Counted from the stretch's first letter, positions 1 to 64,000 are shown. The stretch: 64,000 nt of DNA from Bacteroidales bacterium (GCA_004557405.1 SFDZ01000009.1:15014-79013), one strand, 5' to 3'. Numbers and translations: made by a program. The notes: generated from the letters alone by a model not told the origin.

Positions 1-280
1 CGACTTTGAAAAAGTCGCCGATGGAGTCGCTGCCAACTTTGCCGATAAACCCGACATCAACGCCCAATCGTGCCAAACCCGAAATGGTGTTCGAGGCCGA
101 ACCGCCGGTGGCCACATGCTGGTCGAGCAGAATGGTAGCCTCTTGTATGGCGCGCATTTTGTCCTCGTCGATGAGCTGCATACTGCCTTTGGGCAACTCG
201 AGCCGTTGCAAAAGGTCGTCGGACTTGAGGCGCATCAGTATGTCCACGAGGGCATTGCCCATGCCGAGAATTTTTTTCAT
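1..280 (-). CDS. PfkB-family sugar/adenosine kinase, N-terminal 93 codons (gene runs off the window start)
   Basis: Not in the ORF track because it leaves the window. My reverse translation from the ATG (plus-strand cat 278-280) reads MKKILGMGNALVDILMRLKSDDLLQRLELPKGSMQLIDEDKMRAIQEATILLDQHVATGGSASNTISGLARLGVDVGFIGKVGSDSIGDFFKV. GGSxxNT and GxVGxD are N-terminal ribokinase/PfkB signatures. Listed + strand ORFs 6..332 and 116..412 are its shadows. Confidence 0.7.
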   Translation of the reverse strand, partial: MKKILGMGNALVDILMRLKSDDLLQRLELPKGSMQLIDEDKMRAIQEATILLDQHVATGGSASNTISGLARLGVDVGFIGKVGSDSIGDFFKV

Positions 281-321
281 CGCCGTGTGTCTGTTTTGGT
301 GTGTCGCGTGTGCTGTTTCCG

Positions 322-363
322 AAAAAAAATAAAGAAGCCGCTGCTCGTAAAAAGTGCGGCTTC
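322..363 (-). terminator. Intrinsic terminator downstream of tRNA-Asn
   Basis: Read on the minus strand: stem GAAGCCGC (363-356) / GCGGCTTC (341-334), followed by TTTATTTTTTTT (plus-strand A-run 322-333). The loop is long (14 nt). Confidence 0.5.
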
Positions 364-373
364 CGCTGTGTTG

Positions 374-447
374 CGCTCCATGGAGGACTTGAACCTACGA
401 CCCCCTGATTAACAGTCAGGTGCTCTAACCAACTGAGCTAATGAAGC
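374..447 (-). tRNA. tRNA-Asn (anticodon GTT)
   Basis: Reverse complement folds as a cloverleaf: acceptor GCTTCAT/ATGGAGC, D-arm GCTC-AGTTGGTTA-GAGC, anticodon arm CCTGA-CTGTTAA-TCAGG (GTT), variable GGGTC, T-arm GTAGG-TTCAAGT-CCTCC, discriminator G. The T-stem has one U-C mismatch. No encoded CCA. Confidence 0.88.
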
Positions 448-477
448 ATATCAAATATCGTTCCCGATTTTGCGTTG

Positions 478-509
478 CAAAGATAGTACTTTTTTTTGAT
501 CTGACCAAA
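478..509 (-). promoter_or_regulatory. Candidate Bacteroidota sigma-A promoter for tRNA-Asn
   Basis: Minus-strand TATCTTTG (485-478) matches the TAnnTTTG -7 box about 31 nt upstream of the tRNA 5' end. TTTG (509-506) lies 20 nt further upstream, as expected for a -33 element. Confidence 0.4.
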
Positions 510-566
510 CAAAATCGACTTTTTTTTCAAAAAAATGCGTTTTGCGTTTATTGTGCTGATAACTAA

Positions 567-932
567 TCAGTTGACCGGCGGCAAAAAGGCGTCCTCGATG
601 TGCTCGATGCGATAAGTGCCGCCAACGGGAATGACGCTGACAACGTCGAAACGAACGTCGGCGTCGATGTCGTGCTGCAAAATGTATTCGTGGGTTGCCG
701 CTACGATGCGCCGTATTTTGGTGGGCGTTACGGCATCTTTCGGGTGCTCGAAGTGCTCGGTCGAGCGCGATTTGACTTCGACCACAACCAACAGCCCGTC
801 TTTTTCGGTTACGATGTCGAGTTCGGCATGCCCGAAACGCCAATTACAGTCGCGGATGATGTAGCCGCGGTCGCGCAGAAATTGTTGGGCTTGCAACTCG
901 CCTTCTTTGCCAAAATCGTTGTGTTGTGCCAT
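567..932 (-). CDS. yraN: YraN-family (UPF0102) endonuclease-like protein
   Basis: Part of ORF 567..1025, with the start moved to ATG 932 (MAQHNDFGKEGELQAQQFLRDRGYIIRDCNWRFGHAELDIV...VVVEVKSRS). The G.EGE...fL...GY.i...N.r...GEiDiI...l.fVEVK pattern is typical of YraN. Confidence 0.8.
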   Translation of the reverse strand: MAQHNDFGKEGELQAQQFLRDRGYIIRDCNWRFGHAELDIVTEKDGLLVVVEVKSRSTEHFEHPKDAVTPTKIRRIVAATHEYILQHDIDADVRFDVVSVIPVGGTYRIEHIEDAFLPPVN

Positions 933-1014
933 CGTCGTTCGGTGTTTTGCCTGCAAAATTACACAATATTTATATAAAACGGCATAAGTTGTTGTTTTTT
1001 TCGACAAAAAATCG

Positions 1015-1022
1015 TACATTTG
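1015..1022 (+). promoter_or_regulatory. Candidate -7 box (TACATTTG) for the small RHH gene / rmuC operon
   Basis: Exact TAnnTTTG match 22 nt upstream of GTG 1044. It overlaps the TTG start proposed by the ORF track at 1020, which argues against that start. Confidence 0.35.
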
Positions 1023-1043
1023 CAAATTAAATTAGTTTGCAGA

Positions 1044-1253
1044 GTGAAGAAACAGAATAAAACGTCCGGCAACCGCCCGGTGCTGAAACGTACGCATCGT
1101 GTGGCGTTCATGCTGAACGACGAAGAACGCCGTTATTTGGAGGCGTATGTCAATCGTTACAAGGTGGATAATGTGTCGAAATTTTTGCGCGATGCCGTCA
1201 TGCGCACGGTGTTGCATCAACTCGACGAAGACCGCCCGACGTTGTTCGATTAA
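1044..1253 (+). CDS. Small ribbon-helix-helix (CopG/MobC-like) DNA-binding protein; start uncertain
   Basis: ORF 1020..1253. HRVAFMLNDEERRYLEAYVNRYKVDNVSKFLRDAVMRTV fits the RHH pattern (beta strand, then E..L...A...g.S.S.flR.a). I chose in-frame GTG 1044; ATG 1110 would remove the beta strand. The stop abuts the rmuC ATG. Confidence 0.5.
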   Translation: MKKQNKTSGNRPVLKRTHRVAFMLNDEERRYLEAYVNRYKVDNVSKFLRDAVMRTVLHQLDEDRPTLFD

Positions 1254-2555
1254 ATGATGGAGGATTGTTGTCAAATGAGTGTACTATGGATGATTGTGGG
1301 CGTTGTGGCGGGATTTGCCGCAGGCTTTGTGTTGGCTTTTCTGATACAAAAAAGCAAGCAGGCGTTGTTGGCTGCGCAAATGGCGTCGGCACAGACGGAA
1401 AAGGATAATGCAGCGACCGAATTGGAAAAAATGCGTGCCGAATTGGCAACCAAAATGGTGGAACAAGCCACAACGGTCACCAAAATGGAAGGCCTGAAAG
1501 AGCAGTTGGCCGAACAAAAACAGGCGATGGCCGACCTGCAAAAACGCCTGACAACTGAGTTCGAAAATATGGCCAACCGCATTCTGAAAGAGCGTGCCGC
1601 CGAACTGTCGGAAACGAGCAAAAAAGACCTTGGCGCCATACTGAATCCGCTGAAGGACAATATTGCCGAGTTCAAACAGCAGGTGCGCGAGGCCTATTCC
1701 CTCGAAATGCGCGACAAAGCCGGCCTACGCGAACAACTGAAACTGCTGACCGAACAAAATGCCCGCATCAGCGACGAGGCCAACAACCTGACCAAAGCCC
1801 TGAAAGGCGATGTGAAACAGCAGGGTAATTGGGGCGAAATTGTCTTGGAACGCGTGCTCGAAATGTCGGGCTTGCACATAGGACGAGAGTTCGAGCGCGA
1901 GGCCGTTTCCAAAGACGACAGCGATGCCAACAAGCGACCCGATGTGATTGTTCATCTTCCTGATAATAAGCACGTTGTGATTGACTCGAAAGTGTCGCTG
2001 GTGGCTTACGATCGCTTGGTAAATGCGCCTGACAATGCCGCGTACGAAATGGCCTTGAAAGAACAAGTGGCTTCGTTGAAAAAACATGTGAATGAATTGG
2101 CAGCAAAAAATTATCCCAATCTGCCGGGACTGAATGCACCCGATTTTGTGCTGATGTTTGTGCCGATCGAGGCGATGTTCTCGGTGGCTGTCGATGCCGA
2201 CAAAAACCTGTTTGCGTATGCGTGGGAGAAAAAAATTGTCATCGTCAGCCCGACAACGCTGCTGGCTACTTTGCGTACCATAGCAAGCATCTGGCAACAG
2301 GAAAATCAGACGAAAAATGCGTTCGAAATAGCACGACTTGGTGGCGTTTTGTACGACAAAATGGTCGGTTTTATCGACGATTTTCAGAAAATAAAACGCA
2401 GTTTGGATGCCGCCGACAAAGCCTACAACGATGCTCTCGGCAAAATGAGTACAGGCAAAGGCAATATGCTGAATACGGCAACACGTATCAAAGAACTTGG
2501 CGCAAAGGCCGGTAAAACGATACCGCAAAATTTATTGCAGGACGCAGGAGAATGA
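1254..2555 (+). CDS. rmuC: DNA recombination protein RmuC
   Basis: 433 aa with an N-terminal TM helix, a long coiled coil and a C-terminal RmuC nuclease-like core (RPDVIVHLPDNKHVVIDSKVSLVAYDR ... FVLMFVPIEAMF ... IVIVSPTTLLATLRT). Confidence 0.9.
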   Translation: MMEDCCQMSVLWMIVGVVAGFAAGFVLAFLIQKSKQALLAAQMASAQTEKDNAATELEKMRAELATKMVEQATTVTKMEGLKEQLAEQKQAMADLQKRLTTEFENMANRILKERAAELSETSKKDLGAILNPLKDNIAEFKQQVREAYSLEMRDKAGLREQLKLLTEQNARISDEANNLTKALKGDVKQQGNWGEIVLERVLEMSGLHIGREFEREAVSKDDSDANKRPDVIVHLPDNKHVVIDSKVSLVAYDRLVNAPDNAAYEMALKEQVASLKKHVNELAAKNYPNLPGLNAPDFVLMFVPIEAMFSVAVDADKNLFAYAWEKKIVIVSPTTLLATLRTIASIWQQENQTKNAFEIARLGGVLYDKMVGFIDDFQKIKRSLDAADKAYNDALGKMSTGKGNMLNTATRIKELGAKAGKTIPQNLLQDAGE

Positions 2556-2884
2556 AACGTATAGCATTGATATTCATTGTGTTGATGTCGGTGGCGGTTG
2601 GCGCAAAGGCGCAGCCGGCGCGTGTGCCTGCCGTGCGCGAACCCATCGAAGTGATACAGCCCGACAGCACGCTGTTGACGGTGTTGTTGCATGGCGACGA
2701 GTGGAAACATTGGCGCACAACCATCGATGGCTTTGTCGTCGAACAAGATGATAAAGGCTTTTATCGTTATGTTGTAGTTACAACAAAGGGCAAACAGCGC
2801 GTGGGATGCCGTGTGGCGCACAATCCGGCCGACCGTTCGAAGTGCGAACAAAAATATGTATCAAAAAAAGGTGTTAAACGCTAA
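2552..2884 (+). CDS. Secreted 110-aa protein, paralogue of the N-terminal domain of the downstream M6 peptidase
   Basis: Signal peptide MKRIALIFIVLMSVAVGAKA. IQPDSTLLTVLLHGDEWKHWRTTIDGFVV...GFYRYVV...AHNPADRS aligns with AQADGTTLQVRLHGDEYFHYVTTADGYLL...GVYEYGV...AHNVGRRT of ORF 2897..5473. ATGA overlap with rmuC. Confidence 0.7.
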   Translation: MKRIALIFIVLMSVAVGAKAQPARVPAVREPIEVIQPDSTLLTVLLHGDEWKHWRTTIDGFVVEQDDKGFYRYVVVTTKGKQRVGCRVAHNPADRSKCEQKYVSKKGVKR

Positions 2885-2896
2885 ACAAATGATGCG

Positions 2897-5473
2897 ATGA
2901 AAAAACTATTTATGTTGTGTGGCTGCATGATGTATGTGTGTGTGGCGTTGTTGGCTGTGCCGGCTATGCGTAATGTGGTGTCGGTGGCACAAGCGGACGG
3001 CACTACGCTGCAGGTGCGCTTGCACGGCGATGAGTATTTTCATTATGTTACTACGGCCGATGGCTATTTGTTGCAGAAGAATAGGACCGGCGTATATGAA
3101 TATGGTGTGATAGATGTGGCGTCCGACACGGCGCGCTTGTCGGGCATCGCAGCGCACAATGTCGGTCGGCGTACGGCAGCCGAATTGCAGTTCCTGAAAT
3201 CGGTCGATGTGCAGGCGGTGTCGGCGTATGCGGCTCGCAAAAACAGGCAGGTGCGTGCGCAGAAATCGCCATTGTCGCATGGTGTCGCTAAAACGGTTGG
3301 CCATGTACAAAATGTGCCAAAAGGGTTGGTCATTCTTGTCGATTTGGCCGACCAAACACATACCAAAGGCGCATCAGCCCGGAGTTATTTTGATGAGATG
3401 ATGAATAAAAAAGGGTTTTCGGCCGATGGCGCCACCGGTTCGGTGCGCGACTATTTCGCAGCCTCGTCGCACGATGTCTATACGCCGCAGTTCGAGGTGG
3501 TCGGACCGTTCAAGGTGAGCAAAACAACCGCCTACTATGCCGGCCGAAACGGTTGGGATTATGTCTATCAGATGGTGAACGAAGCCTGCTCGTTGGCGTA
3601 TGAAAGCGGTGTGTCGTTTGCCGACTACGACCTCGATGGTGACAAGGTGGTGGATTATGTCTATGTGATTTATGCCGGCTACAGTGCCGCCCAGCATGCC
3701 GAAAATGCCATTTGGCCACATTCGGCAAATCTGTCGATGTTTGATGTGAAGTCGGCTGATAGAACGTATGGCGGTTACACCATCGACTTGTATGCGTGCG
3801 GATCGGAACTCGATGGTACATCGGGACAACACTTGGCCGGCATCGGCACATTCTGCCACGAATTCGGACATGTGATAGGTATGCCCGATTACTACGATAC
3901 GCAAGATAACCACAACGATGAAACCGTCGGGCGGTGGAATATCATGGACTACGGCTGCTACAACAACGATGGTCGCACGCCGCCGCTTTATTCGGCTTAC
4001 GATTGTTTCTACATGGGTTGGACAACGCCCACACTGATGAACTCGCCCGAAAATGTAACGCTGGAACCGTTGGCCGCATCGCATCAGACACGCGTGGTAA
4101 CCGCCAACGGCACTATGCCCGTTGCCACCACGGCGACGAATATGTGGTTTTTCGAAAATCGGCAGCAGCAGGGATGGGACGCCTATTTGCCCGGACATGG
4201 TTTGCTGGTAACGAAAGTGAAATACAATGCGAAGGCATGGCAACAGAATATCGTCAATACAAAGTCCGAAATGTACTTCGACATTCAGGAAGCCGCCGGC
4301 AAAAAATCGTTTTATGGCAACGATACCGACCCCTTCCCCGGCGCGAAAAAAGTAACCTCCTATGTACCGGTCGGAAAATACGATCTGTCTGATATTCAGG
4401 AGCATGACGGCGTGGTGTCGTTCAAATTTATGGGCGGTGCCGATTGCCCTTATCGCCACGAATGCCTCACCGAACATTGCCAAATAGTGTCCGAAACGGC
4501 ATGTACGGCCGAAGGCGAATCGTATGTCGTCAAATTATGCCCCGATTTTGGCTACGAACTGCTACTCGACGATGACCACTTTATCGTTATGATGGGCGAT
4601 GCCGATTTGACGCCGGGCGACGATTATGCGTTTGCCGATAGCGTGCTTACCGTGCCGAACGTAACCGGATGCGTGTCGGTCTATGCGGTGGCAACTCAGC
4701 GCACGGTGGACGGTTGTGTGGCGCTGTGTTACGATTTGGTCGAAGGTGTTGTTCCGCAAAATGGGTCGGTCGAAAATCGATATATCGCTAAAAATGAGCC
4801 GTTTACCGAAGTTTGGCTGGCTGATGAATGTTACGAAACACTCACCGACGACAATCTGCTCGTGGAAGTGAAAGTTGGCGATGCCGAACTGCCGACCGCT
4901 TATGATGTGGCCGATGGCCGATTGACTATTACGCTGTCGCCGACGCAACTTACTGATAATGTGTCGATTGCTATTCTCGCAACGGCACAACCTACGGTTT
5001 ATTTCGATGGCGAACATTGCGCTTTGAACGGTGCCTTGTGCGTTGGGCGCGACAGCACCTATTCGGCCACCATCACCACGGATGTCGGTTACCGTTTGAC
5101 GGCTGACAATTTGATGATAACCATGGATGATGACGATTTGGAACTTGGCGAAGATTTCACGTTCCGTAACGGGCTGCTCACCATTCGCAAGGTCGATGGC
5201 GACATCGAAATTGTGGCCATAGCGACTTCGATGCCATCGGCACTGCCCGAAATGGCGGAGTCGGAACCTGTGGCTGCCGTGTGTGGCGATGTGTTGCGCA
5301 TCGAACATCTGCCGCAACAGGCGCAAGTGTTGTTGTGCGATGCTGTCGGGCGTGTTTTGCTGACTATGTGCGCATCGGCGTCCGAAGTGTCGTGCCCGTT
5401 GCCTGATGCCGGCCTCTATTTGGTGCAAATACAATGTGGTAGCGATATGAAGGTGTTGAAAATTATAAGATGA
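2897..5473 (+). CDS. M6-family (immune inhibitor A-like) zinc metallopeptidase with three tandem beta-domain repeats and a T9SS C-terminal sorting domain
   Basis: 858 aa with a signal peptide. Zinc motif FCHEFGHVIGMPDYYD (HExxH). Three ~95-aa internal repeats, each ending ...LTV/LTI...V.I/VYA.A (about nt 4440-5230). The C-terminus LYLVQIQCGSDMKVLKIIR is typical of Por/T9SS CTDs. Confidence 0.85.
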   Translation: MKKLFMLCGCMMYVCVALLAVPAMRNVVSVAQADGTTLQVRLHGDEYFHYVTTADGYLLQKNRTGVYEYGVIDVASDTARLSGIAAHNVGRRTAAELQFLKSVDVQAVSAYAARKNRQVRAQKSPLSHGVAKTVGHVQNVPKGLVILVDLADQTHTKGASARSYFDEMMNKKGFSADGATGSVRDYFAASSHDVYTPQFEVVGPFKVSKTTAYYAGRNGWDYVYQMVNEACSLAYESGVSFADYDLDGDKVVDYVYVIYAGYSAAQHAENAIWPHSANLSMFDVKSADRTYGGYTIDLYACGSELDGTSGQHLAGIGTFCHEFGHVIGMPDYYDTQDNHNDETVGRWNIMDYGCYNNDGRTPPLYSAYDCFYMGWTTPTLMNSPENVTLEPLAASHQTRVVTANGTMPVATTATNMWFFENRQQQGWDAYLPGHGLLVTKVKYNAKAWQQNIVNTKSEMYFDIQEAAGKKSFYGNDTDPFPGAKKVTSYVPVGKYDLSDIQEHDGVVSFKFMGGADCPYRHECLTEHCQIVSETACTAEGESYVVKLCPDFGYELLLDDDHFIVMMGDADLTPGDDYAFADSVLTVPNVTGCVSVYAVATQRTVDGCVALCYDLVEGVVPQNGSVENRYIAKNEPFTEVWLADECYETLTDDNLLVEVKVGDAELPTAYDVADGRLTITLSPTQLTDNVSIAILATAQPTVYFDGEHCALNGALCVGRDSTYSATITTDVGYRLTADNLMITMDDDDLELGEDFTFRNGLLTIRKVDGDIEIVAIATSMPSALPEMAESEPVAAVCGDVLRIEHLPQQAQVLLCDAVGRVLLTMCASASEVSCPLPDAGLYLVQIQCGSDMKVLKIIR

Positions 5474-7644
5474 GAAAGATTATGAATGAGGTGTTAATGA
5501 CTTGTTATCGCCAAGCCGTTTGCGAATTGCGCGAGGCTTATGCTCCGGCCGATTGGCATCGACTGCGCAATGCCGTAGTAGAGGCTGTGCGGTCGGGCGT
5601 GCTGTCGGACGAACGCTTGCAGCAAACGGTTGGAACTGCCGTATTGGCGCATCGCGAGATTGCGCTCGGACATCACGGCATCAGTGCCATCGTATTGTAC
5701 GCTCTGTTGGTCGAGGGTGCCATCACCATGGAAAAAATAGAATCCGACTATGGCGCATCGACAACAACCATCGTGCGTGGCCTGCAGAAAGCGTACGGCT
5801 TGTACGAACGAAACGTGGCGGTCGATACCGAAAATTTTCGTAAGTTGTTGATTTCCTTTGCCGAAGATGTGCGAGTCATTATGATTATGATTGTGGAACG
5901 CTTGGCCACTATGCGCGCGTTGGACAAGTACGAACCCGATGCACAACAAAAAATTGCCCGCGAAGTATCGTATCTCTATGCACCGTTGGCGCATCGCATG
6001 GGCTTGTATGCCATCAAAACCGAGTTGGAAGATTTGTCGCTCAAATATACATCGTACGACATCTACAAGGAGATAGCCTACAAACTGAACGAAACCAAAC
6101 GTTCGCGCGATGCCTACATCACACAGTTTATCGAGCCGGTCAAAAAAGCGCTTGAAGCACAGGGACTTACGTTTTCCATCAAAGGTCGCACCAAATCCAT
6201 ACATTCCATCTGGAACAAAATGCGCAAACAGCAAGTGCCGTTCGAAAAAGTGTACGATTTGTTTGCCATCCGCGTGATTATCGATTGTCCCGAAGAACAG
6301 GAAAAAGCCGCTTGCTGGCAGGCATTTTCGGTGGTTACCAATATGTATTCGTACAACATCAACCGCCTGCGCGATTGGATTTCGGCACCCAAACCCAATG
6401 GCTACGAAAGTTTGCACGTTACCGTGATGGGACCGCAAGGCAAATGGGTCGAGGTGCAAATACGCACCAAACGGATGGACGAAGTGGCCGAAAAAGGCGT
6501 GGCAGCGCATTGGAAATACAAAGGCATCAAAAGCGACTCGTCGAAAATGGACGAATGGCTGAAAAACCTGCGCGAAATTCTCGAAAGTTCGGCCGATGCC
6601 ACCGATAGCGAAGTCATCAACGAGTTCAAAATGCAACTCTACGACGACGATGTGTTCGTGTTTACACCCAAAGGCGACCTGCACAACCTGCCCAAAGGCG
6701 CCACCGTGCTCGATTTCGCCTTCTCGATTCACACCTCCATTGGCGCACATTGCATGGGCGCTGTGGTCAACGACAAACACGTCTCGTTCAAATATGTGCT
6801 CCAAAACGGCGACCAAATCTCGGTGCTGACATCGCCAAATCAAACGCCCAAAAACGATTGGATTAACTATGTGGTTACCACGCGCGCACGCACCAAAATT
6901 CGCCAAAGTATCAAGGACATAGAACACAAAGATGCCGAAGACGGACGCGAAATCCTGTGGCGGCGATTGAAAAACTGGAAAATAGAAGTAACCGATGGCG
7001 AAGTAACGCGCTTGTCGAAAAAAATGGGCTACAAAACCCTTACCGACTTCTATGTGGCCATTCATAACGGCAAAATCAACGTGCTGACACTGCGCGACAA
7101 ACTCACCGAACCCGACGAAACGCCCGATACGGCGCAACATTCGGCCGGAACGTTCACTGCCGAAACCGAACTGCAACGCATCTCGTCGCAGGGCGATGCG
7201 CTCGTCATCGACCGCAACCTGAAAAATGTCGATTACACCCTCGCAAAATGTTGTAACCCTATCTATGGCGACGACATTTTCGGATTTGTTACCATCAACA
7301 ACGGCATCAAAATCCACCGCAAAAACTGCCCGAACGCCCCGCAAATGATCGAAAAATTTGGTTACCGCATCGTCAACGCACGCTGGAGCGGACAACAAAA
7401 TGCCGGCGGCGAATATCCCATCACGTTGCGCATCATCGGACACGACGACATCGGCATCGTTACAAACATCACCTCCGTCATTACGAAAGAAAATAACGTG
7501 AATATGCGCTCGATATCAGTCGATTCGCACGACGGATTGTTCGAGGGAAACATCACCGTGATGGTCAAAGAGGTCGGACAGTTGGAGCAACTGATGCGAA
7601 AAATTCGTGCCATCAAAGGCGTAAAACAAGTGTTGCGGAGTTAA
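5470..7644 (+). CDS. RelA/SpoT-homologue, synthetase-type (hydrolase HD motif degenerate)
   Basis: 724 aa. Synthetase core GRTKSIHSIWNKMRKQ ... YESLHVTVMGPQGKWVEVQIRTKRMDEVAEKGVAAHWKYK. TGS (VFVFTPKGDLHNLPKGATVLDFAFSIH) and a C-terminal ACT domain. Where the HD motif should be, the sequence reads ALGHHGISAIVLYALLVEGAIT, with no H..HD..D. Confidence 0.85.
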   Translation: MRKIMNEVLMTCYRQAVCELREAYAPADWHRLRNAVVEAVRSGVLSDERLQQTVGTAVLAHREIALGHHGISAIVLYALLVEGAITMEKIESDYGASTTTIVRGLQKAYGLYERNVAVDTENFRKLLISFAEDVRVIMIMIVERLATMRALDKYEPDAQQKIAREVSYLYAPLAHRMGLYAIKTELEDLSLKYTSYDIYKEIAYKLNETKRSRDAYITQFIEPVKKALEAQGLTFSIKGRTKSIHSIWNKMRKQQVPFEKVYDLFAIRVIIDCPEEQEKAACWQAFSVVTNMYSYNINRLRDWISAPKPNGYESLHVTVMGPQGKWVEVQIRTKRMDEVAEKGVAAHWKYKGIKSDSSKMDEWLKNLREILESSADATDSEVINEFKMQLYDDDVFVFTPKGDLHNLPKGATVLDFAFSIHTSIGAHCMGAVVNDKHVSFKYVLQNGDQISVLTSPNQTPKNDWINYVVTTRARTKIRQSIKDIEHKDAEDGREILWRRLKNWKIEVTDGEVTRLSKKMGYKTLTDFYVAIHNGKINVLTLRDKLTEPDETPDTAQHSAGTFTAETELQRISSQGDALVIDRNLKNVDYTLAKCCNPIYGDDIFGFVTINNGIKIHRKNCPNAPQMIEKFGYRIVNARWSGQQNAGGEYPITLRIIGHDDIGIVTNITSVITKENNVNMRSISVDSHDGLFEGNITVMVKEVGQLEQLMRKIRAIKGVKQVLRS

Positions 7645-7661
7645 ACGAAATCAAGCATAAA

Positions 7662-8906
7662 ATGAATTGCGAAATCATCAACATCGGCGACGAATTGCTG
7701 ATAGGACAAGTCGTTAACACCAATGCCGCGTGGATGGCTGCCGAACTCGAAAAAAACAATGTGCATGTGGCGCACGTCGTAACCATTGCCGACGACCTCG
7801 ACGACATCAAACTGTCGCTCGACACAGCTTGCCAACGCGCGCAAGTGGTCATCATCACCGGCGGACTTGGCCCCACCAAAGACGATATCACAAAACAGGC
7901 TTTGTGCGAATATTTCGGCGCAAAACTCGTGTTGCACCAACCATCGTTCGACAATGTGGCCGATTTCTTTGCCAAACGCGGCTTGCCTTTTTCCGACGTC
8001 AATCGGATGCAGGGCATGGTGCCCGACTGCTGCGAAGCACTACTGAATAAAGTCGGAACCGCGCCCGGCATGTGGTTCGAACGCACCGACCGAATTGTCG
8101 TGTCGTTGCCCGGTGTGCCCTCCGAAATGCAATGGCTGATGACAACCTATGTGTTGCCAAAACTGCAACAACGCATGGGACACGAAGCCATACTGCACAA
8201 AACGATTCTGACGTGTGGCATCGGCGAATCGTTCTTGGCCGCAAAAATAGCGGATTGGGAGGACGCGCTGCCCCGAAATGTGCGTTTGGCCTATTTGCCC
8301 GATGCCGGAAAAGTGCGCCTGAGGCTCTCCGCTCATGGCGACAATCGCAACGCACTGCAACAACTATTGGATAGCGAGTTGCACAAATTGCTCCCGCAAA
8401 TTTCGGAATATATTTATGGCTACGACGACGACACTTTTGCATCGGTTGTCGGGCGATTGCTGCTGCAACGCCAACAAACGCTGGCAACTGCCGAAAGTTG
8501 CACCGGCGGCACGCTCGCACACCGCATCACCGAAGTGGCGGGCGCATCGCAATACTACAAAGGTGGTGTTGTGAGTTACTCCAATGAATTGAAAATGAAC
8601 CTGTTGGGAGTTGGCCGCGAGACACTGAAAACGTATGGCGCCGTCAGCGAACAAACGGCGTGCGAAATGGCACTTGGCTGCCGCGAACGTTTGCAAACAG
8701 ATTTTGCCGTAGCCACCACGGGCATTGCCGGGCCAACCGGCGGCACCGACGAAAAACCGCTCGGAACGGTTTGGATTGCGGTAGCGACTCCGCAAGGCGT
8801 GTCGGCTCAAAAATATGTGTTCCGCACCACGCGCGCGCAACATCAGGAACGCACCGCCAATCAAGCCTTATTCGATTTGTGGCAACGCCTGAAAACACTA
8901 CAATAA
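7662..8906 (+). CDS. cinA: Competence/damage-inducible protein CinA (MoCF-binding domain + NMN deamidase PncC domain)
   Basis: 414 aa. N-terminus MNCEIINIGDELLIGQVVNTNAAWMA...VIITGGLGPTKDDITK. C-terminus TLATAESCTGGTLAHRIT...VATTGIAGPTGG. Confidence 0.9.
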   Translation: MNCEIINIGDELLIGQVVNTNAAWMAAELEKNNVHVAHVVTIADDLDDIKLSLDTACQRAQVVIITGGLGPTKDDITKQALCEYFGAKLVLHQPSFDNVADFFAKRGLPFSDVNRMQGMVPDCCEALLNKVGTAPGMWFERTDRIVVSLPGVPSEMQWLMTTYVLPKLQQRMGHEAILHKTILTCGIGESFLAAKIADWEDALPRNVRLAYLPDAGKVRLRLSAHGDNRNALQQLLDSELHKLLPQISEYIYGYDDDTFASVVGRLLLQRQQTLATAESCTGGTLAHRITEVAGASQYYKGGVVSYSNELKMNLLGVGRETLKTYGAVSEQTACEMALGCRERLQTDFAVATTGIAGPTGGTDEKPLGTVWIAVATPQGVSAQKYVFRTTRAQHQERTANQALFDLWQRLKTLQ

Positions 8907-8915
8907 CGCCGCACT

Positions 8916-8951
8916 AAAAAAAACGGCGAGCAACAAGTCTCGCCGTTTTTT
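8916..8951. terminator. Bidirectional intrinsic terminator between convergent cinA and the PepSY-like gene
   Basis: A-run 8916-8923, 8-bp stem ACGGCGAG (8923-8930) / CTCGCCGT (8939-8946), 8-nt loop, T-run 8946-8951. Confidence 0.75.
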
Positions 8952-8970
8952 GTTCTGTCGTTCGGTTACG

Positions 8971-9414
8971 TTAGTCGTCGATGCGCTTGAAATTGCCCTC
9001 TTTGTCGAACACAACATCAATGCCGGTGTTCAATTCCACAACATAATTGCGCGTGTTACGATCGATTTCGACAATGTATTGTCCGCTGAACCGCGTGTTA
9101 ACGTAGTTCGCAATGCCGGCCGGAATGATGGCTTCCGGCACCGAATCGCGTTGGCAATCGACTTTGATCCATTCGCCGTTTTTGTCAAAATCGACTTCGT
9201 ACAAATTGGTAAAATTGACATCGTAGGTAAATGACAAATTGTCATAATCTTTGACAATCAGAGCGATGTCTAAATTGCTAAAATGCTTATTGATAAACTG
9301 TTGCGCAATAGCGGGCAATTCGTCGAATACAATGGGTGTGTTGTTTTGTTCGCACGCCGTCAGGCTGGTAGTCAGCAGCAATGCCATGACTAAATAGAGT
9401 GTTTTGTTTTTCAT
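8971..9414 (-). CDS. PepSY-like (putative beta-lactamase-inhibitor-like) lipoprotein
   Basis: ORF 8971..9480 trimmed to ATG 9414 (MKNKTLYLVMALLLTTSLTAC, a lipobox). Two repeats of the PepSY-like pattern: LP..a..Fi..hF........v........Y.V.f..g.e..Fdk.G.w. Confidence 0.65.
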   Translation of the reverse strand: MKNKTLYLVMALLLTTSLTACEQNNTPIVFDELPAIAQQFINKHFSNLDIALIVKDYDNLSFTYDVNFTNLYEVDFDKNGEWIKVDCQRDSVPEAIIPAGIANYVNTRFSGQYIVEIDRNTRNYVVELNTGIDVVFDKEGNFKRIDD

Positions 9415-9507
9415 AATAAGAGTTTTTGTAAAGTGAATAAAAAGTATTATCATTATATAAATAAGCAAAAAGCGTGCCAAATAGACAGGTTCTGTTCGTG
9501 GAAAATA

Positions 9508-9523
9508 TTTTTTTTTTTTTTTT
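9508..9523. repeat. T16 homopolymer tract in a divergent intergenic region
   Basis: Sixteen consecutive T (9508-9523), between the PepSY-like gene start (9414, minus) and the DUF4837 gene start (9651, plus). Confidence 0.95.
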
Positions 9524-9650
9524 ATTCGCTGATTATTAGCATTTTAAGATTATTTCTGTGGACCGATTTTGAAAAAAATGATTTTTTTATGCAGTGATAT
9601 GCCGATTTTTAAGTATCTTTGTAAATTGTATTGTAAACAAGTTTTGTGGT

Positions 9651-10691
9651 ATGAAGAACAGCGTAATTAAATTGATCAAACACATGTGGTTGGTGGGCGT
9701 GTGCGTTGCGTGTGTGTCCTGCAATGGCGATACACTTTTGCCCAATGCAAGCGGCGCTGCCAACGAGTTGCTGGTGGTGATGGACGATGCCGACTGGCGC
9801 ACCGACGGCGGTCGGGCATTGTTCGATGTGCTGACGACCGACGTTCCGGCACTGCCGCAAGCCGAGCCAATGTTCGACATATCGCGCGTGTCGCACAGCC
9901 AATTCGACCAACTATTGCACCCGACGCGCAACATCGTGATGGTGCATGTCGATTCGACCCGATATACCAAAGCAACGCTGCGGCTGACGCGCAACAAATG
10001 GGCACGCACGCAGGCTGTGGCTGTCATCACCACTGACAATGCCGCACATCTACAGCAACTGTTGCAACGCAGGCAACGTGTGTTAATCGATTTTTTTGTC
10101 GATGCCGAACGCGAACGCCAAATCGACTATCTGAAACACAATATCAATAGCACGGCATTGCAAAAAGCATACAATAAATTCAACATCAAAATAGCCGTGC
10201 CGTCGAGCCTGAATAAATATAACGAAAGCGATGATTTCTTGTGGATATCGAACGGCAGCGGTACAGCACGTCAGGACATTGTGATTTACTCCTATCCGTA
10301 CACCAGCAAACAGCAACTGACGCGCGAAGCACTGATTGCCAAGCGCGATTCGGTGTTGTGCCGACACATTCCGGGCGCTTTCGAAGGCTCGTGCATGGGC
10401 ACGGCGGTGGCCTACGAACCGCCATCGTTCGAGGAAATTTGGGTCGATAGCGCCTATTGCGCTCAAATGCGCGGATTGTGGGAGATGAAAAACGGCGAAA
10501 CCATGGGCGGCCCGTTCATCAGCCATACGCGTTTGGACGAGTTGCATAATCGCTTGATTACCATCGAGGGATTTGTATTTGCCCCCGGACGCGACAAACG
10601 GAATTTGCTGCGGCAGGTCGAGGCGATGGTCTATTCCGTACAGATGCCGCAAGATGCGATGGCTATTACGGTGGTTGCCCCGCAACAATAA
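9651..10691 (+). CDS. DUF4837-family lipoprotein
   Basis: ORF 9594..10691 trimmed to ATG 9651 (MKNSVIKLIKHMWLVGVCVACVSC, a lipobox). ASGAANELLVVMDDADWRTDGGRALFDVLTTDVPALPQAEPMFDIS matches my memory of the DUF4837 N-terminal block. A TATCTTTG -7 box lies at 9614-9621. Confidence 0.55.
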   Translation: MKNSVIKLIKHMWLVGVCVACVSCNGDTLLPNASGAANELLVVMDDADWRTDGGRALFDVLTTDVPALPQAEPMFDISRVSHSQFDQLLHPTRNIVMVHVDSTRYTKATLRLTRNKWARTQAVAVITTDNAAHLQQLLQRRQRVLIDFFVDAERERQIDYLKHNINSTALQKAYNKFNIKIAVPSSLNKYNESDDFLWISNGSGTARQDIVIYSYPYTSKQQLTREALIAKRDSVLCRHIPGAFEGSCMGTAVAYEPPSFEEIWVDSAYCAQMRGLWEMKNGETMGGPFISHTRLDELHNRLITIEGFVFAPGRDKRNLLRQVEAMVYSVQMPQDAMAITVVAPQQ

Positions 10692-10744
10692 AAACGTAAA
10701 TTTGAATTTATTCAAAATATAAGATTGAAAAATAATCGAATTAT

Positions 10745-11818
10745 ATGGAAAAATTACTAAAAATAGGCATCACGCATGGCGACATTAACGGCGTAGGCTA
10801 CGAAGTGATACTGAAAACTTTGGCCGATCAGCGGGTGTTGGATGTGTGCACGCCGGTTATTTATGGGTCGTCGAAAGCCGTCGGCTATTATAAAAAGGTG
10901 TTGGAATTGGAACACCTGACAGTGAGTGTGGTGAAGTCGGGTAGCGATGCTGTAGCCCACCGCATCAATGTGGTGAACTGTTGCTCCGACGAGTTGAAAA
11001 TCGAGATGGGACAAGCGACTGCCGACAGCGGTTTGAACGCCTTTTTTGCCTTGGATATGGCCACGCTCGATTTGCAAAACGGTGTGATAGATGCCATGGT
11101 AACGGCGCCTATCAACAAAAGTACGATGCCCCAAGATCGTTTTCCCTACACCGGCCATACCGAATATCTGGAAGCAAAAGCCAATCAGAAAGGATTGATG
11201 CTGCTGCTGCACGATGCGTTGCGTGTGGCATTGGTTACCAATCATTTGGCATTGAAAGATGTGGCGGCCAACATCACCGAAGAGCGCATTCTGACGAAAC
11301 TGCATATTCTGCAAAAATCGTTGCGTGTCGACTTTGGCATCCGCACACCGCGCATTGCCGTGTTGGCGCTGAATCCGCATGCCGGCGACAATGGGTTGTT
11401 TGGGCGCGAGGAGACCGAAATCATTGCGCCTGCCATTCAGAAAGCCAACGAACGCGGCATTTTGTGCTTTGGCCCGTTTGCTGCCGATGGCTTTTGGGGG
11501 TCGTCGAGCGTGACGAAGTTTGACGCCGTTTTGGCGATGTATCACGACCAAGGGTTGGCACCGTTTAAGGCCATGTATATGGGCGAAGGAGTTAACTTTA
11601 CGGCCGGATTGCCATTTGTGCGTACCTCGCCCGACCACGGCACGGCTTACGAGTTGGCCGGCAAGAACAAAGCCGATGAATCGTCGTTGCGTCAGGCGGT
11701 GTACATGGCGGTCGATATTGTGAAACAGCGCGCGCAAGAGGCCGCATTTGCTGCGAATCCGTTGGTGATTGACGAAAAAATGTTCGCCGATAAGAAAAAA
11801 AATCGCGAAAATGCGTGA
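10745..11818 (+). CDS. pdxA: 4-hydroxythreonine-4-phosphate dehydrogenase PdxA
   Basis: 357 aa. GITHGDINGVGYEVILK, TGHTEYL, LNPHAGDNG, MYHDQGLAPFK, RTSPDHGTAYE. Confidence 0.9.
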   Translation: MEKLLKIGITHGDINGVGYEVILKTLADQRVLDVCTPVIYGSSKAVGYYKKVLELEHLTVSVVKSGSDAVAHRINVVNCCSDELKIEMGQATADSGLNAFFALDMATLDLQNGVIDAMVTAPINKSTMPQDRFPYTGHTEYLEAKANQKGLMLLLHDALRVALVTNHLALKDVAANITEERILTKLHILQKSLRVDFGIRTPRIAVLALNPHAGDNGLFGREETEIIAPAIQKANERGILCFGPFAADGFWGSSSVTKFDAVLAMYHDQGLAPFKAMYMGEGVNFTAGLPFVRTSPDHGTAYELAGKNKADESSLRQAVYMAVDIVKQRAQEAAFAANPLVIDEKMFADKKKNRENA

Positions 11819-11836
11819 TAGTTCAAAAAAAAGTTG

Positions 11837-11844
11837 TACTTTTG
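11837..11844 (+). promoter_or_regulatory. Candidate -7 box (TACTTTTG) for the trp leader / trpB2 transcript
   Basis: Exact TAnnTTTG match 33 nt upstream of the leader ATG (11877). Confidence 0.4.
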
Positions 11845-11876
11845 CAGCGTCAAAACAGAAATAATTTGATAGAAGT

Positions 11877-11921
11877 ATGATTCAGACGACAAATTTTTGG
11901 TGGTGGCAACCGTTCTTGTAG
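11877..11921 (+). CDS. Trp-rich leader peptide MIQTTNFWWWQPFL (transcription attenuation leader)
   Basis: Below the ORF-track size cutoff. ATG 11877 ... TGG TGG TGG (11898-11906) ... TAG 11919-11921. It sits between a promoter box and an intrinsic terminator, upstream of a tryptophan synthase beta paralogue. Confidence 0.6.
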   Translation: MIQTTNFWWWQPFL

Positions 11922-11978
11922 CAAGGAGGGGCACACGTCGTATTTGTCGTTGTATAAACAAAGTGAAATGAAACGAAA

Positions 11979-12012
11979 GTCGTAGGAACCCTCCTGCGAC
12001 TTTTTATTTTTT
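11979..12012 (+). terminator. Attenuator terminator upstream of trpB2, with a competing antiterminator arm at 11924-11930
   Basis: 9-bp stem GTCGTAGGA (11979-11987) / TCCTGCGAC (11992-12000), loop ACCC, then TTTTTATTTTTT (12001-12012). AGGAGGG (11924-11930, 3 nt after the leader stop) is complementary to CCCTCCT (11989-11995), which spans the loop and the 3' arm. Confidence 0.65.
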
Positions 12013-12058
12013 GGAGAGTGTAATCACATTGTATTTATAACCTAAAACAACAAAAACT

Positions 12059-13420
12059 ATGAAAGTAACAAAAAAAATTGTATTGTCGGAACATGATATG
12101 CCGACTCAGTGGTACAACATTGTGGCCGATATGCCCACAAAGCCGCTGCCGATGTTGCATCCGGCTACCAAGCAACCGATTAAACCGGAAGAGATGGAAG
12201 GTTTGTTTGCCAAAGCGTTGGTAGAACAGGAGTTTTCGCAAGAGCGTTACATCGACATTCCCGACGAGGTGCGCGACTTGTATCGCATCTATCGTCCGAC
12301 GCCGTTGGTGCGTGCTTCGGGGTTGGAAAAAGCGCTCGACACACCGGCCAAAATCTATTTCAAAAACGAGAGTGTCAGTCCCGTAGGGTCGCACAAACTC
12401 AATTCGGCCATTCCGCAGGCCTATTTCAATAAGATTCAAGGTATAAAGCACATGACGACGGAAACCGGCGCCGGTCAGTGGGGCTCGGCGTTGAGTATTG
12501 CGTGCAAACATTTCGGGCTCGACCTGAAGGTTTATATGGTGAAAATCAGTTACAATCAAAAGCCGTATCGCAAGTCGGTGATGCAAACCTATGGCGCACA
12601 AGTCATTGCCTCGCCGAGCGATACCACCGAAGTGGGGCGGCGCATGTTGGCCGAATATCCCGGTACGGCCGGTAGTTTGGGCATGGCTATTTCCGAGGCG
12701 GTAGAGGTGGCAATGACGCAACCCGACACACGCTACGGTCTTGGCAGTGTGCTGAATCATGTCATTTTGCATCAAACGATTATCGGTCAGGAGGCCAAGA
12801 AGCAGATGGAGATAGCCGGCGATTATCCCGATGTGGTGATAGGCTGTTTTGGTGGCGGCTCGAATTTTTGCGGCATCTCGTTCCCGTTCTTGCGCGACAA
12901 TTTTGTCGAGGGTAAGAAAACGCGCTTCATTGCTGCCGAGCCGGCTTCGTGTCCGAAACTGACGCGTGGTAAATTTGAATACGATTTTGGCGATTCCGAA
13001 GGTTTTACGCCGTTGTTGCCGATGTTTACGCTGGGGCACGACTTCGAGCCGGCATCGATTCATGCGGGCGGTTTGCGTTATCACGGAGCGGGCACCATTG
13101 TGAGCCAGTTGCTCAAAGACAACCTGATAGAGGCCACTGATGTCAATCAACTCGACTCGTTCAAAGCGGGCGTACTCTTTGCTCAGGCCGAAGGCATTAT
13201 TCCGGCGCCGGAATCGACGCACGCCATCGCAGCGGCCATTCGCGAGGCGTTGAAAGCCAAAGAAGAGGGTTCGGAGAAGGTCATTTTGTTCAATCTGTCG
13301 GGGCATGGCTTGATTGACATGGCTTCGTATGACCGTTATTTTGCCGGCGAATTGCAAAATTATGCCGTCAGCGACGAAGAAATCGCGCGAAATGTTGCCA
13401 AATTGGAGAAATTAGCGTGA
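12059..13420 (+). CDS. TrpB-like PLP-dependent enzyme (TrpB2-type tryptophan synthase beta chain)
   Basis: 453 aa. The length and the N-terminal extension (PTQWYNIVADMPTKPLP) are typical of TrpB2. PLP-lysine region SVSPVGSHKLNSA; GGGSNF; no adjacent trpA. Confidence 0.85.
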   Translation: MKVTKKIVLSEHDMPTQWYNIVADMPTKPLPMLHPATKQPIKPEEMEGLFAKALVEQEFSQERYIDIPDEVRDLYRIYRPTPLVRASGLEKALDTPAKIYFKNESVSPVGSHKLNSAIPQAYFNKIQGIKHMTTETGAGQWGSALSIACKHFGLDLKVYMVKISYNQKPYRKSVMQTYGAQVIASPSDTTEVGRRMLAEYPGTAGSLGMAISEAVEVAMTQPDTRYGLGSVLNHVILHQTIIGQEAKKQMEIAGDYPDVVIGCFGGGSNFCGISFPFLRDNFVEGKKTRFIAAEPASCPKLTRGKFEYDFGDSEGFTPLLPMFTLGHDFEPASIHAGGLRYHGAGTIVSQLLKDNLIEATDVNQLDSFKAGVLFAQAEGIIPAPESTHAIAAAIREALKAKEEGSEKVILFNLSGHGLIDMASYDRYFAGELQNYAVSDEEIARNVAKLEKLA

Positions 13421-13446
13421 TTGTTTTTTGTGCATCACACAGGCAG

Positions 13447-13484
13447 GCGTCGGGAAACCGGCGCTTGTCGTTTTTTTTTTTTTT
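13447..13484 (+). terminator. Candidate intrinsic terminator after trpB2
   Basis: 7-bp stem GCGTCGG / CCGGCGC with a GAAA loop (13447-13464), then TTGTCG and a T14 run (13471-13484). Confidence 0.5.
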
Positions 13485-13570
13485 GCGGGTTTGACCATTT
13501 TCGACGAAAAAAGATGTTCTTAACGTCAGAATTTTGACCCTTTCAAACTTTTTTCGTATCTTTGTCGGCA

Positions 13571-14875
13571 ATGAATAGCGAAACAGTGGCATATATCGTT
13601 CGTTTCTTGCTGCATGGCAACGATGCTTTGGCGCGGCGTGTGGGTTATACGTCCGACGCGACACTGTTCGGGCATTATTCGGTGGTGGTGGTGCCGTCGC
13701 AGTTCTGGAACGATGGCATTTTTGGCACGCTGCGTGCCGAACCGGCGTTGCCATTGTCCGAGATTGATGGCGTGCCATTGCTTTTCGGTGCGCCGCACGT
13801 GGAGCGGCTGGGCGATACCATAGTTGTTTATGCCGATATTGTGGCGAGCGCATTTTTCCTGCTTTCGCGTTACGAAGAGTGGTTGCATCCGCACGACTTG
13901 CGCGATGTGCACGGACGCTTTGTCGGGCGTCATTCGTTGGCGGCTCGTGCCGGTTTCATTCATCGGCCGATAGTCGATGAGTATGGCGCGTTGTTGCGCA
14001 AATGGTTGCGCGATGCCGGGTGCGCAGTGCGTGAATCGGCTCCAGGTTTCGAGGCTGTCTATCTCACGCACGATGTCGATACGATTGCGTTTTATCGCCA
14101 TGTGCGCGGTTTTTTAGGTGGCATTAAACGGGCTCTTTTCGGACACAATGTGCGCCTTGCCGATGTGTTGCGTGCACAGAAATCGTTGCAGCACGATGCA
14201 GCCTATACGTTTCCTTGGTTGATGGCGCAAGATGCGAGGGTGCCACAAGCGCATGTGATTTATTTTTTCAAAGCTGCAGTCGAAACCGACCGATTCGATT
14301 ATCCGCAATACAATTTGCGTGGTGGCGATGCGCGGCAACTTTTTGTGTTTTTGCGGGATAATGGTTGCGAAATCGGTTTGCATGCAAGTTATTTTTCGGG
14401 CACGCAGCCGGCTGTCATTCCCGATGAACTGCAGAAATTGCAGGAGGCGTTGCAACAGCCGGTAACGGCCAATCGTTGGCACTATTTGCGCACGTTGCAG
14501 CCTGCCGACTTCGGGGCGTTGGTGCAAGCCGGCATCACCGACGATTTTACGATGGGTTATGCCGATGTGGCCGGATTTCGGCTTGGAACGTGTCGTGCCG
14601 TGCGTTGGATTGATGCACAAACCGGCACAGTAACGCCGTTGGTGTTGCATCCACTCATGGTCATGGACTGCACTCTGAGCAACGTCAACTATATGAACCT
14701 CCAAACAGAGGGCGAAGCGTTGGATTATGTCGAAGCATTGTTGTCCGAGGTACAAAAACATCGTGGCGAAGCGGTGTTGCTATGGCATAATAGCAACGTT
14801 ATAGGTGATTCTTATCATAAGTCGCTTTATGTAAAGTTGTTAAGTTGGTTGCGACATAATACTAAGCACGCATGA
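13571..14875 (+). CDS. Hypothetical protein, possibly a polysaccharide-deacetylase-like (CE4-superfamily) enzyme
   Basis: ORF 13562..14875; I prefer ATG 13571 over TTG 13562. AVYLTHDVDT resembles the deacetylase Asp-Asp motif region. It is followed, with overlapping stops and starts, by two glycosyltransferases. The functional call is weak. Confidence 0.4.
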   Translation: MNSETVAYIVRFLLHGNDALARRVGYTSDATLFGHYSVVVVPSQFWNDGIFGTLRAEPALPLSEIDGVPLLFGAPHVERLGDTIVVYADIVASAFFLLSRYEEWLHPHDLRDVHGRFVGRHSLAARAGFIHRPIVDEYGALLRKWLRDAGCAVRESAPGFEAVYLTHDVDTIAFYRHVRGFLGGIKRALFGHNVRLADVLRAQKSLQHDAAYTFPWLMAQDARVPQAHVIYFFKAAVETDRFDYPQYNLRGGDARQLFVFLRDNGCEIGLHASYFSGTQPAVIPDELQKLQEALQQPVTANRWHYLRTLQPADFGALVQAGITDDFTMGYADVAGFRLGTCRAVRWIDAQTGTVTPLVLHPLMVMDCTLSNVNYMNLQTEGEALDYVEALLSEVQKHRGEAVLLWHNSNVIGDSYHKSLYVKLLSWLRHNTKHA

Positions 14876-15969
14876 AACCTCGTATTCTCATACTGACCGA
14901 TCCCTACGGGAAGCCCTCGTATGCTCCTCGTCTGCGGTATTTGTGTGATTATCTTGTACGAAAAGGCTACTCCATTGATGTTTATACCGAGCAGTTTCAG
15001 GCGCACGACTTCCCGCACGACTATCCTATCTATGAGAAGCCTACTCGTCGGAAAATATGGCAATGGGCGATACAATCTTTTTGGTCGTTGCTGACGGATT
15101 ATCGCAATCGCCGATTTTCAAAGTGGGTGCAGCGAGCCACTGCCGACACCCGTTACGATGTGGTCTTTTGCACAACCTTTTCTACTTTTCCGCTCCGCGC
15201 TGCCTATGAATTCGCCCGTAGCCGCCATATCCCGTTCATTGCCGATATTCGCGATTTGGAAGAGCAAGTGCCCGGAGCGCAATACCAGAGCCATCGCCAG
15301 TGGTGGACGCGTCCTTTCCGCCAATGGTATAGGAATGTCAATATCCGTCGCCGCAACCAAGCCCTCAGCCAGGCAGATATGATTACCACCGTTTCTCCGT
15401 GGCATGTAGATTTTATCCAACGAACTATCAATCCCAAGGTGCATTTGATATACAACGGCTATGCGCAGGAACAATTCTATTTTGCGCCTGTCAAGCACTC
15501 GCAATTCCTCATATCTTATATCGGAAAGATATATGATTTTCAAGACCCTACACCCATAGAACAGGCTGTTCGTGAGTTGAATATATCGGACATCGTGCTG
15601 AATTACCACACACCCACACATAATCCTATTCCCATCACTGCCGTCGGCGATGAGATTCGGCGTAGCAGTATCTGCATAGTTTTGACCAACAAGTCGGCTA
15701 AAGGAATGATGACCACCAAGTTCTATGAGGCTTTGGGGTGCGAAAAACCCGTTCTCTGCGTGCCGTCGGACGAGGGTGTATTAGCAACTACTATCAGGGG
15801 CACCAACGCCGGTATTGCCACAGACAACAAGGAAGAGATAAAACAGTTTATCATGGAGAAGTACCGCGAATGGCAAGCCAACGGATATACCCACCAAGCG
15901 GTGCAACACAAGGAGCAATTCTCCCGCGAGTACCAAGCCCGACAGTTTGAAGAACTATTTTTGCAATGA
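14872..15969 (+). CDS. GT-B fold glycosyltransferase (GT4-like)
   Basis: 365 aa. N-terminus MKPRILILTDPYG. C-terminal sugar-nucleotide binding block GMMTTKFYEALGCEKPVLCV (E-x7-E-like). 4-nt overlaps with both neighbours. Confidence 0.7.
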   Translation: MKPRILILTDPYGKPSYAPRLRYLCDYLVRKGYSIDVYTEQFQAHDFPHDYPIYEKPTRRKIWQWAIQSFWSLLTDYRNRRFSKWVQRATADTRYDVVFCTTFSTFPLRAAYEFARSRHIPFIADIRDLEEQVPGAQYQSHRQWWTRPFRQWYRNVNIRRRNQALSQADMITTVSPWHVDFIQRTINPKVHLIYNGYAQEQFYFAPVKHSQFLISYIGKIYDFQDPTPIEQAVRELNISDIVLNYHTPTHNPIPITAVGDEIRRSSICIVLTNKSAKGMMTTKFYEALGCEKPVLCVPSDEGVLATTIRGTNAGIATDNKEEIKQFIMEKYREWQANGYTHQAVQHKEQFSREYQARQFEELFLQ

Positions 15970-16697
15970 CTACAATAAGCGTCATAGTACCCATTTACAA
16001 CACCGCCGCTTATCTGTCAAGGTGTATAGAGTCGCTGGTCAATCAGACCTATAGCGACCTGCAAATCATACTTATTGACGATGGCTCGACAGACGAAAGC
16101 GGCGCAATCGCAGATGAATGGCAAACCAAAGACCCGCGCATTGAAGTCTATCATCAGCTCAATTGTGGTCAATCCGCAGCACGCAATGTAGGGTTGCAGC
16201 ATGCCAAAGGAGAGTACATTGCTTTTGTAGATTCTGATGATTATACGGATAGCAACTATATCTCTACGATGTTTGCTGCTATGGAGGAATGTAATGATTA
16301 TGTACAAATAGGTCATACACGAGTTGATTTACAAGGCAAAGTTATCGCTCGATGCCATCCGCGATACTTCTGTCAATACACGACGCCATGGGGAAGATTG
16401 TATCGCAAAACTTTCCTCGAGCAACACCACCTGCGTTTCCCGGAGGGTATGATTTACGAAGATGTGTTATTTTCGATTGATATGTGGGCGGCGCATCCTA
16501 TGTATAAGACGCTGAATTACAGTGGCTACAACTATATGGTCAATCCTGCTTCGACTACTGCTGTTCGTAACAAAGCGGCAGAAAAAGTGCTTTTTAGCGA
16601 ATTGCATTCAAAATTTCGGGAAGCGACGAGTGTGCGTGTAAAAGTACTGATACTATACACAATGTGGCGCCTGAAACTCCATTTTGCATGGCGATAA
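15966..16697 (+). CDS. Family 2 glycosyltransferase
   Basis: 243 aa. ISVIVPIYNTAAYLSRCIESLVNQTYSDLQIILIDDGSTDESG ... FVDSDD (DxD). Confidence 0.85.
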   Translation: MTTISVIVPIYNTAAYLSRCIESLVNQTYSDLQIILIDDGSTDESGAIADEWQTKDPRIEVYHQLNCGQSAARNVGLQHAKGEYIAFVDSDDYTDSNYISTMFAAMEECNDYVQIGHTRVDLQGKVIARCHPRYFCQYTTPWGRLYRKTFLEQHHLRFPEGMIYEDVLFSIDMWAAHPMYKTLNYSGYNYMVNPASTTAVRNKAAEKVLFSELHSKFREATSVRVKVLILYTMWRLKLHFAWR

Positions 16698-16741
16698 TTG
16701 CCGGAATGTGGCAGATTGTTCGGTGGCAAACCGAATTGTTG

Positions 16742-16775
16742 TGGCAGTGCCTGCTTTTACTGCCATTTTGTCAGT
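16742..16775 (+). promoter_or_regulatory. Half-site cluster upstream of groES (TGGCAGT-N10-ACTGCCA-TTT-TGTCAGT); candidate operator, alternatively the terminator hairpin of the upstream operon
   Basis: Perfect 7-bp inverted repeat TGGCAGT (16742-16748) / ACTGCCA (16759-16765), followed by TTTT. ACTGCCATTTTGTCAGT (16759-16775) recurs as ACTGCCAAAATGTCAGC upstream of dnaK, in gene-sense orientation. Confidence 0.45.
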
Positions 16776-16785
16776 CTTGTGCTTT

Positions 16786-16801
16786 TGGCACGAAATGTGC
16801 A
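16786..16801 (+). promoter_or_regulatory. -24/-12 (sigma-54-like) box TGGCACGAAATGTGCA upstream of groES
   Basis: GG-N10-GC spacing fits TGGCAC-N5-TTGCA; only the first T of TTGC is replaced by G. It ends 48 nt before the groES ATG. The only sigma-A-like -7 box nearby is imperfect (GATGTTTG, 16803-16810). Confidence 0.35.
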
Positions 16802-16849
16802 AGATGTTTGGCGGAAAATTTATATTATTCACAATAAAATCTTAACACT

Positions 16850-18771
<1,922 letters not shown>

Positions 18772-18800
18772 AGACACACATCACCCCTCCGATAACAAAA

Positions 18801-18839
18801 ACGAGCGCTATTGTTCAAAACAGTAGCGTTCGTTTTTTT
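18801..18839. terminator. groEL intrinsic terminator, also the only hairpin available to end the convergent defence operon
   Basis: 10-bp stem ACGAGCGCTA (18801-18810) / TAGCGTTCGT (18824-18833) with one G-U pair on the plus strand, then a T-run at 18833-18839. Read on the minus strand it has one C-A mismatch and is followed by TTTTGTT. Confidence 0.75.
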
Positions 18840-18858
18840 GTTTTGTTTATGCGTGAAA

Positions 18859-19434
18859 CTAATCTAAGGATTCGGGTTCGTCTTCGTCTGTACTTTCAGC
18901 GACAGAAGCATCGAAAGCCAAAAAGACTTCGAGAAAAGCGGTCTCGCGGTAGAAAAAGTTGGGGTCATCAGTCAGTTTGTCCTCCATAAAATGGAACCCC
19001 CAGTTGGCGTATTCCTCCATTGTCTGCATCAGCATATCAACGGCTTTCCGCGGTGTCATTTCGCCTTTTTCAAGAGCGATGAAATCAATATCGGTGCGGG
19101 CGACAAGGGCAGTGAAAATGTACTCACGTAGTTTAGGGTAGGCTTTTCGCCCTTTTACAGAATCCAAATTGCCCCAATACTGGATGGGCTGGCCGAAAGT
19201 CTTGCGTTTTTGCGTGTCTTCTATAAGCGGTCGTTTTTGGTTGAAATACAGCCCTATAAAAAATGCCACAATAAATATTTCATAACCACCGCCAAAGACT
19301 TTGCCTCTGTCTTCGCGTAAAGATGTCGCACCACGACCGTAATCGCAAAAGTTCTTGATGATACTGTCCTCGTATCTCTTTTCCCATTGCGGGTTTCGGG
19401 CTGCCCACAAATCATATATCTTTTCTGCTGCCAT
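18859..19434 (-). CDS. Hypothetical 191-aa protein with an acidic C-terminal tail (last gene of the island operon)
   Basis: ATG 19434, 6 nt after the stop of the SMC-like gene. I recognise no motif with certainty. It may correspond to a small dnd-associated protein family (to be tested). The tail is SVAESTDEDEPESLD. Confidence 0.6.
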   Translation of the reverse strand: MAAEKIYDLWAARNPQWEKRYEDSIIKNFCDYGRGATSLREDRGKVFGGGYEIFIVAFFIGLYFNQKRPLIEDTQKRKTFGQPIQYWGNLDSVKGRKAYPKLREYIFTALVARTDIDFIALEKGEMTPRKAVDMLMQTMEEYANWGFHFMEDKLTDDPNFFYRETAFLEVFLAFDASVAESTDEDEPESLD

Positions 19435-19440
19435 AATTCG

Positions 19441-21615
19441 TTATCTTATTTGTGTAACAATCGTTTGAATGGTTGATAAATCCTTATCGTTGAAAGGCTC
19501 GACTTTCTCAATCCGATAAACAGAACAAGAAAGTTTATTGATTGTATCGAAATCCAATGCCTTTTGTCCTGTTGCCTTGTCGATGTTTAGCAAATCTTTC
19601 GTAACGATAACACATTGCTTGTCAATGGTATCTATCACATTGTAGAATGTATCTTCCTTGAAACCACCGAATGAAGATGTTGGCGCATCAAAAATCAATG
19701 GGTAATCCTGCTCACGTTTCAAAGTTGTGATTTGGGAAATGGCAAACAGAACCGACATATACATTGTTGTCTTCAATGCACCGTTTGGATTCTCAATGCG
19801 TGTGCCGTTGTCGCTGTATAGTTCGATACGTGCGGAATTGTTGATGGTTTTTCTGATTCGGATTATACCGTAGAAGTCGTTTTTGTTCAACTTCTGTAAA
19901 TACTTGTTCGATTCGGTTTCAAGCATTTGCAGGAAGTTGTTGATGTTTTGCTCTTTTGCGTTTGCAAATGCTTTGGTTATTCGTTCAAATGCGGTGTGAA
20001 CACGCTGATAAACCTGTGTCATTGAACTTGTTGGTTCAAGTTGCGACAATTTTTCTTGTATTTCAGCCCTCGCACTCTCCTTGAATTTCAATGTGGTTTC
20101 CAATTCAGAGACACGGCTTTCCGCACGGCTTTTAGCGTCAAAGAAGCCTCTCAAATCGGATATGCTCTTGTCAAGCAGTTCCGCACTTAACCCCGATTGC
20201 ATCAGCAAATCGTTTTGTTCTGTTTCTAATTCTTGCAACTGTTTTTCCACTTCTGCCAACTCGGCTTTTCTTTTAGTGACAAATTCCAAACGGTCGGAAA
20301 TGGTAGTCGCAATCTTTGAAATCTCTTGCTCTGTGTCTCCACTCAATTTGATTTGGCGAGAATGCAATTCATTGATGAATGAATTGGGAAACAGCGGCTT
20401 ATCGTCCTCTTCATTTGTGCCTGAATTTTTATTGGCCTCCGCTGCTATATGGGCAAGATATTCATTCAGTTTGTTGCACATAAACTCGTAAGCCTCCGAA
20501 CCTTTGGGGGCTGGGCGACCGCAGACTTTGCAGATTTCATCGTCAATCATTTCTTTCATTGTAGCCTCATCGGGCAAATTCCACGGCAAAGGAACAGCAT
20601 CATTGGCAAGTTTCTGGATTTTTGAGATAGCCTCACGTTCTCCAGCCTCTTTTGCTCTGCGTTCTGTTTCCTGCTTGTCAAGTCTTCGTTTTTCTTTGCT
20701 CAAAGCAGAGACTTTTGTGGAAAACTCTTTTATGATTGCAGGGAAGGAACGCAGAATCCAATATTCGTCCAACAGATTGGTGCTATACTCGCACGATGAC
20801 CATGCAACCAACTTCGCCCGTTTGTCTTTCAGCCCTTTGATGCGCTCTTTTATGGCTTGGTAGCGTTCCGATGTTTCTTGGTTCTTTTCCAATAATTCCA
20901 ACTTTGAGGAGAACTCGTTGATGGAAACTTTCTTTTGATTAAGTTCCGTTTTGAGGTTCTGAATATCGTTTGTAACATCATTCAGTTGCGTATTCAGTTC
21001 TTTTGCCTGATTAGATACCCTCTTGTCGTTTTGCAATTCTCGGTTTGACGCATTGGCTGATTTCTGTTCGAAATTTGATGTCATTTCTACCAACTCATCA
21101 AATTGTCTGATGCCCGAGAAAGTATCAACCAAAGTTTTCAATGCCGTATCATTGTCGAATACATTGAGTTCATTTTCGCCCTTGAACAAACAATACTTAC
21201 GAATGACAGGCTCGAAACATATATTCAAAAGCCTGTCGCCTGCGGTGAAATGGCGTTCGGCTCCTTCAATGAAATAACCAGAAAATTTGTAACCCCTTGT
21301 GCGGTATTCCGAATCAGATATTCTTTCAAAGGTGAAACTTTTCTCAATCTCCTTCTCGCCGTCGTGCTCAAACGTTATGCTGACAGAAACCTCATCGGAC
21401 TCACCAATTTCCAATTCTGATTTGCGTTTTTCGGAAATGTGTGAATCTTTTCGGTTCTCGCCTGTTGTGTCGAACAGCCATTCCAACGCCTCAAACAAGG
21501 TCGTTTTGCCATCACCATTATCTCCGATTACCAAAGTCAGACCTTTTGATAATGAAAGGTGATTGCTTCCATAGTAACTGCGGAAGTTGTTTATTTTTAT
21601 ATCTTTGATAATCAT
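19441..21615 (-). CDS. SMC/Rad50/DndD-like ABC-type ATPase with a central CxxC (zinc-hook-like) motif
   Basis: 724 aa. N-terminus IKINNFRSYYG...LTLVIGDNGDGKTTLFEALEWLF (Walker A, aa 31-39). About 400 aa of coiled-coil-type sequence with CKVC at aa 362-365, the exact midpoint. C-terminus YPLIFDAPTSSFG (Walker B / D-loop). Confidence 0.75.
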   Translation of the reverse strand: MIIKDIKINNFRSYYGSNHLSLSKGLTLVIGDNGDGKTTLFEALEWLFDTTGENRKDSHISEKRKSELEIGESDEVSVSITFEHDGEKEIEKSFTFERISDSEYRTRGYKFSGYFIEGAERHFTAGDRLLNICFEPVIRKYCLFKGENELNVFDNDTALKTLVDTFSGIRQFDELVEMTSNFEQKSANASNRELQNDKRVSNQAKELNTQLNDVTNDIQNLKTELNQKKVSINEFSSKLELLEKNQETSERYQAIKERIKGLKDKRAKLVAWSSCEYSTNLLDEYWILRSFPAIIKEFSTKVSALSKEKRRLDKQETERRAKEAGEREAISKIQKLANDAVPLPWNLPDEATMKEMIDDEICKVCGRPAPKGSEAYEFMCNKLNEYLAHIAAEANKNSGTNEEDDKPLFPNSFINELHSRQIKLSGDTEQEISKIATTISDRLEFVTKRKAELAEVEKQLQELETEQNDLLMQSGLSAELLDKSISDLRGFFDAKSRAESRVSELETTLKFKESARAEIQEKLSQLEPTSSMTQVYQRVHTAFERITKAFANAKEQNINNFLQMLETESNKYLQKLNKNDFYGIIRIRKTINNSARIELYSDNGTRIENPNGALKTTMYMSVLFAISQITTLKREQDYPLIFDAPTSSFGGFKEDTFYNVIDTIDKQCVIVTKDLLNIDKATGQKALDFDTINKLSCSVYRIEKVEPFNDKDLSTIQTIVTQIR

Positions 21616-21845
21616 ATATTTGATTTTAGAAAATTACTAACCTCGTTGTAGATTTCCCTTTCTGTTGCTTTTTGCTCATTTCGATTGATGATTTGAGCAA
21701 TGGCTTTAATTACAGGAATATCAGAATCCAAAGCGTCTGAAATTGAACTGTAATCATCGGGATTATAGCCATAGAAATTTATAAGCTGCTCATCAGCAAT
21801 CACAGCTTGCAAAATCTTATCTCCGTTGGTTTGATACGTATTCAT
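21612..21845 (-). CDS. Hypothetical 77-aa protein, translationally coupled (ATGA) to the SMC-like ATPase
   Basis: ATG 21845 lies 6 nt after the helicase stop, and its stop overlaps the ATG of the next gene. No recognisable motif. Very AT-rich. Confidence 0.55.
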   Translation of the reverse strand: MNTYQTNGDKILQAVIADEQLINFYGYNPDDYSSISDALDSDIPVIKAIAQIINRNEQKATEREIYNEVSNFLKSNI

Positions 21846-21851
21846 ATTGCA

Positions 21852-24128
21852 CTAATTAAATATGGATAGATTATAATGATTCAATACTTCTTGCAGTTCG
21901 TTGTCGGTATCATTCAGATTCTCTGACAACAAAGCAAAATCACGAACACGCCTCAACTCGCTTTGCACAAAGCTTTTCTCCAAAGCATAACATTCTTCAT
22001 CAAATACATTGTCAGGTATTACGATGAGGTCGTGAATGATGGCAAAACGCTTATCCTTGTGCGTGCGAAGAACACGACCACGGCGTTGAATGAATTGGCG
22101 TGGGTTTCCCGTGCTTGCGCAGAAAATAGCCAGTTCGCTTCGTGGCACATCAACACCTTCATCAAGGCACTTCATTGAGGTAAGCACATCAATGCTTCCA
22201 TCGGCAAACCCTTTGAGCATTGCATCACGGTCTGTCGATTCGGAAGTGAACTGACGGACAATGATATGGGAATCCATATCACGAACAATGCGAGTGAAGT
22301 CGTCAATCAGATGTTCGGTTTCGGGGTCGGACGCGATAGTGTCGGAATGGTCGAAAATATCAGCCTCGAAATTATCGGGCTTGTTGCCTTCGGGAACATA
22401 GACCAACGTGTATTTCAGACTGCCTTTTTCTTCCATACGCTGCCGAACAATTTCCTGAAAAGCGGATAACTTGTTGGCGGCTTTGTGAATGATGCGTTTG
22501 CGTTTCAGCAAAAGCATTTTCAATCGTTCCTGGCTTTCATCGTCACGGAAGCCCATTATTTTGACTATCTTCTTTGAAAGTTCAACATATTCAGCCATCT
22601 CGTTTTCAGTCAGGCGAACAATGTGTGGATAATAGTAATATCGGCACAAAGCCCCATTCTGAATGGCTTCAGCCATTGAATATTCGAAAGTGTAACTGTC
22701 AGAACAGCCAAAGAAATCCATCAGTTTGCGGTTGCCCGTATCGTCAAACTGTCGTTCGGGTGTTGCAGAGAGCCCAATGCGACGCAAATATTTTATGTCC
22801 GAAAGGCGTTGAGCCATCAAGCCACCGCCCATATTGTGAGCCTCGTCAGCGACAAGCAATAGTTTGTTTTTGGGGAATTGGTTCAATTCCATAAAAACAT
22901 TGGAACGGACAAACGAAGCGTAAGTTGATATGATTATGTAAGACAAATCGTTGTCGGCGTTTGTCATTTCAAGTAAGCGAAGATTGGCAACCGCCGATTT
23001 CCAATTGTTATACTTTGAGCAAACTTTTATAATGGTGCTGAAATTAAACTTTTTACATTCAATTTCCCATTGTTCGACAAGTGTAATGGTTGGAACAAGG
23101 ATAATGGCTTTGTAGTAGCCCAACTTGTTGTATATCTCAAGCAGACAGTTCAGTGAGGTAATGGTTTTGCCAGTACCTGTTGCCATTGCGAACAAGCCTT
23201 TCTGTTGGTTGCTCTTCCAATTCTCGAATGCTTGTTTCTGATATTCACGCGGACCAGATTCGTATGGGAAACGAGGCTTGCCAAAGTCAATTGGGGTGAC
23301 TTCTTCGCCTTTGGTCTTGAGTTTTTCAATTTCAACCTCAACTTTGTTCTTGGCTTTCTCCAGTGCCTTAATCACAGATTTGGGCAATGACTTATCAGCA
23401 ATATCCTGTTGGATAAATTTGTACTCATCTTCAAGCAAATCTTTCAATTCCTTGTTTTTGAACGATTCGGCAATATGTGTTTTCACTCTGTCGGTCGGAA
23501 CAAAAACGACATTTTCATCTTTGCCCGTAAAAACAAGTTCAAATTCTCCGCTGATTTTGTTTATTGTAGCAGACGCTGGATTGCCGTCCCAATCGCAGAA
23601 CGCCGTGAGGCTTTCAATGTTGTCAATCAATGCCGACCGTGAAAAGTTGCAAGAGCCATCGAAGCCGACCTTGTTCACGCCATCGCTGAAAATGCCTGTC
23701 TTTGTGTGAGAAATGCCAATGCCGTCTTTGGGTGCAACGATTCTAATATCAAGCCGATTGTTGCGAATGAGCCACGCAAGGCAATCGAAGAAGTGTGCAT
23801 CACGCTCTGAAAGAGTGTTTCTCAGTTTCTCAATGTCTGTAATATCAAAGAAAGGAATTGGCGTGTCAAGTTCTCCGTTGGCAATGGCGTTTTTATCCTG
23901 CTCGGTAAGGATGTCGTTTACAATCAGATTCATACGACCGCCATTATAAAGGAATGAAGCAAAACCATCAGCCAATACATTGATAGCTGAAGAAGAGAAG
24001 AAGCCCAACATCAAATTGAACTGTGTGGCATTACACAGACAATCAGCGAAGAAACCGATAGGCTCCCACTCTGTCCGCGATTTGAAATGGCGGTGTGCTG
24101 GAAATGAGACTTCTTTGAGCATGATCAC
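21852..24128 (-). CDS. PLD-family (HKD) nuclease domain fused to an SF2 DEAH helicase (ResIII-type)
   Basis: 758 aa from GTG 24128 (GTGA overlap with the DGQHR gene) or 756 aa from ATG 24122. HKD motif ISHTKTGIFSDGVNKVGFDGSCNFS. Helicase motif I FAMATGTGKTITS, II LLLVADEAHNMG, III GLSATP, VI FIQRRGRVLR. Confidence 0.8.
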   Translation of the reverse strand: MIMLKEVSFPAHRHFKSRTEWEPIGFFADCLCNATQFNLMLGFFSSSAINVLADGFASFLYNGGRMNLIVNDILTEQDKNAIANGELDTPIPFFDITDIEKLRNTLSERDAHFFDCLAWLIRNNRLDIRIVAPKDGIGISHTKTGIFSDGVNKVGFDGSCNFSRSALIDNIESLTAFCDWDGNPASATINKISGEFELVFTGKDENVVFVPTDRVKTHIAESFKNKELKDLLEDEYKFIQQDIADKSLPKSVIKALEKAKNKVEVEIEKLKTKGEEVTPIDFGKPRFPYESGPREYQKQAFENWKSNQQKGLFAMATGTGKTITSLNCLLEIYNKLGYYKAIILVPTITLVEQWEIECKKFNFSTIIKVCSKYNNWKSAVANLRLLEMTNADNDLSYIIISTYASFVRSNVFMELNQFPKNKLLLVADEAHNMGGGLMAQRLSDIKYLRRIGLSATPERQFDDTGNRKLMDFFGCSDSYTFEYSMAEAIQNGALCRYYYYPHIVRLTENEMAEYVELSKKIVKIMGFRDDESQERLKMLLLKRKRIIHKAANKLSAFQEIVRQRMEEKGSLKYTLVYVPEGNKPDNFEADIFDHSDTIASDPETEHLIDDFTRIVRDMDSHIIVRQFTSESTDRDAMLKGFADGSIDVLTSMKCLDEGVDVPRSELAIFCASTGNPRQFIQRRGRVLRTHKDKRFAIIHDLIVIPDNVFDEECYALEKSFVQSELRRVRDFALLSENLNDTDNELQEVLNHYNLSIFN

Positions 24129-25378
24129 AACGTTATTTCTGATATTCGTCGTTCTGCTTCCTGTAAATCAATATTGAATATCGTCGCATATTTGCTCTTC
24201 ATAGAACTTTTTTCTTTTTCAGTCAAAAGATTTATGTCTATCATTTTAATCAATAGGTAATAAACCAATGACTGATTTCTCATAATCATTTTTTTTGTTC
24301 TTGGATTCCATAAAATCATATCCCAAATATCTGAATGGACACACCGATTCAAATTGGTATAATTTTTTATTATCTCATCAATTGAATTAGTAGTTGTTAT
24401 GGATATTCTTGAGACAGCCTCAACAAATGGCAACAAACCTATTGGGCGGAAAAACAAGTTTCCTCCATTCTCACTAGAACGTAACTCTTCGGCAGGATTG
24501 TTAGAATTGTCATTAATGTAATTATTAATCTCATTAAATGTGGATTTCATACAATTCCAGAACTGTATCAAATAATCATTAAATTCATTGATAATTTCTT
24601 CTTCAGGTCTGTATTTTAGTTTATCATTGATTTGAGAATTATTGTAGGTTTTCCCATCTTTTTGGCTTATAAATGTTTTATATAATACCAAGTGACATTG
24701 ATACAATGTCATAAGCGATGTGAATGCTTCTTTGTCTGATTGTGGCATTGCTTTGCTGTTGCTAATTTTAATTCTATTACCCATAAATAAAGGATAGGAC
24801 TCCAACAATTCACGAGTTACTATAGCAACAATGTCGTCTTCATCAAGAGCAATAATATCCCCTAAACGAACAGGTTTGACATACCTGTTAAGCGTAGAGA
24901 AGATTCTTCTTGATTTTTCCCTGCCTACTGGTGTATTTTGATGACCAATAAGCATCACACTAATGGTTTCTCTGCCCAACTCTTCGTTTTCAATTAATGC
25001 AGCTCTGATTCCTTCAACTCTATGCTGACCATCAACAGGGAATATTTTTTCTTGTCCTGTAAATTCTAGCAATCCGACGTTATGATAAGGATTGTTCTCT
25101 ATTTCAAATCGAACTTCTGTCCACATTGGTTCCCCGTCATAAACTGCAAGAACAAGACTATCAAAAAAACGGTCTTCACGTTTTAGAATGTATTCTTTTA
25201 TCTTGATAAAATTATCTGTAAGAGAACGTTGGATTTGTTCTTTTAAAGAATTTGCAGTGTGTAATTCATCATCTACTTTTCTTACCATTGTACTAATTTG
25301 TCTAAAAGTCAAAGTAGTAGAATAGTAAACGGTATTGCCTATCTTTCCTCTTATGGCAGGTATTTTTATTGCTTCCAT
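24125..25378 (-). CDS. DGQHR-domain protein (DndB-like, ParB/Srx fold)
   Basis: 417 aa. IFPVDGQHRVEGIRAAL (DGQHR at aa 116-120), followed by RRIFSTLNRYVKPV, as in DndB/DGQHR families. About 30% GC. Confidence 0.8.
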   Translation of the reverse strand: MEAIKIPAIRGKIGNTVYYSTTLTFRQISTMVRKVDDELHTANSLKEQIQRSLTDNFIKIKEYILKREDRFFDSLVLAVYDGEPMWTEVRFEIENNPYHNVGLLEFTGQEKIFPVDGQHRVEGIRAALIENEELGRETISVMLIGHQNTPVGREKSRRIFSTLNRYVKPVRLGDIIALDEDDIVAIVTRELLESYPLFMGNRIKISNSKAMPQSDKEAFTSLMTLYQCHLVLYKTFISQKDGKTYNNSQINDKLKYRPEEEIINEFNDYLIQFWNCMKSTFNEINNYINDNSNNPAEELRSSENGGNLFFRPIGLLPFVEAVSRISITTTNSIDEIIKNYTNLNRCVHSDIWDMILWNPRTKKMIMRNQSLVYYLLIKMIDINLLTEKEKSSMKSKYATIFNIDLQEAERRISEITL

Positions 25379-25380
25379 AA

Positions 25381-25905
25381 CTAAAATGCATTAATTGGTT
25401 CTTGGACTTCTATTTTATCTGGTATTTCAGAATTAAAAGGCGGTCTAATCGCTCTAATAAGAGCAACCTCATTTTTATCTATTATGTCATTATTCGTTTC
25501 TGGATAATAACGATAAAACAAATAATCTTTCCAATACTTTTTCATTCTTACAATTTCTGTTCTGGAATTATCGGAATCATACTCTTTAGCACGTTTACGA
25601 ATATATTGTTTCCCCTCGGAATAGTGGCATCTTCCAATATATACAATGTATTTTTCAATAAACGGAAGATTAATACCTTTAAGATAAAACATATATACAC
25701 CACCTGTATTCGTCGGTAGATTATTAATATCTTCAGAAACAATGCTACCTTCATAATACTTTATTTCTTTTGACCAATGAGCTTCCTCAACTATGGGATT
25801 AGCATTGTCAATCTTATTGTCAACCCAATGTTTAGGATTGTGATAATAAGTTATATCATATAACTTATCCTCATCATTTTCATTTATGAATGCGTTAATT
25901 CTCAT
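25381..25905 (-). CDS. GIY-YIG-like nuclease domain protein
   Basis: ORF 25381..26010 trimmed to ATG 25905 (1 nt after the PAPS-reductase-family stop). GGVYMFYLKG ... KYIVYIGRC ... IRKRAKEY ... NEVALIRAIRPPFN reproduces the GIY / YIG / R / E..li....P.fN pattern. Confidence 0.6.
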   Translation of the reverse strand: MRINAFINENDEDKLYDITYYHNPKHWVDNKIDNANPIVEEAHWSKEIKYYEGSIVSEDINNLPTNTGGVYMFYLKGINLPFIEKYIVYIGRCHYSEGKQYIRKRAKEYDSDNSRTEIVRMKKYWKDYLFYRYYPETNNDIIDKNEVALIRAIRPPFNSEIPDKIEVQEPINAF

Positions 25906-25906
25906 A

Positions 25907-27010
25907 TCATATAAAACAATTAGCACACATAATTTCATCGCCAAGAACATCAACAAGCGTTGTTCCTTTGCTTTGCTTGCGGTTTTCTTCCTGACGCTTA
26001 ATAATGTCAAGCTTTATTTGGCGTACACGTTCGGGATTGCATAATTCAGCCAAACTCTCGTTTTGATTCCATGTATAGCCATCTTTTTCAAACTCCATTG
26101 CTTGTCGATATAAATCAGGGTGTTGCTCGTAGAGCCAAATCCATTCTATCTTCTGTTGGAAAAAACAGAAATAGCAACCTGAACGGCTACGGCAATATGT
26201 TCCTACTTTCCCATCTACTTCAAATGGAATTTCCTCATAATATGCTGGAACGCCTACGCCACTTTCTCGAAGCAATCGGAAAATGTCTTCTTTCACAAGA
26301 ACATCAGTGTTGTCAAGCAACGGAAAATCATCCAATTTGCCTACAGGGTAGTCTGTGGTTTTCAAAAAAGCGAACACAACTTTATTGAATAGTTTTATGT
26401 CAAAATCCAACAGGGCATTCAGTTTTTTTGAATAATAAAACTGCTTTGTTATTTGTTTAGTGACAGTTTCCATAAGCTCGTCTTTCATAAAGTTGTTGGG
26501 GCATAGCAAATCGTACAATGAAACAAACTGCTCCAAGTTGTCGTTATGCAACACTTTGTTTATCACATCAAGGCTCCAAATGTTTCTTCTGAAAGGAAAC
26601 ACCGCCTGAATGTTCGGCTTTGACGATATGTAACCGTCGCGGTCCTCGTCGCCACGAATGCCAACGTATGAGATTGCCAAATCGTCGCCAACATACTTTT
26701 CAAACTCTGCTAGTTTCATCTTCTGTGTGCACCAGCGAGCTTGAGGCGAAGGCAAGAATCCTCCTGCGGCTTTCAAAAAATGGTGGAACGGTGTGGGTTC
26801 GGAACTGCCCTCGGCCGCCCGCAGTCTTACAATTTTTCCCAAATAGGTTTCGAGCCTTCGGATAAGCACCTCGGTTTCCTCCAACTCACAACCTGTGTCC
26901 GAATTGTAGTATTCAATCTTCAGATTCGGATATTTCTGTTTCAAGTATATGGAAAGAGCGGCGCTATCTTTCCCGCCTGATATTCCTAATATGTGTCTTA
27001 CGTTGGTCAT
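25907..27010 (-). CDS. PP-loop ATP pyrophosphatase of the PAPS-reductase family (SspD/DndC-like)
   Basis: 367 aa. ILGISGGKDSAALSIYL (SGGKDS at aa 11-16). C-terminal cysteine cluster CRSRSGCYFCFF. ATGA overlap with the upstream YhcG gene. Confidence 0.8.
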   Translation of the reverse strand: MTNVRHILGISGGKDSAALSIYLKQKYPNLKIEYYNSDTGCELEETEVLIRRLETYLGKIVRLRAAEGSSEPTPFHHFLKAAGGFLPSPQARWCTQKMKLAEFEKYVGDDLAISYVGIRGDEDRDGYISSKPNIQAVFPFRRNIWSLDVINKVLHNDNLEQFVSLYDLLCPNNFMKDELMETVTKQITKQFYYSKKLNALLDFDIKLFNKVVFAFLKTTDYPVGKLDDFPLLDNTDVLVKEDIFRLLRESGVGVPAYYEEIPFEVDGKVGTYCRSRSGCYFCFFQQKIEWIWLYEQHPDLYRQAMEFEKDGYTWNQNESLAELCNPERVRQIKLDIIKRQEENRKQSKGTTLVDVLGDEIMCANCFI

Positions 27011-28137
27011 CGCTTTTCTTCGCTATCAAGTTCTAATTCTATATCCTCCATTTGTGGCAAAGCCGATTTTACATCCGCAAAAAGTTTTTCCGTTTCGTAT
27101 TGGGCTATACCAAGAGGTTGCGTCACACCACGCAAGGCGAATTTTGCTTTTGTGTCGCTTTTGGTACGACAAAGCAACAAACCTATTGTCGGATTATCCT
27201 CCGATGTCTTAACATATTCGTCCACAGCCGATATGTAAAAGTTCAGTTTGCTGACGAATTCGGGAATAAACTCCACTGCCTTAAGTTCAACCACCACATA
27301 GCAATGCAGTTTCAGATGATACATCAAAATGTCAAGGTAGTAATCATCGCCATCTACGGCCAAATGATACTGCCGCCCTACAAAAGAAAAACCTCGCCCC
27401 ATTTCAAGCAGGAAATCTGTAACTCTTTTTGTCAATTCTTTTTCAATGCTACGTTCATTCTGTAATGCGGCAGAACCAATAAAGTTGAAATTGTAAGGGT
27501 CTTTGAATGTGTGTTGTGCCAAATCGGATTGAATTGGCGGCAATGTATTGATGAAATTGTTGATGGATTTTCCTTTGGCGTATATGTAACCATTGGCGAT
27601 TTGCGCCAACATAACATCACGACTCCAGCCTTCTTGCTCTGTAGCCAGGATATAAAATGCGCGTTCTGCTATATCCTCAACTTTCGGGATTAGTGATATA
27701 TGGTGATACCAAGTGATTTGAGTGAGAGACACTTGAATATGATCTTTGCCTTTTTCTGCCAATTTGGCAAGTGGCACTTGCCAAAATTCAGAATTCTCCA
27801 ATTTGGCAAGCGGCACTTGCAGAATTGGGAAATCAGGATAGGCTTCGGCAAAACGCTTCATATTTCTCAAATTTCTATCTGAGTACCCCTTGTCATCGGG
27901 AAATGATGCAGCCAAATCTTTCGATAGCTGGGCGATAACTTGTGTTCCCCAACCTTGTTCTTTCTGCTTTTTTATGATGTCGGTGCCAATCTTCCAATAC
28001 AGAGCCAATAGTTCGGCATTAACACAGAGCACGGCTTTGTATTTTGCTTGTGCTATCAATGTTACAATATCCTGCCGCCAATTTTCGTAGCCTTCGGGCA
28101 TAAAGCCAGCTTTAATTATGTTTTCTATATCTTTCAT
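27007..28137 (-). CDS. YhcG/DUF1016-family PD-(D/E)xK nuclease
   Basis: 376 aa. N-terminal DUF1016-type helical domain (LYWKIGTDII..Q.EQGWG..VI.QLS.DL...FP...GYS.RNL..M..F). Nuclease core GDDYYLDILMYHLKLHCYVVVELKAVEF. ATGA overlaps on both sides. Confidence 0.8.
   Translation of the reverse strand: MKDIENIIKAGFMPEGYENWRQDIVTLIAQAKYKAVLCVNAELLALYWKIGTDIIKKQKEQGWGTQVIAQLSKDLAASFPDDKGYSDRNLRNMKRFAEAYPDFPILQVPLAKLENSEFWQVPLAKLAEKGKDHIQVSLTQITWYHHISLIPKVEDIAERAFYILATEQEGWSRDVMLAQIANGYIYAKGKSINNFINTLPPIQSDLAQHTFKDPYNFNFIGSAALQNERSIEKELTKRVTDFLLEMGRGFSFVGRQYHLAVDGDDYYLDILMYHLKLHCYVVVELKAVEFIPEFVSKLNFYISAVDEYVKTSEDNPTIGLLLCRTKSDTKAKFALRGVTQPLGIAQYETEKLFADVKSALPQMEDIELELDSEEKR
27759..27820. repeat. 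39-nt in-frame tandem duplication inside the YhcG gene, containing a 23-bp palindrome
   Basis: CCAATTTGGCAAGTGGCACTTGC (27759-27781) and CCAATTTGGCAAGCGGCACTTGC (27798-27820) match at 22/23 with a 39-nt period, encoding QVPLAKL twice. TTTGGCAAGTG-G-CACTTGCCAAA (27763-27785) is a perfect palindrome. Confidence 0.9.
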
Positions 28138-31100
28138 CGCTTCATTTTCTTATTCAATATTTCAAGCAACGCGCAGATTTCCGCATTGCTGTTGCCCGAA
28201 AGTATCGCGTTTATTTTTGCCTCTAACTCCGAAACTCGCTTTTTGTCCTTTTCAGGCAGAATGTATGTCTGCGTTCTGATGCTTGTTCCGCTATTCGTCA
28301 CCATATCAAACGAATAGGCGACATCACTGTCAGAAATTGCTTTCTTTGAAATGTCGGCGTACTTTTCGCACTCGCGAAAAAGGAACACCAAGTCATCGGC
28401 TAACTTATCCTCTTCTTCGTCGCGCAGCGATTCGAGTTTATGTTCCAGAATCGGATAACAAATGGACTGATACCACAATGTGCGGTTGTCATACTCTGCC
28501 ATCACGTGCTGATAGAATTCCTTTTGCTTGGCTGTCAGCAAATGCGTTTTGACATTTGCCAACCGTTGCCTGATTTCCTCAACATACTCGTTGTAGTCGG
28601 CCGATTCAAGCCCAAGTCCGTCAACAAGACGGATTTCAAGGCGGTCGATGAGTTGCGAGTAGCACGAACGCAACTCGCGTATGGCCTTCTGTATCACATT
28701 GCCGTATTCTTCGATGTCGGTGTCAGATTTCGTTTTTTTCGTAAATCCTAAAGCGTCGGGTAAATCTTCGAAAAACGCCTTTTCGGGATCTTTGGCCGTT
28801 GCCAGAATATCGCGGAAGCGCATTGTGGATTTATGCGAGAACTTGCGGGTGTGCTTTGTGTAATCGTTTAACCTTTTGTAGAATAAAAGAAACGGCTTTA
28901 TGGTCTCGATAAAACTCTGCGTTGTAATATTGAACTCATCGCCTAAATTAACAAAGCGACGGTATTGGTTGAAGAAGTCGAGCCGTACGCCGTCCACCTC
29001 AAACGCCTTGACGGCATAGTCGGCGGGGTGCTTCTGCAGCAAATCGAAAAAGAGCATATCCACGTTGGGAATATATGCGCCTCGGTTTGTATCGTACAAG
29101 GCAAAATCCTGCCGCTTGATGAACAGGAACGTCGGTATCCAGAAATCGAGAAAACCTTGTTTCAGTTTGAAAGGCTGTGCTGACAGAATCTTTATCAGTT
29201 CCGATATTTTCCGCTGCTTGCCAACTGTGCTTTTCAGGAAACGCATACTCGCATTCCACAATGTGGCTATGCCATCGTTTGTGGGCGCATCAGCAAAACC
29301 GCTGCCTGTATGTAACCCTGTGTTTTTCAGCAATGAATAATAGATTGTTTTTTCGGGCGGAAATTTATCTTTTTCAAAACCTAAATCTACTTCATCATAA
29401 TGCTCGACAAGGGCGTTCAGATAGTTTTTGCGTGCCGAAGAAATTGCACCACTCAACTTGTGACGGTTGAACAACTCATTGAGCATTACAGGTGTCTCTG
29501 AATAAACTTCATCGCAAACTTTCGAGAGCAGTTTGTTGAAATCTTTATGTGAAGAAACCTTCTGTTTTTCGCCTTTGAAAATCCATACGACTTGATTTTT
29601 GTATGAGAAAAGGTTGTCGCTCACCGCTTTGTTGAGTAGCGTTTCCTCATATTCCTTCAGTCTCTGTATCTCGTTGTATGCTACACGGTCTGCTTCTTTG
29701 TCAATCAGCACTTTTGTCAGAATGTAATCGTATTTCTGAATGCTATACAGATGGTCAATGATTTTTTCGGTATTACTGAAATAAGCATAAATGACAGCGT
29801 GTTCTGTGTTTGCACTTGTTTCCTTGATGGTGTCGAGCGTATTTGCGTTGGCAGAAAAAATCAGCTCTATGTATCCGTCAGTATCACCCGTCGGCGTCAT
29901 GTCAACGGCATTTTCGCGTATTTCATACTCGAAATAACGGGGCGTGCCTTTATGGTAATAGTGAGCCTTGACTGGTGAAATGCGTTTGCTGACGAAGTGC
30001 CGCAAGTCATCGATAAAGGCTATCGGGCGTGCCACTTGAGTACCGGCTTTCTGAATCTCTAATTCCAAATCAATGTCGGTTCCTTCAAAAAGCAAAAGAC
30101 GCTGTTTGTATTCTGCATATCGTATGATTTTGAATCGTTGCAGTTTGCCGATAATATCTACAGCATCCTGCACGTTCATTGTCAAACGTGCATATTCAGC
30201 CATCTGTTCGGGCTTCATTGCAAAACTTGCTATTCCGAACAGATTCAGCAATCCGATAGCCTTCACAATTTTTATGGCATCTGTCATCTGCTCGGCATTG
30301 TTCCAATCCAACCCTTCAACTCTTTCGATAGAAACTTGTATTGAGTTCCAACCCATTGAGTCCATATTGGCATCTTTCAAGTATGAATAGAAGTTGTAAA
30401 CAATGTAGTCATATACGTGTGCCAAGTTGTAGGTCAGATTGGTGGTTGCTGTAAATTCGGACAATGAATTTGATCCGCAAGCAGCAAGGAACGAGAAAAG
30501 CGAGCGTTCGTTTTGTCCGTAACGCTGAATGGCGGCGGTAACAGCAAACGCCGAGAACGAGTCGAGCGGATAAAGTTGTTGTGCCGTTTCTGCGGAAAAT
30601 GCGTTGGAAACAAATTTTGTTTCAATAGCCAACTGATAGATTTGGCTTGCGGTTTCACTTCCTTTTTGCGGCAGGTTGGCATGCAACTGTTGCGAAGCCA
30701 AAAACAAAAGTTGTTCAATGGGTTCCACAAATGTTATTTCCTTGAACCTGCCTTTCACTTTTGTCCATTCGTTCTTCTGCGTTTCGGTCAGATTTCTGGC
30801 GTATGCTCCGAAGTTTTGGTGCAGCGTTGTCAGTAGCAATATATCGCGCGAAGGAACATTGATAAACTCCGCAAACTTCTGAAGAAAATACAACTCCTGT
30901 TCGGGATTGTTTTTGGCGGCGTGTTCCAGCACTTTGCCAAATTCGTCTATCACGATGAGCAAAAACTTATTCTGCTCTTTCAGTTGGTTGTAATACTTTT
31001 TCAACTCATCGAGAATGCTTTGCGACTGTCCGTCCATATTTAGATTTCGTCCCAACAAAGTGGAAAGTTCCATATAGTCGCCGACAATGTTCAGAATCTC

Positions 31101-31388
31101 AAAATCCGCTGTCTGCGAAAGATTTTTCGGATTCAACAGCCTTTTCGTCTTGTTGCCGCGGTTCAAATCCGATTCCAGAGCCAGAAGGAACGAAGATTTC
31201 CCTGTTCCGTATGTACCGATAATCGTAAACGAGTGTATTCCAGAACGAAAGTCGTCAATAATGTTTTGTGCTGCCTTTCTTCCGTTTGGAGTAACAATAT
31301 ATTGGAATTCAGCAGGGAATCCATTTTCAATATTTGCCGATAAGCTAAATCCTTTATTCATAGTAATTGTCCAATACTTGTTTTGCAT
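28134..31388 (-). CDS. Large P-loop NTPase (SspC-like / BrxC-PglY-sized ATPase)
   Basis: 1084 aa (1075 aa if the start is the second ATG at 31361). Walker A GTYGTGKS (aa 58-65), Walker B LLIVIDEFGK, then about 850 aa of mostly helical sequence. It overlaps the DUF4007 gene by 35 nt, or 8 nt from the second ATG. Confidence 0.7.
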   Translation of the reverse strand: MQNKYWTITMNKGFSLSANIENGFPAEFQYIVTPNGRKAAQNIIDDFRSGIHSFTIIGTYGTGKSSFLLALESDLNRGNKTKRLLNPKNLSQTADFEILNIVGDYMELSTLLGRNLNMDGQSQSILDELKKYYNQLKEQNKFLLIVIDEFGKVLEHAAKNNPEQELYFLQKFAEFINVPSRDILLLTTLHQNFGAYARNLTETQKNEWTKVKGRFKEITFVEPIEQLLFLASQQLHANLPQKGSETASQIYQLAIETKFVSNAFSAETAQQLYPLDSFSAFAVTAAIQRYGQNERSLFSFLAACGSNSLSEFTATTNLTYNLAHVYDYIVYNFYSYLKDANMDSMGWNSIQVSIERVEGLDWNNAEQMTDAIKIVKAIGLLNLFGIASFAMKPEQMAEYARLTMNVQDAVDIIGKLQRFKIIRYAEYKQRLLLFEGTDIDLELEIQKAGTQVARPIAFIDDLRHFVSKRISPVKAHYYHKGTPRYFEYEIRENAVDMTPTGDTDGYIELIFSANANTLDTIKETSANTEHAVIYAYFSNTEKIIDHLYSIQKYDYILTKVLIDKEADRVAYNEIQRLKEYEETLLNKAVSDNLFSYKNQVVWIFKGEKQKVSSHKDFNKLLSKVCDEVYSETPVMLNELFNRHKLSGAISSARKNYLNALVEHYDEVDLGFEKDKFPPEKTIYYSLLKNTGLHTGSGFADAPTNDGIATLWNASMRFLKSTVGKQRKISELIKILSAQPFKLKQGFLDFWIPTFLFIKRQDFALYDTNRGAYIPNVDMLFFDLLQKHPADYAVKAFEVDGVRLDFFNQYRRFVNLGDEFNITTQSFIETIKPFLLFYKRLNDYTKHTRKFSHKSTMRFRDILATAKDPEKAFFEDLPDALGFTKKTKSDTDIEEYGNVIQKAIRELRSCYSQLIDRLEIRLVDGLGLESADYNEYVEEIRQRLANVKTHLLTAKQKEFYQHVMAEYDNRTLWYQSICYPILEHKLESLRDEEEDKLADDLVFLFRECEKYADISKKAISDSDVAYSFDMVTNSGTSIRTQTYILPEKDKKRVSELEAKINAILSGNSNAEICALLEILNKKMKR

Positions 31389-32235
31389 CCAACTGCTGTG
31401 TAAACTGCAACTGCCTGATTCCTGCTACATCGCTGTAGGCCAAATAATTAGAATATTTTTCTGATAATATTTTCAGCATATCAATCACTTCCAGATCTGT
31501 CATACAAAATATTAATCCTAATTCGTGCAGAGTGTCGTATGGTATGCTGTTGTCGTTCTCCTCTTTTACCGTCAGCAAAGCAAACAGAAAAATGGCTGGA
31601 ATCACTTGTCGTTTGCCCTCTATGTTAAAGAAGTATCGGCTACGTTTGTCCTCTGAATTTTCCGTTTTATCACTTTGCCTGAGCAAATCCAAATCCATCA
31701 GTAGGGTTGAAAACTCCTCATTTGATTGCGGATTACGTGGTAAACAATAGTTCAACAACAAAACTCCGACATCCTTTTTGACTGTGTTTTCATTAAACAA
31801 ATTCGCTTTGCCCGCTTCAATCATTTTGCGCTTCACAAAATTGACCACTTGTTCTCGTTCGAACAGCCTGCGTTCTTTTTGGAAGTCAATAAAAAACATT
31901 TTGTATAAAGACGCTCCGCCAGTGTAAACTAAAAGGAAATGCAACAACCAAAGAGTCCCTAAATCTTCCGTAAATGGGTCTTTGCCAATATCAGTGCTAA
32001 AAATATACTCCGCAAGCCATTCTGTTTTTGCACCTTTATCCAATCCAAAAACTTTATACCAATAGCGAATAGATGATACCATGTTTTTGCCTACACCTAA
32101 ATCTACTACGGCATTGGGTGAGTTGAAATCTTTATGTGCTGTTACGAAATCATAACCTTTTTTCGTCCACAATGTTTTACAAGGAAATGATTCATGACCT
32201 GAGAATGTGTATGCTTTGTTATTGTGTACATCCAT
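31354..32235 (-). CDS. DUF4007-family protein (SspB-like, phosphorothioation-associated)
   Basis: 293 aa. The N-terminal block YTFSGHESFPCKTLWTKKGYDFV matches my recollection of the DUF4007 signature (F.rHEtF..R..Wl.Kg). As I recall, the family is described as co-occurring with PAPS-reductase genes. First gene of the operon. Confidence 0.6.
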   Translation of the reverse strand: MDVHNNKAYTFSGHESFPCKTLWTKKGYDFVTAHKDFNSPNAVVDLGVGKNMVSSIRYWYKVFGLDKGAKTEWLAEYIFSTDIGKDPFTEDLGTLWLLHFLLVYTGGASLYKMFFIDFQKERRLFEREQVVNFVKRKMIEAGKANLFNENTVKKDVGVLLLNYCLPRNPQSNEEFSTLLMDLDLLRQSDKTENSEDKRSRYFFNIEGKRQVIPAIFLFALLTVKEENDNSIPYDTLHELGLIFCMTDLEVIDMLKILSEKYSNYLAYSDVAGIRQLQFTQQLDAKQVLDNYYE

Positions 32236-32292
32236 AGTGCTTTGTTAGGAATCTCTAATAATAAGGGTATATCCCTTTATTTTTCAATTCCG

Positions 32293-32323
32293 CAAAAATA
32301 CAAAAAAAATGATATATGGCAAA
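32293..32323 (-). promoter_or_regulatory. Candidate Bacteroidota sigma-A promoter of the island operon
   Basis: Minus-strand TATTTTTG (32300-32293) is an exact TAnnTTTG match. TTTG (32323-32320) lies 19 nt upstream. The ATG of the first gene is at 32235. Confidence 0.45.
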
Positions 32324-32333
32324 AATCTTGTAC

Positions 32334-32362
32334 AAAAAAAGTGCAACCCTTGTGGGCTGCAC
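32334..32362 (-). terminator. dnaK intrinsic terminator
   Basis: Minus strand: GTGCAGCCC (32362-32354) - ACAA - GGGTTGCAC (32349-32341), followed by TTTTTTT (plus A-run 32334-32340). It lies 36 nt after the dnaK stop. Confidence 0.8.
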
Positions 32363-32397
32363 TCTCGTGTTGCGTGATAAACTATTGTTTATCCGAT

Positions 32398-34317
32398 TTA
32401 TTTCACTTCTTCGAAATCGGCATCTTGTACGTTGTCGTCGTTCTTGTCGTTGCTGTTGCCGGCTTGCTGTTGCGCATTGAAGTCGGCACCGGCGTTTTGC
32501 GCGCCTTGCTGCGCATTGGCGGCGTTGTACATGTCCTGACTTGCAGCGTGGAAGGCGGTGTTCATCGCTTCTATCGCTTTGTCGATGGCGTCCAAATCCT
32601 GTGCTTTGTGCGCTGCTTTCAGCTCTTCGAGGGCTTTTTCGATAGGCGCTTTTTTGTCGGCCGGAATCTTGTCGCCCAGCTCTTTCAGTTGTTTCTCGGT
32701 TTGGAATATCATGCCGTCGGCCTGATTCAGTTTGTCGATGCGTTCGCGTTCTTTCTTGTCGGCGTCGGCATTGGCTTCGGCTTCGGCTTTCATGCGTTTG
32801 ATTTCCTCTTCGCTCAAACCGCTCGATGCTTCGATGCGGATGGTCTGCTCTTTGCCGGTGGCTTTATCTTTGGCCGATACTTTCAGTATGCCGTTGGCAT
32901 CGATGTCAAATGTAACTTCGATTTGCGGAACGCCGCGCGGTGCGGCCGGAATGCCGTCGAGGTTGAACATACCGATTTGTTTGTTCTGGCTGGCCATCGG
33001 GCGTTCGCCTTGCAGCACGTTTATTTGTACCGATGGCTGATTGTCGCTGGCGGTGGAGAACACTTCCGATTTCTTGGTCGGAATGGTGGTGTTGGCTTCG
33101 ATGAGTTTGGTCATCACGCCACCCATGGTTTCGATGCCGAGCGATAGCGGTGTTACGTCAAGCAACAACACATCTTTCACTTCGCCGGTGAGCACGCCGC
33201 CTTGGATGGCTGCGCCTACGGCTACCACTTCGTCGGGGTTGACGCCTTTCGACGGCACTTTGCCGAAGAATTTCTCAACCAATTGTTGGATGGCCGGAAT
33301 ACGTGTCGAGCCGCCCACGAGGATCACTTCGTCGATGTCCGATTTGCTCAAACCGGCGGCCTTCAGCGCGTTTTCGCACGGTACCAAGCAGGCTTGTATC
33401 AGACGGTCGGCCAGTTGCTCGAATTTGGCGCGGGTCAGTGTTTTTACCAAGTGCTTCGGCACTCCGTTCACCGGCATGATGTAGGGCAGGTTTATTTCGG
33501 TCGAGGTCGAACTCGAGAGCTCGATTTTGGCTTTTTCGGCTGCCTCTTTCAAACGTTGCAGTGCCATCGGGTCTTGGCGCAAATCGACGCCTTCGTCCTT
33601 TTGGAATTCGTCGGCCAGCCAATCGATGATGACGTGGTCGAAATCGTCGCCGCCGAGGTGCGTGTCGCCGTTGGTTGATTTTACTTCGAATACGCCGTCG
33701 CCGAGTTCAAGAATCGAAATATCGAACGTGCCGCCGCCGAGGTCGAATACGGCGATTTTCATATCTTTGTTCGATTTGTCGAGACCGTAAGCCAAGGCGG
33801 CTGCGGTGGGCTCGTTGACGATACGGCGCACTTTCAGACCTGCAATCTCGCCGGCCTCTTTGGTGGCCTGACGTTGAGCGTCGCTGAAGTATGCCGGCAC
33901 GGTGATGACGGCTTCGTTCACCTCCTGACCGAGATAATCTTCGGCGGTTTTTTTCATTTTTTGCAGAATCATGGCCGAAATTTCTTGCGGCGTGTACAGC
34001 CGACCGTCAATATCGACGCGCGGCGTGTTGTTGTCGCCTTTCACCACTTTGTATGGTACGCGTTCAATCTCTTTGCCTACGCGGTCGTAGGTTTCGCCCA
34101 TGAAACGCTTGATAGAATAGACAGTTTTGTGCGGGTTCGTAACTGCTTGACGTTTAGCAGGATCGCCCACCTTGCGTTCGCCACCGTCGATGAAAGCCAC
34201 GATGGAAGGTGTTGTGCGTTTGCCTTCGCTGTTGGCTATTACGACAGGTTCATTTCCTTCGAGGACAGCCACACACGAGTTGGTTGTGCCTAAGTCGATA
34301 CCAATAATTTTTCCCAT
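32398..34317 (-). CDS. dnaK: Molecular chaperone DnaK (Hsp70)
   Basis: 639 aa. [41 protein letters not shown]. Confidence 0.98.
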
Positions 34318-34381
34318 AGTTGTATTGTTTTATTTGTTAATATTCAATTTTCATCGCCATTTGTCGGCGACAACTTTTTTT

Positions 34382-34398
34382 ACACAATTTGCGTGCCA
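34382..34398 (-). promoter_or_regulatory. -24/-12-like box TGGCACGCAAATTGTGT upstream of dnaK
   Basis: The gene-sense sequence shares TGGCACG..AAAT.GTG with the groES box. The -12 element is TTGT rather than TTGC. There is no TTTG, and hence no TAnnTTTG box, in the 64 nt between this motif and the dnaK ATG. Confidence 0.35.
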
Positions 34399-34460
34399 CA
34401 CACAAAAATTGCTCTTTCGACGGCAAAATGGCATTTTGTGGTACGATTAGTGGTTTTGTT

Positions 34461-34488
34461 ATGTCAGTTTTGCTGACATTTTGGCAGT
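34461..34488 (-). promoter_or_regulatory. Half-site cluster upstream of dnaK (ACTGCCA-AAA-TGTCAG-CAAAA-CTGACAT); candidate operator / upstream activating site
   Basis: Gene-sense reading of 34488-34461. ACTGCCAAAATGTCAG matches the groES element at 13 of 16 positions with identical spacing. It is followed by the perfect 7-5-7 palindrome ATGTCAG-CAAAA-CTGACAT. Confidence 0.45.
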
Positions 34489-34500
34489 AAAATTTGCTCC

Positions 34501-34529
34501 AAATAAAAAAGGCACTGCTGAGCAATGCC
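34501..34529 (-). terminator. Intrinsic terminator after the FISUMP-domain gene
   Basis: Minus strand: GGCATTGC / GCAGTGCC stem (one G-U pair, valid only on the minus-strand RNA), followed by TTTTTTATTT (plus A-rich run 34501-34510). Confidence 0.6.
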
Positions 34530-34554
34530 TTGTCGGTGTGCTGCGTGTCGCAGT

Positions 34555-35499
34555 TTATGGCACGATGATTTTGGTGGTCGCTGTGGCGGTTTTTACTATG
34601 TAAATGCCTCGTAAAGAGCCGTTTTCGTCGGTTACATCGCGGCCGAGCAGGTCGTAGATGCGGAACTCGTCGTTGCACAGAATGCGGCCTTTGTCGGCAT
34701 AAAGTGTCGTGTTGTCGGTAATGGCGGCTTGCGCTGTCGGCGTTGATGGATTTTTGATGCAGCGGCAGGTGGCTGTTGAGCGTTTGCTGCGGCTGTCGAG
34801 CGTGATGGCGGTTGTCTGCTTGGTGGTGTCGGCAGCGATGGCAAAAATGTAGGCTGACGCATCATTGCTTTTGTCGGGCGTGGCCAAAAACAAGCGTGTC
34901 GATTTGCCGATGTCAATGAATTGTCGGCTGTCTTGAAAGTAGTAGCCGGCGGGCAGCAGACCGAACCCGAAGTAGTTGTTGCCGCTCACTTTGTACCACC
35001 CGAGCGAGTCCATCAGCAGTGTGTGCTGCTGTTCGATGTAGGCGAGCAGGGTGTTTATTTCTGCTTGTTTGGGTACATGGTAACCGTTGGGACAGATGCC
35101 TTGGCGGTAGCCGCTCTCTTCGGCGGTCTTGTTGCTTGCAACTGCAGATGTGTAGCCCATGATGGCTGCCCAATTGTAGGTCAATCCCAGGCGGTTGCGC
35201 AGACTGTCGTTCATGTTTTTGTCTGTTTTGGCGGTTGCGTGTCGCCCGTCATAATAATAGGGTGCAACGCCGCCGTTGTTTTTTCCGGATTTGATGTAGT
35301 TGAAAATGGTGTCGCCGTAGGCTTCGCTCCGGGTGTCGTACACGCTGTCGGCTATGTTTTCGGCTGTCCATGTTTGTGTGCCAATGGTTACGATAGGGTA
35401 CGCGCGTCCGGTAACGGTGTTGTACACCGAGTCGTTTTGAGCGGCGATCGGCAGCATAAGGCTCAGTCCGGCGGCCAAGAGTGTGATTTGTTTACGCAT
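34555..35499 (-). CDS. FISUMP (Fibrobacter succinogenes major paralogous) domain protein with a T9SS C-terminal domain
   Basis: 314 aa with a signal peptide. IGTQTWTAENI ... GLTYNW ... GICPNGYHVP ... GFGLLPAGYY is the FISUMP pattern. C-terminus IYDLLGRDV....GIYIVK....TKIIV is CTD-like. Confidence 0.8.
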   Translation of the reverse strand: MRKQITLLAAGLSLMLPIAAQNDSVYNTVTGRAYPIVTIGTQTWTAENIADSVYDTRSEAYGDTIFNYIKSGKNNGGVAPYYYDGRHATAKTDKNMNDSLRNRLGLTYNWAAIMGYTSAVASNKTAEESGYRQGICPNGYHVPKQAEINTLLAYIEQQHTLLMDSLGWYKVSGNNYFGFGLLPAGYYFQDSRQFIDIGKSTRLFLATPDKSNDASAYIFAIAADTTKQTTAITLDSRSKRSTATCRCIKNPSTPTAQAAITDNTTLYADKGRILCNDEFRIYDLLGRDVTDENGSLRGIYIVKTATATTKIIVP

Positions 35500-35728
35500 A
35501 ATGATTTTGTTTTTAACGTTGTAAAATTATTTTTTACTTTTTCAGGCCGCAAAAGTACATACTTTTTTTGGCTATTCGCGTTTGTTTTTAGTTAAATATA
35601 GTTAATTTTTGCGCAAATTTCACTTTTTTGTTTGTTTTGTTTGTGCGTATGGCAGATTTTACCTACTTTTGCCTACTGATATGGTCAAATGATTGTTATT
35701 TTTGAAAAATCAAAAAAACTAAAAAGAA

Positions 35729-36307
35729 ATGAAACGAAATGTTTTTTATCTGCTGCTTTTGGTAGTGGCAATGAGTTTGCAAAGTTGCAATTACAATGCG
35801 TTGGTCGAACAAGAAGAAAATGTGGACAAGGCTTGGGCGGAAGTTGATAATCAGTATCAACGGCGTATGGATTTGATTCCGAACTTGGTGGCGACTGTTC
35901 AGGGGTATGTCAAGCACGAAGAGGCTACGCTGACATCGGTTGTCGAGGCGCGCTCCAAGGCTTCGAACATTACGCTGAATGCCAACGATTTGAGCGACGA
36001 GGCATTGGCCAATTTCCAAGCAGCGCAAGACGAACTGAGCCGTGGCTTGGGACGTTTGATGGCGGTGGCCGAGTCGTATCCGGATTTGAAAGCCAACGAG
36101 AATTTCATGGCTTTGCAGGATCAAATAGAAGGTACTGAAAACCGCATTGCAGTGGCGCGGCGCAACTTCAACGAGGCGGCGCAAGAGTACAATGCCAATA
36201 TACGCAAATTTCCGACCGTGATTTATGCGGGCTGGTTCGGCTTCGAAAAGAAACCCTATTTCAAAGCACAAGCCGGCGCTGAAACGGCACCGCGCGTGCA
36301 ATTCTGA
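35729..36307 (+). CDS. lemA: LemA-family protein
   Basis: 192 aa. VDKAWAEVDNQYQRRMDLIPNLVATVQGYVKHEEATL ... YPDLKANENFMALQ ... IAVARRNFNEAAQEYN. A TACTTTTG -7 box lies at 35664-35671. Confidence 0.9.
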   Translation: MKRNVFYLLLLVVAMSLQSCNYNALVEQEENVDKAWAEVDNQYQRRMDLIPNLVATVQGYVKHEEATLTSVVEARSKASNITLNANDLSDEALANFQAAQDELSRGLGRLMAVAESYPDLKANENFMALQDQIEGTENRIAVARRNFNEAAQEYNANIRKFPTVIYAGWFGFEKKPYFKAQAGAETAPRVQF

Positions 36308-36329
36308 ATAGCGTAAAATACCGGACGCT

Positions 36330-37232
36330 ATGAAAAAAATAGTCAGTTTGACAATGGCGCTGTTGGGCGCTGTTGTCGTTGCGTATGCGGCTTTGCCCGA
36401 TAAAACCAACCAATTCGTGAACGATTTTGCGGGCGTGTTCGATAGCCGGCAAGCCATGGAGTTGGAGGAGTATCTGGCGACATTCTCCGACACGACAACC
36501 AATCAGGTGGTGGTGGTAACCATCGTCGATTTGGGAGACTACGAACCGGCCGACTATGCGCAACGCCTCGGACAGAAATGGGGTGTCGGCTCGGATAAAG
36601 ATAATGGTGTCATCATTCTGGTGAAACCGCGCAACGAATTTGGCGGAGGCGCTGTCGAAATCAGCACAGGCTACGGGGCCGAAGGCGTTCTGACGGATGC
36701 GCGTTGCGGGCAGATTATCGACAAAGAGATGATGCCGTATTTGCAGCAGGGCGACTATTTCGAGGCGTGCAATGCCGGCGCGCGCGCATGTTGCCGGTTG
36801 TTGTTGGGCGAATACCATGATAATTGGGATAATGATCAGGCCGATGACGATGATCTGTTGTGGATGCTTCTGTGTGTGGCGCTCGTCGTTGCCTGCGTGG
36901 GGTTCTTTGTGTTGAAACCTTCGAAAAAGACGGTCGCCTTGCGCGCTGTGGCAAATGCCGACACGGTGGCCAAACGCGATGCGGCTGTGGCTCGTGCCAA
37001 AGAATTGAAAATCAGCGACGAAAAGATTACTGCGGCGTTGAAAGATGTTCCGAAAAATATGGAACGTCGCCTTTATAATGCATCGACACCGGATGATTTT
37101 GAGAAACTTGCGGCAGCGGCTTTGGCGTTAGGATTGTCGCAGGCGGCGATCGATATGGTGCGTTGGCGTATGCCGGAATATACGTTCAAATTTGTCGGCG
37201 TGCCGGCGTCGTGCGTTGGCGTTTGGCAATAG
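36330..37232 (+). CDS. TPM-domain (YgcG-like) membrane protein, apparently lacking its usual Gly-rich tail in this frame
   Basis: 300 aa. NQFVNDFAGVFDSRQAMELEEYLATFSDTTTNQVVVVTIVDLGDYEPADYAQRLGQKWGVG is a TPM domain. TM helix LLWMLLCVALVVACVGFFVL. The ORF ends 41 nt inside the next ORF, which carries the expected tail in another frame. Confidence 0.75.
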   Translation: MKKIVSLTMALLGAVVVAYAALPDKTNQFVNDFAGVFDSRQAMELEEYLATFSDTTTNQVVVVTIVDLGDYEPADYAQRLGQKWGVGSDKDNGVIILVKPRNEFGGGAVEISTGYGAEGVLTDARCGQIIDKEMMPYLQQGDYFEACNAGARACCRLLLGEYHDNWDNDQADDDDLLWMLLCVALVVACVGFFVLKPSKKTVALRAVANADTVAKRDAAVARAKELKISDEKITAALKDVPKNMERRLYNASTPDDFEKLAAAALALGLSQAAIDMVRWRMPEYTFKFVGVPASCVGVWQ

Positions 37233-37440
37233 TCAAGAGAGTGTGGCGGCAGCAGCGGCTATAGCCTTGGCTGCGATTGTGGCCGCGGCGGCTCGTTCGG
37301 CGGCGCATCGTAGTGTGTCATCGGGCAGTTTTGGCGGCGGCCATAACGGATTTGGCGGCGGCCATAACGGATTTGGTGGCGGTCATCACGGGTTTGGCGG
37401 TGGCAGTTTTGGTGGCGGCGGTGCCGGTCGCAAATTTTGA
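37192..37440 (+). CDS. Hydrophobic segment + Gly-rich tail ORF; either the frameshifted 3' end of the TPM gene or a separate micro-protein
   Basis: The frame is open from 37132. The track start is TTG 37192; GTG 37249 is an alternative. It encodes AAAAAIALAAIVAAAA then GSFGGGHNGFGGGHNGFGGGHHGFGGGSFGGGGAG, the kind of C-terminus normally found on YgcG/TPM proteins. Confidence 0.45.
   Translation: MSACRRRALAFGNSQESVAAAAAIALAAIVAAAARSAAHRSVSSGSFGGGHNGFGGGHNGFGGGHHGFGGGSFGGGGAGRKF
37330..37413 (+). repeat. 21-bp coding tandem repeat (about 3.5 units, GGGHNGF)
   Basis: TTTGGCGGCGGCCATAACGGA at 37330-37350 and 37351-37371 (identical). TTTGGTGGCGGTCATCACGGG at 37372-37392. A degenerate fourth unit runs to about 37413. 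Confidence 0.9.
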
Positions 37441-37465
37441 GACGTCGTTCGTGCGCGCGACTGTC

Positions 37466-38863
37466 TCAGTCGAAAAATTGGTCGCTGAAATTGATAAAAA
37501 ACAGATTTTTCTCGGCGCGTGTGCAGGCGGTGTATAGCCAGCGCAGGTAGTCGGTATCGATTTGTTCGGGCGTGAGTCCGCCTTGGTCGATGAAGACTTC
37601 GCTCCATTGGCCGCCTTGGGCTTTGTGGCAAGTTACGGCATAGCCGAATTTTACTTGTAGTGCATTCAGGTATTCGTTTTGCATCATGGCTTTGTAGCGG
37701 GTGCGTCGATTGCCTATTTCGAGATAATCTTCTTCGACGGCTGCGAATAATTTTTTGGCGAGTTGTTCGGCGGCAGCCGGTGTTTCGGTGTAGAGCGAAT
37801 CGATTAGCAGGCGCGTGTCGATTTCGCAGTCGTAGTCCAAAAACCGAAGTGTAACATCGACAAAGCGCAGTCCGTACATGTCGTGATAGCGTTTGATGCG
37901 TACTAATTCGGCCACATCGCCGTTGGCTATAAATTCGAGGTCGGGATACTCTTTGCTCCAAAAGTAGTTGTTGCGTGTGATGAGCAGCAGGTCGCCGGCC
38001 GAGAGTTCGTCCTCTTTGCACATCACTTGGTTGCGTATGCCGCGGTTGTAGAGCACGGCGCGTTTGTTCGAGCGTGTTACTATGATGCAGTTTTCTACGC
38101 CCGATCGGCTGTATGCGCTTTGTATTTCGTCGATAAGTTCGGCGCCGGTGATGCGGTGCACATCCGGGAAGTTGTGGTTGAGTGTGAGTGCGCGGCCGGC
38201 TTGTGTCAGCACGTGTCGTATGGTGGTGGCGTTGTACAGAATGCCGCTGTCGGCCGATTGTCGCGCCACTTCGGTCAGTTCGGCGGTTGTAACATCGAGT
38301 CCGTAGCGTTCGAGGTTGTGCCGGTCGAGTGCGGGCGAGAATGGTTGCATGACGGGCGGTAGTTGTGCCGTGTCGCCGATGAGAATCAGTCGGCAGTTGT
38401 CGCCGGTATAGACAAATTCGATGAGGTCATCGAGCAGTCGGCCGGAGCCGAACGTGGTGCCTTCGGTTGGTGTGTTCGATACCATCGATGCTTCGTCGAC
38501 AAGGAACAGCGTGTCGCGTGCGTTGTTGTAGTTGAGCGTAAATTCGTTGGAGGCCGTTTTTTGTCGATAGATGCGTTTGTGAATCGAGTAGGCGGGCTGT
38601 TGTGCGTAGTTGCTAAATACTTTGGCGGCACGTCCGGTGGGTGCGAGCAGCACGGTTTTTTGGTTCAACGCATGCAGCGCGCCCACCAAAGCACTCACTA
38701 CCGATGTTTTGCCGGTGCCGGCGTAGCCTGTCAGCAAAAAGGCGTGTTGCGACCTATCGGACATGCAGAATTCGGCCAACGCATCGATGGCCGTCTGTTG
38801 TTCGGCAGTCGGCTCGAAAGGCAGTTGCGCGCTGATTTTGCGTGTCAGAAAATTTTGTATCAC
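37466..38863 (-). CDS. RecD/Pif1-like SF1 DNA helicase (AAA_30 + UvrD_C-type)
   Basis: 465 aa. LLTGYAGTGKTSV (Walker A), LFLVDEASMV (Walker B), YAVTCHKAQGGQWSEVFI (motif VI region). Confidence 0.8.
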   Translation of the reverse strand: MIQNFLTRKISAQLPFEPTAEQQTAIDALAEFCMSDRSQHAFLLTGYAGTGKTSVVSALVGALHALNQKTVLLAPTGRAAKVFSNYAQQPAYSIHKRIYRQKTASNEFTLNYNNARDTLFLVDEASMVSNTPTEGTTFGSGRLLDDLIEFVYTGDNCRLILIGDTAQLPPVMQPFSPALDRHNLERYGLDVTTAELTEVARQSADSGILYNATTIRHVLTQAGRALTLNHNFPDVHRITGAELIDEIQSAYSRSGVENCIIVTRSNKRAVLYNRGIRNQVMCKEDELSAGDLLLITRNNYFWSKEYPDLEFIANGDVAELVRIKRYHDMYGLRFVDVTLRFLDYDCEIDTRLLIDSLYTETPAAAEQLAKKLFAAVEEDYLEIGNRRTRYKAMMQNEYLNALQVKFGYAVTCHKAQGGQWSEVFIDQGGLTPEQIDTDYLRWLYTACTRAEKNLFFINFSDQFFD

Positions 38864-38881
38864 GATGCGTTAGTTGTCGGG

Positions 38882-39319
38882 TCAGCGAATCCAGGTTTGG
38901 CTGCGCCCGAGTATGCCGCGTTTGTCGATAGAACCACGCAAGGTCAGTTTGCCTGTGCTTGCATCGTAGGTGATGGCGGCGTAGTAGGTGTTGCCGCTGT
39001 CGGGGTCGAGCACGGTGCCGCCGACGAGTTTTCCGTCCTCGTATTTCATGTCGCGCACAATGATGAGGCCTTCGACGGGTTTGTCTTTGTCGGCACCTTT
39101 GCATTTGTCGCACAACACGTTTTTGCCGGCGTATTGCGGTTGCAACAATTTTTCGATTTTGCCGTAGTAGAGGCCGTTGGTGGCTTTGAAGATGCGTACG
39201 ATAGACTCTTTTTCGCCTGTTTTGTCGCTGACGGTTGTCCAATTACCCAAAAATTCTTTTTGGGCAAACAGTGTTGTGGTCAGACCTGCGATGGCGATTA
39301 AAAAAATGATACGTTTCAT
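38882..39319 (-). CDS. DUF2147-domain secreted protein
   Basis: ORF 38882..39511 trimmed to ATG 39319 (MKRIIFLIAIAGLTTTLFA). GNWTTVSDKTGEKESIVRIFKATNGLYYGKI...C.KC.G...DKP..GL.I......DG....GG.VLDP.SG.TY......D...GKLTLRGS is the DUF2147 pattern. Confidence 0.7.
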   Translation of the reverse strand: MKRIIFLIAIAGLTTTLFAQKEFLGNWTTVSDKTGEKESIVRIFKATNGLYYGKIEKLLQPQYAGKNVLCDKCKGADKDKPVEGLIIVRDMKYEDGKLVGGTVLDPDSGNTYYAAITYDASTGKLTLRGSIDKRGILGRSQTWIR

Positions 39320-39336
39320 AATAGATGTTGTTAAAA

Positions 39337-40512
39337 TTATTCGACATATAGCACCAATCCTTTGAGGTATTCGCCTTCGGGATGGTAGATGTTTACGGGA
39401 TGGTCGGGCGCTTGTGTCAGTTGGTGGAGGATGCGCACCTGTCGTCTGGCTTGTGCGGCGGCGCTGAATACGGCCAACCGGAATTGTTCTTTGTTGACGG
39501 CCTGCGAGCACGAGAATGTGAACAAGATGCCACCATGCCGTATTTGTTCGAAGGCTTTGGCATTCAGTTTCTGATAGCCGTGCAGGGCGTTTCGCAGCGC
39601 GCTTTGGTGTTTGGCAAAAGCGGGCGGGTCGAGTATTATCAGGTCGTATTTATCTTTGATGTCGTCCAAAAATTTGAAGGCATCGATGGCGAATGCACGG
39701 TGGCGTGTATCGTCGCCAAAATTCAGTGCTACATTGCGGTTGGTCAGTTCGATGGCTTTGGCGGAACTATCGACCGAATGCACGGTTTTTGCGCCGCCGC
39801 GCATGGCGTAGAACGAGAATCCGCCTGTGTAGCAAAACATATTCAGCACGTCGCGTCCGGCGGCATAGTGTTCGAGCAGAGCGCGGTTGTCGCGTTGGTC
39901 GATGAAGAAACCCGTTTTTTGTCCGCGCAACCAATCGACGTGAAATTTCAGGCCGTTTTCGGAGGCTGTGCAGTTGCCTGCTTCGCCTATCAGATAGCCA
40001 TCTTCGGGCGTAACGGGCGCTTTGTAGGGCAGTGTACCTTCCGATTTGTAATAGACGTTTTTGATGGCCTCGACCTCTTCGACCAGAATGTCGGCCACAA
40101 GTTGGCGTGCGTGGTGCATGCCCACCGAGTGTGCTTGTACGACGGCAGTGTCGGCATATACATCGACAACCAAGCCCGGCAGATTGTCGCCTTCGCCGTG
40201 TACGAGTCGATAGGTGTCGTTGCCGACGGCGTTTGTCAGCCCTAATGCTTGGCGCATGGCGTAGGCTTCGGCGATGCGTTGTCGGTAGAATTGTGTGTCG
40301 ATGTCGGTATCGACGAACGACAAGATGCGTACAGCGATGCTACCGATTTGATAGTGCCCGATGGCCAAAAAACGGCCGTTGCAATCGACTACGCGCACGA
40401 GGTCGCCTTCGGTGGCGTGTCCGTCGATTTTGGCGATGGCACCCGAGAAAATCCAAGGGTGAAAGCGTCGAACGCTCTCGTCTTTGCGGGGTTTCAGCGT
40501 GATGGTTGTCAT
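39337..40512 (-). CDS. rlmI: 23S rRNA (cytosine1962-C5)-methyltransferase RlmI-like (PUA + class I SAM MTase)
   Basis: 391 aa. RRFHPWIFSGAI (PUA N-terminus), TGFFIDQRDNR, NMFCYTGGFS, IILDPPAF. Confidence 0.85.
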   Translation of the reverse strand: MTTITLKPRKDESVRRFHPWIFSGAIAKIDGHATEGDLVRVVDCNGRFLAIGHYQIGSIAVRILSFVDTDIDTQFYRQRIAEAYAMRQALGLTNAVGNDTYRLVHGEGDNLPGLVVDVYADTAVVQAHSVGMHHARQLVADILVEEVEAIKNVYYKSEGTLPYKAPVTPEDGYLIGEAGNCTASENGLKFHVDWLRGQKTGFFIDQRDNRALLEHYAAGRDVLNMFCYTGGFSFYAMRGGAKTVHSVDSSAKAIELTNRNVALNFGDDTRHRAFAIDAFKFLDDIKDKYDLIILDPPAFAKHQSALRNALHGYQKLNAKAFEQIRHGGILFTFSCSQAVNKEQFRLAVFSAAAQARRQVRILHQLTQAPDHPVNIYHPEGEYLKGLVLYVE

Positions 40513-40531
40513 AATCGTTGGCTGTTGAGGG

Positions 40532-41107
40532 TCAGTGTTGTTTTTGCAGTTCGATGAATATGTCGCGGCAAGCCCATGCGTCGATGGCGGCGTATTTTTT
40601 TTGCTGCGGTGTGAGTATGGGGGCTTCCCAATTGGACAGACGTTGTGCTTTCGAGATTTTTTTGCCGAAGATGAGGGCGTACATTTTTTGCAGACTTTTT
40701 TCGGCGATGCCGAATTGTCCGGCCAATGTTTGCAGTTCGACGAAGTTGCTCGGTGTCAGCGGCATCCATGCGCGTAGAGCATGAAAATCGTCTTTGATGG
40801 ACAGCCCGATTTTCTGCACGTTGTCCGATTCCAATAGTTGTTTCAGCCCTTGGTGTTCGCCGATGAATTGCAGTCGGAACAGAAAACAGGTGTCGGCTGC
40901 GGCCAACTGCATGAGTGCAACGCTGTGGTGGGTGCGTGGCGAGAAACTCGGGCGTGTTTCGGTGTCGAATCCGATGATGCTTTCGTGCATAAGCGCAGCG
41001 ACGGCAGCATCGGCTTCTTTGCGCGATTTCACTACAACGATACGCCCGTGCGGCTGTACGATTGGCAGCGTGGCGATGTATTCTTTGTCGATGGTGGCTT
41101 GGTACAT
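40532..41107 (-). CDS. 3'-5' exonuclease (DnaQ/RNase D-like domain)
   Basis: ORF 40532..41158 trimmed to ATG 41107. IIGFDTETRP (ExoI DxE), KIGLSIKDDFHAL (ExoII), KYAAIDAWAC (ExoIII YxxxD). Confidence 0.8.
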   Translation of the reverse strand: MYQATIDKEYIATLPIVQPHGRIVVVKSRKEADAAVAALMHESIIGFDTETRPSFSPRTHHSVALMQLAAADTCFLFRLQFIGEHQGLKQLLESDNVQKIGLSIKDDFHALRAWMPLTPSNFVELQTLAGQFGIAEKSLQKMYALIFGKKISKAQRLSNWEAPILTPQQKKYAAIDAWACRDIFIELQKQH

Positions 41108-41111
41108 GGGT

Positions 41112-41624
41112 CTATTCGTCGTCGGTGGCAGGGCTGACCGAAACACGATGCAAAGCACGCAATGCGCCTAACAAACGCATGCCCCAGCGGTTCCGAAAAT
41201 CGTCGATGCAGACGGCCAAAGCCTCTTCCGATAAATCGTCGTTGCCGATTTGGCAGCATACGGCGAAATCTTTCAGTGCCTGATAGGTGTCGGCCAAGTC
41301 TTCCGAAATGGTGGCGTAGAGCGTAGTTTCGCTGAATGCCATATCGGGACTGAAAGAGTCGAGATAGTCGTCGTCGCTGCCTAACACATCGGCTATTTGT
41401 GCGCGGATTTGTTCGTAATCGGTTTCGGTAACGAATCGTTCGGGTTCGTTGTCAGGTAGTTCGTTCGGCTGTACAAGCGCCGTTTTCAGATAGAGTAGCG
41501 GCAACAGACGCGTTGTTTTGGTGATGAAGTCGCGTTTGTTTTCGGCACGGGCGTGCTCCAAAAATTTGCATGTTTCGACCGCCATGGTCAAAAATTCCAA
41601 TTTCTCTTTTGTGTAAAACGACAT
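41112..41624 (-). CDS. DUF5063-domain protein
   Basis: 170 aa. In Bacteroidota it is characteristically found immediately upstream of the 3'-5' exonuclease gene. FLTMAVETCKFLEHA....DFI.K..RLLPLLYLK. Confidence 0.6.
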   Translation of the reverse strand: MSFYTKEKLEFLTMAVETCKFLEHARAENKRDFITKTTRLLPLLYLKTALVQPNELPDNEPERFVTETDYEQIRAQIADVLGSDDDYLDSFSPDMAFSETTLYATISEDLADTYQALKDFAVCCQIGNDDLSEEALAVCIDDFRNRWGMRLLGALRALHRVSVSPATDDE

Positions 41625-41679
41625 AAGTCTGAATTTTGCTGCAAAGTTACAAAAATAGCCGCAAGTATCAAAATATACA

Positions 41680-43536
41680 TCATTTTTTATGTGTGTGTGC
41701 CGATGGGCGTGCGGACGGGTTCTTCAGTTTGTCGAACAATTTGTCGATGAGGTCGATGCGTCCGATCTTTTTGAGTGTGGCTTTGATTTGTGCGCGTGTT
41801 TCGGGCTTGTACCAGAAGAAAAATTGGCGTTGTGCGAGTTTGTCGTTGGGTGTGCGGGCCACAAAAATCGGCTTCAGTGTGTACGGATTCAGTCCGGTGT
41901 GGTACATTTCGGTGGCCAAAGTCATGGGCGTGGGCGTAAAGTCCTGTACTTGTTCCAACTGAAAATCGAGTTGTTTGGTTTCGATGGCTAATTCGGCCAT
42001 CTCCTGCAAGCCGCAGCCGGGGTGACTCGAGATGAAGTAGGGAATCAGTTGCTGATTGAGGCGCTCGTCGGTGTTGATGGTGTCAAACAAGCGCTTAAAC
42101 GTTTTGAACAATTCAAAACTTGGCTTGCGCATCACTTGCAGAACGGCATCGGACGTGTGTTCGGGTGCCACCTTCAGCCGTCCCGACACATGGCGGCTGA
42201 TCAACTCGTGGGCGTAGTCGCGGTTGTGTCGGTTGGTTGCCTCGTCGTCGGTGCGGTGCAGCAATAGGTCGTAGCGAACGCCGCTCCCGATGAAACTTTT
42301 TTTGATGCATGGCAGCGCATCGACGGCTTGGTACAAGGTCAAAAGTGGTGCGTGGTCGGTGTTCATGTTTTTGCATACCGACGGGAACGCACACGACGGC
42401 CGCCGGCATTTGGCGCACAGGTCGGCATTGCGGCCACGCATCATGTACATGTTGGCCGAAGGACCGCCCAAATCGCTCAAATAGCCTTTGAAATCGGGCA
42501 TTTTGGATATTTTTCGGACTTCTTGTATGATGGATTTTTGGCTGCGCGACACAATGAATTTACCTTGGTGCATCGATATGGTGCAGAAAGCGCAACCGCC
42601 CCAACAGCCACGATGTGTGTTCACCGAAAATTTTATCATGTCGAATGCCGGAATGGTTTTCCCTTTGTATTTCGGGTGCGGCATCCGTGTAAATGGCAGG
42701 TCGTACACGGCATCCAACTCGTCGCCGGTCATGGGCGCAAACGGCGGATTGATGACGACGAATTTGTCGCCGACAGGTTGTACCAAGTGTGTTTGGTTCA
42801 ATTTGTTCGACTCTTCTTCGATGGTGCGAAACGTTTCGGCCGACAGACGTTTGTTCTTGGCTACCGCGTCGTGCGAATGGAGCATTATTTGTTGTTCGAG
42901 GTGTGGCAGCGTGTCGGTGGTGTAACCTGTTTGTGGAATATGGTGGCAGGCTGCGACTGTTTTGCCGTTTAGGCAGACTTGTGCGATGGCGCGCATCGGT
43001 TTTTCGCCCATGCCGTACACGAGCAAATCGGCTTGGCTGTCGATCAGAATGCTGCGGTGCACGCTGTCCGTCCAATAGTCGTAGTGCGAAAATCGCCTCA
43101 GGCTGGCTTCGATGCCGCCAATCACAATCGGCACGTCGGGATACAGTGTTTTCAGGATGTTGGCGTAAACGATGGTGCAGTTGTCGGGACGCAGACCGGC
43201 GCGTCCGTCGGGCGAATAGGCGTCGTTCGAGCGCCGGCGTCGGTTGGCAGTGTAGTGGTTTACCATCGAATCCATGGCGCCGGCGGTGATGGCAAAGAAC
43301 AAACGAGGGCGTCCGAATTTTTTGAAGTCGCGCCAATCGCCGTGCCAATCGGGTTGCGGCACGATGGCCACGCGCAAACCTTCGGCTTCGAGCACACGCC
43401 CGATGACGGCTGCACCAAATGCAGGGTGGTCAATGTAGGCATCGCCCGAAAAGAGTACAACATCAACGGTGTCCCAACCGCGGAGTTCCATCTCCTTTTT
43501 GGTCGTCGGCAAAAAATCGGTCAAACGATACTCCAT
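41680..43536 (-). CDS. ygiQ: YgiQ-family radical SAM protein (UPF0313)
   Basis: ORF 41680..43545 (GTG); I prefer ATG 43536. FLPTTKKEMELRGWDTVDVVLFSGDAYIDHPAFGAAVIGRVLEAEGLRVAIVPQPDW parallels the E. coli YgiQ N-terminus. CWGGCAFC is the radical SAM cluster motif. Confidence 0.88.
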   Translation of the reverse strand: MEYRLTDFLPTTKKEMELRGWDTVDVVLFSGDAYIDHPAFGAAVIGRVLEAEGLRVAIVPQPDWHGDWRDFKKFGRPRLFFAITAGAMDSMVNHYTANRRRRSNDAYSPDGRAGLRPDNCTIVYANILKTLYPDVPIVIGGIEASLRRFSHYDYWTDSVHRSILIDSQADLLVYGMGEKPMRAIAQVCLNGKTVAACHHIPQTGYTTDTLPHLEQQIMLHSHDAVAKNKRLSAETFRTIEEESNKLNQTHLVQPVGDKFVVINPPFAPMTGDELDAVYDLPFTRMPHPKYKGKTIPAFDMIKFSVNTHRGCWGGCAFCTISMHQGKFIVSRSQKSIIQEVRKISKMPDFKGYLSDLGGPSANMYMMRGRNADLCAKCRRPSCAFPSVCKNMNTDHAPLLTLYQAVDALPCIKKSFIGSGVRYDLLLHRTDDEATNRHNRDYAHELISRHVSGRLKVAPEHTSDAVLQVMRKPSFELFKTFKRLFDTINTDERLNQQLIPYFISSHPGCGLQEMAELAIETKQLDFQLEQVQDFTPTPMTLATEMYHTGLNPYTLKPIFVARTPNDKLAQRQFFFWYKPETRAQIKATLKKIGRIDLIDKLFDKLKNPSARPSAHTHKK

Positions 43537-43554
43537 ACGCAACACGCCATGTGG

Positions 43555-45318
43555 TTAGAATCCGAAACTGAACCCTACTGTAAATGTCCAATTTTTGCCC
43601 TGATACAATTTGGGCGTGTATTTGTCGAGATAGCCTTGCGCATCGAGTCGGTCCTCGCTGGCTATGGCTTCGGACGTCGGGGTGTAGCCGCGTGCGTTGT
43701 TCCACTCCACGTTGACGACGGCGTAGGCGTTGTTCACCACTTCGTACACGGCCTTGAACGCCACAAGGTCGTTTTGCCACACTTTTTCGTTGAATGGTTT
43801 TTGGCGCAACGCCTCTTCCACCAATCGGCGAATGTATTGGTAGTCGTTGTATTTGGTGGCGTTGGTGTACGATAGGTGCAAACTGAGGCTGCGCACGGGT
43901 TTGTAGTTCATCGCCACATAGATGTCCTGCGAATTGTCGCCCAAGTAACTGCCCAAACAGTAACTATTTGACGACCAAGTCAATGCGGAAATGGAATGCT
44001 TGTAGTTGATGATGTTTGTGCGTGTAAATTCGCCTTGCACCGACAGATTTTTAACCGGCCAATTGCTCACGTTGAAACCCACTTTGTACGACCACGGATT
44101 GCGTTCCTCGTTGCCTTTTTTCAGACGTTGGGAATTAAATTCGTCGAGAAAAACCGATCCGTACAGATGCAGATGTTTGATGTTGCGCGAACTGATGTTG
44201 AAAAAAATCATCGAATTTTGGTTTTCGGTGTTGTGCAAACCTTTGGTCAGCAAGTGGTCTATCGATTTGTAGTAGGCTATCGGGATGAAATAGGCGGCCT
44301 GTACATTGTTTTCGGCATACACAATGGCGTTGCCAAGCGATAGGTTCAATCCTTGTATCGGTGTGAATGTCAGCATGTTGGCAGCAATGAATTTGTTTTG
44401 CGGACGATATTTTTTTGCTGTTACGCCGTCGTTGTAGTTTTCTACATAATATTTTGTGCTGTCGATGACATTGCTGACGAGCCAACCATGTATGTAGTTG
44501 AGTTCGAACCACTTGCATGGGCGCAAGTTCAGCGTCAGCATCGGGAAACTTGGCGCGCGTCCCGAAATGATGTTCGAGCCGTTGTAGGCGTCGCCCCATT
44601 GTATCACGTCTTTCACCAACCCGATGCTTCCCCACCAAGCGTAAGCGCGTATGCCGCCGCGCAAGTCGCTGTAGTCGCCACCGTAAGTGGCTTCCTTGTA
44701 TTCGCATCCGTCCACCTGATTGAGAAACGATGGTTGTGCCAAGCGCGCGCCATACATTTTATCGACCTGCATCGGGAAATAGTCGTTGCTGAGGTAGTTG
44801 CCGTTGTACGATTGGTCGCGAAAACTTGCCCACACCGACACGTGATTGACGATGTCCATTTGGATGTCGGCGCCGAACCAACGTTTCATCAGCAGCCCTT
44901 TTTTGCCGCCAATCAAATCCATACCGAGAATGGGTGTAACGCGCGCCTTGAAGTGCTTGTTGTTGTAGTGGAACGATGGTTGCAACAGCGACAGAGCAAA
45001 CGTTTTCTTGTCGGTCCAGCTGACGATGTTCTTCGGCACGGTGTCGCATTCGAGTGCGTAGTCGTTCAGATAGAAAAGCACTTCGTCCCGTTGGCGTTTG
45101 GTCAGCAGCGAATCTTTGGCTTGTGCTTCCCGCAATTTTTCGGCAATGTAATCGCGGCTGTAGGGCTTCACCACCGAGTTGATGCTGATGATGCGGTCGA
45201 TGGCCAATTCGTCGATGAAATCGTAGATTTGCGTGTACGACAGATTTTCGGGAATGTCCTGCGAAAAACTTGCCAACGACACGAACAATGCGCTTATTAC
45301 TAATAGGTGTTTTCTCAT
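43555..45318 (-). CDS. Outer-membrane beta-barrel protein, probably capsule assembly Wzi family
   Basis: ORF 43555..45456 trimmed to ATG 45318 (MRKHLLVISALFVSLASFSQ). N-terminal helical block YDFIDELAIDRII...KPYSRDYIAEKL, then beta-barrel-like alternating sequence ending in GFSFGF. Confidence 0.5.
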   Translation of the reverse strand: MRKHLLVISALFVSLASFSQDIPENLSYTQIYDFIDELAIDRIISINSVVKPYSRDYIAEKLREAQAKDSLLTKRQRDEVLFYLNDYALECDTVPKNIVSWTDKKTFALSLLQPSFHYNNKHFKARVTPILGMDLIGGKKGLLMKRWFGADIQMDIVNHVSVWASFRDQSYNGNYLSNDYFPMQVDKMYGARLAQPSFLNQVDGCEYKEATYGGDYSDLRGGIRAYAWWGSIGLVKDVIQWGDAYNGSNIISGRAPSFPMLTLNLRPCKWFELNYIHGWLVSNVIDSTKYYVENYNDGVTAKKYRPQNKFIAANMLTFTPIQGLNLSLGNAIVYAENNVQAAYFIPIAYYKSIDHLLTKGLHNTENQNSMIFFNISSRNIKHLHLYGSVFLDEFNSQRLKKGNEERNPWSYKVGFNVSNWPVKNLSVQGEFTRTNIINYKHSISALTWSSNSYCLGSYLGDNSQDIYVAMNYKPVRSLSLHLSYTNATKYNDYQYIRRLVEEALRQKPFNEKVWQNDLVAFKAVYEVVNNAYAVVNVEWNNARGYTPTSEAIASEDRLDAQGYLDKYTPKLYQGKNWTFTVGFSFGF

Positions 45319-45412
45319 AAAATCAAGTCTGTTTGTAGGCTTCTGGTGGACGCTGTATGCCTGCGACAATTTGTGCGAACGCACAACGCTCGTTTGCCCG
45401 CATCGACCATCG

Positions 45413-46012
45413 TTAATCGGGGTGTATGCGCGCAATGTATTTGCCGATGATGTCAAATTCCAGATTGACCATCGAACCGACGTGAATGTCGTGGAAATTG
45501 GTATGCTCGAACGTGTACGGAATGATGGCCACTTCGAAACTGTTGTCGGTAGGCGTGCAAACCGTCAGCGACACGCCATTCACCGTAACCGAGCCTTTGT
45601 CCACCGTCAGATAGCCGCGCCGGCGCATTTCCGGTGTGCTCTCGTATTCGAAGTGGAAGTAATAACTGCCGTCGGCATTGCGTATTTCTGTGCAGCGGGC
45701 GGTTTGGTCCACATGCCCTTGCACGATGTGTCCGTCGAGGCGGCCGTTCATCAGCATCGAGCGTTCTACATTCACTCGGTCGCCCACGCGCAGCAGCCCG
45801 AGGTTGCTGCGGTCGAGTGTCTCTTTCATCGCCGTTACCGTGTAAGCGCCGTTGGCAATGTTCACCACGGTCAGGCACACGCCGTTGTGCGCCACGCTTT
45901 GGTCGATTTTTAGTTCATCTACAAACGAACATTTCAGCGTAAAATGTACATTCTCGCGGTCTTTTTCGATGCCGACCACTGTGGCTGTTTCTTCTATAAT
46001 TCCTGAAAACAT
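45413..46012 (-). CDS. ribE: Riboflavin synthase (alpha chain)
   Basis: 199 aa. MFSGIIEE, and the duplicated SVAHNGVCLTV / SVTVNGVSLTV motif. A TAACTTTG -7 box lies at 46057-46050. Confidence 0.93.
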   Translation of the reverse strand: MFSGIIEETATVVGIEKDRENVHFTLKCSFVDELKIDQSVAHNGVCLTVVNIANGAYTVTAMKETLDRSNLGLLRVGDRVNVERSMLMNGRLDGHIVQGHVDQTARCTEIRNADGSYYFHFEYESTPEMRRRGYLTVDKGSVTVNGVSLTVCTPTDNSFEVAIIPYTFEHTNFHDIHVGSMVNLEFDIIGKYIARIHPD

Positions 46013-46273
46013 ATTTTTTTTGAATTATTGGGTTTGTAATTTTTTTTTGCAAAGTTAATCGTAATTCGTTACATCTACTGCCAATCGGCAACCGCTAATC
46101 CGCCTTGTGGCACATGTCTCGTATTTTTTTGTTGGGCGTTTATGGTTTGACTATCTATCTCCCTATCCCCCGACTTGTTGAAACCTACGTGCTGATTAGC
46201 CCTTTGGCTTTGAGTGTTGCCATGATGCGTTCGCTTTGGCGATGATATGGCTCCGTCAATGCTATGTTCGTTG

Positions 46274-48322
46274 TCATTTCGTCAGCGGCGAATAGTCGCG
46301 CGAATAGCGCAGGTGCTGTTCGGCGTAGCCTTCGGTGTAGTCTATCGACAAACCGGTGAAGTGGCCGTCGCTGTCGAACGAGGCTGTATAAACCGGATTG
46401 ACAAAGCCTTTGTAGGGCGCAATGTCGAGGGTAGCATAGCGTGCCAACACTTCGTCGTGCAGACGCCGATCCACTTTCACGGCATAGGTCTCGACAATTT
46501 CTTGAGCTGCCGCATAGTCGCCGGTCGATTTGATGCGCTGAATTTCGGCCAACAGTTCGCCAAGGTGTTTTTGCACGAGTCGGTAATCGTTTATCACAAC
46601 AAATGTTTTGCCGTCGCGTGTGCGGAATTCCACGGCGTGGTCGCCATCGGCTTGCGATTTCTGATACACCCAATTTGCAATGAGTTGGCGGTTGCGCATG
46701 TGCGATTCTTCGATGTTCTTGCCCGGCTCGATGCGCATCAGTTGGGTCATCAGTCCGTTCATAAAGTAACTGTAATACTGCGCTTTGTAGGCCGAATCGT
46801 TGGGCAGCAGACCGAGTTCCACCATTTTGGGGTCGGCCATGAAGTAGAGCCCAAACAAGTCGGCTCGCGCCTCTTCGATGGTCGAGCCATAGGCTTTGAG
46901 CGCATCCGGATCGACCCCGGGCAGCAGTTTGCCTGATCCGTGTCCAAGGCATTCGTGCAGGTCGGTATGCAGATTGTCGGTCTGATTTTTGTAGGCAGCC
47001 ATCAAGGCGGTCTCGTTGGCGCTCCAAGCAAATTCTTCGCTAAAACCGTTGCCGATGGCCGATTGGTCGTAGGCTTCGGTGATGTTTTCGATGGTTACCG
47101 ATTTCGAACCGTGCGCTGCACGAATCCAATTGGCATTGGGCAGATTGATGCCGATGGGCGTGGTGGGGTAGCAGTCGCCGGCCAACATGGCTGCCGTGAT
47201 GACTTTTGCCGTAACGCCTTTCACTTTTTCTTTCTTAAACTGCTTATCCACAGGCGAATGATCTTCGAACCACTGTGCATTGGCACTGATGGTCTCGGTG
47301 CGTTTGGTTGCTTCGATGTTTTTGAAGTTCACTATCGATTCCCAACTTGCTTTCATACCGAGCGGGTCGCCGTAAGTTTCGGTAAATCCGTTCACAAAAT
47401 CGATGGTCGATGCGGTGTCGGCCACCCACAAAATGGCGTATTCGTCGAAGGTGCGCAGATTGCCTGTGCGGTTAAATTCAATCAGCCGTTCGATGACGGC
47501 ACGTTGTTGGTCGTTTTCGGCGACATTTTTCGCCTTTTCGAGCCAATAAACCACTTTTTCGAGCGCAGCCGAGTAGAGCCCGCCCACTTTGTAAACCTCC
47601 TCGCCGACAATGCCGTCGCGTTTCACCAATTTGCTGTTCAGCCCATACGACACGGGCTCGGCGTCGTTCGGGTCTTTCATGGCGTCGTAGAAAGCCTCGG
47701 CTTCGGCTTGTGTTACGCCATCGTAGTAGTTGCCGGCCGAGGTCAGCACCAAGTCGGCACCGGCTTCTTGGTTGGTGCGTTTGGGTAGCACGTTCGGGTC
47801 GAAAATCACCGGCACTATTTCGTTCAGCAGCGCATCGACGCTCTCCCCATCGCGCAGGGGCAGTTTATCGGCTGGTAGGCTGCGCACGGCCTGTTCGAAA
47901 AAGGCTTGCGAAAATTCGGGCACAAACTTGTCGCCGGCGTAGTGGTGGTGAATGCCGTTCGACACCCACACACGTTTCAGATAGGTTTCGAGAGCGCGAA
48001 AATCGGCCGATTGACGGTCTTGGCGTTCGTCGGTGTAGATGGCCTCGAGCAGTTGACGAATCGTCAGGTTGTATTTGCAGTTTTGGTCGTATAGAATGTC
48101 GCGCCCTTGCAAGGCGGCTTCGCTCAAGTAGTAAAGCAACTCTTGTTGCTGTAGCGATAGTTGTTCGATGTCGGGTACGCGGTAGCGCAGAATTTGCAGG
48201 TCGGCAAATCTGTCGACCACATAGTCGAAATCGCGCACGTCGGGCGTCGATAGTTGATTTTGTTGTGTGCCGCAGCCGGCCAAAGCGCATGCTGTAATCA
48301 TTGTCAGAAAGGATTTTTTCAT
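46274..48322 (-). CDS. M49-family peptidase (dipeptidyl-peptidase III-like) lipoprotein
   Basis: ORF 46274..48364 trimmed to ATG 48322 (MKKSFLTMITACALAGC). Zinc motifs HECLGHGSG (HExxGH) and EEARADLFG (EExRAE/D). Confidence 0.85.
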   Translation of the reverse strand: MKKSFLTMITACALAGCGTQQNQLSTPDVRDFDYVVDRFADLQILRYRVPDIEQLSLQQQELLYYLSEAALQGRDILYDQNCKYNLTIRQLLEAIYTDERQDRQSADFRALETYLKRVWVSNGIHHHYAGDKFVPEFSQAFFEQAVRSLPADKLPLRDGESVDALLNEIVPVIFDPNVLPKRTNQEAGADLVLTSAGNYYDGVTQAEAEAFYDAMKDPNDAEPVSYGLNSKLVKRDGIVGEEVYKVGGLYSAALEKVVYWLEKAKNVAENDQQRAVIERLIEFNRTGNLRTFDEYAILWVADTASTIDFVNGFTETYGDPLGMKASWESIVNFKNIEATKRTETISANAQWFEDHSPVDKQFKKEKVKGVTAKVITAAMLAGDCYPTTPIGINLPNANWIRAAHGSKSVTIENITEAYDQSAIGNGFSEEFAWSANETALMAAYKNQTDNLHTDLHECLGHGSGKLLPGVDPDALKAYGSTIEEARADLFGLYFMADPKMVELGLLPNDSAYKAQYYSYFMNGLMTQLMRIEPGKNIEESHMRNRQLIANWVYQKSQADGDHAVEFRTRDGKTFVVINDYRLVQKHLGELLAEIQRIKSTGDYAAAQEIVETYAVKVDRRLHDEVLARYATLDIAPYKGFVNPVYTASFDSDGHFTGLSIDYTEGYAEQHLRYSRDYSPLTK

Positions 48323-48472
48323 GAGTGTGTTATTGTTTATGTTAATATTATTCCGAAAGGGCAAAGATACGAAATAAAATGCAAATTGACAAGCAAATGC
48401 GCTTTTTTACGTTTTTTTTTTGCGCACGTCAATTTATTTTTGTATATTTGCCAAATTAAACGAGCATTAAAT

Positions 48473-49732
48473 ATGTTGCCTTTAGCAGAACGTTTGCGTC
48501 CGAAAACATTGGACGATTACATAGGACAGAAACATCTGGTGGGCGCCGGTGCCGTGATGCGCAAAATGATTGAGTCCGGCAATCTCTCGTCGTTCATTTT
48601 GTGGGGACCGCCGGGCGTTGGCAAAACGACTTTGGCCAAAATCATCGCCAATCGCATGGAACGACCGTTTTACACGTTGAGCGCCGTCACTTCGGGCGTG
48701 AAAGATGTGCGCGAGGTTATCGAAAAAGCCAAACAAGCACGATTTTTCAATCAGGCAAACCCGATTTTGTTCATCGACGAGATTCATCGTTTCAGCAAAT
48801 CGCAGCAAGATTCGCTGCTGGGCGCTGTCGAAAATGGCACTTTTACACTGATTGGCGCCACCACCGAAAATCCTTCGTTCGAGGTCATCACGCCGCTGCT
48901 GTCGCGCTGCCAAGTGTATGTGCTGAAGTCGCTCGACAAGGACGATTTGCTCGAATTGGCACAGCGCGCATTGACACGCGACACCGAATTGAAACAACGC
49001 GACATTGTCATCGCCGAACCCGAAAGTCTGCTGCGATATTCCGGCGGCGACGCTCGTAAATTGCTGAATATCATCGAATTGGTTTGCAATGCGCAACCCG
49101 AAGGCAAAATCGTCATCGACAATGCTACGGTTACCGAACGGCTGCAACAAAATCCGATGGCGTACGACAAAGATGGCGAACTGCACTACGACATCATTTC
49201 GGCGTTCATCAAAAGTATTCGCGGTAGCGACCCCGATGCCGCCATCTATTGGTTGGCACGCATGGTGGCCGGCGGCGAAGACCCCAAATTCATCGCACGC
49301 CGGTTGGTCATCTCGGCGGCCGAAGACGTTGGACTGGCCAATCCCAATGCGCTACTGCTGGCCAACGCCTGTTTCGATGCCGTGCAAAAAATCGGTTGGC
49401 CCGAAGGACGTATCCCGCTGGCCGAAACAACCATCTATTTGGCCTCGAGCCCCAAAAGCAATTCGGCGTACATGGCCATAAACGATGCGCTCGCCCTTGT
49501 CGAAAAAACGGGCAATCTGCCCGTGCCGCTGCATCTGCGGAATGCGCCCACCAAACTAATGGACCAACTCGGCTATGGCAAGGACTACAAGTATGCACAC
49601 GATTTTGCCGACCATTTCGTCAATCAGCAGTACAAACCCGACGAACTGAAAAATACGGCGCTGTGGCAACCGCAAGCCAATGCTGCCGAACAAAAATTGG
49701 CCGATCATCTGAAAAAGTTGTGGGGAAAGTAA
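48473..49732 (+). CDS. rarA: Replication-associated recombination protein A (RarA/MgsA)
   Basis: ORF 48254..49732 trimmed to ATG 48473 (MLPLAERLRPKTLDDYIGQKHL). GPPGVGKTT, ILFIDEIHRF, GDARKLLN. A TATATTTG -7 box lies at 48443-48450. Confidence 0.9.
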   Translation: MLPLAERLRPKTLDDYIGQKHLVGAGAVMRKMIESGNLSSFILWGPPGVGKTTLAKIIANRMERPFYTLSAVTSGVKDVREVIEKAKQARFFNQANPILFIDEIHRFSKSQQDSLLGAVENGTFTLIGATTENPSFEVITPLLSRCQVYVLKSLDKDDLLELAQRALTRDTELKQRDIVIAEPESLLRYSGGDARKLLNIIELVCNAQPEGKIVIDNATVTERLQQNPMAYDKDGELHYDIISAFIKSIRGSDPDAAIYWLARMVAGGEDPKFIARRLVISAAEDVGLANPNALLLANACFDAVQKIGWPEGRIPLAETTIYLASSPKSNSAYMAINDALALVEKTGNLPVPLHLRNAPTKLMDQLGYGKDYKYAHDFADHFVNQQYKPDELKNTALWQPQANAAEQKLADHLKKLWGK

Positions 49733-49779
49733 ATTTTTGCTATTTTTGCAACATCAATCAAAAAAAACTCTTATACACG

Positions 49780-50184
49780 ATGAAAAAAATCACTTTTCTG
49801 ATGGCTCTGTTGCTGGCGTGCGGCACGTTGACCGCCACTGCCGACGACAACATCGCTGTGGCTGCCGATTCGGTGGCTGCCGCAACCGATTCGGTAACCG
49901 CCGCCGTTGCTGCCAAAACACCCTATTGTAAATACAAAACGGCTACCGACGGACAAGCCAACGCCATGGCGTTCTTGATGAAACGCGAACAGTTTGACGA
50001 AGGCCGACTGAAACTCGGTCGCAAATACATCAAATATTACAGGCTGACAACGGCGCAACTTGCGATGCTTGCCGAAACATTCACATACAACGATTTCAAA
50101 CTGAAATTTCTGAAAAAAGCGGAAAAACACTGCAGCGATCCGGAAAATTACACGGCACTCGTAGGGCAGTACTATGCACAATGA
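49780..50184 (+). CDS. DUF4476-domain secreted protein
   Basis: Last 134 codons of track ORF 49249..50184, from ATG 49780 (MKKITFLMALLLACGTLTA). FDEGRLKLGRKYIKYY.LTTAQLAMLAETFTYNDFKLKFLKKAEKHCSDPENY fits the DUF4476 repeat. A TATTTTTG box lies at 49741-49748. Confidence 0.6.
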   Translation: MKKITFLMALLLACGTLTATADDNIAVAADSVAAATDSVTAAVAAKTPYCKYKTATDGQANAMAFLMKREQFDEGRLKLGRKYIKYYRLTTAQLAMLAETFTYNDFKLKFLKKAEKHCSDPENYTALVGQYYAQ

Positions 50185-50209
50185 TGCCGCACGCAAAAAA
50201 TGCGGTCGG

Positions 50210-51493
50210 TCAGCGTTTCGGCCATTGTAACCCGATGGAAATCAGCATGATGATGGCCAAACATATCGGGTAGTATAGGTGTGGAATGATGGCCAACGGC
50301 GACACGGCCGCCAATCCCGAGGCCATCAGCAGTTGTGCACCGTAAGGAATGATGCCTTGTATGACGCACGACACGGTGTCCAGCAGGCTGGCCGTGCGTT
50401 GGGGCGTGATACCGTAGCGACTCGAAATGTCGCGGGCGATGTCGCCGGTCGTCAGAATGGCGATGGTGTTGTTCGCCGTACAGATATTGGCCAACGCCGT
50501 GAGCGATGTGATGGAAATTTCGGCACCGCGCCGGCTGCCGATGTGTCGTGTCAGTAGGTTGGTCAAAAAGGTCAATCCGCCATTCAGCCGCACTATTTCG
50601 AGCAAACCGCCGGCCAACATGGTGATAATTATCAGTTCGCACATGGTCTGAATGCCGTCGCCCATCGAGGTGAATAAATCGATGAAACTGATGGTATTGC
50701 ATGTTAGCCCGATGATGCCGGCCGCCACTATTCCCGTCAACAAAACCACCAACACATTGATGCCGATTACGGCAGTCACTATCACTATGAGGTAAGGAAT
50801 GACTTTGACCCAATCGACCGCAGTGTGGTGCGTGGCCAAATGAATGTTGCTGCCAACGACGGCGTAGATAATCAGTGTTGCCAATGCAGCCGGAATGACC
50901 AATCGAAAATTGGTGCGAAATTTGTCGCGCATGGAGCAGCCTTGTGTTTGTGTGGCGGCAATGGTGGTGTCGGATATGAACGACAGATTGTCGCCAAAAA
51001 ATGCGCCGCCGACAACAATGCCTACCAACCACTCGAGCGAACAGCCTGTTTGCTCGGCCAAGCCTGTAACAATGGGTGTCAGCGCCACTATCGACCCGAC
51101 CGATGTGCCAATGGACATCGATACTAGACAGGTGGCCAAAAAAATGCCGGCCGGCAAAAAGTCGGCAGGAATGGCGCTCAGCGTGAGTGCTACCGTGGCA
51201 TCGACTGCGCCTACCGATTTGGCTACGGCGGCAAAGGCACCGGCCAATACGAAAATCCAAATCATGTACATGATGCGCGGGTTGGCAGCCCCTTCCGAAA
51301 AATGCGTGATGCGCTCGGAAAATGTCGTACCGCGCGTGATGGCAATGGCATACACCGAAGCCAGCAAAAAGGCTACGGCAATGGGAATGCGGTAGAAATC
51401 GCCGGCAATGACAGACCCGACCAAATAGACTAACAACAAAACAATGATGGGCGAAAGAGCCAACAATCCGTGGCGCGTTTGGTTCTGATTCAT
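50210..51493 (-). CDS. nhaC: Na+/H+ antiporter, NhaC family
   Basis: 427 aa, polytopic membrane protein with NhaC-type blocks (GAFAAVAKSVGAVDA ... FGDNLSFISDTTIAAT). Confidence 0.8.
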   Translation of the reverse strand: MNQNQTRHGLLALSPIIVLLLVYLVGSVIAGDFYRIPIAVAFLLASVYAIAITRGTTFSERITHFSEGAANPRIMYMIWIFVLAGAFAAVAKSVGAVDATVALTLSAIPADFLPAGIFLATCLVSMSIGTSVGSIVALTPIVTGLAEQTGCSLEWLVGIVVGGAFFGDNLSFISDTTIAATQTQGCSMRDKFRTNFRLVIPAALATLIIYAVVGSNIHLATHHTAVDWVKVIPYLIVIVTAVIGINVLVVLLTGIVAAGIIGLTCNTISFIDLFTSMGDGIQTMCELIIITMLAGGLLEIVRLNGGLTFLTNLLTRHIGSRRGAEISITSLTALANICTANNTIAILTTGDIARDISSRYGITPQRTASLLDTVSCVIQGIIPYGAQLLMASGLAAVSPLAIIPHLYYPICLAIIMLISIGLQWPKR

Positions 51494-51499
51494 AGTAGT

Positions 51500-51679
51500 T
51501 TATGTTTTTTTTGCAAATGATTGTAGGCACGTTCGGCACAGACAGGCGTCGCCATAGGTTTGGTGCAGCAGCCGGCGTGTCGCCGGCGACAACGCAATGC
51601 CTGCGCACTGACATTGGAGCGGATTGTCGTGCCTACAAATAAAGGTGGCACCGCAGCGCGGACAGGTTTTTGTGATCAT
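51500..51679 (-). CDS. Cysteine-rich CWC-family small protein (59 aa), not in the ORF track
   Basis: My translation: MITKTCPRCGATFICRHDNPLQCQCAGIALSPATRRLLHQTYGDACLCRTCLQSFAKKT. Its ATG overlaps the TGA of the upstream DMT gene (ATGA, 51679-51676), and its stop lies 6 nt before the nhaC ATG. Confidence 0.6.
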   Translation of the reverse strand: MITKTCPRCGATFICRHDNPLQCQCAGIALSPATRRLLHQTYGDACLCRTCLQSFAKKT

Positions 51680-52581
51680 TTGCGTAATTTGTTGAACGTG
51701 AATAGTTTATGCGACGACTGGCAAATGAATAATCCGCCGATGACAAGGCCGATGCCCAACCATTTACTCCACGTCAGTTGTTCGCCGAACAGCAGCAGCA
51801 TGAGCAGTGCCGTGAACGCCGGACGAATGTTGTTGAAGGCGTTGGCGCGCGTAACACCAATGCGGCGCACCACGTAACAGAACAGCACAAAGGCTGCCAC
51901 CGACGCAAAAACTGCCAAATAGACCACGGCTGCAAACGACTTCCAACTAAACGCAAACGTTGCGCAGTGTGGCAAATCGATGATGCAAAAAGCAGGGTAG
52001 AAGAGCAACAGACTGAAAGCCTGCACATAGAATACGATAGTCAGGCTGTTGTACTTGGTGGGAATTTTGCGCAGCAACACAGTGTAGAGCACGGCGGCAA
52101 ACACCGCTCCGAACAGCAGCAACAAACCAGCCGGCGATGCAATGGCAAGATTGCCCGTGTTGGTTATCAGCATCAGCACACCGATGGTGGAAATGATGAT
52201 GCCGACGATGTTGTTCCATGTAACACGTTCGCGCAGCAACACAAACGCAAACAGCGGCGCAAACAGCGGCCCTGTGCTCAATATCACTTCGGATATGGTG
52301 GGCGATGCCAACAGTTTCAGCCCGTAGGTCTCGAGCATGTAGTAGCAGAATGGCTGAATAATGCCGGCGGCCAAAAACAGTTTGATGTCGTGTTTGTCGA
52401 GCCGTTGCAGCGATTTGGTGGCGCACCCGACTGCAAACATCAGTGCCACGGCCAGCGTGAAACGCATGGTAACCAGCGTCAGCGGGCGGAAACTCTCCAA
52501 GCCGATGCCGGTGGCAATGACCGACGACGACCATATAATCATGGCCACGATGATGGCGATGTAGGCTGTCAAATTTTTCAT
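51676..52581 (-). CDS. DMT-superfamily (EamA) transporter
   Basis: ORF 51676..52611 trimmed to ATG 52581. Ten predicted TM segments in two EamA-like halves. Confidence 0.8.
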   Translation of the reverse strand: MKNLTAYIAIIVAMIIWSSSVIATGIGLESFRPLTLVTMRFTLAVALMFAVGCATKSLQRLDKHDIKLFLAAGIIQPFCYYMLETYGLKLLASPTISEVILSTGPLFAPLFAFVLLRERVTWNNIVGIIISTIGVLMLITNTGNLAIASPAGLLLLFGAVFAAVLYTVLLRKIPTKYNSLTIVFYVQAFSLLLFYPAFCIIDLPHCATFAFSWKSFAAVVYLAVFASVAAFVLFCYVVRRIGVTRANAFNNIRPAFTALLMLLLFGEQLTWSKWLGIGLVIGGLFICQSSHKLFTFNKLRK

Positions 52582-52662
52582 GTGTACTACCTGTAACAAA
52601 ATTTTCTGCAAAGGTAGTAATTTTATTTGAGTTTTTGGTGCTTCAGTCGGATTTTGGAGCCC

Positions 52663-53751
52663 TTATTTTACCATTCGCGCCGTGGCGGCTATGCGTTTGT
52701 CGGTATATTGCACGACGTCTTTTATTACAAGTTTCTGCACCGCCGAGATGAAGGCTTTCATAAAATCAAAGTCGATTTCGTCGGAGGAAGTTATGGGGAG
52801 AGAAAGAACTGTACTGTTCATAGCTTCACGATTAAACTTGTGTGCATAGTCATATCCAGCGTTTGCTGTTGCAACTCTACAAGCAGAAATAATCATCATC
52901 GCAATCGATTGATTAAATGGTTGAAACTTCGGTACTAAATGTTGAATATGCTGATAACCGATGAAATCATCTTTTTGATAATACATCGTATCTGCACCAA
53001 GTGTTGTATCAGAGCAAGAAATTGTATTTCCTTTATTGTTTGCTTTAAGGTTTGAAAATCCCATTACGCCGTTATCTGTTGAGGAATTTGAAACAAGTGG
53101 AACATTGCCAGTTGCAGACAGAATTTGTGTGCTTGTTAGTTTATACCATTTTGTCGGGTTTATCTCGAACAAATCCCCAAGCCTGAATTTTCCCCACTTG
53201 ACATGCTCAAACTCTTCCAAAACCTTTTGCTCTGCTACGGTCAGTGCGTAATCTTTTAGCCCGGTAGTTTGCAGGTATGCGTTAAGTTCGCGTATACGCT
53301 CCTCTTCGAGTTCGCGCATGCGTTCCGCCTCGATTTCGCGTATAAACGACTCCATAAAATCGAAGTCGATGTTTTTTACGTTGTCACACGGATTTGAAAA
53401 ATCTAACGATTTTTCTTTTAGAGGAAGTTGGATTTTACAATTTCTTGCAACTTTCCAATGTCTAGCATATCCAAGATTTGGAATTTGTTTTTTCCAACTT
53501 GATATAATGAAAAGCAAATATTTCTCATTTGAAGTAAAAGGTTTTAAAACTTTTACATTATCTAGAACAGAAAAACTCTTTTTAGCAATATTTACAGTTC
53601 GTGTATGATCTCCAAAAGTTATATAAACAGGTGTTATATCATCACAAATAAATTCAGGATTATTTGTAAAACCAATAATTCCGTTATTTGAAGAATCAGA
53701 TGAATATGCAGGAAATTCAAAATCATCTGATAATTCTTCTTTTGAAAGCAT
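52663..53751 (-). CDS. HsdS-like specificity subunit with two target-recognition domains
   Basis: 362 aa from the first ATG. Two conserved spacer repeats, [33 protein letters not shown] and [24 protein letters not shown]. The TRD2 leader is [14 protein letters not shown]. The equivalent TRD1 leader ([14 protein letters not shown]) lies in frame upstream of the first ATG (see findings). Confidence 0.8.
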
Positions 53752-53837
53752 ATTTGTTACTTTTTGAAGTTCAAATAATTCTTCAACTCTAAATTCTCCC
53801 CACTTAACATTTTTTAGTTTTTCGTTAAGTGGGGAAT

Positions 53838-55910
53838 CTATTTTCCCAGGCTGTTGTCTCCGTTATTTTTGATGATGTTCGAAACTTCCCAGGCTAAATA
53901 GTCGGCCACGGTCTTTTTGAAATCTGCGAGCGTAGGTTTGGTGTCTATCGGTGCCGTTTGGTTCCAATCTGCTCCGTTTTCGGGGTCGATAGTGCCTTCG
54001 TAGTACTCTTTGTCGGTAAATATTTGGAGTTTCTTTTTGCCGAATCGTACCAAATCGACAAGTTCGGCGTAGCGGCCTTTGGCATTATCGGTGTCGCGCA
54101 GATTGGCGCTCGATTTTGCTTTTTTGCGGTTGGCGCGCGTGTAGCCGTCGTTGCCGAAGTCGATAAATTTCACGGTTTCGTCTTTTTGGTGCGCTTCGCC
54201 CACGCGGAACACATAAATGTAGGTTTGCACGCTCGATTTGCCTACAAACAGGTCGATCGGCATTTTGATGCTCGCAATGAGTGTGGCGTGTTTCAGAATT
54301 TTTTTGTTGTATTCGGTGGCTTTCCCGCTGCCGGCCGACCCTTGAATGATGATGGCGGCGTAGCCTTTGCTCATCATGCCGAGCGCTTTTTCGACGAATA
54401 TCATGCCGTTCCCTTTGGCCGAATAGGGCGGATTCAGTATAAAGGCATCGGCCGGAAATTTTTTGTCGGTGTCGCCAAAACCATAATTGCCCGAAAAGTC
54501 GAGCAGCGAGTCTTTGTTCAAAATGTTCGACGAACCGTCGCCCATCAAAATCATGTTCAGCACCGCCAGCATGTAGATGCTTGGCAAAATTTCGAGTCCT
54601 AATATCTGATTGGCTTTGATGGCGGCCGATTTTTTGGCAAGTTCTTCCGGCGATTTTATTTTTTCTTTGGCGTCGTCGAGCATTTCGTTCATAGCGGCCA
54701 CCAACAAGCCTGCCGATCCGGTGGCAAAGTCCCAGACGTACGAATCTTTGTTGACGCGGGCAAGTTTTACAAGCAGTTTCCCGACGTAAATCGGCGTAAG
54801 CACCACATCGTTGAGTTTGTCTTGTGTAAAGCCGAGCCAACCATACATTTCGTTGAATAGTTTGCCGGTAAAGTCGGTGGACAGCCCGATTTTGTAGTAA
54901 TAGCCCAAATCATCGACAATTTTGCAGAAAACCCGTTTCAGTTGGCTCTCGCCATTATTGTCCACTTTGTTGATGTTGTCGGTCAGCAGCGTGTTGGCCA
55001 GCGTGCGCTCAATCAGTTTGCGCTTGTCTTGCGGCACGTTTTTTTCGCGCAGGAAATTTTTGATTTTATTGATCACGATGTCGCCATCGCGCAGGCCGTT
55101 TTCGGTGCTCGATTTCAAATCGTCTTTCTCGAGCGGCACTACCATGTATTTGTACGGATTGTTCGGGTCGGTTACGCCCAATGTGGCAATGATGGTGGCT
55201 GCCACCAGATAAACACGATCGTTTTCGCCAAGTCCTTTTTCGGTTTGATAAATGTCGTTGTTTAGTTTTACAAGACACGATGCAATTTCGTCGTCGCGTT
55301 GTTGCTTGATGGCTTCGAGTTCTTGGTCGGTGAGCGACAAGGTGTTGACTTTTTCGACAAATGCGTTGAAATTCTCTGGTTTCAAGAATGAAAAATCGGT
55401 GTAGTCATCGACTTTCTGCCCTATGCCGAGGTTCTTTTTCGATACATAATAAACGCCAATTTGATGTTCTATCTGCCCTTGGTCATTTTTGCAACCGGTC
55501 ATGCCGATGGCTATTATTTGGCCGAATGTGGTATATTGCAAAATCGCATTGGCATAATGAACAGCCCCATTGACGGCGTAATTTTTTATGCTGTCGAAGT
55601 CGAGTTCGTTATTCTCTTTGCGTATGACTACCTGATTGTTTTTGTCAACTTTTACAAGTTTGTCTTTGTGGCCTTTGTATTCAATCAGAACGGGATAAAA
55701 ATGACCCGACATGTCTTGCAGCAGTAATTTGCAGTCAGGTCTGTTTCCGCCTTTGCCGCCTTGTTTCGATTCGTAAGCCTTTAGCGCTTTGTCGATTTCG
55801 GAGTTGCCCAGCGATTCTTGCTCGAGTTTGTAATCAAGGTTGTACGATTTGAGCCAACCATTGGCAAGGTCGGCAATGTTTGGCTCGACGGACTGAATGT
55901 TTTTCGCCAT
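53838..55910 (-). CDS. N6-adenine DNA methyltransferase (gamma class) with an N-terminal PD-(D/E)xK-like domain; BcgI-A-like type IIB/IIG restriction-modification protein
   Basis: 690 aa. Motif [17 protein letters not shown] and motif [13 protein letters not shown]. The N-terminal ~200 aa are not HsdM_N-like and contain [10 protein letters not shown]...[11 protein letters not shown] (D...ExK). No HsdR gene is nearby. Confidence 0.7.
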
Positions 55911-56222
55911 ACACTTTTGCTGTTTTGCAGCGTCAGCAACTTATCGAGAATGCAGGATGACAAAAAACCTTGAATACATAAAAGTGTGAACTTTGCCTAT
56001 GTGCCCAAGGAGATTTGCCGTAACCTGCATCACAATAAGTTCCGTCCACACTTTGTGCAGACGTTCACCGAACTTATTCAATGTGATGCTTATCATTTGG
56101 CAAATTTTTAGGGCATCTCGAATAAATAGCAAACGCTATGGTTGATAGTATGTTAGTTTATCTTTCTTGTACTTTTTTTGTTGTGTTTTTTTGGTTGACT
56201 ATTTGGTAATTTTTCTTTGTCC

Positions 56223-57299
56223 TTATATGCACATGTTCATGGCGGTGCGCACTTCGTCGAGGGTGCGTGCGGCTATTTCGCGGGCGCGTTGCGAACCGTC
56301 GAGCAACACCTGACGGATGTAGTCGGGTTGCGTTTCGAGTTGTCGGCGGCGTTCGCGCAGCGGACGCAGTTCTTCGTTCAGTGCCTCGGTCAGCATTTTT
56401 TTGAGCATACCTCCGCCGCCGTCGCCAATGCGTTCGGCTATGGTTTGCGGGGCGTCGCCGGTGCAGAGCGCAATCAGCATCAGCAGGTTGGCCACTTCGG
56501 GACGATTTTCGGGGTCGTAGGTGATGTGGCGGTCGGCATCGGTCTTGGCTTTTTTGATGAGGGCGGCTGTTTCGTCCTCGGTGGCGCTGAGCATGATGGC
56601 GTTGCCGCGGCTTTTGCTCATTTTTTGTGTGCCGTCCAAGCCCATGATGCTGGGCGTTTTGCTCAGCAATGCGTGTGGCTCGGGGAATACCGGGTTGCCG
56701 TTTTTACAAAATTTTTCGTTGAAACGGCGCGCTATCAGGCGTGTCATTTCGAGGTGTGGCAGTTGGTCTTTGCCTACGGGCACGACGTTGCCTTTGCAGA
56801 ACAGAATATCGACCGCTTGATGCACCGGATAGGTGTACATGCCGGCGTTGACGCTTTTCAGCCCGGCCGCTTGAATCTCCTCTTTCACGGTCGGGTTACG
56901 GCTCAGTTCGGCATTCGACACCAAGGTCAAAAACGGCACCATCAGTTGGTTGGCTTCAGGCACGTAACTATGCGGGTAAATCAGCACGTTTTCGCCGGGT
57001 TCGATGCCGGCTGCCAAATAGTCGATGACGAGTTGTTTGGTGTTTTGACTGATTTCTTGATACGCATCGTGGTCGGTAAGTACTTGATAATCAGCAATGA
57101 GTATCATCGTTGGTACGCCCAGTTTCGATAGCCGCACGCGGTTTTGCAGCGACCCGAAATAGTGCCCGATGTGCAGACGCCCTGTCGGGCGGTCGCCGGT
57201 GAGTACGCGGTATTTTGCCGGGTTGAGGGCAATGTCCGCTTCAATTTTTTTGCTGATTTCGACAGCCGTATCGTAACTGTTCGATTCAAATTCTGCCAT
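56223..57299 (-). CDS. trpS: Tryptophan--tRNA ligase
   Basis: 358 aa. TGRLHIGHYFG (HIGH) and KMSKSRGN (KMSKS). Confidence 0.93.
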   Translation of the reverse strand: MAEFESNSYDTAVEISKKIEADIALNPAKYRVLTGDRPTGRLHIGHYFGSLQNRVRLSKLGVPTMILIADYQVLTDHDAYQEISQNTKQLVIDYLAAGIEPGENVLIYPHSYVPEANQLMVPFLTLVSNAELSRNPTVKEEIQAAGLKSVNAGMYTYPVHQAVDILFCKGNVVPVGKDQLPHLEMTRLIARRFNEKFCKNGNPVFPEPHALLSKTPSIMGLDGTQKMSKSRGNAIMLSATEDETAALIKKAKTDADRHITYDPENRPEVANLLMLIALCTGDAPQTIAERIGDGGGGMLKKMLTEALNEELRPLRERRRQLETQPDYIRQVLLDGSQRAREIAARTLDEVRTAMNMCI

Positions 57300-57327
57300 A
57301 GTTCGTTTTTTGAGAAAAAGTTATACC

Positions 57328-59943
57328 CTATTTAATTGCGTTCATCACATAGTCGATGGCTTCGTCCAATCCGTCGGCATATTTGCCGCCCGCCGATGCC
57401 ATGAACGGTTGTCCGCCGCCGCCGCCTTGAATGTATTTGGCAGCCTCGCGTACTATGTTGCCGGCGTGGAATCCGGCGGCCACCATCGGTTGGCTGAGGA
57501 ATACGGTGAGGGTCGGCTTGCTCTCGTAAACGGTGCCGGCCACAAGCATGAATTTGACGTCGGCAAATTTGCCTTTGAGGTGCGGAATGATGTTGCGGAT
57601 GATTTCGGGCGAGGTGTCGCCAAGGTAGCGTATCACTTTGACGCCGTTGATGTCGATGGCGCTTTGCAGCAAGGCGTCGCGCAGGCGATTGGCACGTTCG
57701 GCCATGAACTCGTCGATTTTTTTGTGCAGTGCCGTGTTTTCTTCCAGCGATTTTTGTGCGGCCGATATGATGTCGGACGTGTTGTTGAACAGTTCGCGGA
57801 TGGTGTTTTGCATGTCTTGTGCGTTGTCCATCATCTGTTCCACCATTTCGCCGGTGATGGCTTCGATGCGGCGTACGCCGGCGGCTATCGAACTTTCGGA
57901 AACGATGCGTACCATGCCGATGTTGCCTGTGGCGTGTGCGTGGGTGCCGCCGCACAGTTCGATGGATGAACCATAACGGACGACGCGTACGTTGTCGCCG
58001 TATTTTTCGCCAAACAAGGCCATGGCTCCAAGGCTTTTGGCTTCGGCGATGGGCATGTTGCGATGCTCGTCGAGTACGATGTTTTCGCGTATTTTGCGGT
58101 TGACTATATGTTCTACTTGGCGCAACTCGTCGGCGCTGACTTTTTGGAAGTGCGAGAAGTCGAAGCGCAGTGCTTCGGGCGTTACCAACGAGCCTTTTTG
58201 TTCGACGTGTGTGCCGAGCAGCGTACGCAATGCTTCGTGTATCAGGTGCGTGGCGGTGTGGTTGGCTTCGATGGCGTGGCGGCGGCGCTCATCGACTTGC
58301 GCCGTGAATGTGGCCGTAACATCGGTCGGCATTTGTGCCACAATGTGTATCGGCAGATTGTTTTCGCGCTTGGTGTCTTTTATGTCGATGGTTTCGGTGC
58401 CGTTGGTCAGCACGCCGGTATCGCCTACTTGTCCGCCCATTTCGGCGTAGAACGGCGTTTTGCTCAGCACCACTTGGTAGAAGTCTTTGCCTTTGGTGCT
58501 CATTTTGCGGTAGCGCAGAATGTGCGTGTCGCACGTCAGTGTGTCGTATCCCACAAATTCGGTGTCGCCGGTGCTTACGGTAATCCAGTCGCCGGTTTCG
58601 ACGGCGGCGGCGTTGCGGGCGCGGTCTTTCTGCTTTTGCATTTCGGTGTTGAAGTCGTCGATGTTCAGCGTCAAACCGTTCTCTTTCAGAATCAGTTCGG
58701 TCAGGTCGAGCGGAAAGCCGTAGGTGTCGTACAATGTGAAGGCATCAACGCCCGAAATTTCGGTGCGGCCGACTTTTTTGGTGTCGTTCATCACTTTGTC
58801 GAGCAGGCGCATGCCTGTTTCGAGTGTGCGCAGAAAGGCGTCTTCTTCCTCTTTGATGACTTTTTCGATCAACGATTGCTGATGTTTGAGTTCGGGGTAA
58901 GCCTCGCCCATATTGTCGATGAGTGCGGGAATCAGTTTGTACATGAAGGCGCTCCGTTGCCCGAGGAATGTGTAACCGTAGCGCACGGCGCGGCGCAGTA
59001 TGCGGCGAATGACGTAGCCTGCTTTGGCGTTGCTCGGTAGTTGTCCGTCGGTGATGGCAAATGCGATGGTGCGTATGTGGTCGGCTATCACGCGCATGGC
59101 TACATCGGTTTTGGCGTCTTGGCCGTATGCGCAGTGGCAGATTTCGCCGACGGCTTTCAGCAGCGGTTGGAATACATCGGTGTCGTAGTTCGATGTTTTA
59201 CCCTGAACGGCCACGCAGAGGCGTTCGAAACCCATGCCCGTGTCGATTACTTTGTTGGGCAGCGGCTCGAGCGATCCGTCGGCTTTGCGGTTGTATTGCA
59301 TGAACACGTTATTCCATATCTCGATGACTTGCGGGTTGTCTTTGTTTACCAAGTCTTTGCCGCTCACTTTGGCGCGTTCGCTGTCGGGGCGCAGGTCGAT
59401 GTGTATTTCGGAGCAGGGACCGCACGGGCCGGTGTCGCCCATTTCCCAAAAGTTGTCGTGCTTGTTGCCGTCGATGATGCGGTCGGGGCTGACGAATTTT
59501 GCCCAGATGTCGGCGGCTTCGTCGTCGCGGTCGAGGCCTTCGGCGGGCGCACCTTCGAATACGGTTACATATAGACGGTCTTTATCGAGTTTCAGCACTT
59601 CGGTCAGGTATTCCCACGCCCAAGCGATAGCCTCTTTTTTGAAATAATCGCCAAACGACCAGTTGCCCAACATTTCGAACATAGTGTGGTGGTAGGTGTC
59701 GTGTCCTACCTCTTCGAGGTCGTTGTGTTTGCCGCTCACGCGCAGGCATTTTTGCGAGTCGGCAATGCGCGGATAGGTTATCGGGTCGTTGCCGAGAATG
59801 ATGTTTTTCCATTGGTTCATACCGGCGTTGGTGAACATCAGTGTCGGGTCGCCTTTGACGACCATTGGCGCCGATGGTACAATTTTGTGTCCTTTCGATG
59901 CAAAAAAATCGAGGAACGATTGACGGATTTCTTTTGAAGTCAT
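57328..59943 (-). CDS. alaS: Alanine--tRNA ligase
   Basis: 871 aa. [29 protein letters not shown], editing-domain HTATHL, C-terminal DHHA1-type GGGGGQP. Confidence 0.97.
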
Positions 59944-60203
59944 AATATTGCTATTTTCTAATAATCAGATGTTTAAGTTTATTTTCGGCGGTTTTGGCGC
60001 ACGGTGTGTACGCACACGTCGAAAATGTTTGCAAAAATAGTAAAAAATGTCCGTTTGTACAAGAAATATGCAAAATGATGTGTTTTTTCTGAAAAAATCG
60101 CCGTTGTTGTTTGATGTATTGAAAGTTATTTTGTATTTTTGCAGTTGCTTTTGCAGGTCGTTCGCCGCTGTCGGTGGTTGCGACCGGTATCAAAATCGAT
60201 TCA

Positions 60204-61175
60204 ATGGCTCGAAGAGTAAAATTTCATTATAATCCCGAAACGCTGTCGTACGAGCGTGTGCCGGTCAAGTTTTGGGATGTGGTGGGGCGCATCGGCATTG
60301 TTTTGCTGACGAGCGCCGGCATCGGTTTGGCGTTTTTCTTTTTGTTTATCACTTTTGTGGAATCGCCCAAGGAGAAACAGTTGGTCATCGAAAACGCACG
60401 TATGCGGGCGCAATACAAACTGCTTGAACGCCGTCTCGACGACCTGCAACCTCTGCTCGACGACCTGCAGCAGCGCGACGACAATCTGTATCGTGCCATT
60501 CTTCAGGCTGAACCCATCCCATCGGGCGTGAGGCGCAGCACGTTGGGCAACAATCGCCGCTACGATGATTTTGCCGACATGGCCAACAGCGACCTTATAA
60601 TAGAGGTAACCAAGCGCGTGGACGATTTGGCAAAGCAGATTTACATACAATCGCAGTCGTACGACGAACTTGTGCGGCTGGCCAAACAAAATGATAAAAA
60701 ATTGCGCCACATTCCGGCCATACAGCCGGTGCTGAACAAGGATTTGAAACGTATGGCATCGGGCTACGGCGTGCGCATCGACCCCGTGTACCACACGGCG
60801 CGCTTTCACGCCGGCATGGATTTTACGGCGCCTATCGGTACCGACATTTATGTTACGGGCGATGGCGTGGTCGAATCGGCCGGCTGGCGGCAAGGTTATG
60901 GCAACTGCATTACCGTCAACCACGGATTTGGATATGTAACCCTGTATGCCCACATGCATAAACTCGGTGTGCGCGTCGGCCAAAAACTGACGCGTGGCGA
61001 CATCATCGGAACGGTGGGCAATACCGGCAAATCGACCGGCCCGCACTTGCACTACGAGGTGCGCTATCAGGGAAAACCGGTCGATCCGCGCAACTATTAT
61101 TTCCTCGACTTGTCGCCCGAACAGTACGATGAGATGATACAACTCTCGCAAAACGCAGGGCAAATGTTTGATTAA
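60204..61175 (+). CDS. M23-family metallopeptidase with an N-terminal TM helix and coiled coil
   Basis: ORF 60174..61175 (GTG) trimmed to ATG 60204. HAGMDFTAPIGTDIYVTGDG (HxxxD) and GNTGKSTGPHLHYEV (HxH). Confidence 0.88.
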   Translation: MARRVKFHYNPETLSYERVPVKFWDVVGRIGIVLLTSAGIGLAFFFLFITFVESPKEKQLVIENARMRAQYKLLERRLDDLQPLLDDLQQRDDNLYRAILQAEPIPSGVRRSTLGNNRRYDDFADMANSDLIIEVTKRVDDLAKQIYIQSQSYDELVRLAKQNDKKLRHIPAIQPVLNKDLKRMASGYGVRIDPVYHTARFHAGMDFTAPIGTDIYVTGDGVVESAGWRQGYGNCITVNHGFGYVTLYAHMHKLGVRVGQKLTRGDIIGTVGNTGKSTGPHLHYEVRYQGKPVDPRNYYFLDLSPEQYDEMIQLSQNAGQMFD

Positions 61176-61201
61176 CAATGGTTTGTCAGAATATTTGATA
61201 T

Positions 61202-63421
61202 ATGGACGAAAAATACCTCAACCTCACCGAAGCCGACGAGGAGTCGATGATTCAACGCGAATTTGATGCCTTGCTGCAGGACTATGCAGCCACACGTCAT
61301 ACTCAAAAAACGGAAATTATCAAGCGTGCGTTCGATTTTGCCAAAAGCGCGCATCACGGCGTGCGCCGGCGCTCGGGCGAACCATACATCATGCACCCGT
61401 TGGCTGTGGCGCGCATCGTGGTCAAAGAGATTGGTTTGGGCTCGACCTCCATCTGCTCGGCTTTGCTGCACGATGTGGTGGAAGACACCGACTACACGGT
61501 GGAAGACATCGAAGAACGATTTGGCCCGAAAATCGCACAAATAGTGTCGGGACTGACCAAAATTTCGGGAGGCATCTTTGGCGAAAAAGCATCGGAACAA
61601 GCCGAAAACTTCCGACGACTGATTCTGACCATGCCCGAAGATGTGCGCGTCATTCTGATAAAAATGGCCGACCGCCTGCACAATATGCGCACGCTCGGGT
61701 CGATGCCGCCGGCCAAACAACTGAAAATCAGTGGCGAAACACAATATATCTACGCACCTCTGGCGGCACGGCTCGGCTTTTTTCTCATCAAAACCGAACT
61801 CGAAAACCTCAGTTTCAAATACGAACAGCCATCGGTCTATGCCAAAATACAGGAGCAGGTCGATGCCGTTACACCACGCTTGGAAGAGTCGTATTTGCGA
61901 TTCATCGGTCCCATCAAGCAGATTTTGGATTCGTACAACTACAAATACACCATCACCTATCGGGTCAAATCGCCGTACTCTATCTTCCGCAAGATGCAGA
62001 ATAAGCATATCCCGTTCGACGAGGTGTACGATTTGCTGGCCGTGCGCATCATCTTGAAACCGCGCCCCGACGAGGACGAGCGCGCCAACTGCTGGGTAAC
62101 CTATTCGGCACTGACATCGCTCTACAAAGAACATCCCGACCGCACGCGCAACTGGCTGAGTACACCAAAACCAAACGGCTACGAAGCGTTGCACGTTACA
62201 CTGATGAACCACGAAGGCAATTGGGTGGAAGTGCAAATTCGCACCGAGCGCATGAACGAAATAGCCGAACACGGCTTGGCCGCGCATTGGAAATACAAAA
62301 CCGGCACCAGCGAATTGTCCAACTTGGATTCGTGGTTCAAGTCGCTGAAAGATATGCTCGACACGGCCGACTATGCCAACGCCGTGGAGTTTATGGATAC
62401 GTTCCGCCTAAACCTCTATGCCAGCGAGATTTATGTGTTCACACCCAAAGGCGACATCAAAAAAATGCCGGTCAAATCGACGGCCTTGGATTTCGCATTC
62501 GCCTTGCATAGCGACATCGGGTTGCACTGTATCGGTGCCAAGGTCGATCATAAGTTGGTGCCACTCACCTACGAACTGAAAAGCGGCGACCAAGTGGAAA
62601 TTCTCACCTCGAAAACACAACGCCCGCAGCCCGATTGGATTGACATCGTTACCATGCCGCGCGCCAAAGCACACCTGCGCGCCGTGTTCCGCAAAGAGTA
62701 CCGCATCGTGCAAGAGAAAGGCAAAAAAGCCGTCGAAGACGAACTTGCCAAACTGAATATGCCGCTGAACAACGTAACCACCACGCGCATCATCGAACAC
62801 TACAAATTTAACACCATCACCGAATTTTACAATGCCGTTGGGCGGGGGTTGGTCGATTTGTCGGATATCACTACCGTGATGTTTCAAACCAAAAATCCGA
62901 GCAAATGGACGAAAATGTGGAAGTTGCAGTTCGGCAAAAAAAACGAGTCTGTCGAAACCGACCCGAAGAAGAAAAAGAAGGTGGTGCTCACCGATACCAA
63001 CGTCGGACAGGGCTACACGCTGGCCGAATGCTGCCATCCCATACCCGGCGATCCCGTGCTGGGCTATCTGGACGAATACGGCACCGTGTTGGTGCATAAG
63101 CGCGAGTGTCCCGTAGCGCTGAAACTGAAAAGCAACTACGGCAATCGGATTGTAACGGCTGAATGGGCGACCCACAATGTGAAGTCGTTCTTGGCTATGA
63201 TCGAAATCAACGGCATCGACGAACGAGGCGTGCTGCAAAAAATTGTTACTGTTGTTTCCGAAGATTACGCCATCAATATCAAAAGTGTGCATCTCGAAGC
63301 CAAAGACGGCATTTTCACCGCGCAGTTTGGCGTGTATGTGCACAGCGCCGACGATTTGAATGTGCTGTGTGCCAACTTGCGCAAGGTGCCGTTTGTCAAC
63401 TCGGTAGTGCGTATTTCGTAA
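61202..63421 (+). CDS. Bifunctional RelA/SpoT homologue ((p)ppGpp synthetase/hydrolase) with an intact HD domain
   Basis: 739 aa. HHGVRRRSGEPYIMHPLAVARIV ... LLHDVVEDTDYT (HD hydrolase), YRVKSPYSIFRKMQNK ... YEALHVTLMNHEGNWVEVQIRTERM (synthetase), plus TGS and ACT domains. Confidence 0.92.
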   Translation: MDEKYLNLTEADEESMIQREFDALLQDYAATRHTQKTEIIKRAFDFAKSAHHGVRRRSGEPYIMHPLAVARIVVKEIGLGSTSICSALLHDVVEDTDYTVEDIEERFGPKIAQIVSGLTKISGGIFGEKASEQAENFRRLILTMPEDVRVILIKMADRLHNMRTLGSMPPAKQLKISGETQYIYAPLAARLGFFLIKTELENLSFKYEQPSVYAKIQEQVDAVTPRLEESYLRFIGPIKQILDSYNYKYTITYRVKSPYSIFRKMQNKHIPFDEVYDLLAVRIILKPRPDEDERANCWVTYSALTSLYKEHPDRTRNWLSTPKPNGYEALHVTLMNHEGNWVEVQIRTERMNEIAEHGLAAHWKYKTGTSELSNLDSWFKSLKDMLDTADYANAVEFMDTFRLNLYASEIYVFTPKGDIKKMPVKSTALDFAFALHSDIGLHCIGAKVDHKLVPLTYELKSGDQVEILTSKTQRPQPDWIDIVTMPRAKAHLRAVFRKEYRIVQEKGKKAVEDELAKLNMPLNNVTTTRIIEHYKFNTITEFYNAVGRGLVDLSDITTVMFQTKNPSKWTKMWKLQFGKKNESVETDPKKKKKVVLTDTNVGQGYTLAECCHPIPGDPVLGYLDEYGTVLVHKRECPVALKLKSNYGNRIVTAEWATHNVKSFLAMIEINGIDERGVLQKIVTVVSEDYAINIKSVHLEAKDGIFTAQFGVYVHSADDLNVLCANLRKVPFVNSVVRIS

Positions 63422-63727
63422 CCGCTCGGCATCGGATTGCTGCGCGCTTAGGTCGGTTTGTAGTCGAAAACTCCCTGTTGGTCGATTGTGCTGTGTGTGG
63501 TTGCACACTTTTTGTAACTTTGCAAACGGGTATCAATCGCCATGTAAGTGTGTCGTTTGCTGCTTTGGCTTTTAGGATTTTTTTTGTGGCGTAGATTTGT
63601 TGCAAGAATCTCACTTGCCGATGGTTTGGTTGTTTGACGTTTGATGGTGTCAGCCCCAAAAAAATACGCCGCATTTGCCCCGATTGACACCTTGTGTGAT
63701 GAATAAATTGTTTTTATTTGACGACAA

Positions 63728-64000
63728 ATGACCTCTAAATCGAAACATTTTGAATATCTGATTCACATCGTGGTGTTCATCATTTTGTTCATCACCCTTT
63801 GCTTTTTTGCCGAAAAAACAGGTTCGAACTACGAAATAAACTGGTACTTGTTTCAGCGGCACGGAATCATCTTGTTGCTGTTTGCCGCACTGTTTTACGT
63901 CAACTACTATGTGCTGATACCCAAACTCTATTTTCGCAAACAAAAAATGGTGTATTTGGCAATCAATTTACTGATTATCATTGCGTTGTCTTTCGTGGTG
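63728..64000 (+). CDS. Membrane sensor histidine kinase (LytS/YehU-type), N-terminal 91 codons, continues beyond the window
   Basis: Not in the track because it runs off the end. ATG 63728: MTSKSKHFEYLIHIVVFIILFITLCFF...LLLFAALFYVNYYVLIPKLYFRKQKMVYLAINLLIIIALSFVV. The Y.N.y.LiPk.l..kk...Y pattern is typical of Bacteroidota LytS-type kinases. The listed minus ORF 63650..63943 is its shadow. Confidence 0.55.
   Translation, partial: MTSKSKHFEYLIHIVVFIILFITLCFFAEKTGSNYEINWYLFQRHGIILLLFAALFYVNYYVLIPKLYFRKQKMVYLAINLLIIIALSFVV

Follow-up and report, generated by a model that had tools for sequence, protein, structure and literature searches.

To our knowledge, the one partner with which PbeABCD has been shown to function is DndCDEA, in a haloarchaeon. 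The other phosphorothioate (PT) modification genes considered here, sspBCD, typically form a three-gene operon, and IscS or a homologue is supplied in trans (PMC8092258, PMC12914056). IscS itself works in trans for sspBCD (PMC8092258). SufS is the presumed sulfur donor for a related PP-loop system in B. thetaiotaomicron, and CpsC is present in gut isolates with sspBCD (PMC12914056). The Pbe components have been re-annotated as an HKD-SF2 protein (PbeA), a small protein (PbeB), a zinc-hook ABC ATPase (PbeC), and a DndE cognate (PbeD), in a study that doubted the role of PbeABCD as a PT-directed restriction module (PMC10853773). DUF1016 and RhuM genes occur between the core genes of type I restriction–modification (R-M) operons (PMC9881135).

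Here, we analyzed a 64-kb stretch of DNA (the window) from a Bacteroidales bacterium, uncultured and of gut or rumen origin. A low-GC island with dnaK on one side and groEL on the other carries ten genes on the same strand over ~13.4 kb, in the order sspB–sspC–yhcG–sspD–p174–dndB–pbeA–pbeB–pbeC–pbeD (Table 1). Like SspBCD–SspFGH of Vibrio anguillarum FF-93, for which IscS acts in trans (PMC8092258), the locus has a three-gene sspB–sspC–sspD module with no linked sspA, followed directly and in the same orientation by a likely restriction module of several genes. Unlike in FF-93, the downstream genes are PbeA/PbeC-like, an extra gene stands between sspC and sspD, and the island proteins gave no PADLOC matches to SspF, SspG, or SspH. 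The SspB, SspC, and SspD families are those of SspABCD–SspE (Vibrio cyclitrophicus FF75, E. coli 3234/A). However, the window has neither SspA nor SspE (no PADLOC match to the DUF262–DUF1524 SspE among the island proteins), and a DndB-like DGQHR protein with a 174-aa partner stands in the SspE position.

The order and sizes of the HKD-SF2 helicase, the small protein, the zinc-hook ABC ATPase, and the small fourth protein resemble those of DndCDEA–PbeABCD in Haloterrigena jeotgali A29 and of the CxC ABC-ATPase systems (PMC6459918, PMC10853773). As in DndCDEA–PbeABCD, the Pbe genes directly follow a PT modification module, and the PADLOC PbeA model is matched over its full length. The difference lies in the partner: published Pbe/CxC systems adjoin Dnd or a methylase, whereas here it is Ssp (AAA+ SspC, wHTH SspB) and not Dnd (DndD/DndE). 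In addition, the fourth protein has no detectable DndE similarity, and the host is bacterial. BREX type 4, a BrxP/BrxC PT system (PMC12914056), is related through SspC, which is homologous to BrxC, through the PP-loop of SspD, which is like the BrxP domain, and probably through reliance on a host desulfurase in Bacteroidales. Unlike BREX type 4, the window has a DUF4007 SspB, the SspC and SspD models score far higher, and the annotated ORFs of the island and the window included neither BrxZ/PglZ nor BrxL. The reading we favor, at a probability of roughly 0.7, is that a normal SspBCD module and a PbeABCD-like restriction module share one operon, and that YhcG is an autonomous, swappable cargo of a slot within it.

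Table 1. Positions of the island's genes and signals in the window, in the direction of transcription.
Feature	Coordinates	Strand	Basis or remark
Predicted Bacteroidetes-type promoter match, TTTG-N19-TATTTTTG	32293..32323	-	Precedes the sspB ATG by ~55 nt; putative function
sspB (DUF4007, 293 aa), Ssp DNA-recognition/nicking subunit	31354..32235	-	Pfam, PADLOC, and PDB matches
sspC (AAA+ ATPase, ~1075 aa)	28134..31361	-	PADLOC SspC; longest ORF reaches 31388 (1084 aa)
yhcG (DUF1016_N + YhcG_C, predicted PD-(D/E)xK nuclease, 376 aa)	27007..28137	-	Accessory cargo of the sspC/sspD slot
sspD (PP-loop ATP pyrophosphatase, 367 aa)	25907..27010	-	PADLOC SspD
p174 (174-aa protein), constant partner of the DndB-like gene	25381..25905	-	Co-occurrence; GC 0.30
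DndB-like DGQHR (ParB-superfamily) protein, 417 aa	24125..25378	-	Cargo of the sspD/pbeA slot; GC 0.33
pbeA-like HKD nuclease fused to SF2 helicase (756–758 aa)	21852..24122	-	PADLOC PbeA
pbeB-like small protein, 77 aa	21612..21845	-	Position and size only
pbeC-like zinc-hook ABC ATPase, 724 aa	19441..21615	-	PADLOC PbeC and Pfam
PbeD-position protein, 191 aa, with an acidic tail at its C-terminus	18859..19434	-	Conserved in 55/60 loci
Bidirectional terminator, 19-bp stem	18797..18837	.	Between pbeD and convergent groEL

SspBCD Module and Its Sulfur Supply

The original prediction placed the sspB, sspC, yhcG, and sspD ORFs on the minus strand, and all four were recovered at the same coordinates. 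Its assignment of three of them to SspB, SspC, and SspD was borne out by profile searches. SspB matched Pfam DUF4007, the family it had been given, over the full length of the model (5.3e-69, positions 1–288 of 288), PADLOC SspB (3.2e-84), and the PDB entries of SspB, 6juf/6lb9 (5e-12). SspC matched PADLOC SspC with E = 0 (1245.6 bits, model positions 7–1038 of 1039); a weak orc1/cdc6 match was returned by NCBIfam. Walker A (G61-T-G-K-S65) and Walker B (D148-E149) of SspC are invariant among 69 homologues.

SspC had been described as a 1084-aa ATPase whose BrxC/PglY-like size departs from Ssp. The ORF is present, but its start is most likely at 31361 (1075 aa) rather than at 31388, since conservation among the homologues (n = 69) begins directly after Met10 and gene calls on identical contigs have the same start. 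The overlap between the sspC start and the sspB stop reads ATGAATAA. The size itself is typical, as the best PADLOC SspC model was matched end to end (the models compared are 828–1123 positions long), while the BrxC model in PADLOC scored only 217.9 bits.

For the PP-loop protein, PADLOC SspD (5.6e-86, 286.7 bits) scored far above DndC (20.5 bits) and BrxP (13.5 bits). All 81 homologues compared share the PP-loop S11-G-G-K-D-S16 and Cys41, 94, 279, 282, 362, and 365. An assimilatory PAPS reductase (CysH/CysD) was also considered and rejected: there was no Pfam PAPS_reduct match at E ≤ 0.01, the NCBIfam matches were all far below cut-off, and the neighbors are defense genes. Judged from their sequences, SspB, SspC, and SspD genuinely belong to the phosphorothioation families of Ssp. 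Their order is retained in the window, with one additional gene between sspC and sspD.

As the original prediction had stated, the window has no gene for a cysteine desulfurase. Pfam found no class-V aminotransferase in 40 window ORFs of at least 191 aa, including every non-nested ORF of at least 300 aa, and tblastn with E. coli IscS gave a best hit of only E = 4.3; the query had been validated against PDB 1p3w (907 bits). However, this absence is not the departure it was taken for. None of 83 related loci had a desulfurase within 10 kb, and sspA was unlinked in all 83. Together with the literature on IscS and SufS acting in trans (PMC8092258, PMC12914056), this makes a locus without linked sspA ordinary. 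We propose that a housekeeping cysteine desulfurase of the SufS/IscS/NifS type, with its gene elsewhere in the genome, would supply SspBCD with persulfide sulfur, and that SspBCD would write single-strand phosphorothioates, probably, by analogy, CpsC in CCA-type motifs.

Putative Restriction Arm in the Same Operon

Six co-directional genes follow sspD, encoding the 174-aa protein, the DndB-like, PbeA-like, PbeB-like, and PbeC-like proteins, and the 191-aa protein in the PbeD position. The earlier reading ended at 25907, and these genes lay outside it. The PbeA-like protein matched PADLOC PbeA with E = 0 (1113.4 bits, positions 1–722 of 722) and NCBIfam TIGR04095 dnd_restrict_1 with 411 bits, under the cut-off of 600. 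Its N-terminus gave PLD-like matches in Pfam and NCBIfam, and H141xK143..D149..G158-S159-x-N161, GTGKT, DEAH, and QRRGR are invariant. The PbeC-like protein matched PADLOC PbeC (9.4e-21) and Pfam AAA_15, AAA_23, and SMC_N; Walker A and B, C362-K-x-C365 at the midpoint of its 724 residues, and D643 are invariant. The PbeB-like protein had no profile match in the NCBIfam search. An ORF of 72–80 aa stands at the pbeB position in all loci with pbeA and pbeC but one (L078, N-masked), a size near that of archaeal PbeB, 66 aa (PMC6459918). For the 191-aa protein, no family match was obtained in Pfam, PADLOC, or NCBIfam, and no match to DndE in a PDB profile search; its AlphaFold model (pTM 0.76) had no Foldseek match at E ≤ 0.001, DndE included. 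Its identification as the DndE cognate is therefore not supported, as position and small size alone agree and neither sequence nor fold is similar. The fourth Pbe component is thus assigned by position and size only.

The ten genes are predicted to form a single transcription unit, because they are co-directional, overlap or stand at most 9 nt apart, and have a single minus-strand promoter match and a terminal hairpin. The match upstream of sspB is the sole Bacteroidetes promoter match on the minus strand between 18859 and 32400 (8 were observed in the window vs. 1.8 expected), and the dnaK terminator hairpin sits just upstream of it. Hence, the four ORFs noted first are the first four genes of a ten-gene defense operon. 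With its six downstream genes, this would be a complete modification-plus-restriction operon, the downstream half of which is likely the restriction arm.

The cassette sspB–sspC–sspD–pbeA–pbeB–pbeC–pbeD is the conserved core in 80 Bacteroidales genome loci. The pbeA, pbeC, and pbeD genes follow sspD in 55 of the 60 genome loci whose sequence extends far enough downstream, and searches seeded with PbeD homologues recovered the same seven genes. It could be argued that SspBCD is an orphan epigenetic module, next to an independent Pbe-like system that does not read phosphorothioate. Indeed, CxC/Pbe systems also exist without PT genes, the doubt about a PT restriction role is on record (PMC10853773), and for 83.9% of sspBCD loci no known partner was reported (PMC8092258). 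We regard this explanation as quite improbable. The linkage in 55 of 60 loci comes with an sspD–pbeA spacing of usually 3–20 nt and with no separate promoter match between the two genes on the window's minus strand, and the PbeD-seeded searches yielded sspBCD every time. Moreover, SspE, a proven PT-sensing effector, sits between both modules in six loci. In the joint operon that we favor, the PbeA HKD-helicase would attack unmarked DNA, together with the PbeC zinc-hook ABC ATPase, PbeB, and the 191-aa protein.

Cargo Genes in Two Slots

The cassette has two insertion slots, sspC/sspD and sspD/pbeA. Both are seamless in most loci. In a minority, they carry alternative genes on the same strand, the majority of which match defense families, known or candidate. 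Nothing stands in the sspC/sspD slot in 57 of 76 loci, and there the stop of sspC and the start of sspD overlap; elsewhere the slot contains YhcG, an AAA_15 ATPase with a partner, RhuM, or DUF3990. The sspD/pbeA slot takes DndB with p174, as in the window, or SspE (967 bits; six close relatives, e.g., L004), DUF262 with a kinase, an HATPase trio, or a KAP NTPase. The YhcG alleles in the slot are 22–27% identical, as compared with 61–96% for the flanking sspC and sspD. By this comparison of loci, yhcG is an optional, interchangeable accessory cargo at a fixed slot and, being so, would not be part of the modification chemistry.

YhcG matched Pfam DUF1016_N (2.7e-38) and YhcG_C (1.6e-55) and the PADLOC candidate PDC-S02 (4e-131). 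Its catalytic residues D269, E284, and K286 do not vary among 32 homologues. With pN of 0.12–0.21 vs. pS of ~0.8, strong purifying selection acts on both domains, the non-catalytic N-terminal one included. Given the intact catalytic triad and this selection, YhcG is, on sequence grounds, probably functional. The structure model (pLDDT 52) was too poor for use, and our literature search found no experimental study of YhcG nuclease activity or phage defense. The ATGA overlaps described on both sides of yhcG are seen in the sequence (gcgATGAaag at 28134–28137, gcgATGAcc at 27007–27010).

The original prediction regarded the spliced-in yhcG as a further departure and allowed for some other DNA modification as the product of the PP-loop enzyme. 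That YhcG alters or joins the modification reaction, with a product other than canonical phosphorothioate, is scarcely credible. The one argument for it is the position of yhcG between sspC and sspD, with translational coupling, whereas that junction is empty in three-quarters of the related operons and is held elsewhere by the unrelated ATPase pair, RhuM, or DUF3990. SspD is 79–96% identical across loci with and without yhcG, and 212 of its residues, among them the PP-loop and the six cysteines, are invariant whatever the slot holds. Furthermore, the Ssp nickase is already SspB (PMC8092258). As all three supposed departures are ordinary, the different-modification alternative is left without support.

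The relatives of YhcG revealed further contexts. Of the 80 closest in a metagenome scan (66–79% identity), 55 are encoded directly after hsdM in type I R-M operons, often overlapping the hsdM stop, at least ~12 adjoin neither hsdM nor hsdS, and none lies in an Ssp operon. Protein-database relatives occur in another Ssp slot (81% identity), standing alone (83%), and in a type I shufflon (78%). The locus thereby resembles type I R-M systems with embedded DUF1016/YhcG or RhuM (PMC9881135), and in both operon types RhuM can travel as a passenger in place of YhcG or alongside it. Unlike in type I R-M and PrrC–EcoprrI (PMC1484252), the operon hosting yhcG here is one of phosphorothioation, not methylation.

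These contexts bear on two further explanations. YhcG might be a latent abortive-infection effector, physically silenced by SspBCD here or by the HsdM/HsdS methyltransferase in type I loci and freed when a phage inhibitor disables the complex, as in the PrrC/EcoprrI paradigm (PMC1484252). Its embedding in two unrelated kinds of modification operon, adjoining modification subunits with stop–start overlaps, is consistent with this, as are the shared passenger RhuM and the backup suicide nucleases proposed for Dnd neighborhoods (PMC10853773). We nevertheless consider it unlikely: such divergent slot alleles between well-conserved sspC and sspD argue against a co-evolved interface, the same lineage also stands alone or without adjoining hsdM/hsdS, and binding to two unrelated complexes would be required. 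A selfish, homing-endonuclease-like gene that enters conserved operon junctions without host benefit is very improbable. In its favor, yhcG is precisely inserted and keeps register with the operon, a 9-bp AAGCGATGA repeat flanks it at both joints, and one lineage is found in three different contexts. However, the repeat is absent from other YhcG-bearing Ssp loci, terminal repeats and intein or intron features are lacking, the slot also accepts unrelated non-nuclease cargo, both domains are under strong purifying selection, and the family is a PADLOC defense candidate.

In the reading of YhcG as slot cargo, the protein would serve as an autonomous second-line PD-(D/E)xK DNase, dispensable for modification; the autonomy is suggested by its contexts. 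Its synthesis would be tied to the modification genes via the shared promoter and the stop–start overlaps. Tentatively, and with considerable doubt, sspBCD–pbeABCD might even be a distinct, undescribed type of PT R-M that dominates the Bacteroidales Ssp loci, with the junctions as in-register exchange sites for YhcG, RhuM, ATPase pairs, SspE, DndB–nuclease pairs, and DUF262–kinase pairs. If these proposals are true, the seven-gene cassette could explain part of the ~84% of sspBCD modules reported as orphans, and YhcG and RhuM would be general passengers of DNA-modification operons, common to type I R-M and Ssp, that perhaps sense whether the modification machinery is intact. No description of the Ssp–Pbe pairing or the slot architecture was found in the literature searched; both are recombinations of known modules.

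The sspD/pbeA slot of the window holds the other cargo. A 209-aa ORF overlapping the 3' end of sspD is actually the 174-aa gene, with its start at 25905. p174 and DndB occur together in every locus having either one. The DndB-like protein matched Pfam DndB (1.4e-31) and NCBIfam DGQHR (6.9e-30), and the pair may act as a ParB-type regulator or sensor module, exchangeable with SspE. The invariant residues of p174 are GGxYMF, YIGR, K104-R105, E146, and N158, a motif pattern that is possibly GIY-YIG-like.

The modification module

The four ORFs named in the original prediction lie where it had placed them on the minus strand, and the ATGA stop–start overlaps on both sides of yhcG are present in the sequence. 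For sspC, conservation among 69 homologues starts directly after Met10, and the gene callers used the same start on identical contigs. The gene is therefore probably 28134–31361 (1075 aa), and its start overlaps the sspB stop as ATGAATAA. The size of the ATPase had been regarded as a departure from the Ssp type. This was not borne out, since the PADLOC SspC models span 828–1123 positions, which makes an SspC of about 1075 aa typical. The BrxC match reached 217.9 bits only (PADLOC), against 1245.6 bits for SspC; this score pattern fits the reported SspC–BrxC homology (PMC12914056) and points to SspC membership. Judged by these profile matches, the modification module is a plain SspBCD member. 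Sequence searches of the PDB with SspD and YhcG returned no match.

The second supposed departure was the missing cysteine desulfurase. Its absence from the window was confirmed. Pfam found no Aminotran_5 domain in 40 window ORFs of at least 191 aa (including every non-nested ORF of at least 300 aa), and tblastn with E. coli IscS gave a best E of 4.3 in the window and in 83 related loci with at most 10 kb of flank. The IscS query was verified against PDB 1p3w (907 bits); the same search also picked up SspA (6m4j) and DndA (3vax). As a deviation from the norm the absence did not stand, because IscS normally acts in trans (PMC8092258, PMC12914056). sspBCD is typically a three-gene operon in which IscS can replace SspA, as in the V. 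anguillarum FF-93 model system (PMC8092258), which is also why it has been defined as the minimal set (PMC12914056). A related PP-loop phosphorothioation (PT) system has been reconstituted in B. thetaiotaomicron, with SufS of the host as the presumed sulfur source (PMC12914056). We assume that the sulfur donor here is a housekeeping desulfurase encoded elsewhere in the genome. Neither an SspC of more than 1,000 residues nor an absent sspA warrants a flag.

Features of the window
Feature	Position	Strand	Size	Assignment
sspB	31354–32235	−		full-length DUF4007, Pfam 5.3e-69
sspC (ORF)	28134–31388	−		PADLOC SspC, E=0, 1245.6 bits, model positions 7–1038/1039
yhcG	27007–28137	−		DUF1016_N and YhcG_C
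sspD	25907–27010	−		PADLOC SspD 5.6e-86; SGGKDS at residues 11–16
p174	25381–25905	−	174 aa	no family match
DndB-like DGQHR		−	417 aa	Pfam DndB 1.4e-31; NCBIfam DGQHR 6.9e-30
PbeA-like		−	756–758 aa	PADLOC PbeA, E=0, 1113 bits, full length
PbeB-like		−	77 aa	by position and size only
PbeC-like		−	724 aa	ABC ATPase; PADLOC PbeC 9.4e-21
PbeD-position protein		−	191 aa	no family match
Promoter match of the array	32293–32323	−		TTTG-N19-TAnnTTTG
Promoter consensus within sspC	30616–30644	+		antisense
Repeat, sspC/yhcG joint	28134–28142		9 bases	AAGCGATGA
Repeat, yhcG/sspD joint	27007–27015		9 bases	AAGCGATGA
Island between dnaK and groEL	17140–34317			
Second modification-type locus	52663–55910	−	690 and 362 aa	N6_Mtase; type I specificity (Methylase_S)
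RelA/SpoT family	5470–7644	+		HD_4, RelA_SpoT, TGS, ACT
RelA/SpoT family	61202–63421	+		HD_4, RelA_SpoT, TGS, ACT

The downstream half of the operon

Six further co-directional genes, which the original prediction had not seen, follow sspD with overlaps or gaps of at most 9 nt. A 209-aa ORF overlapping the sspD end is really the 174-aa gene (p174), which starts one base past the sspD stop. The last four genes agree in order and size with PbeABCD, re-annotated as an HKD nuclease with an SF2 helicase, a small fast-evolving protein, a zinc-hook ABC ATPase and a DndE cognate (PMC10853773). The PbeA-like protein also matched NCBIfam TIGR04095, "DNA phosphorothioation system restriction enzyme", at 411 bits, below the cut-off. 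Across about 70 homologues, the invariant residues of PbeA were H141xK143..D149..G158-S159-x-N161, GTGKT, DEAH and QRRGR, and those of PbeC were Walker A, C362-K-x-C365 exactly mid-protein, and D643. The PbeB position held an ORF of 72–80 aa in all loci but one, which is N-masked there. The 191-aa protein failed as the DndE cognate: besides the absence of a family match, a 23-sequence profile found no DndE likeness in the PDB (only a chance MalT match, E=0.76), and Foldseek with its AlphaFold model (pTM 0.76) returned nothing at E≤0.001 (best E=2.9). With PbeA and PbeC in agreement by profile, PbeB by position and size, and the DndE cognate not, we predict a restriction module that works like PbeABCD.

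Several homologues of the 191-aa protein carry C-terminal extensions of 80–190 residues past the acidic tail (about 382 aa at loci L032, L053 and L072; 272–279 aa in proteins P0306, P0309 and P0353). In nr, several homologues bear the label "glycoside hydrolase family 15", apparently a misannotation that has been propagated.

A conserved cassette with two variable junctions

Bacteroidales are very rich in SspD homologues. The genome scan covered the best 80 SspD loci (79–96% identity) from rumen and gut MAGs and isolates, the latter including Segatella bryantii, Prevotella dentasini, P. corporis, Phocaeicola coprophilus and Parabacteroides distasonis; owing to this sampling (at least 79% identity), the frequencies below hold for this clade only. 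Candidate cultured carriers of the cassette are Segatella bryantii DSM 11371, Prevotella dentasini JCM 15908, Prevotella corporis DSM 18810 and Phocaeicola coprophilus An818. Mapping the window proteins onto these loci revealed a conserved cassette, sspB-sspC-sspD-pbeA-pbeB-pbeC-pbeD, with pbeA, pbeC and pbeD all present in 55 of the 60 loci having at least 9.5 kb 3' of sspD. Two look-ups seeded with PbeD homologues recovered the same cassette.

The sspC|sspD junction was empty in 57 of 76 loci; there, the stop of sspC overlapped or abutted the sspD start, typically as ATGA. The remaining 19 held a same-strand insert of 0.95–1.9 kb, three of them the window's own allele. At sspD|pbeA, the junction was seamless in 47 of 74 loci and the rest carried one or more cargo types. 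The small ORFs found there form two families, which stood alone in two loci and next to other cargo in two. The p174-dndB pair occurred downstream of pbeD, instead of in the slot, in two further loci.

Cargo found at the two junctions
Junction	Cargo	Loci	PADLOC model
sspC|sspD	YhcG	8	PDC-S02
sspC|sspD	AAA_15/AAA_21 ATPase, with a ~230-aa partner in 7/8	8	PDC-M31A/B
sspC|sspD	RhuM	2	PDC-S05
sspC|sspD	DUF3990 and two small ORFs	1	PDC-M13
sspD|pbeA	p174 and DndB	6	
sspD|pbeA	SspE (967 bits)	6	
sspD|pbeA	DUF262 and Ser/Thr kinase	5	
sspD|pbeA	HATPase_c_3 trio	7	
sspD|pbeA	one or two unannotated small ORFs (111–127 aa)	4	
sspD|pbeA	KAP NTPase	1	
sspD|pbeA	BrxC/D-like trio	1	

The YhcG alleles of the slot were only 22–27% identical to each other, versus 61–96% for the flanking sspC and sspD. 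Because this drop falls exactly at the gene boundaries, the alignments indicate that the slot content arose by cassette exchange, not by vertical divergence. At L166 (9131–9578) and L167 (7464–8150), in another Ssp operon with an 81%-identical YhcG, yhcG is followed by an ORF opening with the SspD N-terminus MNVRHILGIS; the gene callers gave this ORF 66 aa, and a DUF3791 gene comes next. Here a further cassette may interrupt sspD, or the locus may be in decay.

YhcG as exchangeable cargo

The nuclease gene between sspC and sspD is present and intact, as predicted; its standing as a special feature was lost, since it is optional cargo. D269, E284 and K286 were invariant in 32 YhcG homologues. 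As synonymous sites were saturated (pS about 0.8), dN/dS was not computable and pN is given instead (0.12–0.21). By these patterns, the window's yhcG is predicted to be a functional gene. The structure model had a pLDDT of 52 and a pTM of 0.38 on a shallow alignment, in which all homologues listed were at least 68% identical.

None of the 80 closest relatives in the metagenome scan (66–79% identity) lay in an Ssp operon, and 55 of them directly followed hsdM, in the order hsdR-hsdM-yhcG-(RhuM or small ORF)-hsdS. An invertible hsdS shufflon and a tyrosine recombinase are present at many of these loci, and overlap of yhcG with the hsdM stop is frequent. Enrichment of DUF1016 and RhuM beside and between type I core genes is already on record (PMC9881135). 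Of the relatives from the protein database, one (81%) occupies this slot in a different Ssp operon, one (83%) stands alone among housekeeping genes and one (78%) belongs to a type I shufflon.

YhcG might be a guarded effector after the PrrC paradigm (PMC1484252), latent as long as the modification complex silences it. We take this rival seriously and consider it unlikely. On the best reading, YhcG is predicted to be an accessory DNase that acts autonomously and takes advantage of the promoter and translational coupling of the operon, as argued by its dispensability, allele swapping without co-evolution, presence in two unrelated types of modification operon and solitary occurrence. Participation of this optional cargo of SspBCD operons in the modification chemistry can essentially be ruled out.

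The two joints of yhcG carry the same 9 bases, so that YhcG repeats at its end the final two codons and the stop of SspC. The repeat is absent at the 3' joint of other YhcG-bearing Ssp loci; it could be an insertion scar, or coincidence beyond the required ATGA.

Proposed mechanism

By analogy with known Ssp systems (PMC8092258, PMC12914056), a housekeeping desulfurase would load the sulfur, SspD would activate by adenylation, SspB would recognize and nick the DNA, and SspC would drive scanning with ATP. The product would be a single-strand PT, probably CpsC. The restriction arm would consist of PbeA, PbeB, PbeC and the fourth protein; PbeA would serve as both nuclease and translocase, and PbeC would be an ATPase that loops DNA (PMC6459918, PMC10853773). 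On the simplest reading, p174-DndB would be a sensor or a regulator–effector pair analogous to SspE, since the DndB-like protein and SspE both belong to the ParB superfamily and alternate at one position.

In p174 and its homologues (L005, L006, L010, L019, L029, L055, L056), GGxYMF, YIGR, K104-R105, E146 and N158 are invariant. These residues are spaced as in a GIY-YIG nuclease. A PDB profile search gave HflC only (E=0.2), Pfam matched GIY-YIG in one of eight members (E=0.051), and the hhalign probabilities were 1.2% against the E. coli UvrC domain and 0.2% against that of I-TevI. The residue pattern makes the nuclease assignment a lead only; if true, DndB and p174 would mirror SspE, which joins a ParB-like domain to a nuclease.

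Novelty and implications

The locus is built from known parts. What appears to be new is the Ssp–Pbe pairing and the two-slot architecture; the absent sspA, the large ATPase and the embedded nuclease are largely ordinary. Neither new feature was found in the searchable literature. Krishnan et al. 2020, who reportedly first defined the CxC clade, may already show Ssp-linked examples. In the papers searched, PbeABCD is described only beside dndCD or methylases. Since the PADLOC PbeA model fits the window's protein at full length, its close relatives must already have been gathered by the database builders. The restriction partner is unknown for most sspBCD loci (PMC8092258); in this large Bacteroidales clade it appears to be a PbeABCD-like module, a testable candidate for reading PT marks in abundant gut and rumen bacteria. 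The cassette also offers a bacterial setting for resolving the dispute over PbeABCD function (PMC6459918 versus PMC10853773).

YhcG and RhuM within type I R-M operons have long been noticed and, to our knowledge, never explained. The slots of the Ssp operons show that neither is confined to methylation systems, which narrows the hypotheses on their function. As the same operon is found with different cargo, natural isogenic comparisons are possible.

Transcription signals and genomic setting

Only one Bacteroidetes-type promoter match lies on the minus strand for the entire array, which ends at a bidirectional terminator with a 19-bp stem, common to groEL. A sigma-70 scan was uninformative (34 matches versus 32.5 expected), and the Bacteroidetes consensus was used instead. 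It gave 8 matches versus 1.8 expected, most of them upstream of genes apart from the antisense one inside sspC; the latter is perfect and may be due to chance.

The GC content of the island is 0.30–0.46, versus 0.51–0.54 for dnaK and groEL, and is lowest in p174-dndB (0.30–0.33). A megablast of the island against E. coli genomes gave no match, so the source is not E. coli, in spite of a GC content of about 50% and the flanking dnaK. Assembly GCA_022783925.1 contains an identical island. At L170 (18496–20412), an HSP70 gene is again close to the cassette, whose slots are empty there, and DUF3987 and DUF5675 genes accompany it; at L173 (13293–19154) the cassette adjoins ArdA, DUF3987, PriCT_2 and an HTH_17 excisionase-like gene. 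These neighbors suggest that the cassette is carried on integrative mobile elements.

The window's second modification-type locus lies in a low-GC patch (0.42), with no HsdR nearby. The window also holds two full-length RelA/SpoT-family genes.
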